DNA of 64,000 nucleotides from Candidatus Heimdallarchaeum aukensis (GCA_021513695.1 CP084166.1:2656001-2720000), one strand, 5' to 3'; positions 1 to 64,000 are shown, counted from the first letter of the stretch. The notes: generated by a model from the sequence alone, not told the origin. Numbers and translations are program-made.

Positions 1-2
1 TG

Positions 3-242
3 ACTGGCTGTCACTTTGGTGATTGTCACTATAAGACTGGTAATTACAAAGCATATAGACGTCTTTCGCTAGTCGCAAAGTTGTTAAAACAAGTTGGGGT
101 AAATCCTAAGAGATTTAGATTGACTTGGATATCAGCTACAGAAGCAGCAAAATTCGTAGAAGTGACTACAGAGATGGTAAATGATCTGAAAAAACTTCCT
201 CCTTACTGGAGAAATGGAAATGGAGGTAATACCAATGAATAA
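3..242 (+). CDS. mvhD: Partial CDS, 3' end only (gene starts upstream of the window). C-terminus of an MvhD-like hydrogenase iron-sulfur subunit (FlpD family).
   Basis: Frame 3 translates to ...TGCHFGDCHYKTGNYKAYRRLSLVAKLLKQVGVNPKRFRLTWISATEAAKFVEVTTEMVNDLKK..., ending at TAA 240-242. This matches the conserved MvhD C-terminal motif (GDCHY..GN, W.SA.E). It sits immediately upstream of the hydrogenase small subunit. Confidence 0.5.
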   Translation, partial: TGCHFGDCHYKTGNYKAYRRLSLVAKLLKQVGVNPKRFRLTWISATEAAKFVEVTTEMVNDLKKLPPYWRNGNGGNTNE

Positions 243-1233
243 ATTAAAGGTTGCAGTGGCTCTTGGCGCAACTTGTGCAGGTTGTGACGTGGCTATCTTA
301 GATTTGAATGAAAAAATACTAGATGTTATAGAGATAGTAGATTTTGTTTTCTGGCCAACAGCTATGGATTTCAAGCTTGAAGATCTAAAGGCATTAAAAG
401 ATGGTGAAGTAGACGTAGGTTTATACCATGGAGCTATAGGTACAGAAGAAGATGAAGAAATAGCAAAAATATTAAGAAAGAAGTCGAAAGTAGTAGTGGC
501 CTTTGGAGCTTGTGCTAATTTTGGTGGGATACCAAGTCTAACAAATATGCCTTATGAATCAAAAATATTCGATGTGGTTTATAAGGAAAGTCCATCTACT
601 TCAAATCCTGAAGGAACTGTACCTCTAAAAGAAACAGAGGTAGAAGGAACAAAGTTGACTTTACCTGGAATTAGAAAAAGAGCAGATTCTTTGAATAGTG
701 TTATCGATGTAGATTATTACGTTCCAGGCTGTCCTCCTATGGTTCCTTTGATAGAACAAGTGGTAGACATTTTGAGAGTTTTTGTTGAAAAAGGAACTTT
801 ACCTCCTAAAGGAGCTGTTATCGCTGGGCAAGATACACTATGTAAGGAATGCGGAAGAACTAAACCAGAAACCATCTCTTACACAGAGTTTCTCTCTCCA
901 CAAGAAGTGAAAGAGATTGACCCTGACCTTTGTCTTCTATCACAAGGAATTTTGTGTTTAGGACCAGCAACACGTTCTGGTTGTGGAGGATTATGCACAA
1001 GCATGAATGTTGGTTGTAGAGGATGTTTAGGACCAACAGATAAAGTTGATGATCATGGTCTAAAAATGATTTCAGCTCTAACATCACTTTTGGACGTAGA
1101 GCATGAAGAAGAGTATACAGAAGAGGAACTAGATAAATTAATAGAAAAAATCCCAGACCCATTAGGAACATTTTATCGATTTACTTATGGAGTCTCCATG
1201 ATCTCTAAATTACATCCTGATATGGAGGAATAA
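214..1233 (+). CDS. mvhG: [NiFe] hydrogenase small subunit, MvhG-like. The true start is probably the ATG at 235 (MNKLKVAVALG...), which overlaps the upstream stop.
   Basis: N-terminal CAGCDVAILDL motif of hydrogenase small subunits. Proximal-cluster GACANFGGIP. C-terminal Cys-rich Fe-S cluster region (CLGPATRSGCGGLCTSMNVGCRGCLGP). Confidence 0.8.
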   Translation: MEMEVIPMNKLKVAVALGATCAGCDVAILDLNEKILDVIEIVDFVFWPTAMDFKLEDLKALKDGEVDVGLYHGAIGTEEDEEIAKILRKKSKVVVAFGACANFGGIPSLTNMPYESKIFDVVYKESPSTSNPEGTVPLKETEVEGTKLTLPGIRKRADSLNSVIDVDYYVPGCPPMVPLIEQVVDILRVFVEKGTLPPKGAVIAGQDTLCKECGRTKPETISYTEFLSPQEVKEIDPDLCLLSQGILCLGPATRSGCGGLCTSMNVGCRGCLGPTDKVDDHGLKMISALTSLLDVEHEEEYTEEELDKLIEKIPDPLGTFYRFTYGVSMISKLHPDMEE

Positions 1234-1235
1234 AA

Positions 1236-2723
1236 ATGAATCAAAAATTAAATCCAAATATCGTGACTATTGAGCCAGTCACAAGATTAGAAGGATTAGC
1301 AAAAATAACAGTACTTCTTAATGATGAAGGAAATGTAAAAGATGCTTTTTATCAAGTAGTAGAACTCAGAGGTTTTGAGCGTTTTGTTCAAGGAAGACCA
1401 ATTGAGGAAGTATTGAGAATCACACCAAGAATATGTGGTGTATGCCCCATACCTCATCATCTTGCACCAGCAAAAGCAGCAGATAGGGTATATGGGGTCG
1501 ACCCTCCTAAAACTGCAAAATTATTAAGAGAAATGCTAGCTTTGGGACATATTGTTCATAGCCATATTTTGCATTTCTATGCTTTTGCTCTTCCTGATTT
1601 TGTACTAGGAGAAAAGAAAGAACCAGGAACGCATAACATAATTGGTATAGCAAAAGCATTTCCTGATGTGGCGAAAGCTGCCATTAAAGCAAGAGGAGAT
1701 GCCCAAAAAATACAAGCAATGATTGGTGCAAAAGCAACTCATCCTGTTACTGTAATTCCAGGAGGAATAAGTAAAGGAGTAACGAAGGAAGATACAGAAA
1801 AGATATTAGAAATGAGCAAGAATATCGTTGAATTCGGTAAACTGGGTCTTAAGGTCTTTGAAGATTTAGTAGTTAAAAATAAAGATCAAATGGATCTTAT
1901 AAACAGTGACGCCTATCAGATGGATACCTATTATATGTCAATTGTAGGCCCCGATAATACGCTCGATTTCTATAATAGTCAAACAGTTAGAGTAATTGAC
2001 AGTAAAGGAAAAGAATTTGCAAAATTTGAAGCAGAAGATTATTTAGACCATTTAGATGAACATGTTGAACCATGGACATATCTCAAGTTCCCCTATTTGA
2101 AAAAGGTAGGTTGGAAGGGACTTGTTGATGGACCGGATAGTGGTATGTATAGAGTAAATGCTTTAGCACGATTGAACGTTATAGATAAGATAACAACACC
2201 TCTCGCCCAAGAAGCAATGGAAATTATGTATGAAGGTCTAGGTGGAAAACCTGCTCATCACACTTTAGGTTTTAACTGGGCTAGGTTAGTGGAAATACTA
2301 TACAGCGGTGAGAGAATGGTTGAACTAGCTGAAGATCCTGACTTTTATGGTACAAAGTTCAGAGAACAGCTAACCAAGGATATGATTACAGGTGAAGGGG
2401 TGGGAGCCATAGAAGCACCAAGAGGAACTTTATATCATCACTATAAGACTGATAAAGAAGGAAAAGTAACCAAAGCTAATATCATAGTAGCAACCACCAA
2501 CAATAATGCTGCGATTTGTTTAAGTGTGAAAAAAGCCGCTCAAGAAATGATTAAAAACGGTCAGTATAATGAGGATGGCTTAAATAAAATAGAGATGGCT
2601 TTTAGAGCTTATGACCCTTGTTTAGCATGTGCTACCCACGCCATGGTTGGACAAATGCCACTGAAAGTAGAAATATATGATTCTAAGAAAAATAAGATTA
2701 GAGAGTTGACACGTAAACTATGA
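1236..2723 (+). CDS. mvhA: [NiFe] hydrogenase large subunit, MvhA-like.
   Basis: N-terminal RLEG and RICGVCPIPHH Ni-binding motif. C-terminal DPCLACATH motif followed by a cleavable tail. A GGAGG Shine-Dalgarno-like motif lies 8 nt upstream. The small subunit stop is 2 nt away. Confidence 0.9.
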   Translation: MNQKLNPNIVTIEPVTRLEGLAKITVLLNDEGNVKDAFYQVVELRGFERFVQGRPIEEVLRITPRICGVCPIPHHLAPAKAADRVYGVDPPKTAKLLREMLALGHIVHSHILHFYAFALPDFVLGEKKEPGTHNIIGIAKAFPDVAKAAIKARGDAQKIQAMIGAKATHPVTVIPGGISKGVTKEDTEKILEMSKNIVEFGKLGLKVFEDLVVKNKDQMDLINSDAYQMDTYYMSIVGPDNTLDFYNSQTVRVIDSKGKEFAKFEAEDYLDHLDEHVEPWTYLKFPYLKKVGWKGLVDGPDSGMYRVNALARLNVIDKITTPLAQEAMEIMYEGLGGKPAHHTLGFNWARLVEILYSGERMVELAEDPDFYGTKFREQLTKDMITGEGVGAIEAPRGTLYHHYKTDKEGKVTKANIIVATTNNNAAICLSVKKAAQEMIKNGQYNEDGLNKIEMAFRAYDPCLACATHAMVGQMPLKVEIYDSKKNKIRELTRKL

Positions 2724-3226
2724 AAATAGCAATTATCGGCCTGGGAAACCCCATTGTTGGGGATGATGCTGTCGGAATAAGAGTCTTAGATTACATAAAA
2801 GAGAATAAGACTCTTCCTTCCTTTGTAGACATAATGGTCGATGTAAGCCTTTCTGGAATAGGTTTAGTTGAACTATTCAGAGGATATGACAAAGTGATAA
2901 TAATTGATTCTATGCAATCTAATCAATTTGAACCAGGTACAGTTCTAAGACTCAACCCTGACCAATTTGTAAGTGCATTACACGTTTCAGATTATCATAA
3001 TATGGACTTTTTTACTGCTTACGAATTCGGTAAAGAGATATATGATGATTTACCACCAAATGAACAAATTGTTATCCTCGGAATTGAGATTAATTATATT
3101 ACTGAATTTAGCGATCAGCTATCTCCAGAAATAAAGTCAAAATTTGATGATATTGTAAATGATGTTTATCAATTTATTAAAAAAGAAATAAATCAAGAGA
3201 AGGAGATTATACGCAATGTCCTTTGA
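2720..3226 (+). CDS. Hydrogenase maturation endopeptidase (HycI/HoxW/FrhD family).
   Basis: MKIAIIGLGNPIVGDDAVGIRV... is the typical N-terminus of hydrogenase maturation proteases. Size is 168 aa. Its start overlaps the large-subunit stop (ATGA). Confidence 0.75.
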   Translation: MKIAIIGLGNPIVGDDAVGIRVLDYIKENKTLPSFVDIMVDVSLSGIGLVELFRGYDKVIIIDSMQSNQFEPGTVLRLNPDQFVSALHVSDYHNMDFFTAYEFGKEIYDDLPPNEQIVILGIEINYITEFSDQLSPEIKSKFDDIVNDVYQFIKKEINQEKEIIRNVL

Positions 3227-3629
3227 ATATATAAAAATAGGAAAAGAAGAAAAAGAATTCATTAGTAAAATAGAAGATATCAGCGGACAGAATCTATATG
3301 CATGTTATCAATGTGGAAAATGTACCGCTGGATGTTCTTTTAGTAATCAGATGGATCTTACAGTAAACCAAGTTATTCATAGATTACAACTTGGGCAAAA
3401 AGAAAAAGTGCTGAGTGCAAAGAGTCCTTGGGTATGTGCGAGTTGTTTGACTTGTACAGTTAGATGCCCACGAGATATTGACGTAGCTGCAATAATGGAG
3501 TCAGTAAGAGAATACATTCTACGTTATGAACCTGAGAGAATAGAAAGAATGAAAGTTACAGGAGAAAAAGCTAAAAACTTGCCTAACATTGCCCTCGTAG
3601 GTAGTTTTAGGAAGAATACTGAATTATAA
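3216..3629 (+). CDS. HdrC-like protein with two 4Fe-4S cluster motifs.
   Basis: Two CxxCxxCxxxC(P) motifs (CYQCGKCTAGCS; CASCLTCTVRCP) in a 137-aa protein. It lies upstream of an HdrB-like gene. Confidence 0.6.
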   Translation: MSFEYIKIGKEEKEFISKIEDISGQNLYACYQCGKCTAGCSFSNQMDLTVNQVIHRLQLGQKEKVLSAKSPWVCASCLTCTVRCPRDIDVAAIMESVREYILRYEPERIERMKVTGEKAKNLPNIALVGSFRKNTEL

Positions 3630-3641
3630 TAGGTGAATTAA

Positions 3642-4532
3642 ATGAAATATTCATATTTTCCAGGATGTAATCTCAAAACAAATGCAAAGGAATATGAACA
3701 TACAGCTGTTGAAGTTTCTAAAATATTAGATGCTGAACTTGTAGAAATGCCAGTGTTTAATTGCTGTGGGACAGTTCATAGTATGGCTTCAGATAATACT
3801 ATGAGGAGAATCGCCCCTGTACGTATTCTTTCAAGATCAGAAGAGCACCAAAAAGAGTTGGAAGATACAAATAACACAGTTGTAACTCTATGTTCCATGT
3901 GTAGTTCAACACTTAAAGTAGTAAATGAAGAAGTAAAAGAAGATGAAGAAATGCTACAGAAAATAAACTGGCAGCTAGAAAGAGATAACTTAAAATATTC
4001 TGGCCATTCGGAAGTCAAACACTATTTAGAAATACTTAGAGATGAAGTTGGTTTTGAAGAAATTGTTAAAAAGGTTAAAAAACAACTTAAAGGAATGAAA
4101 GTTGCTTCTTATTACGGTTGCATGCTGTTACACCCAGATAAAGCTAAAATTGATGACAGCGAAACACCAACAGTGATGGAAACCCTTACCCTTGCACTCG
4201 GAGCAGAAGTAGTTGATTGGCCTTATTTTAAAACTTGTTGCGGTTCTTACCATGTAGTAGACAAAGAAGATATCGTAAACAATCAAATTCTAAAAATAAC
4301 GGAGGGTGCTAAAAAAAGAGGAGCTAATGCTATAATTACTGCTTGTCCTTTATGTGCCTATAATCTTGATAGTCAGCAAGTATTTTTACAGAAAAAAGGA
4401 ATAATAAAAGAAACTATACCTATCTTCTACTTTACTCAACTTATGGCAATAGCTCTAGGAATAAAATTAGAAAATTTTGAAGATCATCATGTAGATCCTA
4501 AACCTTTACTAAAAAGTCTAGGATTAATTTAA
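3642..4532 (+). CDS. HdrB-like protein with two CCG (Cys-rich) domains.
   Basis: Two CCG-domain signatures (FNCCGTVHS...CSMCSS; KTCCGSYH...CPLCAYN), as in heterodisulfide reductase B / SdhE / TfrB C-terminal domains. Confidence 0.7.
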   Translation: MKYSYFPGCNLKTNAKEYEHTAVEVSKILDAELVEMPVFNCCGTVHSMASDNTMRRIAPVRILSRSEEHQKELEDTNNTVVTLCSMCSSTLKVVNEEVKEDEEMLQKINWQLERDNLKYSGHSEVKHYLEILRDEVGFEEIVKKVKKQLKGMKVASYYGCMLLHPDKAKIDDSETPTVMETLTLALGAEVVDWPYFKTCCGSYHVVDKEDIVNNQILKITEGAKKRGANAIITACPLCAYNLDSQQVFLQKKGIIKETIPIFYFTQLMAIALGIKLENFEDHHVDPKPLLKSLGLI

Positions 4533-4549
4533 AAAAAAGAGGAATAAAA

Positions 4550-5272
4550 ATGGCAAAAGCAATATCAATGAGAGAAAAAAAGGAAAAACTTGACACAGTA
4601 ACCATATATATTATGGGTCAAGGATACAAAGTTCCTTCTTCTTTAACCATAATGAAAGCAATGGAATATGCTGGTTTTAAACTTAAAAGAGGAGTCGGTT
4701 GTCGTGCAGGTTTTTGTGGAGCATGTGCAACCGTTTATAGAAAATTAGGTGATTACAAAATATATGCTAACTTAGCATGTCAAACTAAAGTCGAAGATGG
4801 GATGTATCTCACACAATTACCTTTTGTTCCTGCTAATAAAGCAGAATACAATCTTGACGAGATTAAACCTTCAGCTTCAACAATGCTCCGTTTCTATCCA
4901 GAAATAGCAAGATGCTTAAGCTGTAATGCTTGTTCAAGAGTGTGCCCACAAGATATACAAGTAATGGACTATGTTCAATACAGCTTGCAAGGGCAAATAG
5001 AAAAAGCAGCAGAACTAGCTTTTGATTGTATTCAATGCGGTCTTTGCGCAATTCGTTGCCCAGCAGAGATTCCTCAATATCATGTGGCGACATTGGCACG
5101 AAGATTACATGGTAAATATCATATGATTGCTCCTGATACTCTAGAACAAAGAGTAAAGGAAATAGAAGAAGGAAAATACGAAAAAGGATTTGAAGAGTTG
5201 ATGTCTCTATCTGAAGAAGAATTGAAGAAACGATACGTTGCAAGAGACTTTATTGATCAGAAAAAGGCGTGA
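4550..5272 (+). CDS. Fumarate reductase / succinate dehydrogenase iron-sulfur subunit-like protein (FrdB/SdhB/TfrB N-terminal type).
   Basis: 2Fe-2S motif CRAGFCGACA, plus CLSCNACSRVCP and CIQCGLCAIRCP cluster motifs. A GAGG Shine-Dalgarno-like motif lies upstream. Confidence 0.7.
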   Translation: MAKAISMREKKEKLDTVTIYIMGQGYKVPSSLTIMKAMEYAGFKLKRGVGCRAGFCGACATVYRKLGDYKIYANLACQTKVEDGMYLTQLPFVPANKAEYNLDEIKPSASTMLRFYPEIARCLSCNACSRVCPQDIQVMDYVQYSLQGQIEKAAELAFDCIQCGLCAIRCPAEIPQYHVATLARRLHGKYHMIAPDTLEQRVKEIEEGKYEKGFEELMSLSEEELKKRYVARDFIDQKKA

Positions 5273-6936
5273 GAAAAATGATTAGAGGATATCCAGAAAG
5301 TATGAGAAAAAGTATTGACAAAGTCAATAAAACAAGAGATAAGAGAATCGACCAAATTATGAAAGATTTGACTCTTGAAGAACGTGAGAAAGTATTAAAG
5401 GAATTTCACCCTGATTATAATCCAGCATATAAAAGAACTATAAGTTGGGGACAAAATAAAGGCGATTATGTTCCTAATGAAGTCGCAGATATACTGGAAT
5501 CATACCCAATCTATGATCCAGATGAGATAGATTTAAGTCAAATAGATTACGATGTTGGAATATTAATTATTGGTGCAGGAGGAGCTGGAACAGCTGCTGC
5601 TTTATGGTCTGTTTATTCTGGAGTGCCAAATGATAAGATCCTTCTAACAACTAAATTAAGGCTGGGAGACTGTAATACAGTTATGGCACAAGGAGGGATA
5701 CAAGCTGCTGATAGACCAGAAGATTCACCTTTAATTCATTATTTAGATGCTATGGGTGGAGGACACTTCAAAAATAAACCAGAGTTAGTAAAAGCACTTG
5801 TTTCAGATGGTCCCAAAATAATCAAATGGCATAAAGAACTAGGTTTAATGTACGATCAGAATGAAGATGGAAGTTTTGTAGAAAATGCTGGAGGAGGAAC
5901 ATCTAGAAACAGAATGCACTGCGCAAAAGATTATACAGGAATGGAAATTTTCAGAAATCTAAAAGATGAAGTTATTAACAATGAGATACCTTTATTGGAA
6001 TTTTCACCTGCAGTAGAATTGCTAAAAGATGAAAATGGAAGAGTAGCTGGTGCATTGTTATATAATCTAGAAACAAAAGAATATTCCGTCGTAAGAGCAA
6101 AAACAACCATTTTAACAACAGGAGGTTTTGGAAGATTACACATCGCAGGATTTGCAACAACAAATCACTATGGGGCAACAGGAGACGGAATAGTTATGGC
6201 TTATAGAGCAGGAGCTAAACTAAGAGATTTAGACTCAACACAGTTCCACCCAACAGGAGCAGCTTTCCCTGAACAAATAGTAGGTCTGTTAATTACTGAA
6301 AAAGTAAGAAGTTTAGGAGCACAAGTTTTAGGAAAGAATGGAGAACAAATCTGCTATCCACTAGAACCAAGAGATGTAGAGGCTGCTTCAATAATAAGAG
6401 TAACAAAAAGTACAGATAATTATGTTGAAACTCCAACAGGAATGAGAGGAGTCTGGTTAGATAGTCCATTAATTGAAGAAATCAGAGGAAAGGGAACAAT
6501 TGATAAGAATCTTGCTGCAATGAAAAGAATGTTTGCAAGGTTTGATATTGACATGACAGAAGATCCCATACTTGTTCATCCAACCCTTCATTATCAGAAT
6601 GGAGGAGTGGAACTCGATGAAAATGGATATACTTCTGTACCAGGTTTACTAGGCGCAGGTGAAATAAGCGGAGGAGTACATGGAAAGAATCGTCTTATGG
6701 GTAACTCTCTGCTTGAGGTCAATGTTTTCGGTAGACGAGCAGGTATAACTGCTGCTAAAGAATATAAACGAGGTAAAAAACCAGGCAAACTTACTTTATC
6801 ACATGTAAAGAAAACTATTGAGCAATTAGATGCTCTAAACATTAAGAAAAAACGCTTTTCACCTATCATTCTTCCAGAATATCGTAGTGAAGCAGTAAGA
6901 GACAGATTAATTCAACTATTTGAATCTAGTCTCTAA
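5269..6936 (+). CDS. Fumarate reductase / succinate dehydrogenase flavoprotein subunit-like protein (FrdA/SdhA/TfrA family), apparently soluble.
   Basis: Rossmann dinucleotide motif GILIIGAGGAGTAAAL. Catalytic QFHPTG (HPT) motif and a C-terminal capping region. The position of the covalent-FAD histidine is occupied by Cys (RLGDCNTV), suggesting non-covalent FAD. There is an N-terminal extension of about 100 aa. Its start overlaps the previous stop. Confidence 0.8.
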   Translation: MRKMIRGYPESMRKSIDKVNKTRDKRIDQIMKDLTLEEREKVLKEFHPDYNPAYKRTISWGQNKGDYVPNEVADILESYPIYDPDEIDLSQIDYDVGILIIGAGGAGTAAALWSVYSGVPNDKILLTTKLRLGDCNTVMAQGGIQAADRPEDSPLIHYLDAMGGGHFKNKPELVKALVSDGPKIIKWHKELGLMYDQNEDGSFVENAGGGTSRNRMHCAKDYTGMEIFRNLKDEVINNEIPLLEFSPAVELLKDENGRVAGALLYNLETKEYSVVRAKTTILTTGGFGRLHIAGFATTNHYGATGDGIVMAYRAGAKLRDLDSTQFHPTGAAFPEQIVGLLITEKVRSLGAQVLGKNGEQICYPLEPRDVEAASIIRVTKSTDNYVETPTGMRGVWLDSPLIEEIRGKGTIDKNLAAMKRMFARFDIDMTEDPILVHPTLHYQNGGVELDENGYTSVPGLLGAGEISGGVHGKNRLMGNSLLEVNVFGRRAGITAAKEYKRGKKPGKLTLSHVKKTIEQLDALNIKKKRFSPIILPEYRSEAVRDRLIQLFESSL

Positions 6937-7642
6937 AGTCTTTAACGACTATTTTCTTTTTTTCCATCTCTTTTTCTAATAATCTTATTGGAAATATTTT
7001 TCCATGTGAAGGATAAAGCCATTTTACACCTTCATCTATTAGTTTTTTCCAACTTTCGTATATCTTTTCCTTTTTATTTGCGACTATAGGAAAATAGCTT
7101 CTTCCTGAAAGCAAAGGAAACTTCATAACTATGTCTCCTACAAAAGCATGTTTTTGTTTAAAAATTAATGAAATTGAACCATCAGTATGACCTAATGTAT
7201 GAATTATCTTAGCATCAAATCCATATTCTTTTAGGGAAAATTCATCACTTACTTTAATATCAACAGAAAAAGGAGCTATCTCACGCTTTGTAGAAGAAAA
7301 AATCTTCTTAAGCAATTTATTAGTTAAAACTGCTTCTGGTGTATCTCCCTTTTCCACTAATTCAGCCTCTATTTTGTGCATTAAGACTTTTGCTCCTGTA
7401 ATCTCTTTTATCTCTTTTACAGAACCAATATGGTCTATATGTGCATGTGTAATGATAATTAGCTTGATATTTTCTGGTTGAATAGAATTTTTTTGTAAAA
7501 AATGAACTATCTTTTTATGACTTTTTGGCATTCCTGTATCAACTAAAATACAATTATTATTCTCTTTTATTAGAAAACTATTGACATAACCCAATTTTAT
7601 TCTATGGATAGAAACCATACTTACCAAAGAAAGTTCTTGCAT
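6926..7642 (-). CDS. Metallo-beta-lactamase-fold hydrolase.
   Basis: HxHxDH motif (THAHIDHIG) and downstream HTLGHTDGS. The C-terminal 11 nt overlap the convergent frdA-like gene. Confidence 0.7.
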   Translation of the reverse strand: MQELSLVSMVSIHRIKLGYVNSFLIKENNNCILVDTGMPKSHKKIVHFLQKNSIQPENIKLIIITHAHIDHIGSVKEIKEITGAKVLMHKIEAELVEKGDTPEAVLTNKLLKKIFSSTKREIAPFSVDIKVSDEFSLKEYGFDAKIIHTLGHTDGSISLIFKQKHAFVGDIVMKFPLLSGRSYFPIVANKKEKIYESWKKLIDEGVKWLYPSHGKIFPIRLLEKEMEKKKIVVKDFRD

Positions 7643-7892
7643 AATAATATATCTTTTTCGAGTATTAGGAACATTTACATTTTCTAATTATCGATATCCT
7701 CTACTTTAGAGTTTCTTATTAGACAAAAAACGGTTAAAGATGATTTTAGACTTTTAATTTTCTTTAGTTCTATATATAAAAACCATTTTTATTTTTTATT
7801 TCACGTCTATAATTTTCTAAACTATTAACACTTACCTTATTCTCTAATTTTTTCTCGCTCTAATATGTAATTATTGTTTTTTCCGAGTTAGG

Positions 7893-7898
7893 TTTATA
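7893..7898 (+). promoter_or_regulatory. TATA-box-like element (TTTATA) upstream of gdhA.
   Basis: TTTATA lies about 60 nt upstream of the probable ATG (7958) in a 300-nt AT-rich divergent intergenic region. I only eyeballed this. Confidence 0.2.
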
Positions 7899-7924
7899 GT
7901 GTAAGCTTTTTAAGGACACTTTAA

Positions 7925-9310
<1,386 letters not shown>

Positions 9311-9394
9311 ATTCTTTAATTTCTTTTTTCTCTTTTTTAAAAATATCAAAAATGCTTTTTTATTATAATCAAATTATTATAATCAAAAAGAAGA
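9311..9394. terminator. T-rich convergent terminator region between gdhA and top6A.
   Basis: Oligo-T runs (tttcttttttctcttttttaaaaa) sit immediately after the gdhA stop. A short direct repeat attataatcaa x2 follows. Archaeal termination typically uses oligo-T tracts. Confidence 0.3.
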
Positions 9395-10801
9395 TTAGAT
9401 AAAATCTCCCGTTTCTATTTTCTGTGGGAGGTAGAAGTTTGTAATAAATTGTGGGTCACGTGCATTTAATGCTTGTATTTCTGCTTTATAACCTGTATTT
9501 ATTAGGATTTCAAGTTGTTCTTGCCATTTTGGTTTTCTCTTTACGAACTCTTCTTCAAGCATTAACTTTGATCTTCTTATGTCTTTTTGAGTCATTTTGA
9601 TTAGTGCTTCTCTAGGAATATCAAATCCACTTTCAGGTTTTAGATCACTTGGGAGCAAACCTAACCATTTAATATTTGGCACTGCAAGATGGGTTGATTC
9701 GAAACTAAGAGCTTTACTTCCAACGCTATATACTCTCATGATTTCGAATCCGTAAGGGTCAGCATCCATAATGGCAAGAATAGGTAATTGTAAGTCATCA
9801 TTTATTTTCTTTAGAAACTGTCTTGTTGCCATGTCAGGTTGACCTTTAGCTGTAACTAAAATGCTTGGTACATAATCGTAAAAATGGTCTTCTGCTAACC
9901 TGTTAAAAATAGCATCTTTTTCAATAACTAAACAAAATTCAGCATCACTTTCTAAATCTTCGATGTCATCTATATTTGGTGAAATAGCTTTTCCTGAACC
10001 GATAGCTCTACAATCTATAAGATCACCCTTTTCCTTGAATTGTAACTTTCCTACAACAATACCTTTAGACGATGCACTAACATTTAGTGAAGTCCTCGTA
10101 GCTTGTATCATTGCTCCTAAATCTTCAATAAGAGAGTCTGATACTGCTTGTTTCTTAAACGCATTCACATTCATGTAGAAAATATCTCTTTTTGTACTGT
10201 GAATATCACGTGATAGTATGTCATGAAGAAGTCTCATTAATATTGACATTTGTTCAATCGTGCTTACAGAGGATAAACTCCTAAATTGGCGTTCTATCAT
10301 TTGTCTACCAATAAGTACTAATTCTTGTTCTTCATCAAAACCAATATTTCTCTTTCCTCTTGAAGGAATTTTAAAACTAGCTTCATCAGGTTTGTTAAGT
10401 GCTTCATTCAAAAATAATAATGCTGCTTCAACAATTTTATTTTTAGCTTTTTCCGAAGACATTGTTTCTACATTAGTTACACCATAAGGTAACTCATAAT
10501 CCTGCAATAAAGTAAGTTCGTTTCTAAGTTTCCTTATTTTATCAACTGGAACTTTTCTTTTTATTTCAATTCTCATTAATTCTTTCTTAAGAGGATAATT
10601 ACCTAAGGTTTTACCTTTCTCTAGAGGATACCACTTCTTTCCGCTTCTCAAAAAGAGTACAAAAGATCCTTTTTTAAGTTCAAATTCTTCTTGTAATATT
10701 TGAAATAATTCATTTATCTGAATACTGTTATCAAAACTCATTTTTACTTCAGTTGAAGGCAATATTGTTGCATTTTTTACTAAAAAATTATAGTTTACCA
10801 T
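9395..10801 (-). CDS. top6A: DNA topoisomerase VI subunit A (Spo11 homologue) with an N-terminal extension of roughly 80-90 aa.
   Basis: CAP/winged-helix region with the catalytic tyrosine motif TKRDIFYMN. Toprim domain: LVIEKDAIFNRL...VTAKGQPDMATRQFLKKI...ILAIMDADPYGFEIM. The gene lies 10 nt downstream of the top6B stop (canonical top6B-top6A operon). Confidence 0.85.
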   Translation of the reverse strand: MVNYNFLVKNATILPSTEVKMSFDNSIQINELFQILQEEFELKKGSFVLFLRSGKKWYPLEKGKTLGNYPLKKELMRIEIKRKVPVDKIRKLRNELTLLQDYELPYGVTNVETMSSEKAKNKIVEAALLFLNEALNKPDEASFKIPSRGKRNIGFDEEQELVLIGRQMIERQFRSLSSVSTIEQMSILMRLLHDILSRDIHSTKRDIFYMNVNAFKKQAVSDSLIEDLGAMIQATRTSLNVSASSKGIVVGKLQFKEKGDLIDCRAIGSGKAISPNIDDIEDLESDAEFCLVIEKDAIFNRLAEDHFYDYVPSILVTAKGQPDMATRQFLKKINDDLQLPILAIMDADPYGFEIMRVYSVGSKALSFESTHLAVPNIKWLGLLPSDLKPESGFDIPREALIKMTQKDIRRSKLMLEEEFVKRKPKWQEQLEILINTGYKAEIQALNARDPQFITNFYLPQKIETGDFI

Positions 10802-10810
10802 TTTTCCACC

Positions 10811-13800
10811 TCATTTTGTACTCCTTTTTTTGGTTTCAATTTTTGTATCAGCTGAAATTTCATCTAAAGTTGTTTGTTTTGTTCGCTTTGAAGTTGTTGT
10901 TTTCTTTGTTGTTGTACTTGGTCTCTTTGTTTTAGTAGTCGTTGTTTTCTTTGTTGTTGTACTTGGTCTCTTTGTTTTAGTAGTCGTTGTTTTCTTTGTT
11001 GTTGTACTTGGTCTCTTTGCTTTGGTAGTCGTTGTTTTTACAAAAGGAATTGTCTGTTTGATCTTCTTTATATCATTATAAGTCATCTCTAGCTTTCCTT
11101 CAAGCTGAGATGTCGGATAAGCAATAAATTCTCCAATTGTATTAATTCCAAGTGAGTTCAACTTATTTCGTATTTGCTGTTTAACATCTAATTTTTCTAT
11201 TGGCTCTTCTATTAACTTTAGTAATTTTTGAACATTTTTGTTTTTGAAAATATCTTTTCTCTTCGTACGATTATCAGCAAATATCAACTCTTCAAACGAA
11301 GATATCCCTATTTCTTTTAATTTTGATATAATCTCACTGCTCATAAATGGTGTACTTTTCACTATTTGCGTTTTACCCTTCTTTGCAATTTTTAGAGATT
11401 GAGGAGTTAAAGTTGCAAAATAGTTTCTTAACTGCCTTTCTGTTATATTAGTAATTTCAGTCAGTTCGTTAATTTTTGTATTAAAAACATCCCAGAGAGA
11501 ATACTTCTGTTTATGGTATAATTTAAAGATACTGTTTGGTTTATCCTGCATTAGTGCATAGAATGAGTAAATTGGGTATGAAAGAAGTTCTTTTAATGTG
11601 GATATCTGTCTGATTGATAACTCTGTTTGTTCTTTAATTCTCTTATCAGAAACTGATAAATGTATAATGTGGGAATACCCACCGTTTTCCAATATGGATT
11701 TTTCAGTATCTGAAAATAGACCTAAATCTTTAATCCTATAGCTATTTAGTTCTAATTGCTCTTTCACTTTAGTCATGTTAAGAGAGTTAAGAAGTTCAGT
11801 AAATTCTGCACGTTGTTTTTCTGTAAATTTAATCTGTAAATCATCTATATTTTGTAGGAAGAAAAGATCATAAACTTGTTCATAACCTCTTTTTGCTAGT
11901 TGAAAAAGTATATTCTTTTGACGTATAAATAATGCTAATGATGCTCTAAAACAAGAAAGAACATCTTTTACTTTCATGGATAAGTCGCTGATATTTTTCT
12001 CTTCAAACAAAGCAATTAGTTCACCTAATGAATTTATATCATTTTCATTTAGCTCGTTAATTATTTCTTTATCGTTTACAAAATCTATAAGTTTAGAATT
12101 GCTTTGAGATGCTAATGAATCTAGATCATGGAACGGAATTTGAGATAAAAGGTTTTTAAGGACAGTTATGTTTGAAGATTTATTTAATAATAGTAAATCA
12201 TAAACTGTTTTTGTATTACTTTTTAGTAGAAGCCTAAATGTTTCCTTACTCTCAAAGACAAGTGGAAGAGAGTAAATTTTTTGTTCAATTCTTAAACGGA
12301 GTTTTTCCGTGATCTTCCATCTCTTTGAAGTTTTTGATTTTGATACAATATTAAACACGTAAGCCTCTTCTATAGAGAAAATGTGACCTTGACTTAAAAC
12401 ATCTAATTCAGTTTTATCCAAAATTGTTTCAGGAATGGGGGTTAACTTAGATGCTAGAGTACGTAATGTTTCTAGTGATAGATTTCGAATCTGACGTATT
12501 AGTCTATTATCGTCGATTATCTGACTTAACTGGTATCTAGGTTTTAAAATTAAATCTCCTATTGTTAAGTTGCCATATTGTTTGAATTTCTCTTTATTTT
12601 CAAAACTTTCATTGACTAGCAAAATAACATGCCTATTTAGAAATTGTAAGTATTCATTAAAGTGTAAAGTTATGGTCTCTGGGAAAGAACTTGTAATTTT
12701 GTCAAATTGCTTTTTATCATATTTCTCCAAGAGAAGTAAGGATTCAAGGGTATATTGGACTTTTAGTTCATCTTTTTCAGGAAGATTCAACTTTTCTTCG
12801 AATTTGGTTGGTTTTGAGAAAATAAATGAGTAAATATCAAGTAGTCTCTTGGATACTTGAGAATTTACTTTTAGAGAATCATGATGTATATTGAAGAAAA
12901 CTAATTGTTGAAAACTTAAGTCTGGGAGTTTTTCGTCAAAATATCGCGAAGAGAGTTTTTGTAAAAGTCCAATTTTTGTTCTTAATGAAGGTGAAAGGTT
13001 AGAAACAACATCAGTGTTTTCAAAGAGATCAAGATAATTCTTAATACCATTTTCTCTCAATTCAGCAATATCAAAATCTTGTAGAACAATGTTTGTTTTT
13101 AGAGCAGGGGGGTTGCTTATTCTAGAAATAGTAATCTTACTAAGAAAAGTGTCAACTTCACTAATGTTTGTGCTTATAATTTTTGCAAGAGCTGGCTTAG
13201 ATAACAAAAGCATTTCTTGTAGAGTACTTACTTTGGATAAAAGTTTTAACCAATTTTCGAGAGGAAGTTGTGGGAAAGAAATCAGATAAATAGATTTGTT
13301 TAATATCTTTTGAACATTATTTCGTAATTTACTTCTCAATTTACAGTGTTTTTTTGATAAATCATAAACCAAATCGTCAATAACTGTATAATATTTCAGT
13401 AATTTTTTCTTTGTTTCACTATCAAACAGCATAATATTGGAAAGTTGAACTCTTTTATCTCTCAATTTTTTAATTGTTTTAACATTCAAAGTTGAGAGAA
13501 CATGATTAACTTTCTCAAGTTGTTTTTCTGATAAGAATGAAGAATATGAAATAGGTTTAATTAGTAAATCCTTTAGTGTTTCGATTTTATGTTCATTCAG
13601 TTTTTCTACTTCTTTTTCAGTGAAATCTGTTATTATAGAGACAGAACTGTTAAGGAGGTTTAGAATCTCTAATCCTGTTTTAGTAAGAAACTCTTTGTTC
13701 ATGTATAAAACAGAAATAAAATCAATGATATTTGAGATCTCTGGAATTTCAATGTTTTTGCTGAATAAGTTTTTTGAATTAATAGTACCAAGAAAATCTT

Positions 13801-16800
13801 TTGTCTTTAACGTAAGAGATAATGTTTTCTTTTTATCTTTAATCAGATTACTAATTATGGTGTTATAATCACCAAAGCTGACTAGTTGATCGTTTTTAAC
13901 AAGATCTCTGATGGTGAAAAGATTGTTGTCAAAGTATTTTGTTTCAATCTCTTCAAATTTTAAGGAGTTAATAGAGCTTAAGAATAGGATTGATGTATCT
14001 AAAATTTGTTTTATTTTTGTTCTTATTTTTTCTATCTTTTTAATATCATAAAGCCAGTTGTATATTGAATTCTCTTCTAAATCTGAAAAACTATAGAATC
14101 CATAAGATAACAAAGTAGATTTTTCTTTTTCACTAAGAAATGGTAAATCTACAAAATGATTTGGCTTATCTTTTTCAATTGTTTTCTTGATTTTATCAAT
14201 CTTTATTGATGAGCGTAGTTTCAATATTTGATCAAGTTTAATCCTTGATTCTTTTGCGACTGTTTTATACGGAATAAGCAGTAGATCTGCGATAGTGTAT
14301 GTTCCACCTTTTTTAAGGTTAGTTTCTATTTTCTCTTCTAGTCCTAAATATCGAATATTGGCTAGTAAATATGGGCTAATTTCTGCAAATATGCTCTTAT
14401 CTTTTAGATTAACATCTCCAAGTAATTCTTGATAAGATAAGTACCCAAGTTTCATTGCTTTTTCTTCATATGAACCTAAAGGAGGAATAAAACTTTCAAG
14501 ATGTAGATTTTTTAACATTGATAGACTTGATAAAATTTCATCAACCATTGCATCATCTAGATTTTGGATAGAGGAAATAACATCTATAATGTAAACTAAC
14601 TTCTTGTTATAACAAGATTTTATTGTATCTAATGTCAATATAGGTAGATTGTTTATGTTTCTACTTAATTTCATTCTAATATCTTTAATTTCTTCAATGT
14701 ATGAATCTGGTAGGCTTAAGAAAAACTCTTCAGGGAAGTAATATAGATATTCAATTGAGAAAACTCCCAAACTGTATAGCTTTTGAACTAATGACTTATT
14801 TAACTTTAAGTTTGCAATATCAAGAGTAGAGAATTGAAGGGAAGATAGATTCCTAATGAAAAGAGAATTGTTCTCTTTTATGGCTTTATCCAATTTTGGG
14901 AGAAGGGTTTCCCACAGGTGAATAGGAATATGAAGGTAGTCATAATATGTTTTTTTATTTTTTAAAGATTCATTAATATTTTTTGTTGAAATCCCGAGTA
15001 TACGCTCAATTGTCTTTATTGGTGTAAAGAGAATAGGTATATTCACTATCAACTTTTCTTTTTCATCTTTGTTTATTTCTAATTGATCTACATCATGATA
15101 AAATAGTTGAATTAAAGAGTAAATCTCATTTTCATTAAGATATTCGATTGTAGAAACCTCGGGTTTTTTGATTGTTTTTGGACTAGTACCTTCTTTAGCT
15201 TCACGTTTTTTAATAAGTGGAAGTTTACCCTCTTTTGTTAGTTCTTTTTCAGTTAAGGATGGTAAAAGGTTTAAGTCGATTCCATAGAGTTTAAGTTCAG
15301 AAACAATATTTCTTTTACTAATCTGTAATTTAATAGTGTTTATCTCTTTATACTCTATTTCAAATAATTTACCCAAAGAAACTGATGGAATAGATAAAAA
15401 TTCAAGTATAGTGTTAATCTTATTTTCAAAGAGAATAGAGTTTTGTTGCAATGAAAGTGAACTTAAGAAGGAAATTGGAGTTGTTCCAAACAATGAGAGA
15501 GTCTTTTTTATTGATGATAAATTCTTATCTTCTGAACTGTAATCCTGTAAACAAAGAAGTTGATCTAAATACTCAATATTAATCTTTTTTAGATATAGCT
15601 TCTGTTGTTTGGACAAAAATTTTACATCACGTAACTTAATTGCCCATTTAGGTATTTGAAAATCAGATAAAGAACTTACTACATATTCTGCTAGTTCTAT
15701 GTCAATATTGTCTGGAGGAAGAAGTAATAAATCAAGAATAAGTTTTTTATCTTCCTTCATCAAATTTCTCAAAAACTCAAGCTGATCTATTTGAGAAAAT
15801 TTATCTAACCAAATAATTGGATATTTTACCATACTTGTAAGAGAATTAGAATTACTAAAGAGAATTTGAGAACTTATGACAAATGGTTGAGGAAGCAGAT
15901 CTAGTAGATTAATAACATCGGGAGAGGTCTTAATGTCTAGTTTATCACTTTTATTTGATAGAATGTCCAGATGATCTTTGGGAATTAAGTTAACTAATTT
16001 TTCTTTAGAAAATTCTTTTACAAAACGGATAATCTCACTTCTAGCATTTGATGGAATAGTTCTCTTTTCTTCAGAGCTAAGAGTAAGAAGTTCAATAATA
16101 TTTTTAACTCCATTTTTCCATAAATCAAGTTTGACGTCTAAACTCATGTCTGAGATAGAAAAAATATTTAGACATAAACCATAGATTAGTTCTTCAAGTT
16201 TAGCAATACTACTCGCTTTTTCTATTTTTTCACTTTCTGAGAATATAAGCAAGTATTCTGGTACCAACCCAAAGATATCTTCAAATGATGCTTTTGAAAG
16301 GTTGAATTTAAAGTCTGTGAGTGTACTTATTAATTCTTTATCTTCTTCAAGAATAGGTATGCCTGAACTAAGGCTTATGTTTCCCTTTCTTTTATCTTTT
16401 AACTCTTCAGGAATGGAATTGAATATCTTCTTAAGATCTTTTTCTCTAACTATAAAGAGGTCAATAACTCGTAGAATGCGGTTTTTTGCAAGACTACGTT
16501 TAATAAAGCGTGAAAGGTTTGAAATTCTGAAGACTGAAGAGTTACAAAGAGAGAGAAAATTATCAATATTTTCCTTAAATTCTTCAGAAAATGATTTTAT
16601 TTGATAACAAAGACCATAAAGATCTTGAACTGTGTCCTTATTCAGTTTTTGTAAGCTAAGAAGATTTCTCTTTGACAATAACGCAAGAGATTCAAGTTTT
16701 ATTCCTTTTTCTTCAACTTCATTTAGTATTTTTTTAACTGAAATATTTTCTTTTATTTTGATAATTTCAGTTTCAGGTATGTCTAAAATTAATGATATCG

Positions 16801-19800
16801 TAGTGATGTCTTCTGTTAAGAAGGTGAGTATATCCCCGACGCCAGAATAAACAAGTTTTAACATTTGTTCTAACTCTAAATCCAAGAAGAATACAGATGA
16901 GAGATACAACTTTGCTTCTTTAAATACATTCATGTTCACTAGATATGGGTATGATTTTCTGATTTCAGACATTCTAGAAATGAAGTCTTGAATTGAATAA
17001 ATCCCTAATTCATGTAATTTTTCTACATATTCACTTGTTATTGATGGACAATTTTCTAGAGGAATTGCAAAACGAAGTCTTTTCTCTTTTAATTCATCTA
17101 AAGATAACAAGTCAAATATATGAAATTCATCATAAATAGGATTGTTTAGAATTTGTGATAATTGTCCTTTTTCAAAAAGAGACAAATCGATTACTGAGTG
17201 AATATCCTGTAATTCTAGTTTCTTTATTTCTTCAAAAGACAAGAAACTAAGAAAAGTTATTGAACCTGATAATATTTCTTTAAATTCTCTATATTTCTCT
17301 TGCTTTAAGATACTGGATGCACCCATTCTTACTCCAGCATAGTACAAAGTTTCTATGTCTGATATTCCTATATCTCGTAATTTAGAAATTTCAGTTTCCG
17401 TGATGAGAGAAGAAGGCATAATAGGGTGAGATCTTGCTTTGTGTAATTCAACAATTTCACTATAAGATAGATTTTCCTTTATTTCATTAATCCTTTTTTG
17501 TGTTTCATTAGATATTTCAGAAAGTTTTTTGGTTGGTGTTGAATAAAAGTCTATTAATGTTGTAATTGAAGATCTGCTAAGAGGAAGAGCAAGATTAACG
17601 TCCAAGTTTAGTGAAGAAATAGGAATAGACAAATCACCTATAAGTTTATCTAAACTATTTTCTTCACCTAGTTTGTTTTTAATTTCCAAGAGAGGAGAGT
17701 TCTCCTCGAATTCAAGTTCAAATAAGCTCCCTAAAGTAATTATAAAGTATTTATTCCTCATATCTTCACTTAAAAGATTGAGAAAAGGTGTAATTCCAAG
17801 TGGTAATTCAAAAACTGAACGAATAAGTGTAATGTTACATTTTTCAAAAGCTAATTGTCTTTCAAATTCGCTGAGGGTTTTTATCAAATCTGTGCTGGAA
17901 ATAACATCAAGTAATGTTAACTCTTCAATATCTTCCAGAATAGTAGAAAAGAAGTCTTTATTGTAAGCAGTTGCAGAAAGAAAATCAAAGTAGTGATAAG
18001 CTCTCAAGTCAATTAATTTAGAAGAATAGTCTGAAACAGTTCTAAATAGCGTTCTATCCGTTAAATCGCTATCTAATATGAATATTAAATGGTAAAGGTG
18101 GGTTATTTGGTTTTGATTAAAAATAGTCAAAGAATAATCTGAAATCTCCTGAAAAATCCGTAAAGGAAGTGATAATATTTTCTTTAATGTGAAAACTTTT
18201 CTCCAGATTGATGAGTTTCTGTCGATGAAAACTTCATCGGGACAGTAGAAAAGTTCTTGAATTGATTGAAATCCTTCATAACTGTAAATTGTTTCTCTAC
18301 TTAGCGTTCTTTGTTCATTTTTGTCAAAAAGTCTAGTTTCATATGCATAGATTGCTCGCGCCTCATATTCTTCTCTTATTCTCTGTGATGTTAAAATGTC
18401 AATTATTTCCTTTGTTTCTTTTGTTGTAATGTTTAGGATATTACTGAGTTTAACAGATGAAGTAGAAACGAAATCAACTATAGTTAATATACCCGCTTTT
18501 CTCAATTCTTCAGTTTGTGAAAAAGAGATATTTGGTAAGAAATAAACAGGGAGACTGAAAAAGTAAAAAATTTCACCAAGATCTAGACTTCTCTTAATAT
18601 TATCAAAACGTTCGTCGGGAATCCCTGTTCTTTCCATTAGAACTTTAGATGACGTAAGTAGAAAACCTAACAATGTATTTATTTTGTTTTTCTTTAAGAG
18701 CTTAATTATATCTGGATCTAACATGTCTGACAAGTGCTTAAATCGTAAATTTAGCACATTTTTTAAATTCTGAACTATCTCCCATGGAATTGTTCTTATT
18801 GCCCATTTTTCTTGCTGAGTAGAAAAGTATAGGTCCTCAATGGTAAAGATGTTGTTAGTTTCTAAAATTTCTACTATCGATGGTCTAAAGATATCAAGTT
18901 CAGAAATATCTGTTCCAGTTTCACTAATCCTGATATTTTTCTTGTATTTTTTAGCTTCTTCTAAATCAATTTTTAAAATAGAAGCGATTGTTTCATCACT
19001 AACAAGGAAAAAGTCAATGATTCTTCTGATTCCAGTTTTTCTTAGAGCATTCAGCTGTTCATGGGATAAGCTTGTTATTTCAATTTCTTCAATTTCTTCC
19101 TCTTGTTTTGTTTCTTCATTTAATATCTTCTTCTTTGTGGTTTTTTCCCAAGTAACTAGCGTCAGGGGAGAACGCAATAGTTTCTTGAATTTTTCAATTA
19201 CACCCCATTTTATTATGGGAGCACCAAAAGTGTAAGGGTGTGTTAAATAAAATAGCTGGTCTATAGAATTGTAACCAATAACAAGTAAAGAACGGATTTC
19301 TTCAGGTGAAAAACGTTCTGAATTTTCAAAATCAAAGGAGATTATTGATTCATACTTACCACTAGATACTTTCTCGTAGAATGGTTGTCCATCTCTATTT
19401 ACATCAAAATTGTTTATTAACTCATCAAAATTCTTCTTTGAAAAATTAAGTATCGTGCTTAATTCATCAAAACTGTAATTTAAAAATTGGTGCAGAGAGT
19501 AAATCTTTTTTGAAGCTAATACTTCATAATCTTTAAGTTTCAAGCTTTTTATACGAGTGATTGGTAATTGCAAAAACTGATAGAAATCAATTATTTCGTG
19601 AGATAACAAAACTTTTTCTGCAAACTCATCAGTATCTTTAAGATTTTTACTATTTATATTGTCGTAGAGTTCAAGTAAAATTTTTTTGTCTTTATTTTTT
19701 GAAATTTCTGTCTCAATAAATACAGGTGTAAGTTGAAGGAAATCTCTTATTGTATTTACATCCTTGGTTTTGAGCTTAAGAAGAGCATCATTCAATGACT

Positions 19801-21732
19801 TTGCTTTAGATTTTGTTGGGGCTAACTTTGCTAAAAATATTAGATCTTCATTCATGAATTCTCTAAAGTTATTCATCTTAGTTAAAAGATCTGAAATCGA
19901 CGGAAGTTCTTCTTCAATATAAAAGTAAAACAACTCTTGTATTGTTGTTTGTTGTTCATTGAATTGCTTAACCAATCTTGGAAAGTGTTTTTTTATTATT
20001 TTTAAATTTCCTTTGTATCTTTCTTTATTTTTTGTAATCTTGTTAGCAGATATACTTTGTTTTAGACGTATAATTTCTTGTTCGTTAAGGTTTAATACCA
20101 AAGAGAGTTCTTTATTACTCCATATTAGAAACCTGCCTATACAGTTTACTCCAATTTCATTCAAAACGTTAATTTTCTCGTTTAGTTCAGGAAAAGCAAA
20201 AATCAAGGGAGTTCGTAATAGTAAGTAATCTGAAACATATTGTTTCTTTGTTTGTTCATCTTTAAATTCAAAATTCTCTGGTTGAGAATATAGAATGTCC
20301 TCTACTGTATAAATTTCATATTTACTTGCTTTGTTCTTCAAAGATAGAAAGTTAGGAATGGGCGTACCTATCTTTTTCTTTATTCTTGCAATCTCGCTTT
20401 TTAATAAACCCATTTCGCGTAATTTTTTCGATGGTGTAATCAAGAATGATGTGGAAGTAAATATCTTGTTTTCTAGCAATTTTTCTTCAGCTTTTTCACT
20501 AATCACTTTTAAGTGTGATAGGTCAAGGTCTTTATTTACTTCATTAAGATGAGAAAGAATGCGAAACTTTGATTCTTCTAATAGACTATCAACAAAAACA
20601 CTTAGTTCTTTTTTCATTAACGTTCTTAATTTAGCGTTTGCATATTGTGCTAAGGTTTCTATATTCGCTGATTTAAGACTGTCTAGTATGTTTTTTCTTA
20701 TATTGTCATCTATGGTTGATATTAGTCCTAGTTTGTTAAGAGGGATAGATCTCTCGCTGTTAGCTAGAATAGTGAAAAATCTAGTATAAATAGAACGCTC
20801 TAATTCTTTGATTTCTAAAAGGTCTTTAGTTGGCGTTTTAAGAAAATTATCTATTGTCTCTATCTTTCTTCTATGAAAAGCATTTTTAGAATATCCATCT
20901 ATCCAATCAGGTTTCATTTTTGTAATGTTGACCTTTAGAAAATCAGGAAACTTTTCTGAAACATGTGAAAATACCTTTTTAACGTAATCAATCAACATTT
21001 CTGTTAAATCATTATCATATTTAAACGAAAAAGGCTCATTGAACTTATAAATAAAATCCTCTAACCCCTTAAACTTATTTGAAAAGTTGGGATAACTTGT
21101 TTTTATATAATTGAAATCTGGATACAGAAATTCTTCTTTTAACTCTGAATAATCAGACATAGTTTCTAAATTAAATTTAAATTCTTCGATAAAGATCGAC
21201 AACTCTACTGTTTCTTGGCCATCTTGAGATTTTGTAACTTCGTTAATTAGCTTAAATTTGTTATCTTCTATTAGACGTTCTACTAAACCTTCAACTAAAC
21301 GCAATTGTGTAGCTTCTGTAGCTAAATAATGATAGCTATTTTGAATCCATCTTTGATATAATGCTTCATTGAAACTACTACTAGTTCCTTGACGTGCAAA
21401 CCTCTTATCTATCATTTTATTTGTTAATGCTTTTAGTGGGAGTTCAGGGCTCAACTTAGACCTGTCTAGTTCATAAATTGTTCTTTGTTTTATTCTTGAA
21501 ACTTCTTTTTTTGAAAGATTCAAAATAGGAGCTAGTTCTGAAACAGGTATGGAAAGAAACTTTCCAATTGTTAAAATATCACTTTTAGCACAACTTTTCT
21601 TGTATTTATCAGGGCACCACACATTAAGTTCAAAAATGGGTGTCCCTAAAGGAACAAAATTTCTAATTTTCTTTTTTGCTCCGTGAGCTAGAGCTGCTGC
21701 AACTTTATATTTTTCTTTATTTATGTTTGTAT
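10811..21732 (-). other. C-terminal extension of the giant protein. A tandem array of degenerate helix-hairpin-helix (HhH)-like DNA-binding motifs (I can see more than 20 by eye). It resembles RNAP alpha-CTD / Topo V style (HhH)2 units.
   Basis: The pattern L..[LIV]G[IVLF].[ST][IV].[DE][LF]......EL..I.GI....A..I recurs. Examples: LRKAGILTIVDFVSTSSVKLSNILNITTKETKEIIDIL; KLHELGIYSIQDFISRMSEIRK; LRDIGISDIETLYYAGVRMGASSIL; LYSLGVFSIEYLYYFPEEFF; LRENGIKNYLDLFENTDVVSNLSPSLRTKIG; LKEIGISSFEELIFAD; LNSLGINTIGEFIAYPTSQLEG. There are no long exact DNA repeats, so the array is ancient and diverged. Confidence 0.55.
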
Positions 21733-23365
21733 AAACTATTTTTTCATTCTCTAAAATTCTTGCGAGGTTATCAATTACAACAGGTGCTGATCGTACAAAA
21801 CGGGATAATCGTGCATGTTCTCTTTTCCTTCTTTTTGCTCTACTAAGGAATGTTTTAAGTCTTCTACCAAGTTGTTGTAAAGCTAACCTAATCTCTTCTT
21901 CAATTTCTGGGACGGTTGAGATATACTCCTTACTCGTTTCAGGAAAAGGTATTTTTGTACTTACAATTGATACTGCAATCGCGAGAGGATCTGATTGTCT
22001 TGTAAGACCGTATTCACTCCAATTAAGCGAAGAAACTACTTTTGTAATAACGTCATTTCCCGCACCAAAAATTAAAGGAATTCTATTTGCATATCGATAA
22101 ATTATTTTGTTGTCGACTGACGTGCTTCCTTTTTGTTGAGCATATTTTGATACTCCCCCCCCATAACCTATTGCTGCTTCAACGATAAAAGGATGACCAG
22201 AATAAGCTTTTGGAGGACGAGAAATCGCTTCTACAAACTCTGGTTCAAGTTCTTTTTCTAAACCTTTTCTTAATCTTGCTGCTCCTAAAGGAGAAAGAGC
22301 ATCACCTTGTGGAGCATCAAATCTAAAGATTCTATCTCTTTTTCTTTTTATTTCTTTAGCCTCTTGGTAGGCTTTGATAAATCCTTCATGAACTATTCTT
22401 CTAATTTCTTTAGAAGTAAGGTCGCTAGGCTTTTTATTAGGGTCAATTTCTAAAATCTGAAAGAACTCTTCAGCTACTTCTTTTCTTACTCCCATAAAAT
22501 CTTTTGACAGAAAATCAACTAGATTTTCTGCAGAAGTAGCAGCAATTTTTGCTTTAAACTGAGTGATATCACATCCAAATGGGTGTAACTGAATTACTTT
22601 AGGAGGGTCGGGCATATCATCTACTACTTTTTGGAAAACTAATGTTTCACTTGTTCCTTCTTCATCTCCTGGAAGAACTACAGTAAAACTTGCATAGGGA
22701 GTAATTATAGCTAATTGTTTAAAATACTCCTTAATACTGTTCTTTGCTAGATTCCAAGCTCCAGTAAAAGTTATACTTATCTCAGTACCGCTAGTGTGCA
22801 AATATCCTGGGTCATCTGGATTATATTCGTGTTGTTCCATAATAACAGGTTCATTTTTTTCCAAGTTGATCATTAAATGAACTTCTGTAGTCATTTCTTC
22901 CATGAAGTATCTGCTCTTTATCCTTGCAGGAAGATCTACAGATGACATAGAATGTAGTAGACACATCTTGGCTCCTAAACCAAATCTGCCTCTAGTTTGA
23001 ATTACTCCATATTTTGTTCCTGTTAATACTCTACCAAAAAGATTTGGAATCTCATGACCAGGAACACCTACACCGTTATCTCTACATGTTAACTGAAGAA
23101 AATCAAGATGTTTTTCTAACTGTTTATATCTGGTAATATCTAATAATTCATTAATTTCAGAACTTGATAACTTCCTTAATTCAATATATATTTCAGGGTT
23201 CACACCTAGTTTTTCTGCTGCATCTAAGCCATTCTCGACCAATTCTCTAACAGAGGTAAAAACAGCTCGCATCGAGTTGCCAAAACCTGCAATGGCCTTA
23301 TTTTCATTGAAGAAAGCAGCTGCACTCATTTTTCGTGTTTTATTTTCTTCAGCCACAAAATTCAC
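10811..23365 (-). CDS. top6B: Giant 4184-aa protein. An N-terminal complete topoisomerase VI subunit B module (GHKL ATPase, H2TH, transducer) is fused to a huge C-terminal extension of about 3640 aa. The extension is built of HhH-like repeats and ends in a basic K/T-rich tail.
   Basis: A single uninterrupted 12.5 kb ORF in a roughly 30% GC genome. N-terminal motifs: Bergerat N-box ELVENGLDAAE, G1 box CRDNGVGVP, G2 box TRGRFGLGAK, transducer motif IYRYANRIPLIFGAGNDV, and a long C-terminal helix of the transducer. All plus-strand ORFs inside are short antisense shadows. Confidence 0.85.
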   Translation of the reverse strand: MNFVAEENKTRKMSAAAFFNENKAIAGFGNSMRAVFTSVRELVENGLDAAEKLGVNPEIYIELRKLSSSEINELLDITRYKQLEKHLDFLQLTCRDNGVGVPGHEIPNLFGRVLTGTKYGVIQTRGRFGLGAKMCLLHSMSSVDLPARIKSRYFMEEMTTEVHLMINLEKNEPVIMEQHEYNPDDPGYLHTSGTEISITFTGAWNLAKNSIKEYFKQLAIITPYASFTVVLPGDEEGTSETLVFQKVVDDMPDPPKVIQLHPFGCDITQFKAKIAATSAENLVDFLSKDFMGVRKEVAEEFFQILEIDPNKKPSDLTSKEIRRIVHEGFIKAYQEAKEIKRKRDRIFRFDAPQGDALSPLGAARLRKGLEKELEPEFVEAISRPPKAYSGHPFIVEAAIGYGGGVSKYAQQKGSTSVDNKIIYRYANRIPLIFGAGNDVITKVVSSLNWSEYGLTRQSDPLAIAVSIVSTKIPFPETSKEYISTVPEIEEEIRLALQQLGRRLKTFLSRAKRRKREHARLSRFVRSAPVVIDNLARILENEKIVYTNINKEKYKVAAALAHGAKKKIRNFVPLGTPIFELNVWCPDKYKKSCAKSDILTIGKFLSIPVSELAPILNLSKKEVSRIKQRTIYELDRSKLSPELPLKALTNKMIDKRFARQGTSSSFNEALYQRWIQNSYHYLATEATQLRLVEGLVERLIEDNKFKLINEVTKSQDGQETVELSIFIEEFKFNLETMSDYSELKEEFLYPDFNYIKTSYPNFSNKFKGLEDFIYKFNEPFSFKYDNDLTEMLIDYVKKVFSHVSEKFPDFLKVNITKMKPDWIDGYSKNAFHRRKIETIDNFLKTPTKDLLEIKELERSIYTRFFTILANSERSIPLNKLGLISTIDDNIRKNILDSLKSANIETLAQYANAKLRTLMKKELSVFVDSLLEESKFRILSHLNEVNKDLDLSHLKVISEKAEEKLLENKIFTSTSFLITPSKKLREMGLLKSEIARIKKKIGTPIPNFLSLKNKASKYEIYTVEDILYSQPENFEFKDEQTKKQYVSDYLLLRTPLIFAFPELNEKINVLNEIGVNCIGRFLIWSNKELSLVLNLNEQEIIRLKQSISANKITKNKERYKGNLKIIKKHFPRLVKQFNEQQTTIQELFYFYIEEELPSISDLLTKMNNFREFMNEDLIFLAKLAPTKSKAKSLNDALLKLKTKDVNTIRDFLQLTPVFIETEISKNKDKKILLELYDNINSKNLKDTDEFAEKVLLSHEIIDFYQFLQLPITRIKSLKLKDYEVLASKKIYSLHQFLNYSFDELSTILNFSKKNFDELINNFDVNRDGQPFYEKVSSGKYESIISFDFENSERFSPEEIRSLLVIGYNSIDQLFYLTHPYTFGAPIIKWGVIEKFKKLLRSPLTLVTWEKTTKKKILNEETKQEEEIEEIEITSLSHEQLNALRKTGIRRIIDFFLVSDETIASILKIDLEEAKKYKKNIRISETGTDISELDIFRPSIVEILETNNIFTIEDLYFSTQQEKWAIRTIPWEIVQNLKNVLNLRFKHLSDMLDPDIIKLLKKNKINTLLGFLLTSSKVLMERTGIPDERFDNIKRSLDLGEIFYFFSLPVYFLPNISFSQTEELRKAGILTIVDFVSTSSVKLSNILNITTKETKEIIDILTSQRIREEYEARAIYAYETRLFDKNEQRTLSRETIYSYEGFQSIQELFYCPDEVFIDRNSSIWRKVFTLKKILSLPLRIFQEISDYSLTIFNQNQITHLYHLIFILDSDLTDRTLFRTVSDYSSKLIDLRAYHYFDFLSATAYNKDFFSTILEDIEELTLLDVISSTDLIKTLSEFERQLAFEKCNITLIRSVFELPLGITPFLNLLSEDMRNKYFIITLGSLFELEFEENSPLLEIKNKLGEENSLDKLIGDLSIPISSLNLDVNLALPLSRSSITTLIDFYSTPTKKLSEISNETQKRINEIKENLSYSEIVELHKARSHPIMPSSLITETEISKLRDIGISDIETLYYAGVRMGASSILKQEKYREFKEILSGSITFLSFLSFEEIKKLELQDIHSVIDLSLFEKGQLSQILNNPIYDEFHIFDLLSLDELKEKRLRFAIPLENCPSITSEYVEKLHELGIYSIQDFISRMSEIRKSYPYLVNMNVFKEAKLYLSSVFFLDLELEQMLKLVYSGVGDILTFLTEDITTISLILDIPETEIIKIKENISVKKILNEVEEKGIKLESLALLSKRNLLSLQKLNKDTVQDLYGLCYQIKSFSEEFKENIDNFLSLCNSSVFRISNLSRFIKRSLAKNRILRVIDLFIVREKDLKKIFNSIPEELKDKRKGNISLSSGIPILEEDKELISTLTDFKFNLSKASFEDIFGLVPEYLLIFSESEKIEKASSIAKLEELIYGLCLNIFSISDMSLDVKLDLWKNGVKNIIELLTLSSEEKRTIPSNARSEIIRFVKEFSKEKLVNLIPKDHLDILSNKSDKLDIKTSPDVINLLDLLPQPFVISSQILFSNSNSLTSMVKYPIIWLDKFSQIDQLEFLRNLMKEDKKLILDLLLLPPDNIDIELAEYVVSSLSDFQIPKWAIKLRDVKFLSKQQKLYLKKINIEYLDQLLCLQDYSSEDKNLSSIKKTLSLFGTTPISFLSSLSLQQNSILFENKINTILEFLSIPSVSLGKLFEIEYKEINTIKLQISKRNIVSELKLYGIDLNLLPSLTEKELTKEGKLPLIKKREAKEGTSPKTIKKPEVSTIEYLNENEIYSLIQLFYHDVDQLEINKDEKEKLIVNIPILFTPIKTIERILGISTKNINESLKNKKTYYDYLHIPIHLWETLLPKLDKAIKENNSLFIRNLSSLQFSTLDIANLKLNKSLVQKLYSLGVFSIEYLYYFPEEFFLSLPDSYIEEIKDIRMKLSRNINNLPILTLDTIKSCYNKKLVYIIDVISSIQNLDDAMVDEILSSLSMLKNLHLESFIPPLGSYEEKAMKLGYLSYQELLGDVNLKDKSIFAEISPYLLANIRYLGLEEKIETNLKKGGTYTIADLLLIPYKTVAKESRIKLDQILKLRSSIKIDKIKKTIEKDKPNHFVDLPFLSEKEKSTLLSYGFYSFSDLEENSIYNWLYDIKKIEKIRTKIKQILDTSILFLSSINSLKFEEIETKYFDNNLFTIRDLVKNDQLVSFGDYNTIISNLIKDKKKTLSLTLKTKDFLGTINSKNLFSKNIEIPEISNIIDFISVLYMNKEFLTKTGLEILNLLNSSVSIITDFTEKEVEKLNEHKIETLKDLLIKPISYSSFLSEKQLEKVNHVLSTLNVKTIKKLRDKRVQLSNIMLFDSETKKKLLKYYTVIDDLVYDLSKKHCKLRSKLRNNVQKILNKSIYLISFPQLPLENWLKLLSKVSTLQEMLLLSKPALAKIISTNISEVDTFLSKITISRISNPPALKTNIVLQDFDIAELRENGIKNYLDLFENTDVVSNLSPSLRTKIGLLQKLSSRYFDEKLPDLSFQQLVFFNIHHDSLKVNSQVSKRLLDIYSFIFSKPTKFEEKLNLPEKDELKVQYTLESLLLLEKYDKKQFDKITSSFPETITLHFNEYLQFLNRHVILLVNESFENKEKFKQYGNLTIGDLILKPRYQLSQIIDDNRLIRQIRNLSLETLRTLASKLTPIPETILDKTELDVLSQGHIFSIEEAYVFNIVSKSKTSKRWKITEKLRLRIEQKIYSLPLVFESKETFRLLLKSNTKTVYDLLLLNKSSNITVLKNLLSQIPFHDLDSLASQSNSKLIDFVNDKEIINELNENDINSLGELIALFEEKNISDLSMKVKDVLSCFRASLALFIRQKNILFQLAKRGYEQVYDLFFLQNIDDLQIKFTEKQRAEFTELLNSLNMTKVKEQLELNSYRIKDLGLFSDTEKSILENGGYSHIIHLSVSDKRIKEQTELSIRQISTLKELLSYPIYSFYALMQDKPNSIFKLYHKQKYSLWDVFNTKINELTEITNITERQLRNYFATLTPQSLKIAKKGKTQIVKSTPFMSSEIISKLKEIGISSFEELIFADNRTKRKDIFKNKNVQKLLKLIEEPIEKLDVKQQIRNKLNSLGINTIGEFIAYPTSQLEGKLEMTYNDIKKIKQTIPFVKTTTTKAKRPSTTTKKTTTTKTKRPSTTTKKTTTTKTKRPSTTTKKTTTSKRTKQTTLDEISADTKIETKKRSTK
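10896..11030 (-). repeat. Near-perfect 3 x 45-nt direct tandem DNA repeat. It encodes a KTKRPSTTTKKTTTT x3 basic Lys/Thr-rich C-terminal tail of the giant protein.
   Basis: Unit gttgttttctttgttgttgtacttggtctctttgttttagtagtc occurs at 10896-10940 and 10941-10985, and at 10986-11030 with 2 substitutions. A partial degenerate copy lies upstream. The unit is in-frame (15 aa). Confidence 0.9.
21733..23365 (-). other. TopoVI-B homologous region of the giant protein (aa 1 to about 545). Comprises the GHKL/Bergerat ATPase, H2TH domain and transducer.
   Basis: Motif positions counted in the translation: N-box at aa 41-50, G1 at about aa 95-102, G2 at about aa 124-133, transducer RYANRIPL at aa 424-431, and a C-terminal helix extending to about aa 545. 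Confidence 0.7.
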
Positions 23366-23503
23366 TCCTTATATTCCGAATTAATGTACAAACATACATT
23401 CTTTTTCTATTATTTAAAGATAAATTAACCGTTTTAATAATTTAGCGCTTTAGGATTGAAATACAAAAAGTGAAATAATAAAATAAAAAATAGAGAAAAT
23501 AGA

Positions 23504-26440
23504 TTATTTTTTCTTGCGGAACAATTGTTGTTTTACTGGTTCTGGATTAATTGTTAGAGAAGAAACAATTATACCAAGTGTTAGAATAAATAATGCTGCA
23601 AAAGCCCCTCCAGTTCTGTAAGAGTCAGCTCTTCCGATTATTGAGAGGAACTCATCTTCTATTTGTTTAGCAAGGTTATCTGTGGAATATAGGATATCTT
23701 CGAGCCAGAATAAGTTTGCCATGTCTGCAGTAAGTTTTGGATAAGTTTGATGCCATGTTCTGTATTTATATTGAATGTCTTCAGTATCTTCTACAACATC
23801 TTCATCAAGGAATGGATAGTACTCAATATATTGTCCTGCATAAGTGTTGTATTGTACTCTATCTCTTCGTTCAAGAATTGTACCAGTTGTTGGGTCAGTG
23901 AAGATCTGTTGGAAGTGGAATTCATCACGTATAGAACCTGGGAAGGTGTGAGTGATATAAATATCGTCATTCTTCCAATCGGTACCATGAATTTGGTTCC
24001 ATCTTCCTACATGGACGAAACTCTCGTTTAGGTAGTCTGCATACTCTTGCCAGTATAAATCGTATTGATCGACTTGTAGGTAAGGTTGTTGTGTATCTGC
24101 ATAATAAATGTAAGCATCTCTACCATACATGATTGTTTTATCTCTGGCTGAATCAAATATAAATGGACGATAGAAGTACTCAACCCATCTTTGTGTAAAT
24201 CCTCTTTCTGTGTTTGGAGGTAGGACATCTAATCCATAAGTTTCACTAAATGGTTCAAACTGTGTAGTCTTCATTGGCCAATTGTTTAATTGAACAAAAG
24301 AAGCTTTATCCCAAATTTCAACGAATGTTCTTAATTCGTCTCTATGTAAGACATCACTGAATGAACCTGAAGAATAGGTTATGTGTATTAATCCTTTTGA
24401 ACCATCTGCAAGGTAAATGTTTTCACCAGAAGCATAAATATCGTATGCTTCTCCGTCACTATCATAAGTTGCTAAACTTGTTAAGGAATTGACGTTAGAT
24501 GCATCAACTACAATCAAACCATTTTCTCCAGCAGTGAGATATAGCAGATCGTTGTTTTGGTATAGGTTGAAGAATCCACCAGAAACACCAAAGTCATATG
24601 TTCCTATTTGAGTTAAGGTGTTTCCACTAATGGAATAAACAACAAGTCCTAAGGTGTCATCAAGAACATACAGAGTTGTTCCATCTAATAATAACTGAGT
24701 TGCTCCAGTAAGAGAAACGTTTGCTAATGATTCTAATGTAACTGCATCAAAAACTTCTATTCCTCGTCCCTGTTCAACAGCATAGGCTTTTGTTCCATCA
24801 GTTACAACAGCTGTAACAGGAGATTCAGTCTCTTTAAGTGTGTTTAGTGATATGTCTCCTCCATTAGTAGTTGCTTTAGCTAATCCATATTGACCCATAG
24901 CGATGAGCATAAAAGTCTTTGTTGGATTATATTCAAGGTCTAAAGCGTTTATATCTCCTCCATTGGTCCAAACTGTAATTTGGTCAATTTCTGTAAGATC
25001 AGACATATCTAATGAAACTATTCCTTTTTCTCCTGCTGCTACGTATGCAAAATCGCCATATAAACTAGTTTCAAAAGCGATGTCTCTGAAGAAATAACCT
25101 TGTAATCTGTATCCACCAATACCCAAAAACAAGGGGCTGGATGTGTTTACTATTCTAAATCCTCTATTTCCTTCAATAACATAAGCGAATTCGTCATTCA
25201 TTTCAACCTTATAACTTTGAGATTCTTCGAAGGTTGGTATGTTGGCTATTCCAATGATTTCATCAACTTTTGTTATATTATCTCTTCCTGTTTTAACAGC
25301 GTATAATAGGTCTGTTGAAGGATCAACTGAGTCAACTGCAAATGACTGATTAACTAAGAAAGGATATTTTTTTCCGCCGAGGAGTGGATCTTCAACTCCT
25401 GTAACCCATTCTAAAGCTGTTCTTTCACATATGTATGATATCTTGTTTTCATATAACCAGTTTAAAGCAGGTGTACCAGTAAGATATCTGATGTATGCAG
25501 CAAAAGATTGAGCTTGTTCTAGTTCCTCTGGTGTATCGATGTCATAAATTTCTGCTAACTTTTGAGTTACATTAATTGTGAGGATTGAGGGGTCATAGCT
25601 TAACCCTTGGACTAAATCAAGGAAGTACTTCATAGAACCGGCTTCTCCAGTGAATAGAGAATAATCATGACCATCTGCAGTAATTGCATTAAAGAGAATT
25701 TTGTAGGCTGTAGCGCTATCAAAGTTAATATCAGTGTGGTCAGGACGTGAGTTGATCCACATGTGAGGGCTATATTTGATACTATAAATTAGGTCGTTAG
25801 TTTGAGCATATGCCTTATTTAGCACAAGTTTAGCAATCTCACTGTTGTTGTATCCTAAACCTTCTAACTCGCTTCGAATCATAAATCCTGCAACATAAGC
25901 TTGTAAACCATATTCTGAACCATTACCAAAATTTTTCACATAATATGGCCAGAGGTAGTTATAATTGATGATTTTCTCATTACCTGTTAATGTTGAAAGT
26001 GTTTTATTTAAAGTGTATTGTTTCCGTTCGGTGTAAACAACATAATCATTTTCTTCACTATAATCAATTACAAATTTCTTCACTTCTAAGTCAAATACTA
26101 GTTTTCCTGGAATACCTATGTAAGTAATTGGAGTGTTCTTGTACAAGTATGCGTTTCTATCACTTATGTTGTAAAATTCTATATACGTATGAGCGTAATA
26201 ATTACTATCATCAGAGTATTTAGCAACATACATCCAATCAGAGTAATTGTCGCTTCCTCCTTCATAAGGATCAAGATCGTCTTCTGTAATCATACCATAC
26301 TCATTTAGCTTCTCTTCTATTTGATTATTGATTTTAATAGTTTGAATTGGTAACATTACGCCAACTGCGATAGCTGATCCAGAAGTTAAAATTAAAATAA
26401 ATATTCCTAACATTACACGGAATTTTTTCTGCATAGTCAT
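23504..26440 (-). CDS. Large membrane-anchored surface protein with LVIVD/YVTN-type beta-propeller repeats.
   Basis: N-terminal signal/TM (MTMQKKFRVMLGIFILILTSGSAIA) and a C-terminal TM followed by a basic tail (FAALFILTLGIIVSSL...RKKK). Repeated motifs: YAYVAAGEKGIVSLD, LLYLTAGENGLIVVD, NIYLADGSKGLIHI, TLYVLDDTLGLVVY. Confidence 0.6.
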   Translation of the reverse strand: MTMQKKFRVMLGIFILILTSGSAIAVGVMLPIQTIKINNQIEEKLNEYGMITEDDLDPYEGGSDNYSDWMYVAKYSDDSNYYAHTYIEFYNISDRNAYLYKNTPITYIGIPGKLVFDLEVKKFVIDYSEENDYVVYTERKQYTLNKTLSTLTGNEKIINYNYLWPYYVKNFGNGSEYGLQAYVAGFMIRSELEGLGYNNSEIAKLVLNKAYAQTNDLIYSIKYSPHMWINSRPDHTDINFDSATAYKILFNAITADGHDYSLFTGEAGSMKYFLDLVQGLSYDPSILTINVTQKLAEIYDIDTPEELEQAQSFAAYIRYLTGTPALNWLYENKISYICERTALEWVTGVEDPLLGGKKYPFLVNQSFAVDSVDPSTDLLYAVKTGRDNITKVDEIIGIANIPTFEESQSYKVEMNDEFAYVIEGNRGFRIVNTSSPLFLGIGGYRLQGYFFRDIAFETSLYGDFAYVAAGEKGIVSLDMSDLTEIDQITVWTNGGDINALDLEYNPTKTFMLIAMGQYGLAKATTNGGDISLNTLKETESPVTAVVTDGTKAYAVEQGRGIEVFDAVTLESLANVSLTGATQLLLDGTTLYVLDDTLGLVVYSISGNTLTQIGTYDFGVSGGFFNLYQNNDLLYLTAGENGLIVVDASNVNSLTSLATYDSDGEAYDIYASGENIYLADGSKGLIHITYSSGSFSDVLHRDELRTFVEIWDKASFVQLNNWPMKTTQFEPFSETYGLDVLPPNTERGFTQRWVEYFYRPFIFDSARDKTIMYGRDAYIYYADTQQPYLQVDQYDLYWQEYADYLNESFVHVGRWNQIHGTDWKNDDIYITHTFPGSIRDEFHFQQIFTDPTTGTILERRDRVQYNTYAGQYIEYYPFLDEDVVEDTEDIQYKYRTWHQTYPKLTADMANLFWLEDILYSTDNLAKQIEDEFLSIIGRADSYRTGGAFAALFILTLGIIVSSLTINPEPVKQQLFRKKK

Positions 26441-26672
26441 TTTCCTCGCAACAATATCTGTTTATGCTTCCGTCTCTTATGTCTATTTAAATGTAATGAC
26501 ATAATCACTAGACATATTGGACTAGAGACATTATCAGTGCAACAGAGAAATAAACAATTATATATTTTGCGTATGTGTTCTTTTTAAGGAATCATATATC
26601 TAGAAGATTTTTATCCAAAAACAAGTTGATGAAAAAAAGTATGTAAAAAGAAGGTATGTATCCATAGAAAGA

Positions 26673-27938
26673 TTATCCACTTTTCTTCTCTTCTTCATCC
26701 TCTTTTGAGATGTTCTCTTCTATTAGATAGTATTCCTTCTCAAATAAACTATCACACGAAGATAAGATGGAAGCTCCAATAAGTTCGCCGTCAGAATTGT
26801 ACTCTTTGACGATTATATTGTTTAATATATTAAATGAATCAACAATTTCCTGGGGAATACTAACAAAAGAGAATATTCCTCTAATGATTGTTCCTCTTCT
26901 CTTATCACCGTTTATTGCAAAAAATACATCCTTATTTGAGTACTTTTGTCTAAAAACCTTATAATTTGCAACTGATAGACCTTCGTCTGTTGTTTGAATA
27001 CTAATAAAACCTCTTAAAGGAGGATTGTCGATTTCTATACTTGATGCTAAATTTTCAACTTTCAACAGAACTGTAAAATCATTAATTTGCTCATAAATGT
27101 CATAAGCAACCAAAGAACAAAGACCCTTTGCTTCCTGAAAAATATACAGAAAGTCTGACAAATCATAGGAATAAAAGTCATTCTTTGAGATAGAAGCTGT
27201 TGTAATATCAATTATTATATTCATTACTCTATCTCTAAATTTGTTTTTCAACTCAAGATAATCATTGGAAGGGTTGTTTTCTATTAATTTATTATGATCT
27301 AGTAGGATAAATGGAATTAAGGTATTTTCTAAATTTATTAAATATGAAATGAAACTCAAGAACGAAACTTCAGCATTTAAGTCCTGTTTTCTTAATGGCT
27401 TTTCAAGGATAACTATTGGAGTTTTTCCTTTCTTTTTAATGATGGGTAAGAGATCCATTAACAAACCAAACAGAAAACCATCATTTCCTGCGAAAATAAA
27501 GATAATTGAAGAATTTCCTGTAACATTTTCGATTTTCTGCAAGACCTCAAACTGATTTTCCCTAAACCACTTTTTTCCCAAAGAAAAAGTAGAATTTATG
27601 ATCTCTCTACTAGGTAATCGAATAGAATGATTCTTGTTTTCATATTTGTTCAATATCTCTTCATTAGCTAATAGTAGGGAATTGCATTTTTTTATTCTTC
27701 TTGTAAGAGAAGGATAGAATTCACAGCTTTCTTCTAAAAATAGAAACGCAAAGTCCTTTAGTTTTTCTTCTCCTTCAAAAAACAGGGTATCAGATAACTC
27801 TGAACCAAAAAAAGGTTTTTCATCATTTCTACTATCTGAAATTATTCCCTGAAAATCAAATTTGTATAAAGGATTGAATTTTTGTTTCCTTGTCCCTAGA
27901 ATTGTTTTTTTCCTTTTTAATATTCTTTTCAAACTCAT
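26673..27938 (-). CDS. Divergent FtsZ/tubulin-superfamily paralogue with a degenerate nucleotide-binding T4 loop (putative pseudo-GTPase).
   Basis: IIFIFAGNDGFLFGLLMDLLPIIKKKGKTPIVILEKP aligns with LIIASGGGTGSAGSMIISKIIKDITGESPTIIFIVPEKH of the neighbouring FtsZ-like protein, so GGGTGSAG is replaced by AGNDGFLF. IPFILLDHNKLIEN aligns with CPTILFDNEKLISVD (the FtsZ ...ipNdkLl motif). No N-terminal GxGxxG motif. Confidence 0.45.
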   Translation of the reverse strand: MSLKRILKRKKTILGTRKQKFNPLYKFDFQGIISDSRNDEKPFFGSELSDTLFFEGEEKLKDFAFLFLEESCEFYPSLTRRIKKCNSLLLANEEILNKYENKNHSIRLPSREIINSTFSLGKKWFRENQFEVLQKIENVTGNSSIIFIFAGNDGFLFGLLMDLLPIIKKKGKTPIVILEKPLRKQDLNAEVSFLSFISYLINLENTLIPFILLDHNKLIENNPSNDYLELKNKFRDRVMNIIIDITTASISKNDFYSYDLSDFLYIFQEAKGLCSLVAYDIYEQINDFTVLLKVENLASSIEIDNPPLRGFISIQTTDEGLSVANYKVFRQKYSNKDVFFAINGDKRRGTIIRGIFSFVSIPQEIVDSFNILNNIIVKEYNSDGELIGASILSSCDSLFEKEYYLIEENISKEDEEEKKSG

Positions 27939-28007
27939 TTTGCAACACTTAACGAAACTTCATTTTATATTTTATTTATTGCTTTTTATTTCTATCGAAA
28001 AGCAATT

Positions 28008-29420
28008 TTAATGTTTTCCCGCAAGTACTTCATTGGTGTTGAATACTTGGATTGTATTAGTTTTTCTTGGTATGCCTAAATAGCTTCCTCCTACTAATAC
28101 TACAGTGTCATCATCCTTCAAATGTTCCTCATTAATTAATCGTGAAATACAAGTGTAAACTAGTTGATCATAATCTGTTTCATATGTGTGGAAAATAGGC
28201 TTCACTCCCCAATAGAGTTGTACTCTTCTTAATGTCCTCTTTTCGGGTGTAGAGGCAAATATTGGTAAGTGCAATCTATATTTTGACACCATTTGCGAAC
28301 TATAACCTGTACGAGTAAGAGCAATTATAGCTTTAGCAGAAAGATTCTGAGCAATATCGACAGCTGCTTTTCCTATAGATTCTTCTATGTTTTTAGCTTT
28401 ATACCTTGGAATAAAAGTGAGATCGCTTTTTTCTGCTTCTCTAATAATTTGATCCATTACGTTGATTACAGTAATAGGATGAATTCCTGTAGCAGTTTCA
28501 GCGGACAACATCACTGCATCAGCACCATCAAAAACAGCATGGGCAACATCACTAGCCTCAGCACGAGTTGGGATAGGTTCAATTGTCATTGATTCGAGCA
28601 TCTGTGTAGCAACGATCACTGGTTTTCCAAGTTCCATTCCCATTTGAATATATTGTTTTTGTAAAACTGGCACTCTCTCAGGGCCTATTTCAATTCCTAG
28701 GTCTCCTCTTGCAACCATTAATCCATCACAATTCTTCATGATGGACTTAACGTTATTCACTGCATCAATATGCTCAATCTTTGCAATTATGGGAATATAT
28801 TGAGATGTTGAGGATTTTATTATCTCTTTTATCTTCTTAATGTCTTTGACATCTCTTACAAAACTTATGAAAAGATAATCGACTTCTAAATCACAAGCCT
28901 TTTCAATATCCTTTATGTCTTTTTTAGTTGGCACATGTAAAGTTAAATTTGAATCAGGAACATTCACTCCTTTTCTTGTTGATATTGTTCCGCCATCTCT
29001 AACTACGCATTTAATTAAACTCCCATCAATTTCTAAAACCTCTAGTTTTACTAAACCATCATTAATAAAAATAGGTGAACCCACTTTCACTTCTTTGTAT
29101 AAATCTTTGTAATTAACTGAAAAGTAATTTTTTGTACTTATTATTGATTCATCATTGGTTATTGTTACCTTTTCACCAATTTCTAGTGAAACTGCCTCTT
29201 TAAATTTTCCAATACGTATTTTGGGACCAGCTATATCAATTGCTATTGCAATATTAGGACAATTTTCTCTAATTCTATTAAAAATTGTTTCATGTTCGTT
29301 GTGAGTTCCATGAGAGAAATTTAATCTAGCTACATTCATTCCAGCTTTTTCCATCTTTTTCAGCATTTCTGCAGAATCAGATGATGGCCCAATAGTGCAA
29401 ACAATTTTAGTCATTCTCAA
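28008..29420 (-). CDS. pyk: Pyruvate kinase.
   Basis: MRMTKIVCTIGPSS...ARLNFSHG N-terminus. Conserved PK motifs MVARGDLG and GD....TA. Length 470 aa. Confidence 0.9.
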   Translation of the reverse strand: MRMTKIVCTIGPSSDSAEMLKKMEKAGMNVARLNFSHGTHNEHETIFNRIRENCPNIAIAIDIAGPKIRIGKFKEAVSLEIGEKVTITNDESIISTKNYFSVNYKDLYKEVKVGSPIFINDGLVKLEVLEIDGSLIKCVVRDGGTISTRKGVNVPDSNLTLHVPTKKDIKDIEKACDLEVDYLFISFVRDVKDIKKIKEIIKSSTSQYIPIIAKIEHIDAVNNVKSIMKNCDGLMVARGDLGIEIGPERVPVLQKQYIQMGMELGKPVIVATQMLESMTIEPIPTRAEASDVAHAVFDGADAVMLSAETATGIHPITVINVMDQIIREAEKSDLTFIPRYKAKNIEESIGKAAVDIAQNLSAKAIIALTRTGYSSQMVSKYRLHLPIFASTPEKRTLRRVQLYWGVKPIFHTYETDYDQLVYTCISRLINEEHLKDDDTVVLVGGSYLGIPRKTNTIQVFNTNEVLAGKH

Positions 29421-29637
29421 CTTTAATCGTCTAAGTATTCGTATTTTTACTTAAAAGATTATGCTTGTGTTCTTTCTCCAAATTTGAAAAAACAACCTTT
29501 TTTTGCAAGTGTAACTGTTTCAAAGAATTGATTTTCCTATCTAGAGGACCAATCAGTTATTTTTTTTTAAGAAATCCTAATTTGTTATTGTTTCTCTTGC
29601 GAAAGTTTAAAAATGTAAATTTGCTCTTTTCATTGAA

Positions 29638-30948
29638 ATGGAAGAAAATTCAAAAACTCTTGTTAGTGGGATTAAAGCAAATTTAGTATATCCAGAATCT
29701 AAAGTAAAACCAGTCTTTAATTTTGAAAATATGATAGTTGAACATTATAAACGATTTCCACGAACTGCAGTTTTAATCGAAAATCCAAAATATGCAAAAG
29801 CTCTAATGAACCCTCTAAAATCATTTTATCTAGTACCTATTGCCATTTTCAAAGTCAAATTTAATACTGTTCTCTCAATGAAATTTTGGAATTATATCGC
29901 TTTGTGGTTATACATCCTTATTGTTTCTATTCCTAACTCTGTTTTTATGTATATAACGTTTAGTAGCAACAAAATTTTGGGAGACATAACTTTTTCAGTT
30001 ATTATACCCATGTTGGTTTCATCCCTAGTAGCTCTTTGGTATTTGAAATTTACTCATGATGGTTTCTTTGGATTGATTATAGAGAAAAAAGTTGAATGGT
30101 TAGAAAAGCCTGTAAAAGAATATTATGATAAATATTATGATAAAAAATTTAGCTTAAATATTGTTTTAGTTGTTTTAAGTGTCTTAACATCATTAGGAGT
30201 GGGAATTCCTGTATTAATTTATGCTTCAAGTCAAGGTTTACAATCTGCAATTATATTTGGAGTTATAGGAATGATTTGTAATTTCGTAGTTTTTTATATT
30301 TTCTACTTATCTTTACAATATACTATATTAAACACCAAAATCTATTCTAAAGTATTAAACGCAATAAAAAGTAGAATTGATATCTATCTCAATGAGTATG
30401 GAACTTTGTTAAATAGTGAAAATTACGAAATTATTTGGGCTCTAGGAGATACCCCTGGAAGATCAATAAGGCAGCTTGAAAATATACCCGTGGCTGGAGT
30501 GTTATCTGCGTTAATAGTAACAATTGCCATGTTGATGGGAACAATTAATCAAGCAGTCCTTGGAGTAGTCAAAGGGAATATGCCAACAGTGAATGTATTC
30601 AATTCGCAAATGAGTCTTAACGCAATAATAGCTGCAATCTCCCTAGTTATAGCTATCATAATAGTACTAATTGTTGTTCTTCCATTGTATATCTTCAGTG
30701 GAAAAATGAAGAAATTCAAAATTAAAGCTTTAATAGAACTTGATAACTATATTTTTGCAAATGTAATGGAATTTGAACAACGCTATTCTGAACTTGCAAA
30801 GCAAGAAACAGTAACAATATTTGCTCTCAGAGAGTATATATCGGGTATGAGAACAATTCCTATTTCAGCAGCAAAGATTATCAAAAGTTTAACAGCTGTT
30901 GCAGTATGGTTTGTAAATGTCCGAAAAATAATTAGAGCGTTTAATTAA
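29638..30948 (+). CDS. Polytopic integral membrane protein of unknown function. Likely co-transcribed with the downstream ftsZ-like gene (10-nt gap).
   Basis: About 10 hydrophobic predicted TM segments. No recognisable catalytic motif. Confidence 0.5.
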   Translation: MEENSKTLVSGIKANLVYPESKVKPVFNFENMIVEHYKRFPRTAVLIENPKYAKALMNPLKSFYLVPIAIFKVKFNTVLSMKFWNYIALWLYILIVSIPNSVFMYITFSSNKILGDITFSVIIPMLVSSLVALWYLKFTHDGFFGLIIEKKVEWLEKPVKEYYDKYYDKKFSLNIVLVVLSVLTSLGVGIPVLIYASSQGLQSAIIFGVIGMICNFVVFYIFYLSLQYTILNTKIYSKVLNAIKSRIDIYLNEYGTLLNSENYEIIWALGDTPGRSIRQLENIPVAGVLSALIVTIAMLMGTINQAVLGVVKGNMPTVNVFNSQMSLNAIIAAISLVIAIIIVLIVVLPLYIFSGKMKKFKIKALIELDNYIFANVMEFEQRYSELAKQETVTIFALREYISGMRTIPISAAKIIKSLTAVAVWFVNVRKIIRAFN

Positions 30949-30958
30949 GTGAGGAAAA

Positions 30959-32098
30959 ATGTCGTTCTTAAAGAAACTTAGAAAAAAATCAATAGATATC
31001 GCAGTAATTGCTGTTGGTGACGCAGCTTGTATAATAGGTGCTAAATTTATCCAAAATTTAAAAGAAAATAAGATTAATGTCAAATCTCTGGCAGTGAACA
31101 CAAAGAACAACTTTGGTTCTAAGATTTCTGATCCTTATAATGACAAGTTTTGGTTTGCTGAGCAATATTCTTCTACAAATCGTAATTTAGAATTTGCAAG
31201 AAAGCTTTTAGAAGAAAGAAAAGAGGTTCTAACTGATAAATTGAGGAATGTTGTCTTTTATCGTTTAGATGATAAAAAACGTAAAGAGAAACTCGCTTTA
31301 CATCTTATAATTGCTAGTGGAGGAGGAACTGGTTCAGCAGGTTCAATGATAATAAGTAAAATAATCAAGGATATAACTGGCGAATCTCCAACAATAATAT
31401 TTATTGTTCCTGAAAAGCATGAACCTTCTATTGTTCAATATAACACAGCAACAGCTTTGTTCTATCTAGGATTTGATAGTCTAGGTCCTAATTGTCCTAC
31501 TATTCTTTTTGACAATGAAAAATTAATTTCAGTTGATGAAACTTTGGATATTAAAAAGGCATTGGACTATTGTAATAACTATCTAGCTGATACTCTCTCT
31601 ACTACTATTTTAGCAGCTCTGCAAGAATCATCTCATGAAGAATTTAATGCTGGTTTAAATGATTTCTTCAAATCTTTTAGTTCTGAAGCAAAAGGAATAG
31701 GTGTTATTATCTCTGTCGATAAAACTTTTGAATCGTTAGAAAAAGCACAAAATATTAGGTTTTCTGACATATTCTTCAAAGAATTAGAACTAACATCAAG
31801 TTTAACTGCAGACATTACTAAAGCAAGGTTGGGCTTCCTATCTATTATCGCTCCTCATTCTTATCAGACAACTTTTGAAACCAAAAAGATAGTAAAAAGA
31901 TTCGAAAAAGGGTCAATTAAAGTCTCATTAACAGCTTTAGAAGAGCCTATACTTTTAATACGCGGTGTAATAACGGGGTTGCATCCTGATTTCATTGAGA
32001 GATTTTGGGATATTTTTGAACGGGCTAGAGATTCGAGAAAAGAAATTCTAATCCTAGAAGAGCAAATAAGAAACATGAAATTAGTTTTTTCCAACTAA
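30959..32098 (+). CDS. Divergent FtsZ/tubulin-superfamily GTPase (FtsZ-like). It has intact GTP-binding motifs but a non-canonical C-terminal region.
   Basis: N-terminal glycine box DIAVIAVGDAACIIGAKF...AVNTKNN. T4 signature ASGGGTGSAGS. PTIIFIVPEKHEP (the FtsZ TkPF.fEG region). PTILFDNEKLISVD (the FtsZ ipNdkLl motif). The C-terminal 150 aa is unlike FtsZ. Confidence 0.7.
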   Translation: MSFLKKLRKKSIDIAVIAVGDAACIIGAKFIQNLKENKINVKSLAVNTKNNFGSKISDPYNDKFWFAEQYSSTNRNLEFARKLLEERKEVLTDKLRNVVFYRLDDKKRKEKLALHLIIASGGGTGSAGSMIISKIIKDITGESPTIIFIVPEKHEPSIVQYNTATALFYLGFDSLGPNCPTILFDNEKLISVDETLDIKKALDYCNNYLADTLSTTILAALQESSHEEFNAGLNDFFKSFSSEAKGIGVIISVDKTFESLEKAQNIRFSDIFFKELELTSSLTADITKARLGFLSIIAPHSYQTTFETKKIVKRFEKGSIKVSLTALEEPILLIRGVITGLHPDFIERFWDIFERARDSRKEILILEEQIRNMKLVFSN

Positions 32099-32152
32099 TT
32101 TCTTATTTGTGACCGTGATAAACCTTATTAATTTAATGCAAGTTTTTCATTA

Positions 32153-35125
32153 ATGAATAGTCTAAATCCAAAGAAGGTAGGTAAAAAGCTCCAAAGGAGA
32201 ATTAAAGGAAAAGTAGTTTGGGACAAAGTTTCTAGATACTTGTATTCCACCGATGCTAGTATCTATAAACTTATGCCCTTGATTGTTGCTCAACCTAAAT
32301 GCACAGAAGATGTCCAAGAAATAGTAAAATTCTGTAATAAACACAAACTTTCTATTCATCCTCGAGGTGCAGGAACAGGGTTGGGAGGACAAGCTTTAGG
32401 AGAGGGCGTGGTAATAGATTTTGCAAGATTTATGCGTAACATAATCGAAATTAACCTTGAAGAAGACTATGTCTGGACTGAGGTAGGAATAAAGGGTGCC
32501 CCCTTACAAAAAAGATTAGGGGAATATAATAAATACATTCCTCCAGATCCAAGTAGTCAAGATTATGCTACCTTGGGTGGAATGATTGCAAATAATGCTT
32601 CTGGCTCTCATTCTGTGAAATATGGTGATTGTGATAAATGGGTAGAAGAATTGGAAGTTGTTCTTGCAGACGGAAATGTAATTCATACTAAAGAATACGA
32701 TATTGAGAGTGAAGAGTTTAAAAGAATATTAGAAAAGGATACACTAGAATCATACATATATAAAAACCTGTTAGAACTTTGGAAAAAGAATGAAGAAAAA
32801 ATAAAGAAAGCTTATCCTCCTGTCCCACATAATGCTACAGGATATGAACTTAGAAAACTGATTTACGACGGAAAAATAAATCTTACAAGGTTATTTGTTG
32901 GTTCTGAAGGTACATTTGGGGTTATAACAAAAGCAAAAATGAGAATCAAGACCAAACCAAAATACAAAGTTCTTTCAACAGTCTATTTTGATGATTTAGT
33001 AAAAGCAGGAAAGGCAATTCAATATATTTTAGAACAAGATCCAGCAGCCATTGAATTACTAGGTAAAAAACTTCTAAATATGGCAAGAGAACGATATCCT
33101 TCTCTAGATAAGAAACTACCTAAAGAATTAGATACGATGCTTTTAGTTGAATTTGAAGGAGATGACTTAGAAGAATGCAAAAAGCTAACTGAAATTACAA
33201 AAAAGAAAGTTACTCAAACTGAAAAACTAGCTTTTGAATTTCTCTCGGCAGAAGATCCTGAAGAACAAGCTAATCTATGGGAAGCAAGAAAGTCTGCTGT
33301 GCCACTTTTGTATAAAATTAAAGGAGATAAGAAAATAATTGCATTAATTGAAGATGCAGTAGTTCCTCCAGAGCATCTAGCAAGATATGTAACAGAATTG
33401 GAGAAAGCTTGTAAAGATCTGGGAGTTGAATTTATTGCATATGGACATGCAGCAAAAGGATTACTACACAATCGCCCTCTAATAGATATGAAAAACCCTG
33501 AAGATATAAAGAAAATGCAAAAGTTAGCAGATAAAAGCTTTGAACTAGTTAAGGAGCTTGGGGGCGCAATAAGCGGTGAGCATTCAGATGGAAGGATAAG
33601 GGCGAAGTATATAAAACCACAATATGGAGAAGAAGTTTTTAATATTTTTAGAGAAGTAAAAAGAACCTTTGACCCTGAAAACATGTTCAATCCTGATATT
33701 AAAGTAATGGCTAAAGAAGATGTTCAAATTAGTAATTTGAAATTTGGAGAAAAATACAAGCCCAAAGCTCATAACACAATTCTAAACCTTGGTTCAGAAG
33801 AATATCAAAGAATCATTGAGACATGTATTGGTTGCGGAAAGTGTGGTATCGACGAACCAATTCTAGTTATGTGCCCAGTATATAAAGGTAAGCCTTACGA
33901 GCACACTTTAACTAGAGGAAAGAATAACATACTCAGAGGATATATTGAAGGAGAATTTACTCTTAAAGAATTACTAGAAAACGATGTCTTTGAGTTTATT
34001 ATTTACAATTGTGTGAATTGTCAGCAATGTATGTATGATTGTCCAAGCGAGGTAGACACAGCTATTTTGATGACAGAAATGAAAATACAATACATGGAAT
34101 ACCATAAACCTACATTGAAAAACCTATTTTCAACAATCAAATTACACAGAACTTTCCATTGGACTTATCAATATTTACGTAATTTTTCACTTGCTAAAAT
34201 AGATCTTATAGGGAAATTGGCATCGATATTTTCTCCTTTCTCTAATTGGATGACTAGTTTTATACTTACTAGATTCGGAATGCATTTGACAATAGGTATC
34301 GATTATAGGAGAAAGATGCCAGCTTTCCAAAGAAAGACATTCGTTAAATGGTGGAAGAAGCATCAAAAAACAGCTAATGCTGAAGAACCAAAGAAAGAAA
34401 AACTAAAAGTCGTTTATTTCCATGGTTGTTCAGCAAATACGATTACACCTGAAGTAGGAAAATCAACTGTTGAATTGTTAGAAAAACTAGGTGTAGAAGT
34501 TGTTGTACCTCCACAAAAATGCTGTGGAAGTCCAGCTTATTCTTATGGTGCTAAGAGTGTTCTAGATAAAAATGTTAAATTCAATTTAGATAGCTTAAGT
34601 CAATATTTAGATGATGGTTGTGATGCAATTGTTACTAGTTGTACTAGTTGTTCTCTTGCTCTTAAAAGTGAATATAAACATATAACTAACAATGAGAAAG
34701 CATTGAAGGTTTCTGAAAAAACCTTTCTTACTACTGAATTTGTTGATAAACTATTAAAAGAAAATAAGCTGGATGTTGAATTCAAGCCAGTTAAAGCTAA
34801 AGTACTCTATCATACATCATGCCACTTAAAAGCACAAAGAGAAATTACAACTATTTCTTTTGATCTCCTCAATAAAATACCAGAACTCGAAGTGGAAAAA
34901 GGTCCAAATACTTGCTGTGGTGTTTCTGGAAGTTGGGGAATGAAAAAAGAAAATTACTACGCTTCAATGAAAATCGGACATTGGCTTTTTGATTCTGTAA
35001 AACAAGAAGATATTGATGTTGCTGTCACAGATTGCCCAACTTGTAAAATGCAAATTGAGCATGGAACATCTAAAGAAGTTGATCATCCAGTGATTCTTCT
35101 TTACAAGTCAATAACTGTTAAATAA
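32153..35125 (+). CDS. FAD-linked oxidase (GlcD/D-lactate dehydrogenase-like). Fused to a C-terminal 2x[4Fe-4S] ferredoxin domain plus two CCG domains (GlcF/GlpC/HdrD-like).
   Basis: FAD_binding_4-type motif HPRGAGTGLGGQALG. CIGCGKCGIDEP...CP and CVNCQQCMYDCP cluster motifs. CCG motifs KCCGSPAY and NTCCGVSGSWG. Length 990 aa. Confidence 0.75.
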   Translation: MNSLNPKKVGKKLQRRIKGKVVWDKVSRYLYSTDASIYKLMPLIVAQPKCTEDVQEIVKFCNKHKLSIHPRGAGTGLGGQALGEGVVIDFARFMRNIIEINLEEDYVWTEVGIKGAPLQKRLGEYNKYIPPDPSSQDYATLGGMIANNASGSHSVKYGDCDKWVEELEVVLADGNVIHTKEYDIESEEFKRILEKDTLESYIYKNLLELWKKNEEKIKKAYPPVPHNATGYELRKLIYDGKINLTRLFVGSEGTFGVITKAKMRIKTKPKYKVLSTVYFDDLVKAGKAIQYILEQDPAAIELLGKKLLNMARERYPSLDKKLPKELDTMLLVEFEGDDLEECKKLTEITKKKVTQTEKLAFEFLSAEDPEEQANLWEARKSAVPLLYKIKGDKKIIALIEDAVVPPEHLARYVTELEKACKDLGVEFIAYGHAAKGLLHNRPLIDMKNPEDIKKMQKLADKSFELVKELGGAISGEHSDGRIRAKYIKPQYGEEVFNIFREVKRTFDPENMFNPDIKVMAKEDVQISNLKFGEKYKPKAHNTILNLGSEEYQRIIETCIGCGKCGIDEPILVMCPVYKGKPYEHTLTRGKNNILRGYIEGEFTLKELLENDVFEFIIYNCVNCQQCMYDCPSEVDTAILMTEMKIQYMEYHKPTLKNLFSTIKLHRTFHWTYQYLRNFSLAKIDLIGKLASIFSPFSNWMTSFILTRFGMHLTIGIDYRRKMPAFQRKTFVKWWKKHQKTANAEEPKKEKLKVVYFHGCSANTITPEVGKSTVELLEKLGVEVVVPPQKCCGSPAYSYGAKSVLDKNVKFNLDSLSQYLDDGCDAIVTSCTSCSLALKSEYKHITNNEKALKVSEKTFLTTEFVDKLLKENKLDVEFKPVKAKVLYHTSCHLKAQREITTISFDLLNKIPELEVEKGPNTCCGVSGSWGMKKENYYASMKIGHWLFDSVKQEDIDVAVTDCPTCKMQIEHGTSKEVDHPVILLYKSITVK

Positions 35126-35202
35126 TAAAATACAGCAAATCTGATTTTTTCTTTTTCATTTTTTTTCAAATAGCAAAGAATTTATAGTTCAATCTGAACA
35201 TA
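35126..35202. terminator. Oligo-T-rich intergenic region after the FAD oxidase-CCG gene.
   Basis: tgattttttctttttcattttttttcaaa lies directly after the TAA stop. Confidence 0.25.
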
Positions 35203-36180
35203 TTGTTGTTAAACATGAGCGAAACAGAACCTTGTCCTTATTGTTTTAGAGAAATTAAAAAAGGGGTAAATTTTTGTAAATATTGTGGCTCTGCAATAAA
35301 ATATTGTCCAGAATGTAATTCTGCAAATAAAGCTGAAAGCCTTTTCTGTAGTTCTTGTGGAAAAGATATTAGAGATATCATCGCGAAAAAGAGAGAGACA
35401 GAGCCTCCAATCTCTCATCGCGTTGTTGGTCCAACTGCAAGTCAAAAAATAGTTATGTGGCCTCCTCCAGGCCAATTTTTTCCAACACAACCAAAATATA
35501 GACCTTATCAAACACCAGAGGAACAATTATTTGGAACAGCAGATAAACAAGAGTCTTTTCAACCAAAAATCGTTTATCCTTATTCGAAGGTAGCAATACT
35601 CGGGTTCTTGAGAGGTCCAATCTCAACTTCAAAAGTTTTTTCTTCTGTTATTGAAGCATTTGCTTATGGACTGTCTCTCATTGCCGCAGGAGTGTTAATC
35701 ATAAGTTTAAGTTTTCTTTTTCTCCAAACTTTGATCTTACCAATAATAGGATTGCTGTGGGGAGGAACTTTAATTCTATCTGCTCCTTTTTTCGGTATGT
35801 ATTTTGTTACTTCAAGCTGGTTATATAAAGCATTTAAAATTAAAAAACCTGTTAGCGATATGACTATATTGTGGAACTATCTGTTTAGTATAATTTTCTT
35901 TTCCTTTATTTCGCTCATTTTATTACCTTTGCTCGCAACAAACACTCTATTTGCTACAATTTTTGGGATAATAGCTTTAATTGTTATCTTTGCTGTATTA
36001 ATTGTGATCCCACTAAAAGCTTTTCTTATTGACTTAGCCTACGTAAAAGCAGCTGTAATGGAACGAGAGAGTCAAAAAGATAAAGAAGAAACTTCAGATG
36101 AAGATAAAACTCAAAACGATAAAGAGGAAGTTGAAGAAACAAAAAAAGAAGCTTATAAAATAGAAAAAAAGGAAAGTTAA
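35203..36180 (+). CDS. Membrane protein with an N-terminal double zinc-ribbon and an acidic/lysine-rich C-terminal tail.
   Basis: CPYC...CKYCGS and CPEC...CSSCG zinc-ribbon pairs. About four hydrophobic TM helices. C-terminal ESQKDKEETSDEDKTQNDKEEVEE. Confidence 0.45.
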   Translation: MLLNMSETEPCPYCFREIKKGVNFCKYCGSAIKYCPECNSANKAESLFCSSCGKDIRDIIAKKRETEPPISHRVVGPTASQKIVMWPPPGQFFPTQPKYRPYQTPEEQLFGTADKQESFQPKIVYPYSKVAILGFLRGPISTSKVFSSVIEAFAYGLSLIAAGVLIISLSFLFLQTLILPIIGLLWGGTLILSAPFFGMYFVTSSWLYKAFKIKKPVSDMTILWNYLFSIIFFSFISLILLPLLATNTLFATIFGIIALIVIFAVLIVIPLKAFLIDLAYVKAAVMERESQKDKEETSDEDKTQNDKEEVEETKKEAYKIEKKES

Positions 36181-36758
36181 ACTAATCTTTGAACCAATTT
36201 TACTGTCTTATTATCTTCAGCAATATCCACTATTCCATTATTCCTCAAGTCATAAAGAGCTTTCATAACTGCTGCAGGAGTTATTCCCGTTGTTTTTACT
36301 ATCTCATCTCTTGTCCATTCTTCTTTATCTGTGCCTTGCAATAATAACAGAATTTTGGTGTGAGGATTCGCTGCAAAGACATTTTCAAATAGTATAGAAT
36401 AAATTGCAAGTAGCTCTTCAATATCCATTTCTTTAGCTTTTTCAGCAGCTAACTCTTCATACAATGTTCTAAATTTTGACATAGATTCTTCAAGATTATT
36501 TAACTTTTCTTCATATTCTTTGTTTTTTTGCTCTAATTCATTGACTTTCTCAAGTTTTTCTTTAGTCTCAATGGCTAATTTTTCAAGTTCAGCTTCCTTC
36601 TCTTTTAACTCTTTAGAGTATCTTTTATTTGCTTTCTCTAAATTTTCTGCATATTCAATTAGACCAAGTAAAAGGACGGGTAATTGCTCAAAGTTATCTT
36701 TAATAGAAAAATAAAGTTCTTTAAATTCCTTTAAAGTATTTGAATCTAAGTTTGTCAT
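36177..36758 (-). CDS. Coiled-coil protein with a C-terminal winged-helix-like domain.
   Basis: Heptad-rich central region (KELKEKEAELEKLAIETKEKLEKVNELEQKNKEYEEKLNNLEE). C-terminal TRDEIVKTTGITPAAVMKALYDLRNNGIV resembles a wHTH. Confidence 0.4.
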   Translation of the reverse strand: MTNLDSNTLKEFKELYFSIKDNFEQLPVLLLGLIEYAENLEKANKRYSKELKEKEAELEKLAIETKEKLEKVNELEQKNKEYEEKLNNLEESMSKFRTLYEELAAEKAKEMDIEELLAIYSILFENVFAANPHTKILLLLQGTDKEEWTRDEIVKTTGITPAAVMKALYDLRNNGIVDIAEDNKTVKLVQRLV

Positions 36759-37016
36759 AATACTTTAACTATAATAATTATAGTATTTATTTGTTTTGTA
36801 AAATTATTAGCTAATATTAAATTTAAAGATTTAAACAAGTTATTCATCCTGTTTTCAAATAGAGAGGTGTTTAACTTTCTCTTTTATCTTAATTGACTTG
36901 ATTTTTGTGCAAAGTGGTTGTACGCCAATCTTGTTATCGGGAAAGTTCTATGAATGGTAATGTCTTAATACACAAAACCAAGAACCGGATTAATGTAAAA
37001 AAGCAATTATGAAAAA

Positions 37017-37451
37017 TCAAGTTGATGAGATAATTTCAATTTTATCTCCTACAGATATAATGCCTGGTCTAACGACTTTTGCGAAAATTCCTTCTTCTAT
37101 CATAGCTTTCTTTTTCTCATATTCTTCTGGACTAAATTGCTCTTTTGGTTTTCCTATCTGAACGATTTCTAAAACAACCTTATTTATTTTTATTTTAGTA
37201 CCTATTGGTTTATTATTGAGTTCAATTCCGTCGATTGTTAGATTTTCAAAAAGATCTCCATAACTTAGTTTATCTGGGTTTTTCATAAGTTTTTGAATAC
37301 TCTTTATACTTAATAATGAAACTTGTTTATCCCAATTTCCTGAATGAGAATCTCCTTTTAAACCCAAATTAGTTACTTCTACGGTATTAATGTTCTTTTT
37401 TGGCAATTCTCTCTTTGGGCTAATGTTTACAGCTAAAACTGTACCAATCAT
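37017..37451 (-). CDS. MOSC-domain protein (YiiM/YcbX-like).
   Basis: LGLKGDSHSGNWDKQVSLL matches the MOSC beta-barrel GDxH...RQVSL signature. Size is about 140 aa. Confidence 0.5.
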   Translation of the reverse strand: MIGTVLAVNISPKRELPKKNINTVEVTNLGLKGDSHSGNWDKQVSLLSIKSIQKLMKNPDKLSYGDLFENLTIDGIELNNKPIGTKIKINKVVLEIVQIGKPKEQFSPEEYEKKKAMIEEGIFAKVVRPGIISVGDKIEIISST

Positions 37452-37520
37452 AAGAGAAAAAAAATAAATGAAAAGTTAAATTTTTCGTAATTTATGAAGA
37501 ATGGAATTACTGAAAAATCA

Positions 37521-37760
37521 TTATCCTCCTCCAATAGGTGGAAACAGTGAGATAGTACAATTGTCTTCTAACAGTTCGCTTTTAGATACTTTTTTCCCGT
37601 TTAAGAGAATAAGATGAATTTCTTCAGGTTTAAAATCTAGTTTTTTTATTACATCTTCAACAGTAGCATTTTCATCAACATCTAATTCTAAAGGATTTAA
37701 ATCGTTAACATGTGGATATTTTTGTCTTAGGTAAGCAAATACTTTGACATAAATTTTCAA
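37521..37760 (-). CDS. MoaD/ThiS-family small sulfur-carrier protein.
   Basis: 79 aa with a beta-grasp-like pattern and a C-terminal GGG (…SLFPPIGGG). Confidence 0.6.
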   Translation of the reverse strand: MKIYVKVFAYLRQKYPHVNDLNPLELDVDENATVEDVIKKLDFKPEEIHLILLNGKKVSKSELLEDNCTISLFPPIGGG

Positions 37761-37806
37761 CTAATTAATCACCTTTGTTGAGTAATAGAAAAAAAAATAA
37801 AAGAGG

Positions 37807-39651
37807 TTATATTTCAAGTTCTAATTCTTTAATTTTTTCGGGTGTAGGAATACCATCTTCCCATCCACGTAGCTTATAATACTCTTGTTTCATTTGTTCT
37901 AATTCAACAATTTGTCCTTCTGATGCTCCTTCTGGCATCTTTTCCTCAAGTAGTCGTTTAGGTAATGTGTCATCTTTTCCAGATATTCCTAACTTATTTA
38001 GGATCATCCTTTCTAAATTAGTTATTCTTTCACCTGTCTTCAATAGTTCATCGGTTGTTACGTCCCAACCAGTTACTGGGCCTATCATTTCAGCATACTC
38101 ATCTAAACCAAGAGCAAAAGTTAAGAATAAACAATTAACGCTTGAATTTACTACACTAGTGAAATCTTGGAACGTTTTAGTTAGTTCAGCTTTTCCTTCT
38201 ATTGTGAATCTATCAACATCTCCTAGAACTTCTGCAGCAATAGTATAACCTGTGACATGGCAACCTCCTCGATTAGCTGTAGCATAATTTAATCCAATGC
38301 CTTTTGCTCCTCGTGGGTCATATGCTGGCATTTCTAAACCTTTTACTGACATCGATAATTCAGGAGCTCCATAATGTTCACACATTTTACGTGATCCTTC
38401 TCCAATCCAATAACCTAAACCTTGTCTAAAGGCAGCCATCCATGTGAGTTCTACAATAGCATCAGGGTTTCCAAATTCTACTTTTAATCCTTGTAAATCT
38501 TCTTCAGGTATTAACCCTTTTTCATTTAATTCCATCGCTGCAGCAATTGTGGAGCCAATAGATATCGGATCCATACCAAAGATGTCACAATAGTGGTTAG
38601 CTCGAATAACAGCTCCCATATTGTTGACATTTGTTGTACCTCCTAGTGCCCAAATTGCTTCATATTCAGGACCTTCTGTAAATGAAATCTTATAAGGGCC
38701 AAGTTCAACCTTTGTTTTTCTTCCACAAGCAACAACACAACCCCAACATGGGTGTTTGGAAATCAAATATTTCTCTGTCAAAGTCTCTCCTGAAATATTT
38801 TCTGCTTCTTTATCTACTCCTGTTTGCCAATTTTTAGTCGGGAAAAGACCATTTTGATTGATTATATTAACTAATACTGCAGTTCCATAAGTAGGTAAAC
38901 CTTCTCCTGTGACTCCATTTTCTTTTAGTTTTTCAACATGTTCTTTTACTTTTGTTTCAAATTCCTCTTGTTTAGCAATTTGTGGCTTAGCATTTCCATC
39001 TACAATTATGGCTTTTAACTTCTTTGAACCCATTATAGCTCCTAAACCTGTTCTACCGGCTGCTCTGTGTATTTCATTCATAATTACGGCACAAGGAACA
39101 AGATTTTCTCCTGCTGGGCCTATGCAACTAACTCCTGCTCTTTTTCTTTCGTGTTTTGATTGTAACCACTTTGTAGTGTCTATAGTATTTTTACCCCATA
39201 TTTCGCTAGCATCATGTAATTCTGGTTTTCCATCAATAATAGACAAGTAAACGGGTGTATCACTCTTTCCTTCAATAACAATTCCATCGTATCCTGCAAA
39301 TTTAAGCTTTGCACCCCAAGTACCACCAGTATTTCCAGAACCAATAGATCCTGTGAGAGGAGATTTCAAAGCCATTACATGATGTCTACCACTATTTGGA
39401 GAACGTGTTCCTGTAACTGGGCCTGTAGAAAAGAATAAAACGTTGTCAGGTGATAAAGCATCCATCTCTTTTAAATCTACACCTTTTTTTTCTAATTCTT
39501 TTGCATAATTCCAAAGATAGTAAACAGCTAAACCTTTTCCTCCAATAAATTTGCGTAGTATATCTTCTGGGAAATCAAAATCAGACATTTCTTTTGAACT
39601 TAGATTAACTTTTAACCATTTTCCCATATATCCATAATTCATTTTGCTCAC
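37807..39651 (-). CDS. aor: Tungsten-containing aldehyde:ferredoxin oxidoreductase (AOR family).
   Basis: N-terminal GKWLKVNLS...FIGGKGLAVYYLW. 614 aa. Conserved AOR cluster and pterin-binding regions (CWGCVVACGR, GLDPISIG, DGNLVPC). Confidence 0.9.
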   Translation of the reverse strand: MSKMNYGYMGKWLKVNLSSKEMSDFDFPEDILRKFIGGKGLAVYYLWNYAKELEKKGVDLKEMDALSPDNVLFFSTGPVTGTRSPNSGRHHVMALKSPLTGSIGSGNTGGTWGAKLKFAGYDGIVIEGKSDTPVYLSIIDGKPELHDASEIWGKNTIDTTKWLQSKHERKRAGVSCIGPAGENLVPCAVIMNEIHRAAGRTGLGAIMGSKKLKAIIVDGNAKPQIAKQEEFETKVKEHVEKLKENGVTGEGLPTYGTAVLVNIINQNGLFPTKNWQTGVDKEAENISGETLTEKYLISKHPCWGCVVACGRKTKVELGPYKISFTEGPEYEAIWALGGTTNVNNMGAVIRANHYCDIFGMDPISIGSTIAAAMELNEKGLIPEEDLQGLKVEFGNPDAIVELTWMAAFRQGLGYWIGEGSRKMCEHYGAPELSMSVKGLEMPAYDPRGAKGIGLNYATANRGGCHVTGYTIAAEVLGDVDRFTIEGKAELTKTFQDFTSVVNSSVNCLFLTFALGLDEYAEMIGPVTGWDVTTDELLKTGERITNLERMILNKLGISGKDDTLPKRLLEEKMPEGASEGQIVELEQMKQEYYKLRGWEDGIPTPEKIKELELEI

Positions 39652-39741
39652 CTCACGTGAACTACTGAAGTAAACTCTTTCACATATAAAAGATTTTTTG
39701 AAAATTACGAACTTTTTTAAATAGAACAGTTAAAAAAACTC

Positions 39742-41073
39742 TTGATATACTTGTCTAATTTCCCAGAAATAATACAAATTGAACCAACAAATTCATGTAA
39801 TTTCTCTTGCTCTATGTGTTTGTTGTCTTTATGGAAAAATGAGAAAAGAAACTCGATTTCTCTCTCTCTTTTTGAGCATATTGCGCAAGAAACATTTCCT
39901 CATATCTCGCGAGTAGTATTGTATGGAATGGGAGAACCTCTTACACATGAGAAATTTCTTGATCTACTCAGAATAGCAAGAAAATATCTGCAACCTGAAG
40001 GAACAATTGCATTTACGACAAATGGTTCATTATTTAATAACAATATGATTGATGAAGTTCTTGAAAACAATCTTGCAAATGAGATTGTTTTTTCATGTGA
40101 TACTTTTGAAGAAGAAGAGGAGTCATTAGGTCATTCTATGGCAGTAACCACAGTAAGAAAAAATCTGGATTATCTCTTAAAACATGAAAAACGAGGTAGA
40201 ATCAAAGTAGGAATCGAAATTGTTGTGATGAAGAGAAATTATAAATCTCTTGAAAAATCGATACAAATGTTCTGCGATAAGAAAGTGGATTTCATTACAG
40301 TTAGTCATATGTACCCATACAAAGAACATGTCCAAAATGAGACAATGTATACGATGCTTACAGAAGAAGCACTAGATATTTTTGAAGGGTCAGGAGAGAA
40401 ATGGGATGAGCTTATACTTGGTGTAACACGAGAAAAATTCGCAGAATCTATGCAGTTACAATATAGAGAATTATACAAATACAAAGACAGATTAGTAAAA
40501 AAGGAAAGGCCGTATTCAGAAAGATATAATGAATTATTATCTAAAGCAAAAAAGAAAAATGTTCTTTTAAACACTTCATTATACTTGAAAGAAAAAGAAA
40601 AATTAGAACGTTTAAGAGAACTTGAAACAATTTTCAAAAAAATTATTCAAATATCAAAAAAATCAGGGGTAAAAGTTTTTCTTCCTGATATTATCCCATC
40701 TTTTAAACGCAGAGAATGCCCCTATCAATCAAATAATGCTGTAGTTATAAGGTCAGATGGAGAAGTCGTTCCTTGTTTTAAATATCTTTATGATCATCCC
40801 TCATATTTGGATTATCATAGTAGAGAGTCTTCATTCTTTTCTTTTGGGAATGTGAAAAACAATTCTTTTTCAGAGATTTGGAATAGTGCTGATTTTACTT
40901 CTTTTAGAAACAAACTTAAAGATATGAATAAAAATGTTCCATACTGCGGAAACTGCAGTTTCTCGACAAATAATTGTTTTTATGTTACAGAAGGACAAAG
41001 TGATTGTTGGGGAAATGAACCTTTTTGTTCAGAATGTCCATATAGTTTGAATCTTACGAAATGTTTGCTTTAG
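39742..41073 (+). CDS. Radical SAM enzyme with a C-terminal SPASM/twitch Cys-rich domain. Possibly a cofactor-modifying (Cmo-like) partner of AOR.
   Basis: CNFSCSMC (CxxxCxxC) radical SAM motif near the N-terminus. C-terminal Cys clusters CPYQ...PCF and CGNCSFSTNNCFYV...CWGNEPFCSECPY. Confidence 0.75.
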   Translation: MIYLSNFPEIIQIEPTNSCNFSCSMCLLSLWKNEKRNSISLSLFEHIAQETFPHISRVVLYGMGEPLTHEKFLDLLRIARKYLQPEGTIAFTTNGSLFNNNMIDEVLENNLANEIVFSCDTFEEEEESLGHSMAVTTVRKNLDYLLKHEKRGRIKVGIEIVVMKRNYKSLEKSIQMFCDKKVDFITVSHMYPYKEHVQNETMYTMLTEEALDIFEGSGEKWDELILGVTREKFAESMQLQYRELYKYKDRLVKKERPYSERYNELLSKAKKKNVLLNTSLYLKEKEKLERLRELETIFKKIIQISKKSGVKVFLPDIIPSFKRRECPYQSNNAVVIRSDGEVVPCFKYLYDHPSYLDYHSRESSFFSFGNVKNNSFSEIWNSADFTSFRNKLKDMNKNVPYCGNCSFSTNNCFYVTEGQSDCWGNEPFCSECPYSLNLTKCLL

Positions 41074-41204
41074 AGTTTGTTACAAGAATAAGAATGTTAC
41101 TAAAAACAAAAAAGTTCTTTACTTTGAATTATCACTTTATCTTTCGAATTCTATATTGAAAATTTCGTCTACTTTAAGTTTTTTATTTTGCAAAGAATTT
41201 TTAA

Positions 41205-41927
41205 ATGATTACTTTTTCAAAATCTTCGATGGAAGCTATAATTCTTTGTGGGGGATTAGGAACAAGAATTAGAACTATTACTCAAGATTCTATTCCTAAA
41301 GCAATGGTGAAAATTAAAGGTAAAACTATTTTAGAATGGGAAATAGAATGGTTGAATAAATATGGAATTGATCATGTTATTTTAGCAGTAAGACATTTGG
41401 CAGATTACATACAAAAAAACCTTGGTAATAGCTATCAAACTGAAATAGGTAAAGTAAAAATTACTTATAGTAAAGAACCAGAAAAACTTGGTTCAGGAGG
41501 AGCTGTTCGATTTGCTCAAAAACATGTTTCAGATGAGCAAGTTATTATTATGAATGGAGATGTTTTAACAAATTTTAACCTTAAAGAAATGATCGACGAA
41601 CATTTAAAAGGAAATTTAACAGGTACAATAGGCGTTTCAATGATGCGTAGTCCCTACGGGATAGTCGAATTTGATGATAACTTAGTAATATCAGAATTTA
41701 AAGAAAAACCTCTGCTTAATCATTGGATTCACTCTGGTGTTGACATCTTCCAAAAAAAGGTTTTACTTTCTTTTCCTGAAAAAGGTCAGATGGAGGACAC
41801 TATATTTGTAGAACTTGCAAAGAAAAAAGAACTTGCGGTGTTTAAAATAGAACCTAAATATTATTGGAGAAGTATCGATACAACAAAAGATTTCCAAGAA
41901 GCAGAAAAAGATTGGACAGGAATATAA
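41205..41927 (+). CDS. Sugar-phosphate nucleotidyltransferase. Probable true start at ATG 41229 (MEAIILCGG...).
   Basis: AIILCGGLGTRIR glycine-rich NTP-transferase motif. KPEKLGSGGAV. About 230 aa. Confidence 0.75.
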   Translation: MITFSKSSMEAIILCGGLGTRIRTITQDSIPKAMVKIKGKTILEWEIEWLNKYGIDHVILAVRHLADYIQKNLGNSYQTEIGKVKITYSKEPEKLGSGGAVRFAQKHVSDEQVIIMNGDVLTNFNLKEMIDEHLKGNLTGTIGVSMMRSPYGIVEFDDNLVISEFKEKPLLNHWIHSGVDIFQKKVLLSFPEKGQMEDTIFVELAKKKELAVFKIEPKYYWRSIDTTKDFQEAEKDWTGI

Positions 41928-41930
41928 TTC

Positions 41931-42728
41931 TCAAAAAGTTGGATTCCACTCAAATCTTCTTTGAATATATATTTGTTCAAATCCGAGACTATAATATAAT
42001 TGTTCTGCCTTACTGTTTAATACAGTTTGAAGGCAAAATTCTAAATCTTTGTCTTCAATCAATTTTTCTGAAATGAAGTTCGATAACATAGCTTTAGCAT
42101 AACCCCTTCTTTGAAAACGTTTTTTAGTTCCAACTCCATAAATTCCAATGAGTTCTTCAGTCTTTATACTGCAAAAACATGATATGTCCTTTCCTGAAAC
42201 AACTCCTACATAAAAAGAAATGTTATTCTTCATTTGAAGAAGAACCATGTCCGAAATATATTTCTTTAAACTTCTTGGATATTGAAAAGCATCAAAAAAA
42301 ACATTAACCCATCTGTTGTAATTTTTTTCTGTTAATTCATCAATTTGTAAGGCATTATTTCTGAAATAATTAATTTTATCAAATTTTGTAAGAGACATTA
42401 CATCTACATCAGTTAGAGACCTAAGAAAACCTTTTTCTCTAAGAACTTTTGCGTTGTAATTATAATTGGAATCCTGTGGAATTTTTACTGTAAAATACTT
42501 TTTTCCATTATCAAAAAAAGAGAAACATTGTTCAAGAAACAGATCAAATTCAGAAGACCCCAAATGTGTTGGAGTAATATAACTGTAGGTGTCGATTGTA
42601 TTATTTTTTAAAAAATAGCCATATTTATTGTGAAAAACTTCTGAATTGGGCATAAAACTATAAAATAAATACTCGTTAAAATCATATTTCTTTCTTATAT
42701 CAATTTTTGATTGAGACATTAGATTCAA
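41931..42728 (-). CDS. GNAT-family N-acetyltransferase with an N-terminal uncharacterised domain.
   Basis: C-terminal acetyl-CoA-binding motif QRRGYAKAML and YYSLGFE. Confidence 0.55.
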   Translation of the reverse strand: MNLMSQSKIDIRKKYDFNEYLFYSFMPNSEVFHNKYGYFLKNNTIDTYSYITPTHLGSSEFDLFLEQCFSFFDNGKKYFTVKIPQDSNYNYNAKVLREKGFLRSLTDVDVMSLTKFDKINYFRNNALQIDELTEKNYNRWVNVFFDAFQYPRSLKKYISDMVLLQMKNNISFYVGVVSGKDISCFCSIKTEELIGIYGVGTKKRFQRRGYAKAMLSNFISEKLIEDKDLEFCLQTVLNSKAEQLYYSLGFEQIYIQRRFEWNPTF

Positions 42729-42849
42729 CAGAACTTATTTCGATTAAGAGCTTATTATAGTTTCCTTTTCTTAATTAAGATACTAGCTCAAATTTAATAA
42801 ATTAGCAAAAGATTTTAAAGCACTCTTTTTTTTGCAAATATGAAATATA

Positions 42850-43128
42850 ATGAGCACAAAAACAGAAAGAAGTTTCGCTAAAGAAGTAGGGAGAGCAATT
42901 ATTGGAGCTCTAGTTCTAATAGTCTTACTAGTTATATGGTTACTTTGGGATAAAATATATCATGTTTTCTACAATGATTTGTTCCCTAACGCACCTAAAG
43001 GAACGCTTTTGATTTATTGGTTGTTGTTCTTGTTTCCAATAACTTTTGGAGGAATCTCTTTACTGATCGATGGAGGATACAAAGCTTATAAAATAGCCGT
43101 TCCTGAAAAAGAAGAAGAGGAAGAATAA
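42850..43128 (+). CDS. Small two-TM membrane protein.
   Basis: Two hydrophobic helices. 92 aa. Acidic C-terminus. Confidence 0.35.
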   Translation: MSTKTERSFAKEVGRAIIGALVLIVLLVIWLLWDKIYHVFYNDLFPNAPKGTLLIYWLLFLFPITFGGISLLIDGGYKAYKIAVPEKEEEEE

Positions 43129-43201
43129 TCTAAACAAAATATTTTTTTAGTTTTTCTACATTATTTCACTAAAAGGTTCAACTCTTTATTTTGGTGAAGC
43201 A

Positions 43202-44233
43202 ATGTTTGAAATTGATCTAAGAATTCAAAAGGTAATAAAGAAAGTACTAAAAAACAATTTAGCATTACAAGACGGTGAAAAGTTTCTAATAGCTACTGAT
43301 TATCCATCTACCTTAGATTTAAAGTACAAGGAACCAGAAATTCTTCAGAGAATTTTTGCAAGAAATTTTCTTGCTCGATTTATCCAAAAAATCGCAAAGG
43401 ATAAGTTTCCTAATGTAAAAACTGATTTTATTGCTTATCAATGTCCTTGGGTACATTACCCTGAAAAGATAGATGATTTAGTTGATAAGGTTAAAAATTA
43501 TGATGTATGTTATATTCTTTCAGAGTTTTCTGTCTGGAATATTTTTAGATCTAAAGATTCAAAATTAATAACTAAAACTAGATTTGCTTTTTCTCCAAGT
43601 TGTGATGAAACCATTTTTCGCCCACATGGCCCTTTAGATATCGATAGTAACAAACTTGAAAGAAATGTAATGAATACTTATGCAAAGATCAATAAAGGAA
43701 AAAATGTAAGAATATGGAATCATATAGGCACAAATTTAGAAATAAATTTAACAGAATATAAATCTAGAATTGCCTATGAATCAGGTATCATAAATTATCC
43801 TGGGAAAAAGTCCAATCTTCCTGCTGGCGAAGTACTTATTATGAACCCTGATATTAACGGCACTTATGTAGTTCCTGCTGGTTGGATAGAAGAACTAAAA
43901 TCTAATCTTGTTATTGAGATTAGGAATAGTGAAATAACAAAGATCTACCAGCAGGGAGAAGGAAATTGGATAGAAAATAATTATTTTCTAGTTAAATATC
44001 CTAACAAAATCTCATTTTTCTCTATTGGTCATAACTATCAAGCCAACAACCCTTTTCTAATAATTGAGATGCTAAAAATGAGAGGATTGGCTTCAATAAA
44101 GATTAACAATCGAGGGCTAAGACAACTAGATATTCTGAACACTAAAGTTTTCACAGGTCATTTTCCCTCTCCAAATATTTATCTTGAGGTAGACGGGGAA
44201 GAAATATTCCGTAATGGACAATTCATGCTATAG
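43202..44233 (+). CDS. Hypothetical protein. Weak resemblance to M29 (AmpS/PepS-like) aminopeptidases.
   Basis: SNLPAGEVLIMNPDINGTYVV resembles the aminopeptidase T metal-site region. Otherwise unassigned. Confidence 0.3.
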   Translation: MFEIDLRIQKVIKKVLKNNLALQDGEKFLIATDYPSTLDLKYKEPEILQRIFARNFLARFIQKIAKDKFPNVKTDFIAYQCPWVHYPEKIDDLVDKVKNYDVCYILSEFSVWNIFRSKDSKLITKTRFAFSPSCDETIFRPHGPLDIDSNKLERNVMNTYAKINKGKNVRIWNHIGTNLEINLTEYKSRIAYESGIINYPGKKSNLPAGEVLIMNPDINGTYVVPAGWIEELKSNLVIEIRNSEITKIYQQGEGNWIENNYFLVKYPNKISFFSIGHNYQANNPFLIIEMLKMRGLASIKINNRGLRQLDILNTKVFTGHFPSPNIYLEVDGEEIFRNGQFML

Positions 44234-44320
44234 CATATTTTAATTAACAGAACTCAAGTTTTATCATATAAAAGAAAATTGAAAAAATAAACGAAAATAA
44301 ATGAAATAAAATTTTAAATT

Positions 44321-44554
44321 TTATTGCTCAACACATATCATTGTCATCGTTGAACGAACATTATCTAATGCACGAAGATTTTCAGTAACAATCTTTTTCA
44401 AAGATTCTGTGTCTTCTGCTTCAATTTTTGCAATTAGATCATATACTCCGTATACTACGTGAGCTTCTTTCACATTAGGAAGTTCTAATAACTGCTCCAT
44501 TACGTTATTTTCCTCCCCAATTTCGCTATTTATTAAAATAAAAGCTGTTGCCAT
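44321..44554 (-). CDS. Stand-alone Lrp/AsnC-type RAM (ligand-binding) domain protein.
   Basis: 77 aa. MATAFILINSEIGEENNV...VVYGVYDLIAKIEAEDTESLKKIV... matches the AsnC C-terminal beta-alpha-beta-beta-alpha-beta fold pattern. No HTH. Confidence 0.55.
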   Translation of the reverse strand: MATAFILINSEIGEENNVMEQLLELPNVKEAHVVYGVYDLIAKIEAEDTESLKKIVTENLRALDNVRSTMTMICVEQ

Positions 44555-44806
44555 TCTTTCATCACCAATATTAGTTCTATATGTATGTATATTTTAATAT
44601 TAATAAACTTTATTCCTAAAATATACTTTCTACTCATTTATTGGTAATAGGATACGGGTATTTTATACATATCTTATATTTTTAATTAACTAGTGATGTT
44701 ATTTATTAAAGAACTTTTATTTTCAAAACTAGTCAAAGTGGTGAAAAAATTTAGTCTATTGAGAAAATAAAGAAAAGAATTTAAGTTAGAGAGAAAAGGA
44801 AAAAAT

Positions 44807-45244
44807 ATGGAAGACATATCAAAGTTAAATGAAAACTGTTTTGCTTGTGGAAAAAACAATCCTATAGGCCCTAAATTACAGTTTCGTATTAATTCTGAAA
44901 ATCAAGTAGAAACAAGTTTTACTCCCCCACAAGAATGGAGCGGTTGGGGAGAAATAGTTCACGGGGGATTACAGACTGTGATTCTAGATGAAATTTCAGC
45001 TTGGGCAATTGTTCTTCTAACAAAAAAATTTACTCTGACGATAAAAGCAAACGTTGAATTTTTAAGGCCTGTGTATGTTAATGAAAGCCTAACAGCTACA
45101 GCAAAAATTGAAAAAATTGAAGATGACATTATCTATGTATCTAGTGTAATTTTAAATGAAAAAGAGAAAATATGTACAAAAGGTCGATTTATTTTTAAAG
45201 AAGTTTCAGAAGAAAAACTTGCAAGCGTAGCCGTTAAAAGATAA
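44807..45244 (+). CDS. Hotdog-fold thioesterase (PaaI/YbgC-like) with an N-terminal CxxC element.
   Basis: CFACGKNNPIGPKLQF...GWGEIVHGG...DEISAWA matches the PaaI-type thioesterase core. 145 aa. Confidence 0.55.
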   Translation: MEDISKLNENCFACGKNNPIGPKLQFRINSENQVETSFTPPQEWSGWGEIVHGGLQTVILDEISAWAIVLLTKKFTLTIKANVEFLRPVYVNESLTATAKIEKIEDDIIYVSSVILNEKEKICTKGRFIFKEVSEEKLASVAVKR

Positions 45245-45382
45245 AAGATTCTTCATATTTCTCTTGTTTTTTCGTTTTTTGTAAAAATTTTTTACAATTA
45301 CGAATATTTATGAAAAATATTTATAGAAGGAATATTTTTGAATATTACTGATATGGGGATTGAGAATATATGGGGAAAATAA

Positions 45383-46810
45383 ATGAAAAATGAACATAGG
45401 CTACTACGTAAATTTGAAGAAATGGAAAAAGAACAAAAAATAGCTGAAATTGTTGAAAGTTCTGTAGATAAAAAGGAAGATAATTTAACAGATTTTGAAT
45501 TCTATAGTATTTTATACATTAAAGCTAGAGCTAATTTTATTCTTAGGAATTTTGAAGAAGCAAAAAAGTTTCTCTCTCAAATAGAAAAGTGGGCGATAGA
45601 TCATAATATTGAGTTATTTGTAAAAAGTAAAGTGTTAGAAGCTAATTGCTGTACTATTACAGGACAGTTGGTTGAAGCACAGAAAATTTTCGAAGAAATT
45701 TTCACGAAATATCCTGAAATAAAAGAATACCCTTTTTACACAAACATAATTATTAACTACGGACACACTTTTTTCTATCAAGGTAAGATTATTGATGCAA
45801 ATAATCAATATATAAAGGCTTTAACTATAGCTAAAGAACGAAATCTCCGTCAGGATAAAATAAAAAATAATCTTGCTCTAACATATACTCAATTAGGTAA
45901 TTATGAGAAGGCTATAGAATTATTAGAAGAAGTCATCAAAGAAAAAGAAAGAATGAATGATTTTCAAGGATGGACTATTGCCAAAGTTAACTTAGGTTCG
46001 ATATGTAGCTACCATGGTGATTTTCAAAGAGCTAATGAAAATATTGACATTGCAATAAAATTTGCTGAAGAAAAATTGTTCATAAGAGAGCTAGCAGGAG
46101 CTCATTCAGCTAAAGGTTTGGTTTTGCTTAAAGAAAAGAAGGTGTTAAAAGCCCAACAACATTTAGAAAAAGCAAAATCCATACTTGAACAGATTAATGT
46201 TAAAGATATTCTTCCTGAAGTGCTAGTAAGGCTAGGCTTCATATATTTTCTACTTGGTGAATATGAAAGAGTTGAACCTATTATCGACACTATTGAAAAA
46301 TTTGCTGAGGAACAAAAAAGTACTCTTTTCTTAGTCTGGGGTATCTGTTTGGAAACAATGGTGAGATTCGAAAAAAATCAAGACAAAAATGCCTTAAGGC
46401 AGATTGAAAATGTTCTTGATATTTCATTAGAGTTTAATATTATTCCTGCTTTCATTCAAGCATCAGTTTTAGCTCTCTATATCTATGCTGCAATTGAAGA
46501 TGTTGAACAGGTAAATGAAATATCAATTCGTGCTCTAAAAGTAGTTGAAGAGAAAGAGATAAAACTTGTCCAAATCCAACTTTACATCATTTTATGTTTT
46601 GTAAATTTGATTCTAAATAATAATAAGGCACTTATGAAGTATTTCAATAAATTATCAAAATTAAACAAAGAAAATTTATACCCTGATGATATTAAAAAAT
46701 TAAACTATTTTGTTGAAAATAGAAGAAAAACAAACAATTCTGATAATATAGACAATGAAATTCGTAATGTACTTATCGATTTTCTTCAAAGAATAAGTCC
46801 TTGGTTTTAA
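45383..46810 (+). CDS. TPR-repeat protein.
   Basis: Multiple 34-aa TPR-like helices (W-LG-Y-A-F-A-P pattern, e.g. ALTYTQLGNYEKAIELLEEVI). Confidence 0.55.
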   Translation: MKNEHRLLRKFEEMEKEQKIAEIVESSVDKKEDNLTDFEFYSILYIKARANFILRNFEEAKKFLSQIEKWAIDHNIELFVKSKVLEANCCTITGQLVEAQKIFEEIFTKYPEIKEYPFYTNIIINYGHTFFYQGKIIDANNQYIKALTIAKERNLRQDKIKNNLALTYTQLGNYEKAIELLEEVIKEKERMNDFQGWTIAKVNLGSICSYHGDFQRANENIDIAIKFAEEKLFIRELAGAHSAKGLVLLKEKKVLKAQQHLEKAKSILEQINVKDILPEVLVRLGFIYFLLGEYERVEPIIDTIEKFAEEQKSTLFLVWGICLETMVRFEKNQDKNALRQIENVLDISLEFNIIPAFIQASVLALYIYAAIEDVEQVNEISIRALKVVEEKEIKLVQIQLYIILCFVNLILNNNKALMKYFNKLSKLNKENLYPDDIKKLNYFVENRRKTNNSDNIDNEIRNVLIDFLQRISPWF

Positions 46811-46984
46811 CTTATTCCACTGTTTTATTTTTTTACTTATTCTCGCGTTTTATACCTAAGAAGTTGTTTTTCACAATGTAATTTTTTTATTAGTAACATT
46901 TATATCAAATAAAGACAATTTCATAATGTTACACTTTTGAGTATAAATTTTATCCTCATTTTGTAACTTAAAAGGTGAGATAAT

Positions 46985-47404
46985 ATGTTTGATACTGTTG
47001 GCGAATGGCTAGATAAAATGGAATTGAAATATCAAAAAAATGAAGAAAAAAGAACTTTTGTTCTTCCTTATGACATTAACAATGTGAAATTTATGGTTAT
47101 TATCCTTGTTTTTCCTGAAAAATGGATAAAAATAGGAGCACTAATAATGAAGGCAGAAAAAGTCGTGGAAGAAATGTATTTAGCTCTACTTCAAGAAAAT
47201 TGGAACTTGTTTGAAGTTACATATTCTGTTGACGAACAAGGAAATATTTTTTCAGAAAATGATATACCCCATACATCCAATTATGAAAACTTTGTGTCTG
47301 AATTTCAAGCTGTTATTTTTGGTGTGATAAACTTTTTCGATAAAATTGCACCTAAATTCCAAGCTAAAGCGGTAGACACTTACAACTCAGAAGCATGGGT
47401 TTAG
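46985..47404 (+). CDS. Hypothetical protein (YbjN-like fold possible).
   Basis: ORF only. No motif recognised. Confidence 0.3.
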   Translation: MFDTVGEWLDKMELKYQKNEEKRTFVLPYDINNVKFMVIILVFPEKWIKIGALIMKAEKVVEEMYLALLQENWNLFEVTYSVDEQGNIFSENDIPHTSNYENFVSEFQAVIFGVINFFDKIAPKFQAKAVDTYNSEAWV

Positions 47405-47435
47405 TTCTAATTTTGTTTCTATCTTTTTTATCCAT

Positions 47436-48671
47436 TTATTTTGGTTTTTTTATTAGAAGATAACCAAGAGAACTGATAAATCTTCCAACTGTTATTACAG
47501 TCAATAAGAAAACAATCGCTTTCCATTTTCCCAAAGAACTAAACATTATCTCTGCAATTAAACCAAATATTAAAGAACCTAAGAATGTTGATACCCCAAG
47601 AAAAAGGTTGTAGATTCCAGTATATGTCCCTTTTTCTTCAGTAGCCGCACAATCAAGAATAAAACTATTTTGCCCTACAATAAAGATCGCGTTACTCATT
47701 CCTGAAACAGCTGAACCGATAGCTATTATCCACCAATAAGGCCACCAGAGAACAGTAAAAATAAGGTTTAGAGGGATGTAAAACATAAAAACTCTACCAA
47801 AGAAAAGCAATGTTTTTCTGGGGATTATATTTATTATTTTGCTTAATATGAGTAGGGTCAATATTTGTGTTACACTAAAAGCTGCCCAAATAAACGTGTT
47901 TTCTTGAGCAGTAGCGTACTCAGCTCTAACAAAACTAAAAATAGGCCAGCCTGCAGCCATAAAGAAAAACATAATTGAGTTTACGTAAACGAATCTTCTA
48001 AATTCTTTATTCTTTTTAACTGGTGCTAATGAAAAAACAGTTTTTTCTTGAAGTTTCTTTACTGGAGGGTCAAAAATAAATAGACTTACACAAGCACTTA
48101 ATAAAAATAATAAAGCAGTGACACGCAAAATAATCGAGTATTGTTTAAAAGTTGTGTCTCCTAAGCTTCCTAGCTGTCCAATAATTAAAAGAGAAGAAAG
48201 AGTTGCTATCGCTCCAACTATAGTAATCATACTGATTAGACCTGCTCTATTAGCTCTATTTGTCAAATCACCTTGTAAGGCAGTAAAAGCTGGATAGTAA
48301 ATAGCATAACCAAATGAAAAAATAATTACGGCTATTAAAAGAACCCAACCTTTTGAAATAAAAGGAAAGGTAAAAAGAGCTAGCCCGGAAAATAGAAAAC
48401 CAAAAATTAACATGATTTTTCTACCAATTCTATCAGATATTCTTCCAAATGTTGATTGAAAAATTTGCTGAATCAGGTTTCTACTTGAAGTAATTAGGGA
48501 AATTATGGCCGGAGACGAACCGATTATAACAGCAAAGAGTTCAATAAAAAGCCTAGCAATAAAACTAGCAGCTGTTCCAAAGCCTGTAATAAGGTAAAGA
48601 ACTGTTTTACTGAAATTTGAAGAAGAATAGAATGTTCTGTATCTAGCATAAATTTTTTTGAAATCAGTCAT
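47436..48671 (-). CDS. MFS transporter.
   Basis: 12 predicted TM helices. MFS motif A-like GRISDRIGRK between TM2 and TM3. Confidence 0.7.
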   Translation of the reverse strand: MTDFKKIYARYRTFYSSSNFSKTVLYLITGFGTAASFIARLFIELFAVIIGSSPAIISLITSSRNLIQQIFQSTFGRISDRIGRKIMLIFGFLFSGLALFTFPFISKGWVLLIAVIIFSFGYAIYYPAFTALQGDLTNRANRAGLISMITIVGAIATLSSLLIIGQLGSLGDTTFKQYSIILRVTALLFLLSACVSLFIFDPPVKKLQEKTVFSLAPVKKNKEFRRFVYVNSIMFFFMAAGWPIFSFVRAEYATAQENTFIWAAFSVTQILTLLILSKIINIIPRKTLLFFGRVFMFYIPLNLIFTVLWWPYWWIIAIGSAVSGMSNAIFIVGQNSFILDCAATEEKGTYTGIYNLFLGVSTFLGSLIFGLIAEIMFSSLGKWKAIVFLLTVITVGRFISSLGYLLIKKPK

Positions 48672-48778
48672 TATTCCATAAATAAGAAAATTGTTTTTAA
48701 ATTTAAGTTTTCACAACTTATTAATCAACGATTTAAAAGTTCCTGTTGTTAAACCTATAAGTATTTATTCAATTCTTT

Positions 48779-49927
48779 CTATTTATCCTTTTTCTTTTCA
48801 ATATAGGAATAGAAGATTGTATCTATTTCATTTAGTATTATTAGAATTTTTTCTAAGTTAACTTTCATTAAGGAATTGTCAGGCATATTTACTTCAGTTT
48901 CAAAAATTAATACTTGAATAGGATTTCGTAGCCCATCAATAAGAGTTTCTAAATAATCATAACTGTTCTCTAGAAAAGAAAACATTTTGTTACTTTTATC
49001 TTTTTCAACTTCTATTTCCTTATTTCTAGATCTTAACTTACTCTTAATATTAAGTACTCTTAAGGTAAAATATGAAATTATTATAGTTGCAAATCCCAAA
49101 AAAATTTTTATGAATAGAATTAAGTAGTTTTCTTCAGTCTCGAAATAGTTTCTTAAACAATCGTAGTATGATGAATCTTTATCTTGTTTAAGTTCAGAGA
49201 GATAGTGATCTATTGTTCCAAGTAAATAATACTTATTTAAATTATCTTTTCCTGAAGAAAATTTCAAACTAAGAGGGTTAAAAATTATATCTAGCTCTCT
49301 AACTTTTGTGTTTTTCAATTTATAATTATAAAATAAGTTATTTACAACTCCTGCATCTAACTTGTGCTTATCTTCTAAATCTTCAATTAAGTCATCGTAA
49401 TTTTGATACTCTATAAAGGAGCTTTCTATTTTGTATTCATTGAGCAAGTTCTTAATTCCATTATTACTTTTATACATAGGATCATCAACTACAACTCCTA
49501 TTCTTTTATGATGAAGATCAAAAATTGTGTGTATTTCAGAACTAGTTGTTACTACTACTCCCATAGTTGATATAACTGTTTCATTGTTAAATTCTAGACT
49601 ATTATATGTATCAAAAGAGTAGTCAACTGCTAGAATAATGTCAATCTCATTACGAATTGTTTTATTATACACATCAGAAAAAGTTCCAAAATAATAATTG
49701 ATTTTCCAATTTACTTTTAAACCAATATATTCGATTAGATCAATAAAAATCCCTTTTATTGCATCATCTTCTTTAAATGAAAAGGGAGGATTATTGTAAA
49801 TACCTATAGAAACTTCTGTTTGATTGACATCAAAATTGATTGAGGATACATTAATGTAACCTATAGGAAATATAAAGAAACAAACAATAAGAAAAAAAAT
49901 AAAAGGTTTTTTTTTGTATAAATTCAT
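48779..49927 (-). CDS. Membrane-anchored solute-binding-domain protein with a short cytoplasmic HisKA-like helix but no ATPase domain.
   Basis: N-terminal signal/TM. An extracytoplasmic domain of about 250 aa (SBP-like). TM helix LILFIKIFLGFATIIISYF. Cytoplasmic ...ETLIDGLRNPIQVL resembles the HisKA H-box (sHELRTPL) with Asp in place of His. Confidence 0.4.
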   Translation of the reverse strand: MNLYKKKPFIFFLIVCFFIFPIGYINVSSINFDVNQTEVSIGIYNNPPFSFKEDDAIKGIFIDLIEYIGLKVNWKINYYFGTFSDVYNKTIRNEIDIILAVDYSFDTYNSLEFNNETVISTMGVVVTTSSEIHTIFDLHHKRIGVVVDDPMYKSNNGIKNLLNEYKIESSFIEYQNYDDLIEDLEDKHKLDAGVVNNLFYNYKLKNTKVRELDIIFNPLSLKFSSGKDNLNKYYLLGTIDHYLSELKQDKDSSYYDCLRNYFETEENYLILFIKIFLGFATIIISYFTLRVLNIKSKLRSRNKEIEVEKDKSNKMFSFLENSYDYLETLIDGLRNPIQVLIFETEVNMPDNSLMKVNLEKILIILNEIDTIFYSYIEKKKDK

Positions 49928-50316
49928 TTTTCTAACACAATACAGAAAATATTATTATAGTATTCTAAGTATTTCATCTTAATAAAAATTATGATGTGCT
50001 AATTTTTGAACTTTAAACATAAAAAAGTTCTTTACTAAAATGATTCAAATTATTTGTTAAATTAAATTAAGGTACAAGATATTTGGAAATCAAAACATAT
50101 GCAAATGATTTATTTAATAAAGAAATAATTTATCCTAATACATTATATTAGTTACTGCTGTAACAACGATCTCTGTTAATAACTTTTTTTTTCATAATTT
50201 GCAATTAAACTCTTTATGTAATTCTTTTAATGTCAACTATATTACCACTTAAAAACAAAATTTGTCAAATAATAATATTTATTTTTTTCAGTATTATAAA
50301 TTTTAATAGATAATAA

Positions 50317-50676
50317 ATGAAAATTTTAATCGTGGACGATGATGAAAATATTCGATTTATTTTTTCTAAAGTGTTACAAGGTTATTGTATTAAAACAGCA
50401 ATTAATGGTTTAGAAGCTGTTGAAACTTCGATATCTTGGAATCCTGATTTAATACTAATGGATATTCGTATGCCTATAATGGATGGTATTGAAGCAGCAA
50501 TAAAAATTAAAAATATTAACGAAAATCAGAAAATTATTGGAATTTCAGCTTATAGTGAAATAGAATCTGAACATTTGGAAAACAATCCATTTACTTCTTT
50601 TTTACGAAAACCAATTTCAATTAATCAATTACGTGAAGAAGTGGAAAAGTATTTACAACATAATAAATTTTTGTAG
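50317..50676 (+). CDS. Single-domain response regulator (CheY-like receiver).
   Basis: MKILIVDDDENIRF...DLILMDIRMPIMDGIEA...KIIGISAY has the receiver-domain Asp pocket and phospho-acceptor Asp. Confidence 0.85.
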   Translation: MKILIVDDDENIRFIFSKVLQGYCIKTAINGLEAVETSISWNPDLILMDIRMPIMDGIEAAIKIKNINENQKIIGISAYSEIESEHLENNPFTSFLRKPISINQLREEVEKYLQHNKFL

Positions 50677-50863
50677 TTAAATTTTTATCTAATTTTCTTA
50701 ACAAACTTGGTTTTTTATTGAAAGAATAGTAATTAATCTTTATAAGATGCGATTAGCTCAGTATTACTATTCATTTAAACTATAAAATATATTGATACGA
50801 AGTGTATCTTAATCTTTATTAATGAGAAAGAGAAAAGTATACACTTAACAAAGAGGGAAACAA

Positions 50864-51625
50864 TTGGAATTGCTAGGTATAAACTCTTTACCTTCAATTG
50901 AAATATCCTTGAAAAGAAAAGAAAGAATCAAAGAAAGTAAAAGTCAACTAGTTTTAGGCTATCATGATGAAAAGTGGAATATTATAACTTCCACCGATCG
51001 AAGAGAAGAAATAGAAAATTTAAAGACTTACAAAGGAACTACAGTTATCTCCTCATTGGTAAATAAAGGTAAGATAGTAAGTGAAGATACATTAAGAAAA
51101 CAGCTGTTCCAAAAATACTGGTTTTTCAGTATGAAAGGAGATGTAAATATTATAAAGTTGGTCGATGATATTTATAACCGTAGCTTTCCCATTTTTTTAG
51201 AAAATTTTGTTCCTAATTCTGATTCTGAAGAAGAGTTAATTTTTTCAATCATTCTAGAAGGTATTTCTAAAATCAGATATAATATTCATGAAGAAAAAAT
51301 AGCTCTTAAACTTAAAGAAATACTTAGTTGGATTGAACCTTATGGAAAAATATGTTTTTTGCTCTCTGATGGAAATTCTATGTTTGCATATAGATCTGCT
51401 CCTGCTCTATACTATAACCAAGTAGAAAAACCTCTGTTCTCTAGTATTTCTGTTTCTCTTGACATGTATGAACTAAATTTACATACTAAAAATCTGAAAA
51501 AATTAGTTCTCATATCTTCGTCCCCGAAAGAGAGAGAAAATTGGTCTTTGATGGAAAGAGGAAAAGTTTACTGCTTTTGTGGTGGAGAAGATATAAGCAA
51601 TAAAGAGAAAGTCTATTGGAGATAA
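50864..51625 (+). CDS. Hypothetical protein.
   Basis: ORF only. Its start may be later than shown. Confidence 0.3.
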   Translation: MELLGINSLPSIEISLKRKERIKESKSQLVLGYHDEKWNIITSTDRREEIENLKTYKGTTVISSLVNKGKIVSEDTLRKQLFQKYWFFSMKGDVNIIKLVDDIYNRSFPIFLENFVPNSDSEEELIFSIILEGISKIRYNIHEEKIALKLKEILSWIEPYGKICFLLSDGNSMFAYRSAPALYYNQVEKPLFSSISVSLDMYELNLHTKNLKKLVLISSSPKERENWSLMERGKVYCFCGGEDISNKEKVYWR

Positions 51626-51719
51626 TAGAATTATTTCTCCTAGATTTATTCTCGAAATAAAAGTTCTAATTATTAATGTCCTAAATAAAAAGTAAAAAAG
51701 AAAAAAAAAGAATTTGATG

Positions 51720-52844
51720 TTACCAGATGTAGAACAATGCTGTGTTTCCATCAAATTCCTGAGGAGCATCTACTCCATGATTTTTTGGATAGTTAGCAAA
51801 AGCATAATCAAAGACATCTTCCATTGGAGTAGTAACATCTCCATTAAAGTGTCCGATTAGGGTGTATTCAAGGAAATAGTATGTCCACATTCCATTTTGA
51901 TGTTCAGAGTCATCATAACCGTATCCTCTCTCTGTACAGGTAGTAGTAAGATAAACATGTTCACTATTTGGCATGTTCATCAAATCATCTCCAAACCCTC
52001 CAGAGTAGCAATGGTCTAAAAAGACGAAAATTCTATCTGCAACAGCATTATCTAAAATTGCTGCTAACTCTGTATCATAGAGATTTCCATCTTCTCCGTT
52101 TTCTCCTGAACTGCAGTCCCACATACATAAGTAGGAAGACCCTCTTCCATTACCCGAACCATGACCACTACTGATAAATGCAATTACATCATCACTATCA
52201 GCCGAAGCAACCATGTCTTGTAAGGCTTGCTTTACATTATATTCTGTAGCTAGGCCATCATATTTTGGGTAATTATCGGTATGTCCATCACCGAGAACAA
52301 CTATGTGCTCATATCCAATTCCATTCAAATAATTATACCAATCGGTTGCATCTTCGTCACAATAAGAGAGATCACTTATTGCTTTGTAGTCGCTAATGCC
52401 AACTAAAACTGCCCAATGCTCTACTTCAGTAGAGGGTGGTGGAGTAGCATCATTTGCAACTGTTACAGAAATGGTGTCAGAACCAGTTTGTCCACCACTA
52501 TCAGTAGCTGTTGCTTCAATTGTGTGAGAACCATCAGCATAAGCTGTTGTATCCCAATCATATTGATTTGCATGAACAATGAATACACCGTCTATATAGA
52601 TATCTGCTATGAGATCTCCATCTTCTTTATCAGTAGCTGAAACTAAAATAGTAACAACTCCACTAACTGTATCTCCATTAGATGGAGAATCAATGGAAAC
52701 TGTAGGAGCTTTATTTAGACCAGGTGGGACAAGAGGTTTTGCTCTCACATTAGCCTGAGTTTGTAATGGTATCATAGTAATAAGAAAAGCTCCAATCACC
52801 AAAACTGTAAATATTGTTATCTTTTTTTTCATTTTTTTCACCAA
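51720..52844 (-). CDS. Secreted caspase-fold (clan CD) cysteine peptidase with an N-terminal Ig-like domain.
   Basis: Signal peptide. Ig-like region SIDSPSNGDTVSGVVTILVSATD...SHTIEATATDSGG. WAVLVGISDY start of the peptidase domain. His in FISSGHGSG. Cys in FVFLDHCYSGGF. Confidence 0.6.
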   Translation of the reverse strand: MVKKMKKKITIFTVLVIGAFLITMIPLQTQANVRAKPLVPPGLNKAPTVSIDSPSNGDTVSGVVTILVSATDKEDGDLIADIYIDGVFIVHANQYDWDTTAYADGSHTIEATATDSGGQTGSDTISVTVANDATPPPSTEVEHWAVLVGISDYKAISDLSYCDEDATDWYNYLNGIGYEHIVVLGDGHTDNYPKYDGLATEYNVKQALQDMVASADSDDVIAFISSGHGSGNGRGSSYLCMWDCSSGENGEDGNLYDTELAAILDNAVADRIFVFLDHCYSGGFGDDLMNMPNSEHVYLTTTCTERGYGYDDSEHQNGMWTYYFLEYTLIGHFNGDVTTPMEDVFDYAFANYPKNHGVDAPQEFDGNTALFYIW

Positions 52845-53028
52845 ATAAACTTGGTTGATTGAAATTATTTAAACAATTATTTAAATACTATGTTAAAATT
52901 ATTTCACTTTTTTATTAACTAGTAATGCATAAAAGTAAAAAATAGCATAAAAGGCAAAAAAAATGACCTGACACCAAATATGAAGCAAAGAACATAATAT
53001 TTTGTTTTTTAAAAAAAAGAAAAAAGAG

Positions 53029-54048
53029 TTATGGAGCTTGAATTAGACCATAACCAAATTCTGGATCCCAACCAGGTTCACCAAGATCTAAAGCATTGTT
53101 GATTAACCAATCTTTAACTGCAGCAGGATCTCTTTGTCCACCCATTGCTAGATAGAGAGCAACTAAACCACTTACATGTGGGCAAGCCATGGATGTACCA
53201 GAGAGTGTATCATAACCTCCGTTTTTGTAGGTGGAATAAATACTTACTCCAGGAGCAGCAAAATCTAGAAATGGACCAGAGTTTGAGAAACTGGCAATTG
53301 TGTCGTCTTTGTCCGTTGCTCCAACAGCTATAACTTCATCGTATGCTGCTGGCCAACTGTATTCGTCAGTTGTTGGATCACCATCTCCTTCATTTCCTGC
53401 AGCTGCTACAATAGTAATTCCAGCGTTATAAGCATCGATAATTGCATTGTGAACTTCTTCACCAGGGTCTCCAGAAGCGCCTAGAGACATGCTAATAACA
53501 TCAGCATCGTCTTCTGTACCAACAACACCATCAGGCCCTTCCATTGCAAGATATATTCCTGTGATTAAATCATCCCAATCTCCACGACCGCCAGCTCCTA
53601 GAACCTTTATGGCATAGATTTGGACATTAGCATACATACCTACTACTCCATTGTTGTCTCGAATAGCTCCTATTGTTCCAGCTACGTGAGTTCCATGACC
53701 ATTTTTATCATCAGGATCTCCTCCTCCTGTAGCGTCAACAGCCCAAGCAATATTTGGCATTAAGTCTGGATGATCTAAATCGATACCAGAATCCAGAATA
53801 GCTACTTGAACTGCAGTTGTATATTGGTCACCATAATAAGCACCATTAAAAACTCGTTCGATACCCCAAGGAGTCTCTGGATCATCATCTTGCCAATCAT
53901 AAGTTGTATCATCTCCTCCTCCAAATAGCCAATCAGGAGGACCAGCAAGTGCGAAGGATTGTTTAGCGTAACTTGAAATGGGTACAGCGATTAGACCTAG
54001 TATTAGGGTTGCTAGTAATATACTTTTTATGCTTTTCATTTTTATCAC
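53029..54048 (-). CDS. Secreted subtilisin-like serine protease (S8).
   Basis: Catalytic triad motifs VAILDSGID (Asp), HGTHVAGTIGA (His), GTSMACPHVSGLVAL (Ser). N-terminal signal peptide. Confidence 0.85.
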   Translation of the reverse strand: MIKMKSIKSILLATLILGLIAVPISSYAKQSFALAGPPDWLFGGGDDTTYDWQDDDPETPWGIERVFNGAYYGDQYTTAVQVAILDSGIDLDHPDLMPNIAWAVDATGGGDPDDKNGHGTHVAGTIGAIRDNNGVVGMYANVQIYAIKVLGAGGRGDWDDLITGIYLAMEGPDGVVGTEDDADVISMSLGASGDPGEEVHNAIIDAYNAGITIVAAAGNEGDGDPTTDEYSWPAAYDEVIAVGATDKDDTIASFSNSGPFLDFAAPGVSIYSTYKNGGYDTLSGTSMACPHVSGLVALYLAMGGQRDPAAVKDWLINNALDLGEPGWDPEFGYGLIQAP

Positions 54049-54292
54049 TTTTTATATGGTTGTGTTCAACCAAAAGAAAGTTCATATTATCTTATAAAAA
54101 CATTGTGTCAAATTTTTATAAGTAAATACTTATTTGAAAAAACGGCGCACTTGCTTGCCTTAGTTTAACAAATTGTTTGCCTTACAAGTTTCTGAAAAAA
54201 GGAGTTTAATTGCGGGGTAACAGTTGTTTTTTGATACCTACAAAAAAGTTGGTTGAGACAAAGGGATAAAAATATAAATGTTAATTTGAAAT

Positions 54293-54793
54293 ATGTCTCT
54301 GAGTAACATGCAATTGAAAAAGAAATTGTTATTATTAATTATTGGTTTCATAGTATTTAGTTCTTTAGTGAGAGCGCTTCCTCAAGATGATTCAGTTTCA
54401 ACTAACTCTACAGATAATTTGTTGAGACTATCACTTTATGATGCTTCTTATAACGATTTTGATGATGATGGAAGAATGGATGATGTTGAGTGTTTTCTTG
54501 ATATCATGATTTCAGATGACTTGAACAGGAAAAATTTTATCTGTGATATATCAATTTATCTGCCTAATGGAGATAGTTATGAATATAGTATCTTAGTATC
54601 TATGAAGTATGATAGCATAACACTCAGAATCGTTTTCATGAATCATGCATATGTTTCTGGAGATTATAGAATCAAAGTGGAAATAAATTTATTTACATCT
54701 GGTTTCTACTATGATGAAACAGAAATAGTTTTTGATCCACCAAGTGAAGAAATTCCTGATGATGAACCATTTATAACTTACTCCACAGTATAA
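54293..54793 (+). CDS. Small secreted protein of unknown function.
   Basis: N-terminal signal/TM (LLLLIIGFIVFSSLVRA). Asp-rich. 166 aa. Confidence 0.35.
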   Translation: MSLSNMQLKKKLLLLIIGFIVFSSLVRALPQDDSVSTNSTDNLLRLSLYDASYNDFDDDGRMDDVECFLDIMISDDLNRKNFICDISIYLPNGDSYEYSILVSMKYDSITLRIVFMNHAYVSGDYRIKVEINLFTSGFYYDETEIVFDPPSEEIPDDEPFITYSTV

Positions 54794-54844
54794 TTATAAT
54801 TTAAAGAATATATTTTAAAAAATTCTGAAAGCAGTTGCTAGAGG

Positions 54845-55969
54845 GTGCCTATTGGATTGATTACAAAAACAGACTACCAATTACTAATCTTATTGCAATC
54901 TAAGCCTACAATTAGCTATTCTGATATTGCACGCATTTTTAATATAAGTTCAGCAACTGCAAAAAGAAAAATTGTTGAATTAAGAAATAAAGGATTATAT
55001 TCTGGTAAGTATGCACAATTTTATCCTACAGCTTTAGGGCTGAATAAATTTATAGTGGTTTCTTTTGTTAAGAGTATTAAGCAAATTTTAATGCTTGAAA
55101 AAGCTCTACGAGAACACCCTTATACAATTCACAGATCAAGGATTTATTCGCCTAAACTAGGTATCTACTCTGAATTTAATTTTCCAATGGAGAATACAAG
55201 TTTTTTAGAAGAGTTTTTTGACAATCTAAAAAATGAAAAGGTGATTGACTCTTTCACCATTTTTGAATCAACCCATATTGAGAAAACGTTACCATTAAAT
55301 CTCAATAAAGTTAGTTTAGATACTCTTAGTTGGGAATATGATTGGAATACCTTAAAAGAATCCTTAGACAAAACAGAAAAAGCTGTTATTCCTGTTCCTC
55401 CCCGAAATATGCTTAAATCTATGAAAGAACTTGATTTTAAGATCTTAAGCATTCTTACCGTTAATGCAGATTATTCTCAGAGAGAGATAAGTCGGATGTT
55501 AAAAAGAGATAGAACTGAAGTTTGGAGAAGATTCAAGTTTCTTGAAGAGAATATTATATCTGGATATCGTTCCAAAATTAATCGTCAAAAATTTAACATC
55601 ACAAGCAATAAAATCATTTTCTTAAGGTTTGAAGATGAGTTGGAACTCTGGCAATATTTTTCTCTTCTTTCTGACGAACAACTGCGCCCTCCTTTTCGAT
55701 ATAGAATAGAAATATTAAAAGAAAAAAATTCTATGAAGAAAATCTTTCAAATTTATATTTCACTTCCTCAAAATCATGAGGCCCAGTTATTTTACTTTAT
55801 TGCAGATAATACGGATTTTGAGAGTTATAATATTGATACAGTAGGTACTCATGGTGTAAGATATTCCTTTTATGAACCTAATTTTGATTATAATGATTGG
55901 GAATGGAAAATAAACAGAAAATATGTTGTAACTGACCCTATTAGAAATATTATACCTAAAAAAATCTGA
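54845..55969 (+). CDS. Putative transcriptional regulator with two AsnC/Lrp-type HTH modules.
   Basis: Two HTH_AsnC-like N-terminal segments (LLQSKPTISYSDIARIFNISSATAKRKIVELRNKGLY; ILSILTVNADYSQREISRMLKRDRTEVWRRFKFLEENIISGY). Confidence 0.45.
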   Translation: MPIGLITKTDYQLLILLQSKPTISYSDIARIFNISSATAKRKIVELRNKGLYSGKYAQFYPTALGLNKFIVVSFVKSIKQILMLEKALREHPYTIHRSRIYSPKLGIYSEFNFPMENTSFLEEFFDNLKNEKVIDSFTIFESTHIEKTLPLNLNKVSLDTLSWEYDWNTLKESLDKTEKAVIPVPPRNMLKSMKELDFKILSILTVNADYSQREISRMLKRDRTEVWRRFKFLEENIISGYRSKINRQKFNITSNKIIFLRFEDELELWQYFSLLSDEQLRPPFRYRIEILKEKNSMKKIFQIYISLPQNHEAQLFYFIADNTDFESYNIDTVGTHGVRYSFYEPNFDYNDWEWKINRKYVVTDPIRNIIPKKI

Positions 55970-56098
55970 TTTGATTCCTGAATTATCAATTAAAGCTAAA
56001 TTATTGGAAAACATTTCTAATTTTTCTTTTTCTGTCACAAAGTCTTAAAGAAATATATTTAAAGAAATTAGATAGTCTTTGAATTAGAGGAAAGAAAA

Positions 56099-57409
56099 AT
56101 GAATATAATGAATGACATTAATGATTCTGACCCTATAGTAGCTGATACAATTTTAAAAGAACTAAAGCGTCAAGAGGAAGGAATCGAACTTATTCCTTCT
56201 GAGAACTACACCTCAAGAGCTGTGTTGCAAGCAATTGGAAGTGTATTTACTAACAAATACTCTGAAGGTTATCCTAAAAAGAGATACTATGGTGGAAATG
56301 AAATTGTTGATGAAGTTGAACAGATAGCCATTGACAGAGCAAAAGAACTATTTGGTTGTGAGCATGTTAATGTACAACCTTATTCTGGTTCTCCTGCAAA
56401 TCAAGCAGTTTTTTTTGCTCTTTTAGAACTGGGAGATAAGTTTTTAGGCTTAAATCTCACTTCTGGTGGACACCTTACACACGGAAGCCATGTGAATTTT
56501 TCAGGTAAAAACTATACTTGTGTGAGCTATGATGTCGATAAAGAAACAGAAATGTTAGATATGGACTCAATTAGAAAACTTGCAATAGAAGAGAAACCCA
56601 AAATGATTATTTCTGGATTAACTGCTTATCCACGAGAAATTGACTTTAAAGCTTTTCAAGAGATTGCTGAAGAAGTAGACGCTTATCACTTTGCTGATAT
56701 CTCTCATATTGCAGGATTAGTCGCAGGAGGGGTTCATCCAAGTCCTGTTCCACATGCTGATGTGGTAACAACAACAACTCATAAAAGCTTGAGAGGTCCT
56801 AGAGGAGCTATTATAATGACCAAAATTGAAGATCGGTTACATGACAAATATCATTCAAATACGAAGAAGAACCTTGCTCAACTTATCGATTCTGCTGTTT
56901 TTCCAGGTCTCCAAGGAGGGCCTCATGATAATACAACAGCTGCGAAAGCAGTAGCTTTTGGAGAGGCACTTAAACCTGAGTTCAAAGAATACGCCTCGCA
57001 GATAGTAAAAAATGCTAAAACTCTTGCAGATGAACTAATGTCACTTGGAATTAAGTTGGTTACTAACGGAACAGATAATCATTTAATATTGATAGATCTC
57101 CGTCCAGAAGGATTAACTGGTCAAGGTAAACTAATTCAAAATGCTTTAGATGCAGCAGGAATAACAGTAAACAAGAATACAGTACCATATGAACCATCAA
57201 CACCATTCAACCCGTCAGGAATAAGGTTAGGTACACCTGCAGTAACTACAAGAGGAATGAAAGAGTCAGAAATGAAAGTTATTGCAGAAGGTTTAGCTAA
57301 AGTTATAAAAGCTAAAGGAGATCCTGAAGTTAGTGCTAAAGTTAAGAAGGATATCTTAGAACTTACAAAACAATTCCCATTATACCCTGGGATGAAAATA
57401 CTGCAATAA
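56099..57409 (+). CDS. glyA: Serine hydroxymethyltransferase.
   Basis: PLP-Lys region TTTTHKSLRGPRGA. Conserved LIPSENYTS. GSPANQAV. Length 436 aa. Confidence 0.9.
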   Translation: MNIMNDINDSDPIVADTILKELKRQEEGIELIPSENYTSRAVLQAIGSVFTNKYSEGYPKKRYYGGNEIVDEVEQIAIDRAKELFGCEHVNVQPYSGSPANQAVFFALLELGDKFLGLNLTSGGHLTHGSHVNFSGKNYTCVSYDVDKETEMLDMDSIRKLAIEEKPKMIISGLTAYPREIDFKAFQEIAEEVDAYHFADISHIAGLVAGGVHPSPVPHADVVTTTTHKSLRGPRGAIIMTKIEDRLHDKYHSNTKKNLAQLIDSAVFPGLQGGPHDNTTAAKAVAFGEALKPEFKEYASQIVKNAKTLADELMSLGIKLVTNGTDNHLILIDLRPEGLTGQGKLIQNALDAAGITVNKNTVPYEPSTPFNPSGIRLGTPAVTTRGMKESEMKVIAEGLAKVIKAKGDPEVSAKVKKDILELTKQFPLYPGMKILQ

Positions 57410-57442
57410 ATTTCCTTCTTTCTTTTTTTATAGATTATAAAA

Positions 57443-57720
57443 TTAAACTCTTTTTCCTGAAAGGTTTAATTTATAGGTTCGAATTGTTTCTGGTTGAATA
57501 ATTTTACCTGTTGGAGTTATAAATGATAAAGCATCGAAGGGACATTGAACAATGCAAGTTCCACATTTTATACAATCTATTGAATTGACTATTTTCACTT
57601 TTTTTTCCTCTTCATCCATTGAATAGCAGTTACGATGACAGACATCTATACAAATTCCTGTTCCTTTACATTTTTCTTTATCTAAAAGTATTTTGTACTT
57701 GCTTTCTTCAATAATGTCAT
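57443..57720 (-). pseudogene. Ferredoxin-like coding remnant. The C-terminal part carries an intact CxxCxxCxxxCP motif, with a possible GTG start at 57598 giving 52 aa. The upstream Cys-rich part is in another frame, interrupted by an in-frame TAG and a frameshift at a 7-T homopolymer.
   Basis: Minus-strand frame B gives (GTG)KIVNSIDCIKCGTCIVQCPFDALSFITPTGKII...GKRV*. Frame A gives MTLLKKASTKYF*IKKNVKETGICIDVCHRNCYSMDEEEKK*, which ends at the T7 run at 57599-57605. It is not in the ORF track (below 60 aa). Confidence 0.3.
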
Positions 57721-57761
57721 TTTTATATAACTTTGATGAAGATAAAAAGATTTACAATTTT

Positions 57762-58262
57762 TTAATACTCTGGTGTTGCGTCTTCCCAAAGAAAATCCCA
57801 CATTTCTGAAGTGTAAAGAGTTTCTTTTTCTACAATTACTCTCATAAGTCTTTTTAGAAGAGCATGATGTCGAATTTCATCCTGATAGATAGCCCGAATT
57901 ACAAATCGCTCTTTTTCACTTTCTAGTTTTTCAAGGAGTTCCTTGTAAGTTTTAATAGCAGATGATTCAAGTTCAATATGTTGCTGAATTGCATCACTAA
58001 TAATATCAGATTGTTTTTCACCTATAAAAGGAGTGGTTTCACCAATTAATGCAATTAAGGCATTTAGCATACTTTTATGTTTTTGAGAATCTATAGCAAT
58101 AGCTAAGACAAGCTCTTTAATTAAACTATTTTTTATTTTTTCCACAGATTCTTTTGCCTTTTCAATTATTTTTTCTTCAAGTTTTACTTGTTTTTTATAA
58201 AAATCCAGTTTTTCTTCTTGATTCATTGTTACCAATTGTACATAAAAGTTGTTTTTATACAA
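57762..58262 (-). CDS. Ferritin-like/rubrerythrin-superfamily four-helix-bundle protein (tentative).
   Basis: Helical. ExxH-like QDEIRHH and E-rich pairs. No rubredoxin Cys. Confidence 0.3.
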   Translation of the reverse strand: MYKNNFYVQLVTMNQEEKLDFYKKQVKLEEKIIEKAKESVEKIKNSLIKELVLAIAIDSQKHKSMLNALIALIGETTPFIGEKQSDIISDAIQQHIELESSAIKTYKELLEKLESEKERFVIRAIYQDEIRHHALLKRLMRVIVEKETLYTSEMWDFLWEDATPEY

Positions 58263-58369
58263 GAACTTTTTTATCGGAGAATCTCAATTTGTATATTGAT
58301 AGTAAAATAACACTTCAAGCGAATAGTTTTTAAATTAACATCAAACTCGAGAAATAAGTGAGATAGATA

Positions 58370-58648
58370 ATGTCCTCAGAAAGAAGAGTTGTTAGAAAGA
58401 AGAAGAAATTTGGTCTAGTTCTTGAATTTGTACCTGTTGTTAGAGATCTATTTCCTGATGATGAAGTTAAAGAAAAGATACAAGGAGAAATAAAAAGAGC
58501 AAATGGACTTACTCCTCAATTTCTTGCAGATAAATATAATGTACGAATTAGTACCATCAAGAAAATGCTCAGAGAAGCAGAAGCGAATGGTATTATAGAA
58601 TGTGTTGCAAGTAATAAACGTACAAGAGTTTATAAAGCAAAACAATAA
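58370..58648 (+). CDS. rps25e: Ribosomal protein eS25.
   Basis: Basic N-terminus. C-terminal wHTH LTPQFLADKYNVRISTIKKMLREAEANGIIECVASNKRTRVYKAK, typical of S25e. Confidence 0.6.
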   Translation: MSSERRVVRKKKKFGLVLEFVPVVRDLFPDDEVKEKIQGEIKRANGLTPQFLADKYNVRISTIKKMLREAEANGIIECVASNKRTRVYKAKQ

Positions 58649-58715
58649 GAAGATTAGTTTGTTTTTACAACTACTAATTTATTATTTTAACTATTTTTAG
58701 AACCTTAAATAATTT

Positions 58716-59690
58716 TTAGTAAAATTCAAGACTAGCTGGTGAAGTATCAGAAATTCCCTGTTCAGTAACATAAAATAGAATCTCTCTATCAGGAAAACGA
58801 GAACTGTCAAATAATCTAGCAATTCTTGCACTTCCTCTACTTTTTCGAAGGAAAATCCTTTGTTGAGGACGATGAGCCCAAGCAAAGCCTAGGGCTGGTT
58901 CTTCTCCACTTCCATAGAGAAATTGATCTATAGCAGCAATTATTTGGTTAGTAACAACTATAGCAACATCATAATCTACAGCTATTTCTACAAGTTTTTC
59001 AGCCAAACTCATAATCTTTTGTTGTCTCTCAACTAGTCTATCTTTTCCAATAAATTCTGCTCGAAAGTGTGCAGCAAGAGAATCAATAATTACAAGTTTA
59101 ATATTCTCTTCAGGAATAATTTTTTCTAATTGATTTATGTATGCAAGCATTATATCTGTGTTGGAAGTAGGGGCGACTAGTATATTGTCTAAAACCTTTT
59201 TCGTATTCTTTACCTTGTAAGAAGCAATTTCCTCTATTCTTTGGGGAGAAAAAGTTCTTTCTGTATCAATGAAAAAAGCTTTTCCTTCAAGTCCGCCAAG
59301 ATCTTTAGGCAGTTGTACATTAATGCATAGTTGAAAACAAAGTTGAGTTTTCCCGCTGCTGAAAGAACCAACTAATTCTGTTATTTCTCCTGTCCAAATA
59401 CCACCATTAAGCATACTATCAAATTCTTCTGAACTTGTAGTTATTCGTCCTCTATTACGTTCAATTTCCAAAAACTCTGTAGCAGTATAAGGGTGAATAC
59501 CTAACTGATCTTGCGCTTTTTGAATAATTAAAGCAGATAGTTCTTCTTCTATTTCTAAGTCTTCAGCAAGTTCTTTTTCACTCATAAGAGATAATTGACC
59601 TAAAGAATAATTTTTCTGTTCCAATTTTTTTATTATCTCTTTTTCAATTCCTTCAAGTTGTGTCATAGTTGTCTGTTCAACGTTGAACAT
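58716..59690 (-). CDS. radA: DNA repair and recombination protein RadA.
   Basis: N-terminal HhH domain. Walker A GSFSSGKTQLCFQLC. Walker B KLVIIDSLAAHFRAEF. 324 aa. Confidence 0.9.
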   Translation of the reverse strand: MFNVEQTTMTQLEGIEKEIIKKLEQKNYSLGQLSLMSEKELAEDLEIEEELSALIIQKAQDQLGIHPYTATEFLEIERNRGRITTSSEEFDSMLNGGIWTGEITELVGSFSSGKTQLCFQLCINVQLPKDLGGLEGKAFFIDTERTFSPQRIEEIASYKVKNTKKVLDNILVAPTSNTDIMLAYINQLEKIIPEENIKLVIIDSLAAHFRAEFIGKDRLVERQQKIMSLAEKLVEIAVDYDVAIVVTNQIIAAIDQFLYGSGEEPALGFAWAHRPQQRIFLRKSRGSARIARLFDSSRFPDREILFYVTEQGISDTSPASLEFY

Positions 59691-59852
59691 TTAGATATAT
59701 AAAACTATTACCAGAGAAAAGAGAAATCATCAATAAATGAAAATCAATGATTTTAAAAGCTATATTGGATTATTCTAGATTTCAAGTTTTACAACACTTT
59801 TTTTAAAAAATAAATACTTATATATAAAGAATGTAATACACATACGATAAAA

Positions 59853-60074
59853 ATGAGTTACGATATAAAAAATGAATACGTAACGCCGAAAAAAATCGAA
59901 AAAGAACTAAAAGCAATATTATACGATATGGAAAGTAAAAATACAGCTATAATTGAAGATGCATGTTATAAATGGGTTAAACTGGAGGAAAGATTTGCTA
60001 AGTATATTCCTGAAGAAAAAAGAAAAGAATTAGCGAAAAGAATAAGTAAACTTAAGCATTATAATGATAGTTAG
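59853..60074 (+). CDS. Small hypothetical protein.
   Basis: ORF only. Confidence 0.25.
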   Translation: MSYDIKNEYVTPKKIEKELKAILYDMESKNTAIIEDACYKWVKLEERFAKYIPEEKRKELAKRISKLKHYNDS

Positions 60075-60321
60075 AAATGGCTAAAAATTGATTGCAAAAA
60101 TTAATTTAAATTCAACTTCGATTTTGTATTTGTGTTCTTTTTAGAGACTTAAAATCATTATTTTATTAAAAGTTGACTGACCGTTAATTTTATATATCAG
60201 TCTAAGTCGAATTTTTACGGAAATTGTTTCTCATGCTAAAAAAGACAAACAAAAAAGCTAGTTAAAAATCACTTGGTAAAAAAAATTAACAAAATTGATT
60301 GAATACAAAAAACCAAGATGA

Positions 60322-61968
60322 ATGAGAAATAAAATAAAAAAGGTGAATGAAATGTACGGACAACCAATATATATTTTGAAAGAAGGAACAGAAAGAACAA
60401 CAGGAAAAGACGCACAAAGAAATAATATTTCAGCTGCTAAGGCAGTAGCAGAAGCAGTAAGAACAGCTCTTGGTCCAAAAGGAATGGACAAAATGCTTGT
60501 AGATGGATTTAGTGATGCAACAGTAACAAACGATGGAGTAACTATTCTTAAAGAAATTGAAGTTCAGCATCCTGCTGCAAAATTTGTTATCGACCTAGCT
60601 AAGACCCAAGACCAAGAGACTGGAGACGGAACTACTACTGTTGTTGTTATTGCTGGAGAACTTCTTAAACAAGCTGAAGAGCTTTTAGATATTAATATTC
60701 ATCCAAGTTTAATTATTGAAGGTTACAAACTTGCTATGGAAGAAGTAAAGAATATTCTTGAAAAAATTGCTATACCTGTTCCATTTGATGATGCTGAAAT
60801 GATGAAGAATATTTCAATGACTTCCATGAGCAGCAAAATTATCGCTAGCGAGAAAGAATTTATGTCAGATATCGTTGTTGAAGCCGTTAGATCCGTTACA
60901 GAGGATCGTGATGGCAAAAAATTTGCTGATATTGACAACATTCTAATTCAAAAGAAACGTGGTGGAAGCATTAGAGATACAGAATTAATCAAAGGTTTAT
61001 TGATTGATAAAGAGTTTGTTCATCCAGATATGCCTAAAAAAGTAACAGATGCTAAGATTCTTCTTTTAGACAAAGGACTAGAACTTTCCAAGACTGAAAT
61101 TGATGCTAAATTACAAATTAGCACTCCAGATCAAGTACAGGCATTTCTAGATAATGAACACCAAATGCTTAAAGACATGGCAGAAAAGATTATTGCTTCT
61201 GGAGCAAATGTAGTGCTTTGTCAAAAAGGAATCGATGATATTGTTCAACACTATCTAGCAAAATCTGGTATTGCAGCTGTAAGACGAATTAAGAAATCTG
61301 ATATGAAGAAACTAGCTCGTGCTACTGGAGCTAAGATCACAACCAGTCTTGAAGATTTATCCAATTATCTTGGAACAGCTGGTTTAGTTGAAGAGGTCGC
61401 CATTGGAGACGACCACATGATAAAAATCACAGACTGCAAAGATCCAAAAGCTGTTTCCATTCTCATTCGTGGTGGAACTGAAATGGTTGTTAATGAAGCT
61501 GAACGTGCTATTCATGATGCTCTATGCGTAGTCCGACAGATCATTCACGATGAAAAAGCAGTTGCTGGTGGTGGAGCTCCTGAAATTGAGATAGCTTATC
61601 GTTTAGCTGAATTCGCAAAAGGTCAACCAAGTAAAATACAAAAGGCCGTTGAACAATTCGCTAAAGCCATGGAAATTATCCCCAGAACCCTTGCTGAAAA
61701 TGCAGGATTAGACCCCATTGATATTCTCAGCGATTTATACAGTAAACATGCCAAAAATGGTACAACTTTTGGTGTAGATCCTTTCAGTGGCTCTGTTGCT
61801 GATATGAAAAAACTCAATGTTATTGAACCTATTTCAGTTAAGAAACAAGCTATTAGCAGTGCCTCTGAAGCTGCAATGATGATACTCAGAATTGATGATG
61901 TCATCGCTGCAAAAGAACTTGGAGAAGGTCCTAATCCACCAGGTCCAGGTGGAGAAGACTTCGATTAG
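60322..61968 (+). CDS. ths: Thermosome subunit (group II chaperonin). The likely true start is ATG 60352 ([12 protein letters not shown]...).
   Basis: [25 protein letters not shown]-terminus. Conserved ATP-binding [17 protein letters not shown]-terminal GPGGEDFD-type tail. Confidence 0.9.
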
Positions 61969-62056
61969 TTTTTTCTTTTTCCTTATCTTTTCTTTTGTAT
62001 AATTTTCTTTATTTTGTTATAGAAAACTTCTTTAGTTTTCTCCTCAATTCCACTAT

Positions 62057-62863
62057 ATGAAAGCAAAACGTGCTATTATAGGTGGTTCAGGAGTTTATGA
62101 AATATTTGAAGAATCTGAACCTATTAATGTAAATGCTTTTGGTCGTGATGTCACGCTCTATAAACTCGAAAGAGAAGGAAGAGAAGTTTTCTTTTTACCT
62201 CGACATGGTAAAGATCATAGTGTTCCACCGCATAAAATTGACTATTTAGGAAATATTTATGCGCTTTATTCTCTTGGTGTTAGTGAGATTATTGCAACAA
62301 ATGCCGTTGGATCAATTGTTCCTGAAGTTAAACCAGGAGAATTTGTTCTTCCAGACCAGTTTATTGATAACACCCGTAATCGTACTCTCACATTCTTTAG
62401 TGGAGAGAAAATTAACGGTTGGGAACCAAAGATTAAGTTAGGCGATGGAACTGTTAGAGAAGGTGTTGTCCATTTAGATTATACAGAACCCTATTGTCCT
62501 CGCCTTAGAAATCTATTAGGAACTATAACGGAAAATCTTGGAGAAAAAGTTCATCATTCTGGTGTTTATGTATGCTCAGAAGGTCCTCGCTTTGAGACCC
62601 CAGCAGAAGTTGAAATGTATCGTCATTTTGGTGGGACAATTGCAGGAATGACTACTATTCCTGAAGCTGTTCTTGCTAGAGAAGCAAACATGTGTTATGC
62701 TACAATATGTTTAGTTACCAATTTTGGTGCTGGTATGCAAAAAAAGGTGACACATGAAGAAGTTATTGAACTGTTCAATGAAAAAACACAAATTGTAAGG
62801 AAAATTATTGAAACAGCTGTTTTCTCTGATGTTGAAAATACAACTTGTAATTGCAGGGTATAA
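62057..62863 (+). CDS. mtnP: 5'-methylthioadenosine / purine nucleoside phosphorylase (PNP/MTAP family).
   Basis: IIGGSGVYEI N-terminus. FLPRHG. GMTTIPEA. NFGAG. 268 aa. Confidence 0.8.
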   Translation: MKAKRAIIGGSGVYEIFEESEPINVNAFGRDVTLYKLEREGREVFFLPRHGKDHSVPPHKIDYLGNIYALYSLGVSEIIATNAVGSIVPEVKPGEFVLPDQFIDNTRNRTLTFFSGEKINGWEPKIKLGDGTVREGVVHLDYTEPYCPRLRNLLGTITENLGEKVHHSGVYVCSEGPRFETPAEVEMYRHFGGTIAGMTTIPEAVLAREANMCYATICLVTNFGAGMQKKVTHEEVIELFNEKTQIVRKIIETAVFSDVENTTCNCRV

Positions 62864-62887
62864 TTTCCTTTATTTTTTAGTTTTTTT

Positions 62888-63664
62888 CTAAAAGAACCTG
62901 CTAAATTTCTCAAGCTTTTCAGAAAAATATCCTCTTTTAGATTGCTCAATTGCTTCTTTATAATATCTTAAAGCTGCATTCTTATTTCCTGCTAAAAGAT
63001 GAGATTGAATGAGATCAATTCTTAAAGTAAATAAGATCCTTTCTGATTTTCCACTCTTGTAATAATTATACGCTTGTTCAAGATATTTTAGAGAATCAGC
63101 ATATTTTTCTAATGATATCAAAAATTCTCCCAATTCTAAGGATGTTACTGCCATTTTTTCTTTAACATTAACTGATTGAAAGAGTTTAAGGGCATTAGTA
63201 AAATTAGATATTATTTCTTCTTTTTTCTCAACAAACTTTCTAGGATTTTTTATTCTTGCAATTGCCAAAGCTCTTAGAGCATCTGCTTGTTTTTCTAAAT
63301 TGTTAACAAATTCAAATGAATTTATTGCTCTAGTTAAATATTCTTTAGCTTTTGAAATGTTGTTTTTGTTGTCTCTATAGATCAAACCTAGAAGATATTC
63401 ACAAGTCCCTTTTTTTGAAGTATTTTTCCCCTCAAATTTGAAAATGGCTTCTTCATAAGCTTTAATCCCTTTATCTAATTGTCCTAATTTAATATATGAG
63501 TTTGCTATATAAATTAAACATTCTCCTTCCAATTCCTTATCGTTTAAAGCAGCAAATAATTGTTCTGCGTATGTTAAGCTTCTGATACAAGCAATATATT
63601 TTCTTTCTTTATATTCTTGCTTGCCTAGTTCAAGATACTTCTTTGCTTCGTCTTTTTCTTTCAT
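62888..63664 (-). CDS. TPR-repeat protein.
   Basis: Tandem TPR helices (AEQLFAALNDKELEGECLIYIANSYIKLGQLDKGIKAYEEAI etc.). Confidence 0.55.
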   Translation of the reverse strand: MKEKDEAKKYLELGKQEYKERKYIACIRSLTYAEQLFAALNDKELEGECLIYIANSYIKLGQLDKGIKAYEEAIFKFEGKNTSKKGTCEYLLGLIYRDNKNNISKAKEYLTRAINSFEFVNNLEKQADALRALAIARIKNPRKFVEKKEEIISNFTNALKLFQSVNVKEKMAVTSLELGEFLISLEKYADSLKYLEQAYNYYKSGKSERILFTLRIDLIQSHLLAGNKNAALRYYKEAIEQSKRGYFSEKLEKFSRFF

Positions 63665-63813
63665 AGTTTGTATTCACCGAGCTGACATATGACATGATCA
63701 ATTTTGTCGGTCAGATAATAAATTTATCCAAACAAATTTTTATTGTGTAAAATTAAAATCTATCATTTAAATAAAAGGGAAAAATTAGTTTAGGTGATTG
63801 TTCTGAAAAAATC

Positions 63814-64000
63814 CTACTTCTTTGAGAAAAATAGCTTTTCTTGTTCATAATTGGTAGAAACTTTATTCCAATCGATATCCTGTGAAATAATTCTTTTTCC
63901 TGCATCTTCCAAGGTAGTCACATCTCTTGAGTTGATAATACTTAGTAATTCTCTGGCTTTTCTAATTATAGTCCTTCGTTTGTAGATTTGTTTTTGTTTT
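63814..64000 (-). CDS. Partial CDS (3' end) of a gene extending beyond the window. Function unknown.
   Basis: The open frame from the window edge, ...RKARELLSIINSRDVTTLEDAGKRIISQDIDWNKVSTNYEQEKLFFSKK*, ends at TAG (plus 63814-63816). Confidence 0.3.
   Translation of the reverse strand, partial: KQKQIYKRRTIIRKARELLSIINSRDVTTLEDAGKRIISQDIDWNKVSTNYEQEKLFFSKK

Follow-up and report, generated by a model that had tools for sequence, protein, structure and literature searches.

A conserved, apparently undescribed CetZ-like gene module with a degenerate paralogue and a membrane protein in Heimdallarchaeia

What two diverged tubulin/FtsZ-superfamily proteins, one of them without its nucleotide-binding motifs, might do beside a membrane protein is the question raised by a locus of the Heimdall-group (Asgard) archaeon Candidatus Heimdallarchaeum aukensis. 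The locus lies in a 64,000-nt stretch of DNA (GCA_021513695.1, CP084166.1:2656001-2720000), referred to here as the window. Both ORFs reported in a preliminary description of this DNA were present, protein A at 30959-32098 on the plus strand and protein B at 26673-27938 on the minus strand. A pyruvate kinase gene (28008-29420, minus strand) and a membrane protein (TM) gene (29638-30948, plus strand) were located between them, also as described. No canonical FtsZ or further tubulin-family ORF was found within the 64-kb window. The TM gene, the intact A gene, and the dead-site B gene apparently constitute a conserved module that has been undescribed so far, and the three products probably form a membrane-attached cytoskeletal system.

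Protein A and the adjacent membrane protein

Protein A was composed of 379 residues and was a CetZ-like member of the tubulin/FtsZ superfamily with intact GTP-binding and T7 motifs. Of the nucleotide-binding elements listed in the preliminary description, T1 (AVGDAACIIG), T4 (GGGTGSAG, residues 121-128; 31319-31342, plus strand), T5 (VPEKHEP), and T6 (LFDNEKLI, residues 183-190; 31505-31528, plus strand) were recovered. The T4 signature was near-invariant in 72 A-family sequences, and no other G[GA]G[TAV]G-type motif occurred in any of the six reading frames of the window. The T6 motif, with the family consensus LFDNEKL, resembled the DNEA motif of tubulin. An extra element, missing from the earlier list, was the T7 loop with the start of the H8 helix, FNAGLND(235)FF (31643-31669, plus strand). 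Residue 235 was acidic in 72 of the 72 unique A sequences, Asp in 71 and Glu in the other, and matches the D-L-x-[DE]-F pattern of alpha-tubulin E254 and FtsZ D212. The T7 catalytic positions of A, B, and C, the counterpart of B in a sister family, were placed by alignment and motif pattern.

The T1 loop of the window's A was AVGDAAC in place of the family consensus GVGNAGC, a departure found in 3 of the 72 unique sequences. Because this loop is atypical, A is described as a putative GTPase on the basis of its motifs. The PF00091 score of the window's A was 31.3 bits, under the gathering cut-off of 33, and a precomputed PF00091 match was present in 54 of the 56 relatives listed. The C-terminal part had been considered unlike FtsZ or tubulin; this view was rejected, as the C-terminal halves were ordinary tubulin/FtsZ C-domains and the fold was not novel. 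The statement that A and B are not canonical FtsZ1 or FtsZ2 agreed with an NCBIfam ftsZ (TIGR00065) score of 15.6 bits against a cut-off of 295.2, and the Pfam FtsZ_C model gave no match.

The TM protein (436 residues) contained six TM helices predicted by hydropathy, rather than the roughly ten first proposed, with both termini inside and about 256 conserved cytoplasmic residues. Lys and Arg residues were distributed 41 inside and 2 outside, the long inside loops were the most conserved, and nearly all of the conserved mass was cytoplasmic. No Pfam family was found in 10 members, and no transporter, channel, or enzyme family signature was detected in the TM protein; one weak match to SLATT_4 was obtained (E=1.4e-3). 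Orthologues with 23-68% identity were present in the modules of both Heimdallarchaeaceae and Kariarchaeaceae.

The stop codon of the TM gene and the start codon of A were separated by the 10-nt spacer GTGAGGAAAA (30949-30958, plus strand), which contained a Shine-Dalgarno-like GAGG, so that the junction reads TAA-GTGAGGAAAA-ATG and the reported gap was correct. The gap between the two genes as called in related loci was 1-2 nt. These short gaps imply that the two genes would be co-transcribed and their translation coupled. The TM gene was directly 5' of A in 36/36 genome-derived loci and in the 12/12 metagenome loci extending far enough, and the tight coupling of the active copy to a membrane protein thus held, with its Shine-Dalgarno-like spacer, in every locus examined. 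Upstream of the TM gene, a divergent AT-rich intergenic region of 217 nt, read directly from the sequence (29421-29637), separated it from the pyruvate kinase gene on the minus strand. The sequence TTTAAAAA, located about 25-32 nt 5' of the TM ATG, is a possible archaeal TATA box.

Proteins A, B, and C opened with a similar basic-hydrophobic peptide, with a net charge of +4 to +8 in the first 16 residues. The peptide of A was MSFLKKLRKKSI (30959-30994, plus strand; family consensus MSWLKRKLFKKK), and that of B, of the same type, was MSLKRILKRKKT (27903-27938, minus strand). The peptide of A is a putative membrane-targeting or partner-binding element; OdinFtsZ1 is held to the membrane by an N-terminal amphipathic helix (PMC12583498).

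Protein B as a degenerate paralogue of A

Protein B (421 residues) was a paralogue of A with the tubulin/FtsZ fold and a degenerate nucleotide pocket. The superfamily T4 signature GGGTG[ST]G, present in A as GGGTGSAG, was absent from B. At this position, the window's B had AGNDGFLFG (residues 150-158; 27465-27491, minus strand), aligned to GGGTGSAG of A and G[AS]GGTGVG of C, and it had no glycine box, exactly as first described. A GGxTG motif was found in 0 of 34 unique B sequences, and T4, T1, and the DN motif were missing from 34/34. By sequence, B is therefore a pseudo-GTPase in all 34 members. The T7-equivalent of B, FYSYDLSD(262)F (residues 255-263; 27150-27176, minus strand), contained an invariant Tyr256 and a conserved Asp259. 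Asp at position 262 was limited to the window's lineage (4 unique sequences); most other B proteins had Asn there.

The raw similarity between A and B was weak (BLASTP E=0.014, 22% identity). When the A-family profile was aligned with a B-only profile by hhalign, the probability was 98.2% over 301 columns (E=3e-14), and through the intermediate clade C the E-values were 1e-32 (C-B) and 8e-37 (C-A). The core relationship of A and B noticed earlier was thus borne out far beyond chance. The AF2 model of B (pLDDT 88.6, pTM 0.89) matched TubZ (1.6e-15), FtsZ, and CetZ in Foldseek over 320-356 columns with E-values of about 1e-15 to 1e-13, which placed B in the tubulin/FtsZ fold and not in an unrelated one. 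The two-domain organization of this fold, an N-terminal Rossmann-like nucleotide-binding domain, H7, and a C-terminal domain, was present.

With all nucleotide-binding motifs gone and no match in Pfam, NCBIfam, or PDB sequences, even with the B-only profile, B might be taken for a decaying pseudogene. This is hardly conceivable and was refuted, as 34 unique sequences (25-74% identity) all had a full-length ORF and shared 21 invariant columns, its dN/dS of 0.155 indicated purifying selection, and its AF2 model was confident. B was represented by 28 clusters among 1.84 billion proteins, and its evolutionary rate was 3-4 times that of A.

Distribution and relationships of the family

B was located within a few kb of the TM-A pair in 29 of the 33 assessable Heimdallarchaeaceae-type loci. 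It was inverted or relocated beside A in L001, L008, L020, and L031, being directly downstream of A in L008, and was missing from the locus in AB_125, YT1_002, L049, and L017, so that the association of A with the TM protein can apparently persist where no B is adjacent. In Kariarchaeaceae, including Heimdall LC_2, the three genes formed a tight C-TM-A' operon, in which C corresponded to B and had intact GTPase motifs, with Glu as the T7 catalytic residue in 21/21 sequences. The linkage of the two paralogues therefore extended beyond the genome of the window. In the metagenomic lineage L051, T4 was degenerate in both paralogues. The proposal of an active and an inactive partner holds for the lineage of B but not as the design of the module; it is a lineage-specific state, because both copies are motif-intact in the sister family and both are degenerate in L051. 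The double loss in L051 suggests that the module may be able to do without GTP-driven polymer dynamics.

The order giant Topo VI-B, LVIVD, B, pyruvate kinase, TM, A was collinear across related genomes, and much of this long-range synteny could be plain collinearity. The pyruvate kinase (470 residues; Pfam PK, E=2e-108, and PK_C, E=4e-31) adjoined the module or was at most two genes away in most Heimdallarchaeaceae loci, and was likewise near it in every Kariarchaeaceae-type locus that included upstream sequence; both orientations occurred. It is a persistent neighbour of the module. The LVIVD-repeat gene (23504-26440, minus strand), encoding a 978-residue protein with hydrophobic N- and C-terminal segments (Pfam LVIVD, E=1e-8), adjoined B in most Heimdallarchaeaceae loci and was absent from Kariarchaeaceae modules. 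Because its conservation as a neighbour is confined to Heimdallarchaeaceae, it is doubtful that this gene belongs to the module.

A crude NJ tree, in which CetZ was represented by only two references, placed A, A', B, and C in a clade of their own (80% bootstrap) on the CetZ/tubulin side, apart from the FtsZ references (100%) and not nested within the two CetZ references; the grouping of A, B, and C with CetZ received 0%, and that of B with C 39.5%. The family is monophyletic in this tree and, by structure and sequence, closest to CetZ, and is distinct from FtsZ, from tubulins and AtubAB, and from Asg.Tub. Full-length tubulin similarity including Tubulin_C, as in OdinTubulin, AtubA/B/C, and Heim-alpha/beta-tubulin, was not found. 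Membership of the FtsZ-like-1/2 family (Tubulin_2, PF13809), also considered at the outset, received no match at E<=1 for A or B. The FtsZL1/2 (Tubulin_2) family is reportedly that of Makarova and Koonin from 2010, and the CetZ clade is said to have been delimited by Brown and Duggin in 2023.

CetZ proteins are reportedly the archaeal tubulin-superfamily cell-shape proteins of Duggin and co-workers from 2015 (structures 4b45, 4b46, and 3zid). They are the closest structural and sequence relatives of the module family, although the identity is only 16-19%. Among solved structures CetZ was closest, the nearest match being the GTPgammaS-bound CetZ protofilament crystal form. CetZ occurs in Euryarchaeota, whereas the module family occurs in Heimdallarchaeia. 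CetZ proteins control archaeal cell shape (PMC9856176). The module proteins come as a fixed pair with a dedicated 6-TM protein, and one of the two is a pseudo-GTPase; neither feature is described for CetZ in PMC9856176 or PMC9871819. The latter paper (Santana-Molina et al. 2023) reported Asg.Tub, a non-canonical CetZ-like Asgard group for whose C-terminus no known Pfam model gives a match. Asg.Tub (OLS26264.1, PWI48967.1, KXH77455.1, and OLS30664.1) is a different family, with about 455 residues, T1 GLGECGSN, and T4 GGGTGCGG. With the HMMs of A, B, and C, the scores of OLS26264.1 were 5.6, 1.4, and 8.4 bits, lower than those of CetZ and archaeal FtsZ, and the module family accessions OLS32748.1 and OLS29073.1 were absent from the data files of PMC9871819.

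Possible organization of the module

The reading that we prefer, and to which we give roughly an even chance, is a Heimdallarchaeia-specific chromosomal three-gene, membrane-anchored CetZ-like module in which the second subunit became a pseudo-GTPase. A would be made from the same transcript as the 6-TM protein, with B, or C in the sister family, as the second paralogue. A would bind GTP and build head-to-tail protofilaments, and Asp235 of its T7 loop would trigger hydrolysis in the next A. Attachment of the filaments to the cytoplasmic side of the membrane would come from the conserved cytoplasmic face of the TM protein, from the short basic-hydrophobic N-terminal peptides, or from both. B, with the tubulin fold and the T7/H8 face kept and the pocket gone, would join A assemblies as a non-exchanging, non-hydrolysing subunit, perhaps as a filament-end cap, a nucleator, a stabiliser, or a bridge to the TM protein, and would tune assembly without driving it. 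Given the atypical T1 of the window's A and the Asp at T7 of its B, the detail of a non-activating cap fits most relatives better than this genome. A nucleotide-dead tubulin/FtsZ-fold paralogue that regulates an active polymer-forming one has a likeness in ARC3, a plant chloroplast division factor whose FtsZ-like domain is reportedly without GTPase function. ARC3 differs in being eukaryotic, fused to other domains, not related by descent, and without a linked membrane protein gene.

An obligate A-B heterodimer, assembled into an alternating heteropolymer with the GTP of A buried, structural, and non-hydrolysed as at the N-site of tubulin, is a less favoured arrangement, which we regard as fairly unlikely. 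As in alpha/beta-tubulin, BtubA/B, and AtubA/B, two paralogues are encoded together in each module, and the Kariarchaeaceae operon is like the AtubAB and BtubAB pairs. The T7/H8 motif D-L-x-[DE]-F is common to A, C, and alpha-tubulin. In tubulin, Lys254 of the beta subunit faces the non-hydrolysed GTP of alpha-tubulin, so that one subunit is non-catalytic to its partner, and most B proteins have Asn at the same T7 position. The analogy with alpha/beta-tubulin drawn at the outset stands for this non-acidic residue, but not for the pocket, which is gone in B and kept in beta-tubulin, nor for the window's own B, which has Asp. In a strictly alternating polymer, moreover, the acidic T7 residue of A would face the empty pocket of B and its conservation in 72/72 sequences would be unexplained; it has a substrate only if A contacts a GTP-bearing subunit, which points to another A. 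B is also absent from the locus in some genomes, its rapid evolution is unusual for an obligate stoichiometric partner, and the family is CetZ-like, not tubulin-like.

It is unlikely, too, that the tubulin-fold proteins serve the 6-TM protein as peripheral subunits or regulators, for example as a GTP-sensing switch or scaffold on a membrane complex, with a largely vestigial polymer ancestry. The TM protein is indeed the most constant partner, with a conserved surface nearly all cytoplasmic; the module persisted when B once lost its GTP-binding signatures and when both L051 paralogues apparently did so too, and the persistence of pyruvate kinase as a neighbour hints at a link to metabolism or nucleotides. 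However, A retains all elements of head-to-tail assembly and hydrolysis, including T7 in 72/72, its fold is closest to a CetZ protofilament form, and no transporter, channel, or enzyme signature could be detected in the TM protein. It appears quite unlikely that A and B now have unrelated functions, with B an old duplicate in a non-cytoskeletal role kept near A by inherited gene order. The opposite strand of B, the housekeeping gene between B and TM-A, a possible promoter of its own, its absence in four loci, its fast evolution, and the collinearity of the flanking giant Topo VI-B, LVIVD, and pyruvate kinase genes would suit such a history. Against it, several inversions and the L008 move have left B no more than a few kb from TM-A, C, its counterpart in the sister family, shares an operon with TM and A', B and A have the same type of N-terminal peptide, and the T7/H8 region of B, a longitudinal interface, is still conserved. 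A TubZ-like (type III) DNA-segregation system of a mobile element is very improbable, although Bacillus TubZ/RepX was the top HMMER and Foldseek match of both the A and the B+C profiles and shares a long C-terminal helix with the module proteins. TubZ/RepX serves plasmid or phage partition with TubR and a centromere, whereas the module is chromosomal and conserved class-wide, and its partner is a membrane protein. No TubR-like gene was found among the adjacent conserved genes, no relatives of the module proteins were found in viral contigs or plasmids, and PADLOC gave no match.

For the membrane-anchored CetZ-like module, the analogy with CetZ suggests that its role in Heimdallarchaeia may be in cell shape or membrane organization.

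Gene organization and motifs of protein A

The locus in the window contained two tubulin/FtsZ-superfamily genes. Paralogue B (26673-27938, minus strand; 421 aa), listed as "uncharacterized" in UniProt, was followed by the genes of pyruvate kinase (PK; 28008-29420, minus strand), a membrane protein (TM; 29638-30948, plus strand; 436 aa), and the CetZ-like protein A (30959-32098, plus strand; 379 aa), which UniProt names "Tubulin/FtsZ GTPase domain-containing protein". TM and A were joined by the spacer TAA-GTGAGGAAAA-ATG with a Shine-Dalgarno-like GAGG, and the called TM and A genes lay 1-2 nt apart in related loci. The NCBI protein MHA1115368.1 was identical to B, and the 90%-identity cluster of B included UJG40516.1 of Ca. 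Heimdallarchaeum aukensis. The G+C content of the window was ~31%, and no tRNA, Rfam family, canonical ftsZ, or third tubulin-family ORF was found within the 64 kb.

Protein A matched the Pfam Tubulin model at residues 14-191 (E=3e-7) with 31.3 bits against a curated cut-off of 33. With the FtsZ equivalog model, for which the cut-off is 295, it scored 15.6 bits, in agreement with the preliminary description, in which A was not a canonical FtsZ. The word-indexed search gave 56 relatives of A, almost all of 379-382 aa, with 53-62% identity, and from Heimdallarchaeota. Five loop motifs were near-invariant among 72 unique sequences of the A family: T1 (G[VI]GNAGC), T4 (GGGTGSAG), T5 (PEKxE), T6 (LFDNEKL), and T7 (xADLxDFF). 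The A protein of the window had AVGDAAC in T1 (residues 17-28) in place of the family GVGNAGC, with two Gly-to-Ala and one Asn-to-Asp replacements, and this type of T1 occurred in 3 of the 72 sequences. The first Asp of T7 was replaced by Gly, and Asp235 at the catalytic position was retained. Of the GTPase motifs earlier ascribed to A, T4, T5, and T6 were present and T1 was atypical.

Protein B, clade C, and placement of the family

Neither the single B sequence nor a 16-sequence B-only profile gave any match in HMMER searches against Pfam, NCBIfam, and PDB sequences, and BLASTP between A and B was marginal (E=0.014). Homology was therefore based on profile-profile comparison, an intermediate clade, and structure, and BLASTP was not relied upon. 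The A profile was aligned by hhalign with the B-only profile over 301 columns covering both domains, with a probability of 98.2% and E=3e-14. Exhaustive HMMER of 1.84 billion representatives recovered 28 relatives of B, compared with 2 by word-indexed search; the nearer ones shared the degenerate motifs of B, and the farther ones formed the intermediate clade C. The AF2 model of B (pLDDT 88.6, pTM 0.89) matched TubZ, FtsZ, and CetZ over 320-356 columns. On these three lines the homology of A and B is secure, and the membership of B in the tubulin/FtsZ superfamily, proposed earlier, was upheld against an unrelated fold.

B is a real gene. Its ORF was full length in 34 unique sequences of 25-74% identity with 21 invariant columns, and these features, together with the confident AF2 model and the dN/dS value, led to the rejection of a pseudogene. 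When the window was compared with Ca. H. endolithica, dN/dS was 0.037 for PK, 0.041 for A, 0.065 for TM, 0.078 for the neighbouring LVIVD gene, and 0.155 for B. B was the fastest-evolving gene of the neighbourhood, yet constrained, with an amino-acid identity of 74% compared with 94% for A (to the protein of strain PR6). The catalytic position of T7 was Asn in most B proteins and Asp in the B of the window. Current databases give B as "hypothetical" and without a domain; its annotation as a tubulin-fold pseudo-GTPase is now justified.

Clade C was found in Kariarchaeaceae, including Heimdall LC_2 (OLS29073.1, auto-annotated as "Tubulin-like protein CetZ"). Its members were 413-454 aa long, with intact T1 (GGAG), T4 (G[AS]GGTGVG), T6 (IDN), and T7 (DLNEF), and the C profile resembled that of B at E=1e-32 and that of A at E=8e-37. 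In Kariarchaeaceae, C, a full-length TM orthologue (23-25% identity), and the A-like protein A′ (~30% identity to A) were arranged in this order in one tight operon. In B and C, but not in A, the first strand was preceded by an N-terminal extension of 55-60 residues, and an extra β-hairpin region was present at the C-terminus. Because these features were shared and B and C never occurred in one locus together, B is the probable Heimdallarchaeaceae counterpart of C, with the nucleotide pocket lost.

A third, divergent state of the module was seen in a metagenome locus, L051 (contig Ga0256835_1000578, 5661-9476). Its C-like protein had GSDSIGVG at T4, and its A-like protein had SSGTFSSG at the T4 position and an Asn as the catalytic-position residue of T7, so that both tubulin-fold proteins look degenerate in their motifs.

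A crude neighbour-joining (NJ) tree was calculated with reference sequences that Santana-Molina et al. 2023 give in their supplement. The FtsZ sequences of E. coli and B. subtilis served only as outgroups and queries in other comparisons. A, A′, B, and C formed one clade (80% bootstrap) on the CetZ/tubulin side, and the split from FtsZ was 100% supported. Within the clade, bootstrap values were 39.5% for B+C and 59% for A+A′+C. B was basal when the A/B/C tree was rooted with FtsZ, which is probably long-branch attraction; therefore, the orthology of B and C rests on architecture and synteny and is given as probable.

Membership of A in "Asg.Tub", the CetZ-like Asgard group with members OLS26264.1, PWI48967.1, KXH77455.1, and OLS30664.1 (PMC9871819), was rejected, as Asg.Tub scored 1-8 bits with the A, B, and C HMMs. 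The accessions of the A/B/C family were absent from the data of Santana-Molina et al. 2023 (PMC9871819) and from all searchable paper texts, and the AB_125 and LC_2 proteins auto-annotated as "CetZ" were not among the datasets of that study. In this CetZ-like branch of the tubulin superfamily, which is specific to Heimdallarchaeia, three genes make up a module with a dedicated membrane protein, and in Heimdallarchaeaceae the second paralogue is now a pseudo-GTPase.

Membrane protein and gene neighbourhood

The TM protein was composed of six transmembrane segments, about six hydrophobic segments being found instead of the roughly ten of the preliminary description. The two termini and the even-numbered loops (2 and 4) together contained 41 Lys and Arg residues, and the odd-numbered loops (1, 3, and 5) contained 2, a distribution that places both termini in the cytoplasm under the positive-inside rule. 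The cytoplasmic parts (36-85 residues each, ~256 in total) were the most conserved regions, and the conserved motifs of the protein were FxFE, KFTHDGF, NTRIY, GRSIRQLENIP, and KFKxKALxELDxYIF. The external loops (7-16 residues) were poorly conserved. No similarity to known families was detectable; matches to SLATT_4 (weak, E=1.4e-3) and ASFV_J13L were discarded, as they were not reproduced across family members. This layout suggests that the TM protein is a platform on which cytoplasmic partners gather, and not a transporter or a receptor.

A, B, and C each began with a short peptide (for example, MSWLKRKLFKKK, MSWLKSILSRRKK, and MAKRSLFGFLKR, respectively) containing hydrophobic residues; over the first 16 residues, the net charge was +4 to +8. 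Because this peptide was kept between paralogues otherwise ~20% identical, it suggests a shared target, which may be the membrane or the TM protein. In OdinFtsZ1, an N-terminal amphipathic helix tethers the protein directly to membranes (PMC12583498). CetZ1 was dropped as a precedent for such a helix, as the CetZ1 paper describes an amphipathic M-loop.

Gene order was compared among 36 loci of genome origin (GTDB and public assemblies) and 14 more metagenome loci fetched with TM as the bait. TM was directly upstream of A in 36/36 of the former, and A followed TM in all 12 metagenome loci that reached far enough. Of the 33 loci with enough flanking sequence for a judgement, 29 had B within a few kb, in most cases divergent from TM-A and either separated from it by PK or not. 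B was inverted in three loci (L001, L020, and L031) and lay directly 3′ of A in a single case (L008, TM-A-B). B was not at the locus in Heimdall AB_125 (L030), YT1_002 (L027), L049, and the rearranged L017; in the first three, the LVIVD gene abutted PK and no B was found within the fetched flanks.

The LVIVD β-propeller-repeat protein of the window (23504-26440, minus strand; 978 aa), with hydrophobic segments at both ends, is probably a surface or envelope protein. Its gene adjoined B in most Heimdallarchaeaceae loci and was absent from the Kariarchaeaceae modules. Farther upstream was a 4184-aa ORF (10811-23365, minus strand) with topoisomerase VI subunit B at its N-terminus (Topo-VIb_trans, residues 352-518, E=3.5e-57; HATPase_c, residues 38-135, weak), adjoined by a 468-aa ORF (9395-10801, minus strand). 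Topo VI-B usually has about 530-600 aa. The fusion had ~3600 further residues with helix-hairpin-helix-type matches (RAD51D_N and RNA_pol_A_CTD) and was kept at ~4170-4340 aa across all Heimdallarchaeaceae loci. LVIVD and the fusion were collinear with the module only within Heimdallarchaeaceae, which may reflect plain shared ancestry.

In Heimdallarchaeaceae as in Kariarchaeaceae, PK adjoined the module or lay at most two genes from it, and its orientation varied (the window, L006, L037-L040, L051, and L053), and the other flanking genes differed between the two families. The persistence of PK may come from a gene order shared by descent or from a tie of function, for example the local regeneration of GTP. 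Directly downstream of A was a 990-aa FAD-linked oxidase fusion (32153-35125, plus strand) with FAD_binding_4 and FAD-oxidase_C, a 4Fe-4S dicluster domain, and two CCG domains; its gene was likewise 3′ of A in L002, L014, L022, and L041. In Kariarchaeaceae, a soluble 659-707 aa protein of no known family was encoded beside PK and the C-TM-A′ operon (L006 2404-4383, L037 4059-6182, L038 5603-7585, and L040 4297-6282). Its four copies shared 24-64% identity, and it had no counterpart in the window. An anti-phage defence system was rejected, as PADLOC gave zero matches.

Proposed assembly and its significance

By its motifs, A would keep all that is required to bind GTP and to activate its hydrolysis in an adjacent subunit. 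The T7 acidic residue of A is invariant, which would need a GTP-bearing neighbour, another A; homopolymers of A are therefore favoured. They would hydrolyse GTP and be held at the membrane by the co-translated TM protein, the N-terminal peptide, or both. B, with no nucleotide face of its own, would dock on the GTP face of A without firing the GTP and may act as a cap, nucleator, or stabiliser, or as a bridge to the membrane protein. This role suits B because its fold and T7/H8 face are kept, the pocket is lost, and T7 mostly carries Asn. The chance is about even that the three proteins act together at the membrane, in a tubulin-like assembly to which B belongs as a non-catalytic accessory subunit. 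The Asp in the B of the window and the missing adjacent B in some genomes are caveats to this reading, and so is L051, which suggests that the module can persist after the loss of both signatures.

An obligate alternating heterodimer of A and B would recall α/β-tubulin, since the T7 Asn of B is the kind of change that stops β-tubulin from triggering GTP hydrolysis in α-tubulin. It is doubtful. That A and B are regulators of the membrane protein, with its conserved cytoplasmic parts, and do not form filaments is quite improbable, and the functional independence of B from A, which lacks an adjacent B in a few loci and has one in most, is less probable still. A TubZ-type partition system or mobile element is improbable, as the locus lies on the chromosome and is conserved, no relatives were found in viral contigs or plasmids, and the adjacent conserved genes (PK, the six-pass membrane protein, and LVIVD) are not TubR-like.

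No paper describing the module, its membrane partner, or the pseudo-GTPase was found among searchable open-access texts. New relative to this literature are a distinct CetZ-like subfamily confined to Heimdallarchaeia, a cognate multi-pass membrane protein in the same operon as a candidate for membrane coupling of an archaeal tubulin-like polymer, a series of active/active, active/dead, and dead/dead states in related lineages, and an annotation for the B family. The series of states is a ready comparative experiment on a tubulin-fold protein after the loss of GTP binding.

In a bolder and rather unlikely reading, Heimdallarchaeia would have their own membrane-anchored tubulin machine, separate from FtsZ and AtubAB, with two paralogues and a six-pass receptor. 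One paralogue would have become nucleotide-free independently in Heimdallarchaeaceae and would work with the GTPase as a heterodimer or end-cap in shaping or organizing membranes. If true, the scheme of α/β-tubulin, in which one subunit is catalytic and the other is not, would have arisen a second time by convergence. Eukaryotes are thought to branch from Heimdallarchaeia, and Asgard tubulin-superfamily proteins are studied for the origin of the eukaryotic cytoskeleton. The hosts of the module are near kin of the eukaryotic ancestor, and their tubulin-like proteins have an explicit link to a candidate membrane receptor. If A and B co-assemble, the module would offer a tractable model in a prokaryote of the origin of non-catalytic tubulin subunits.
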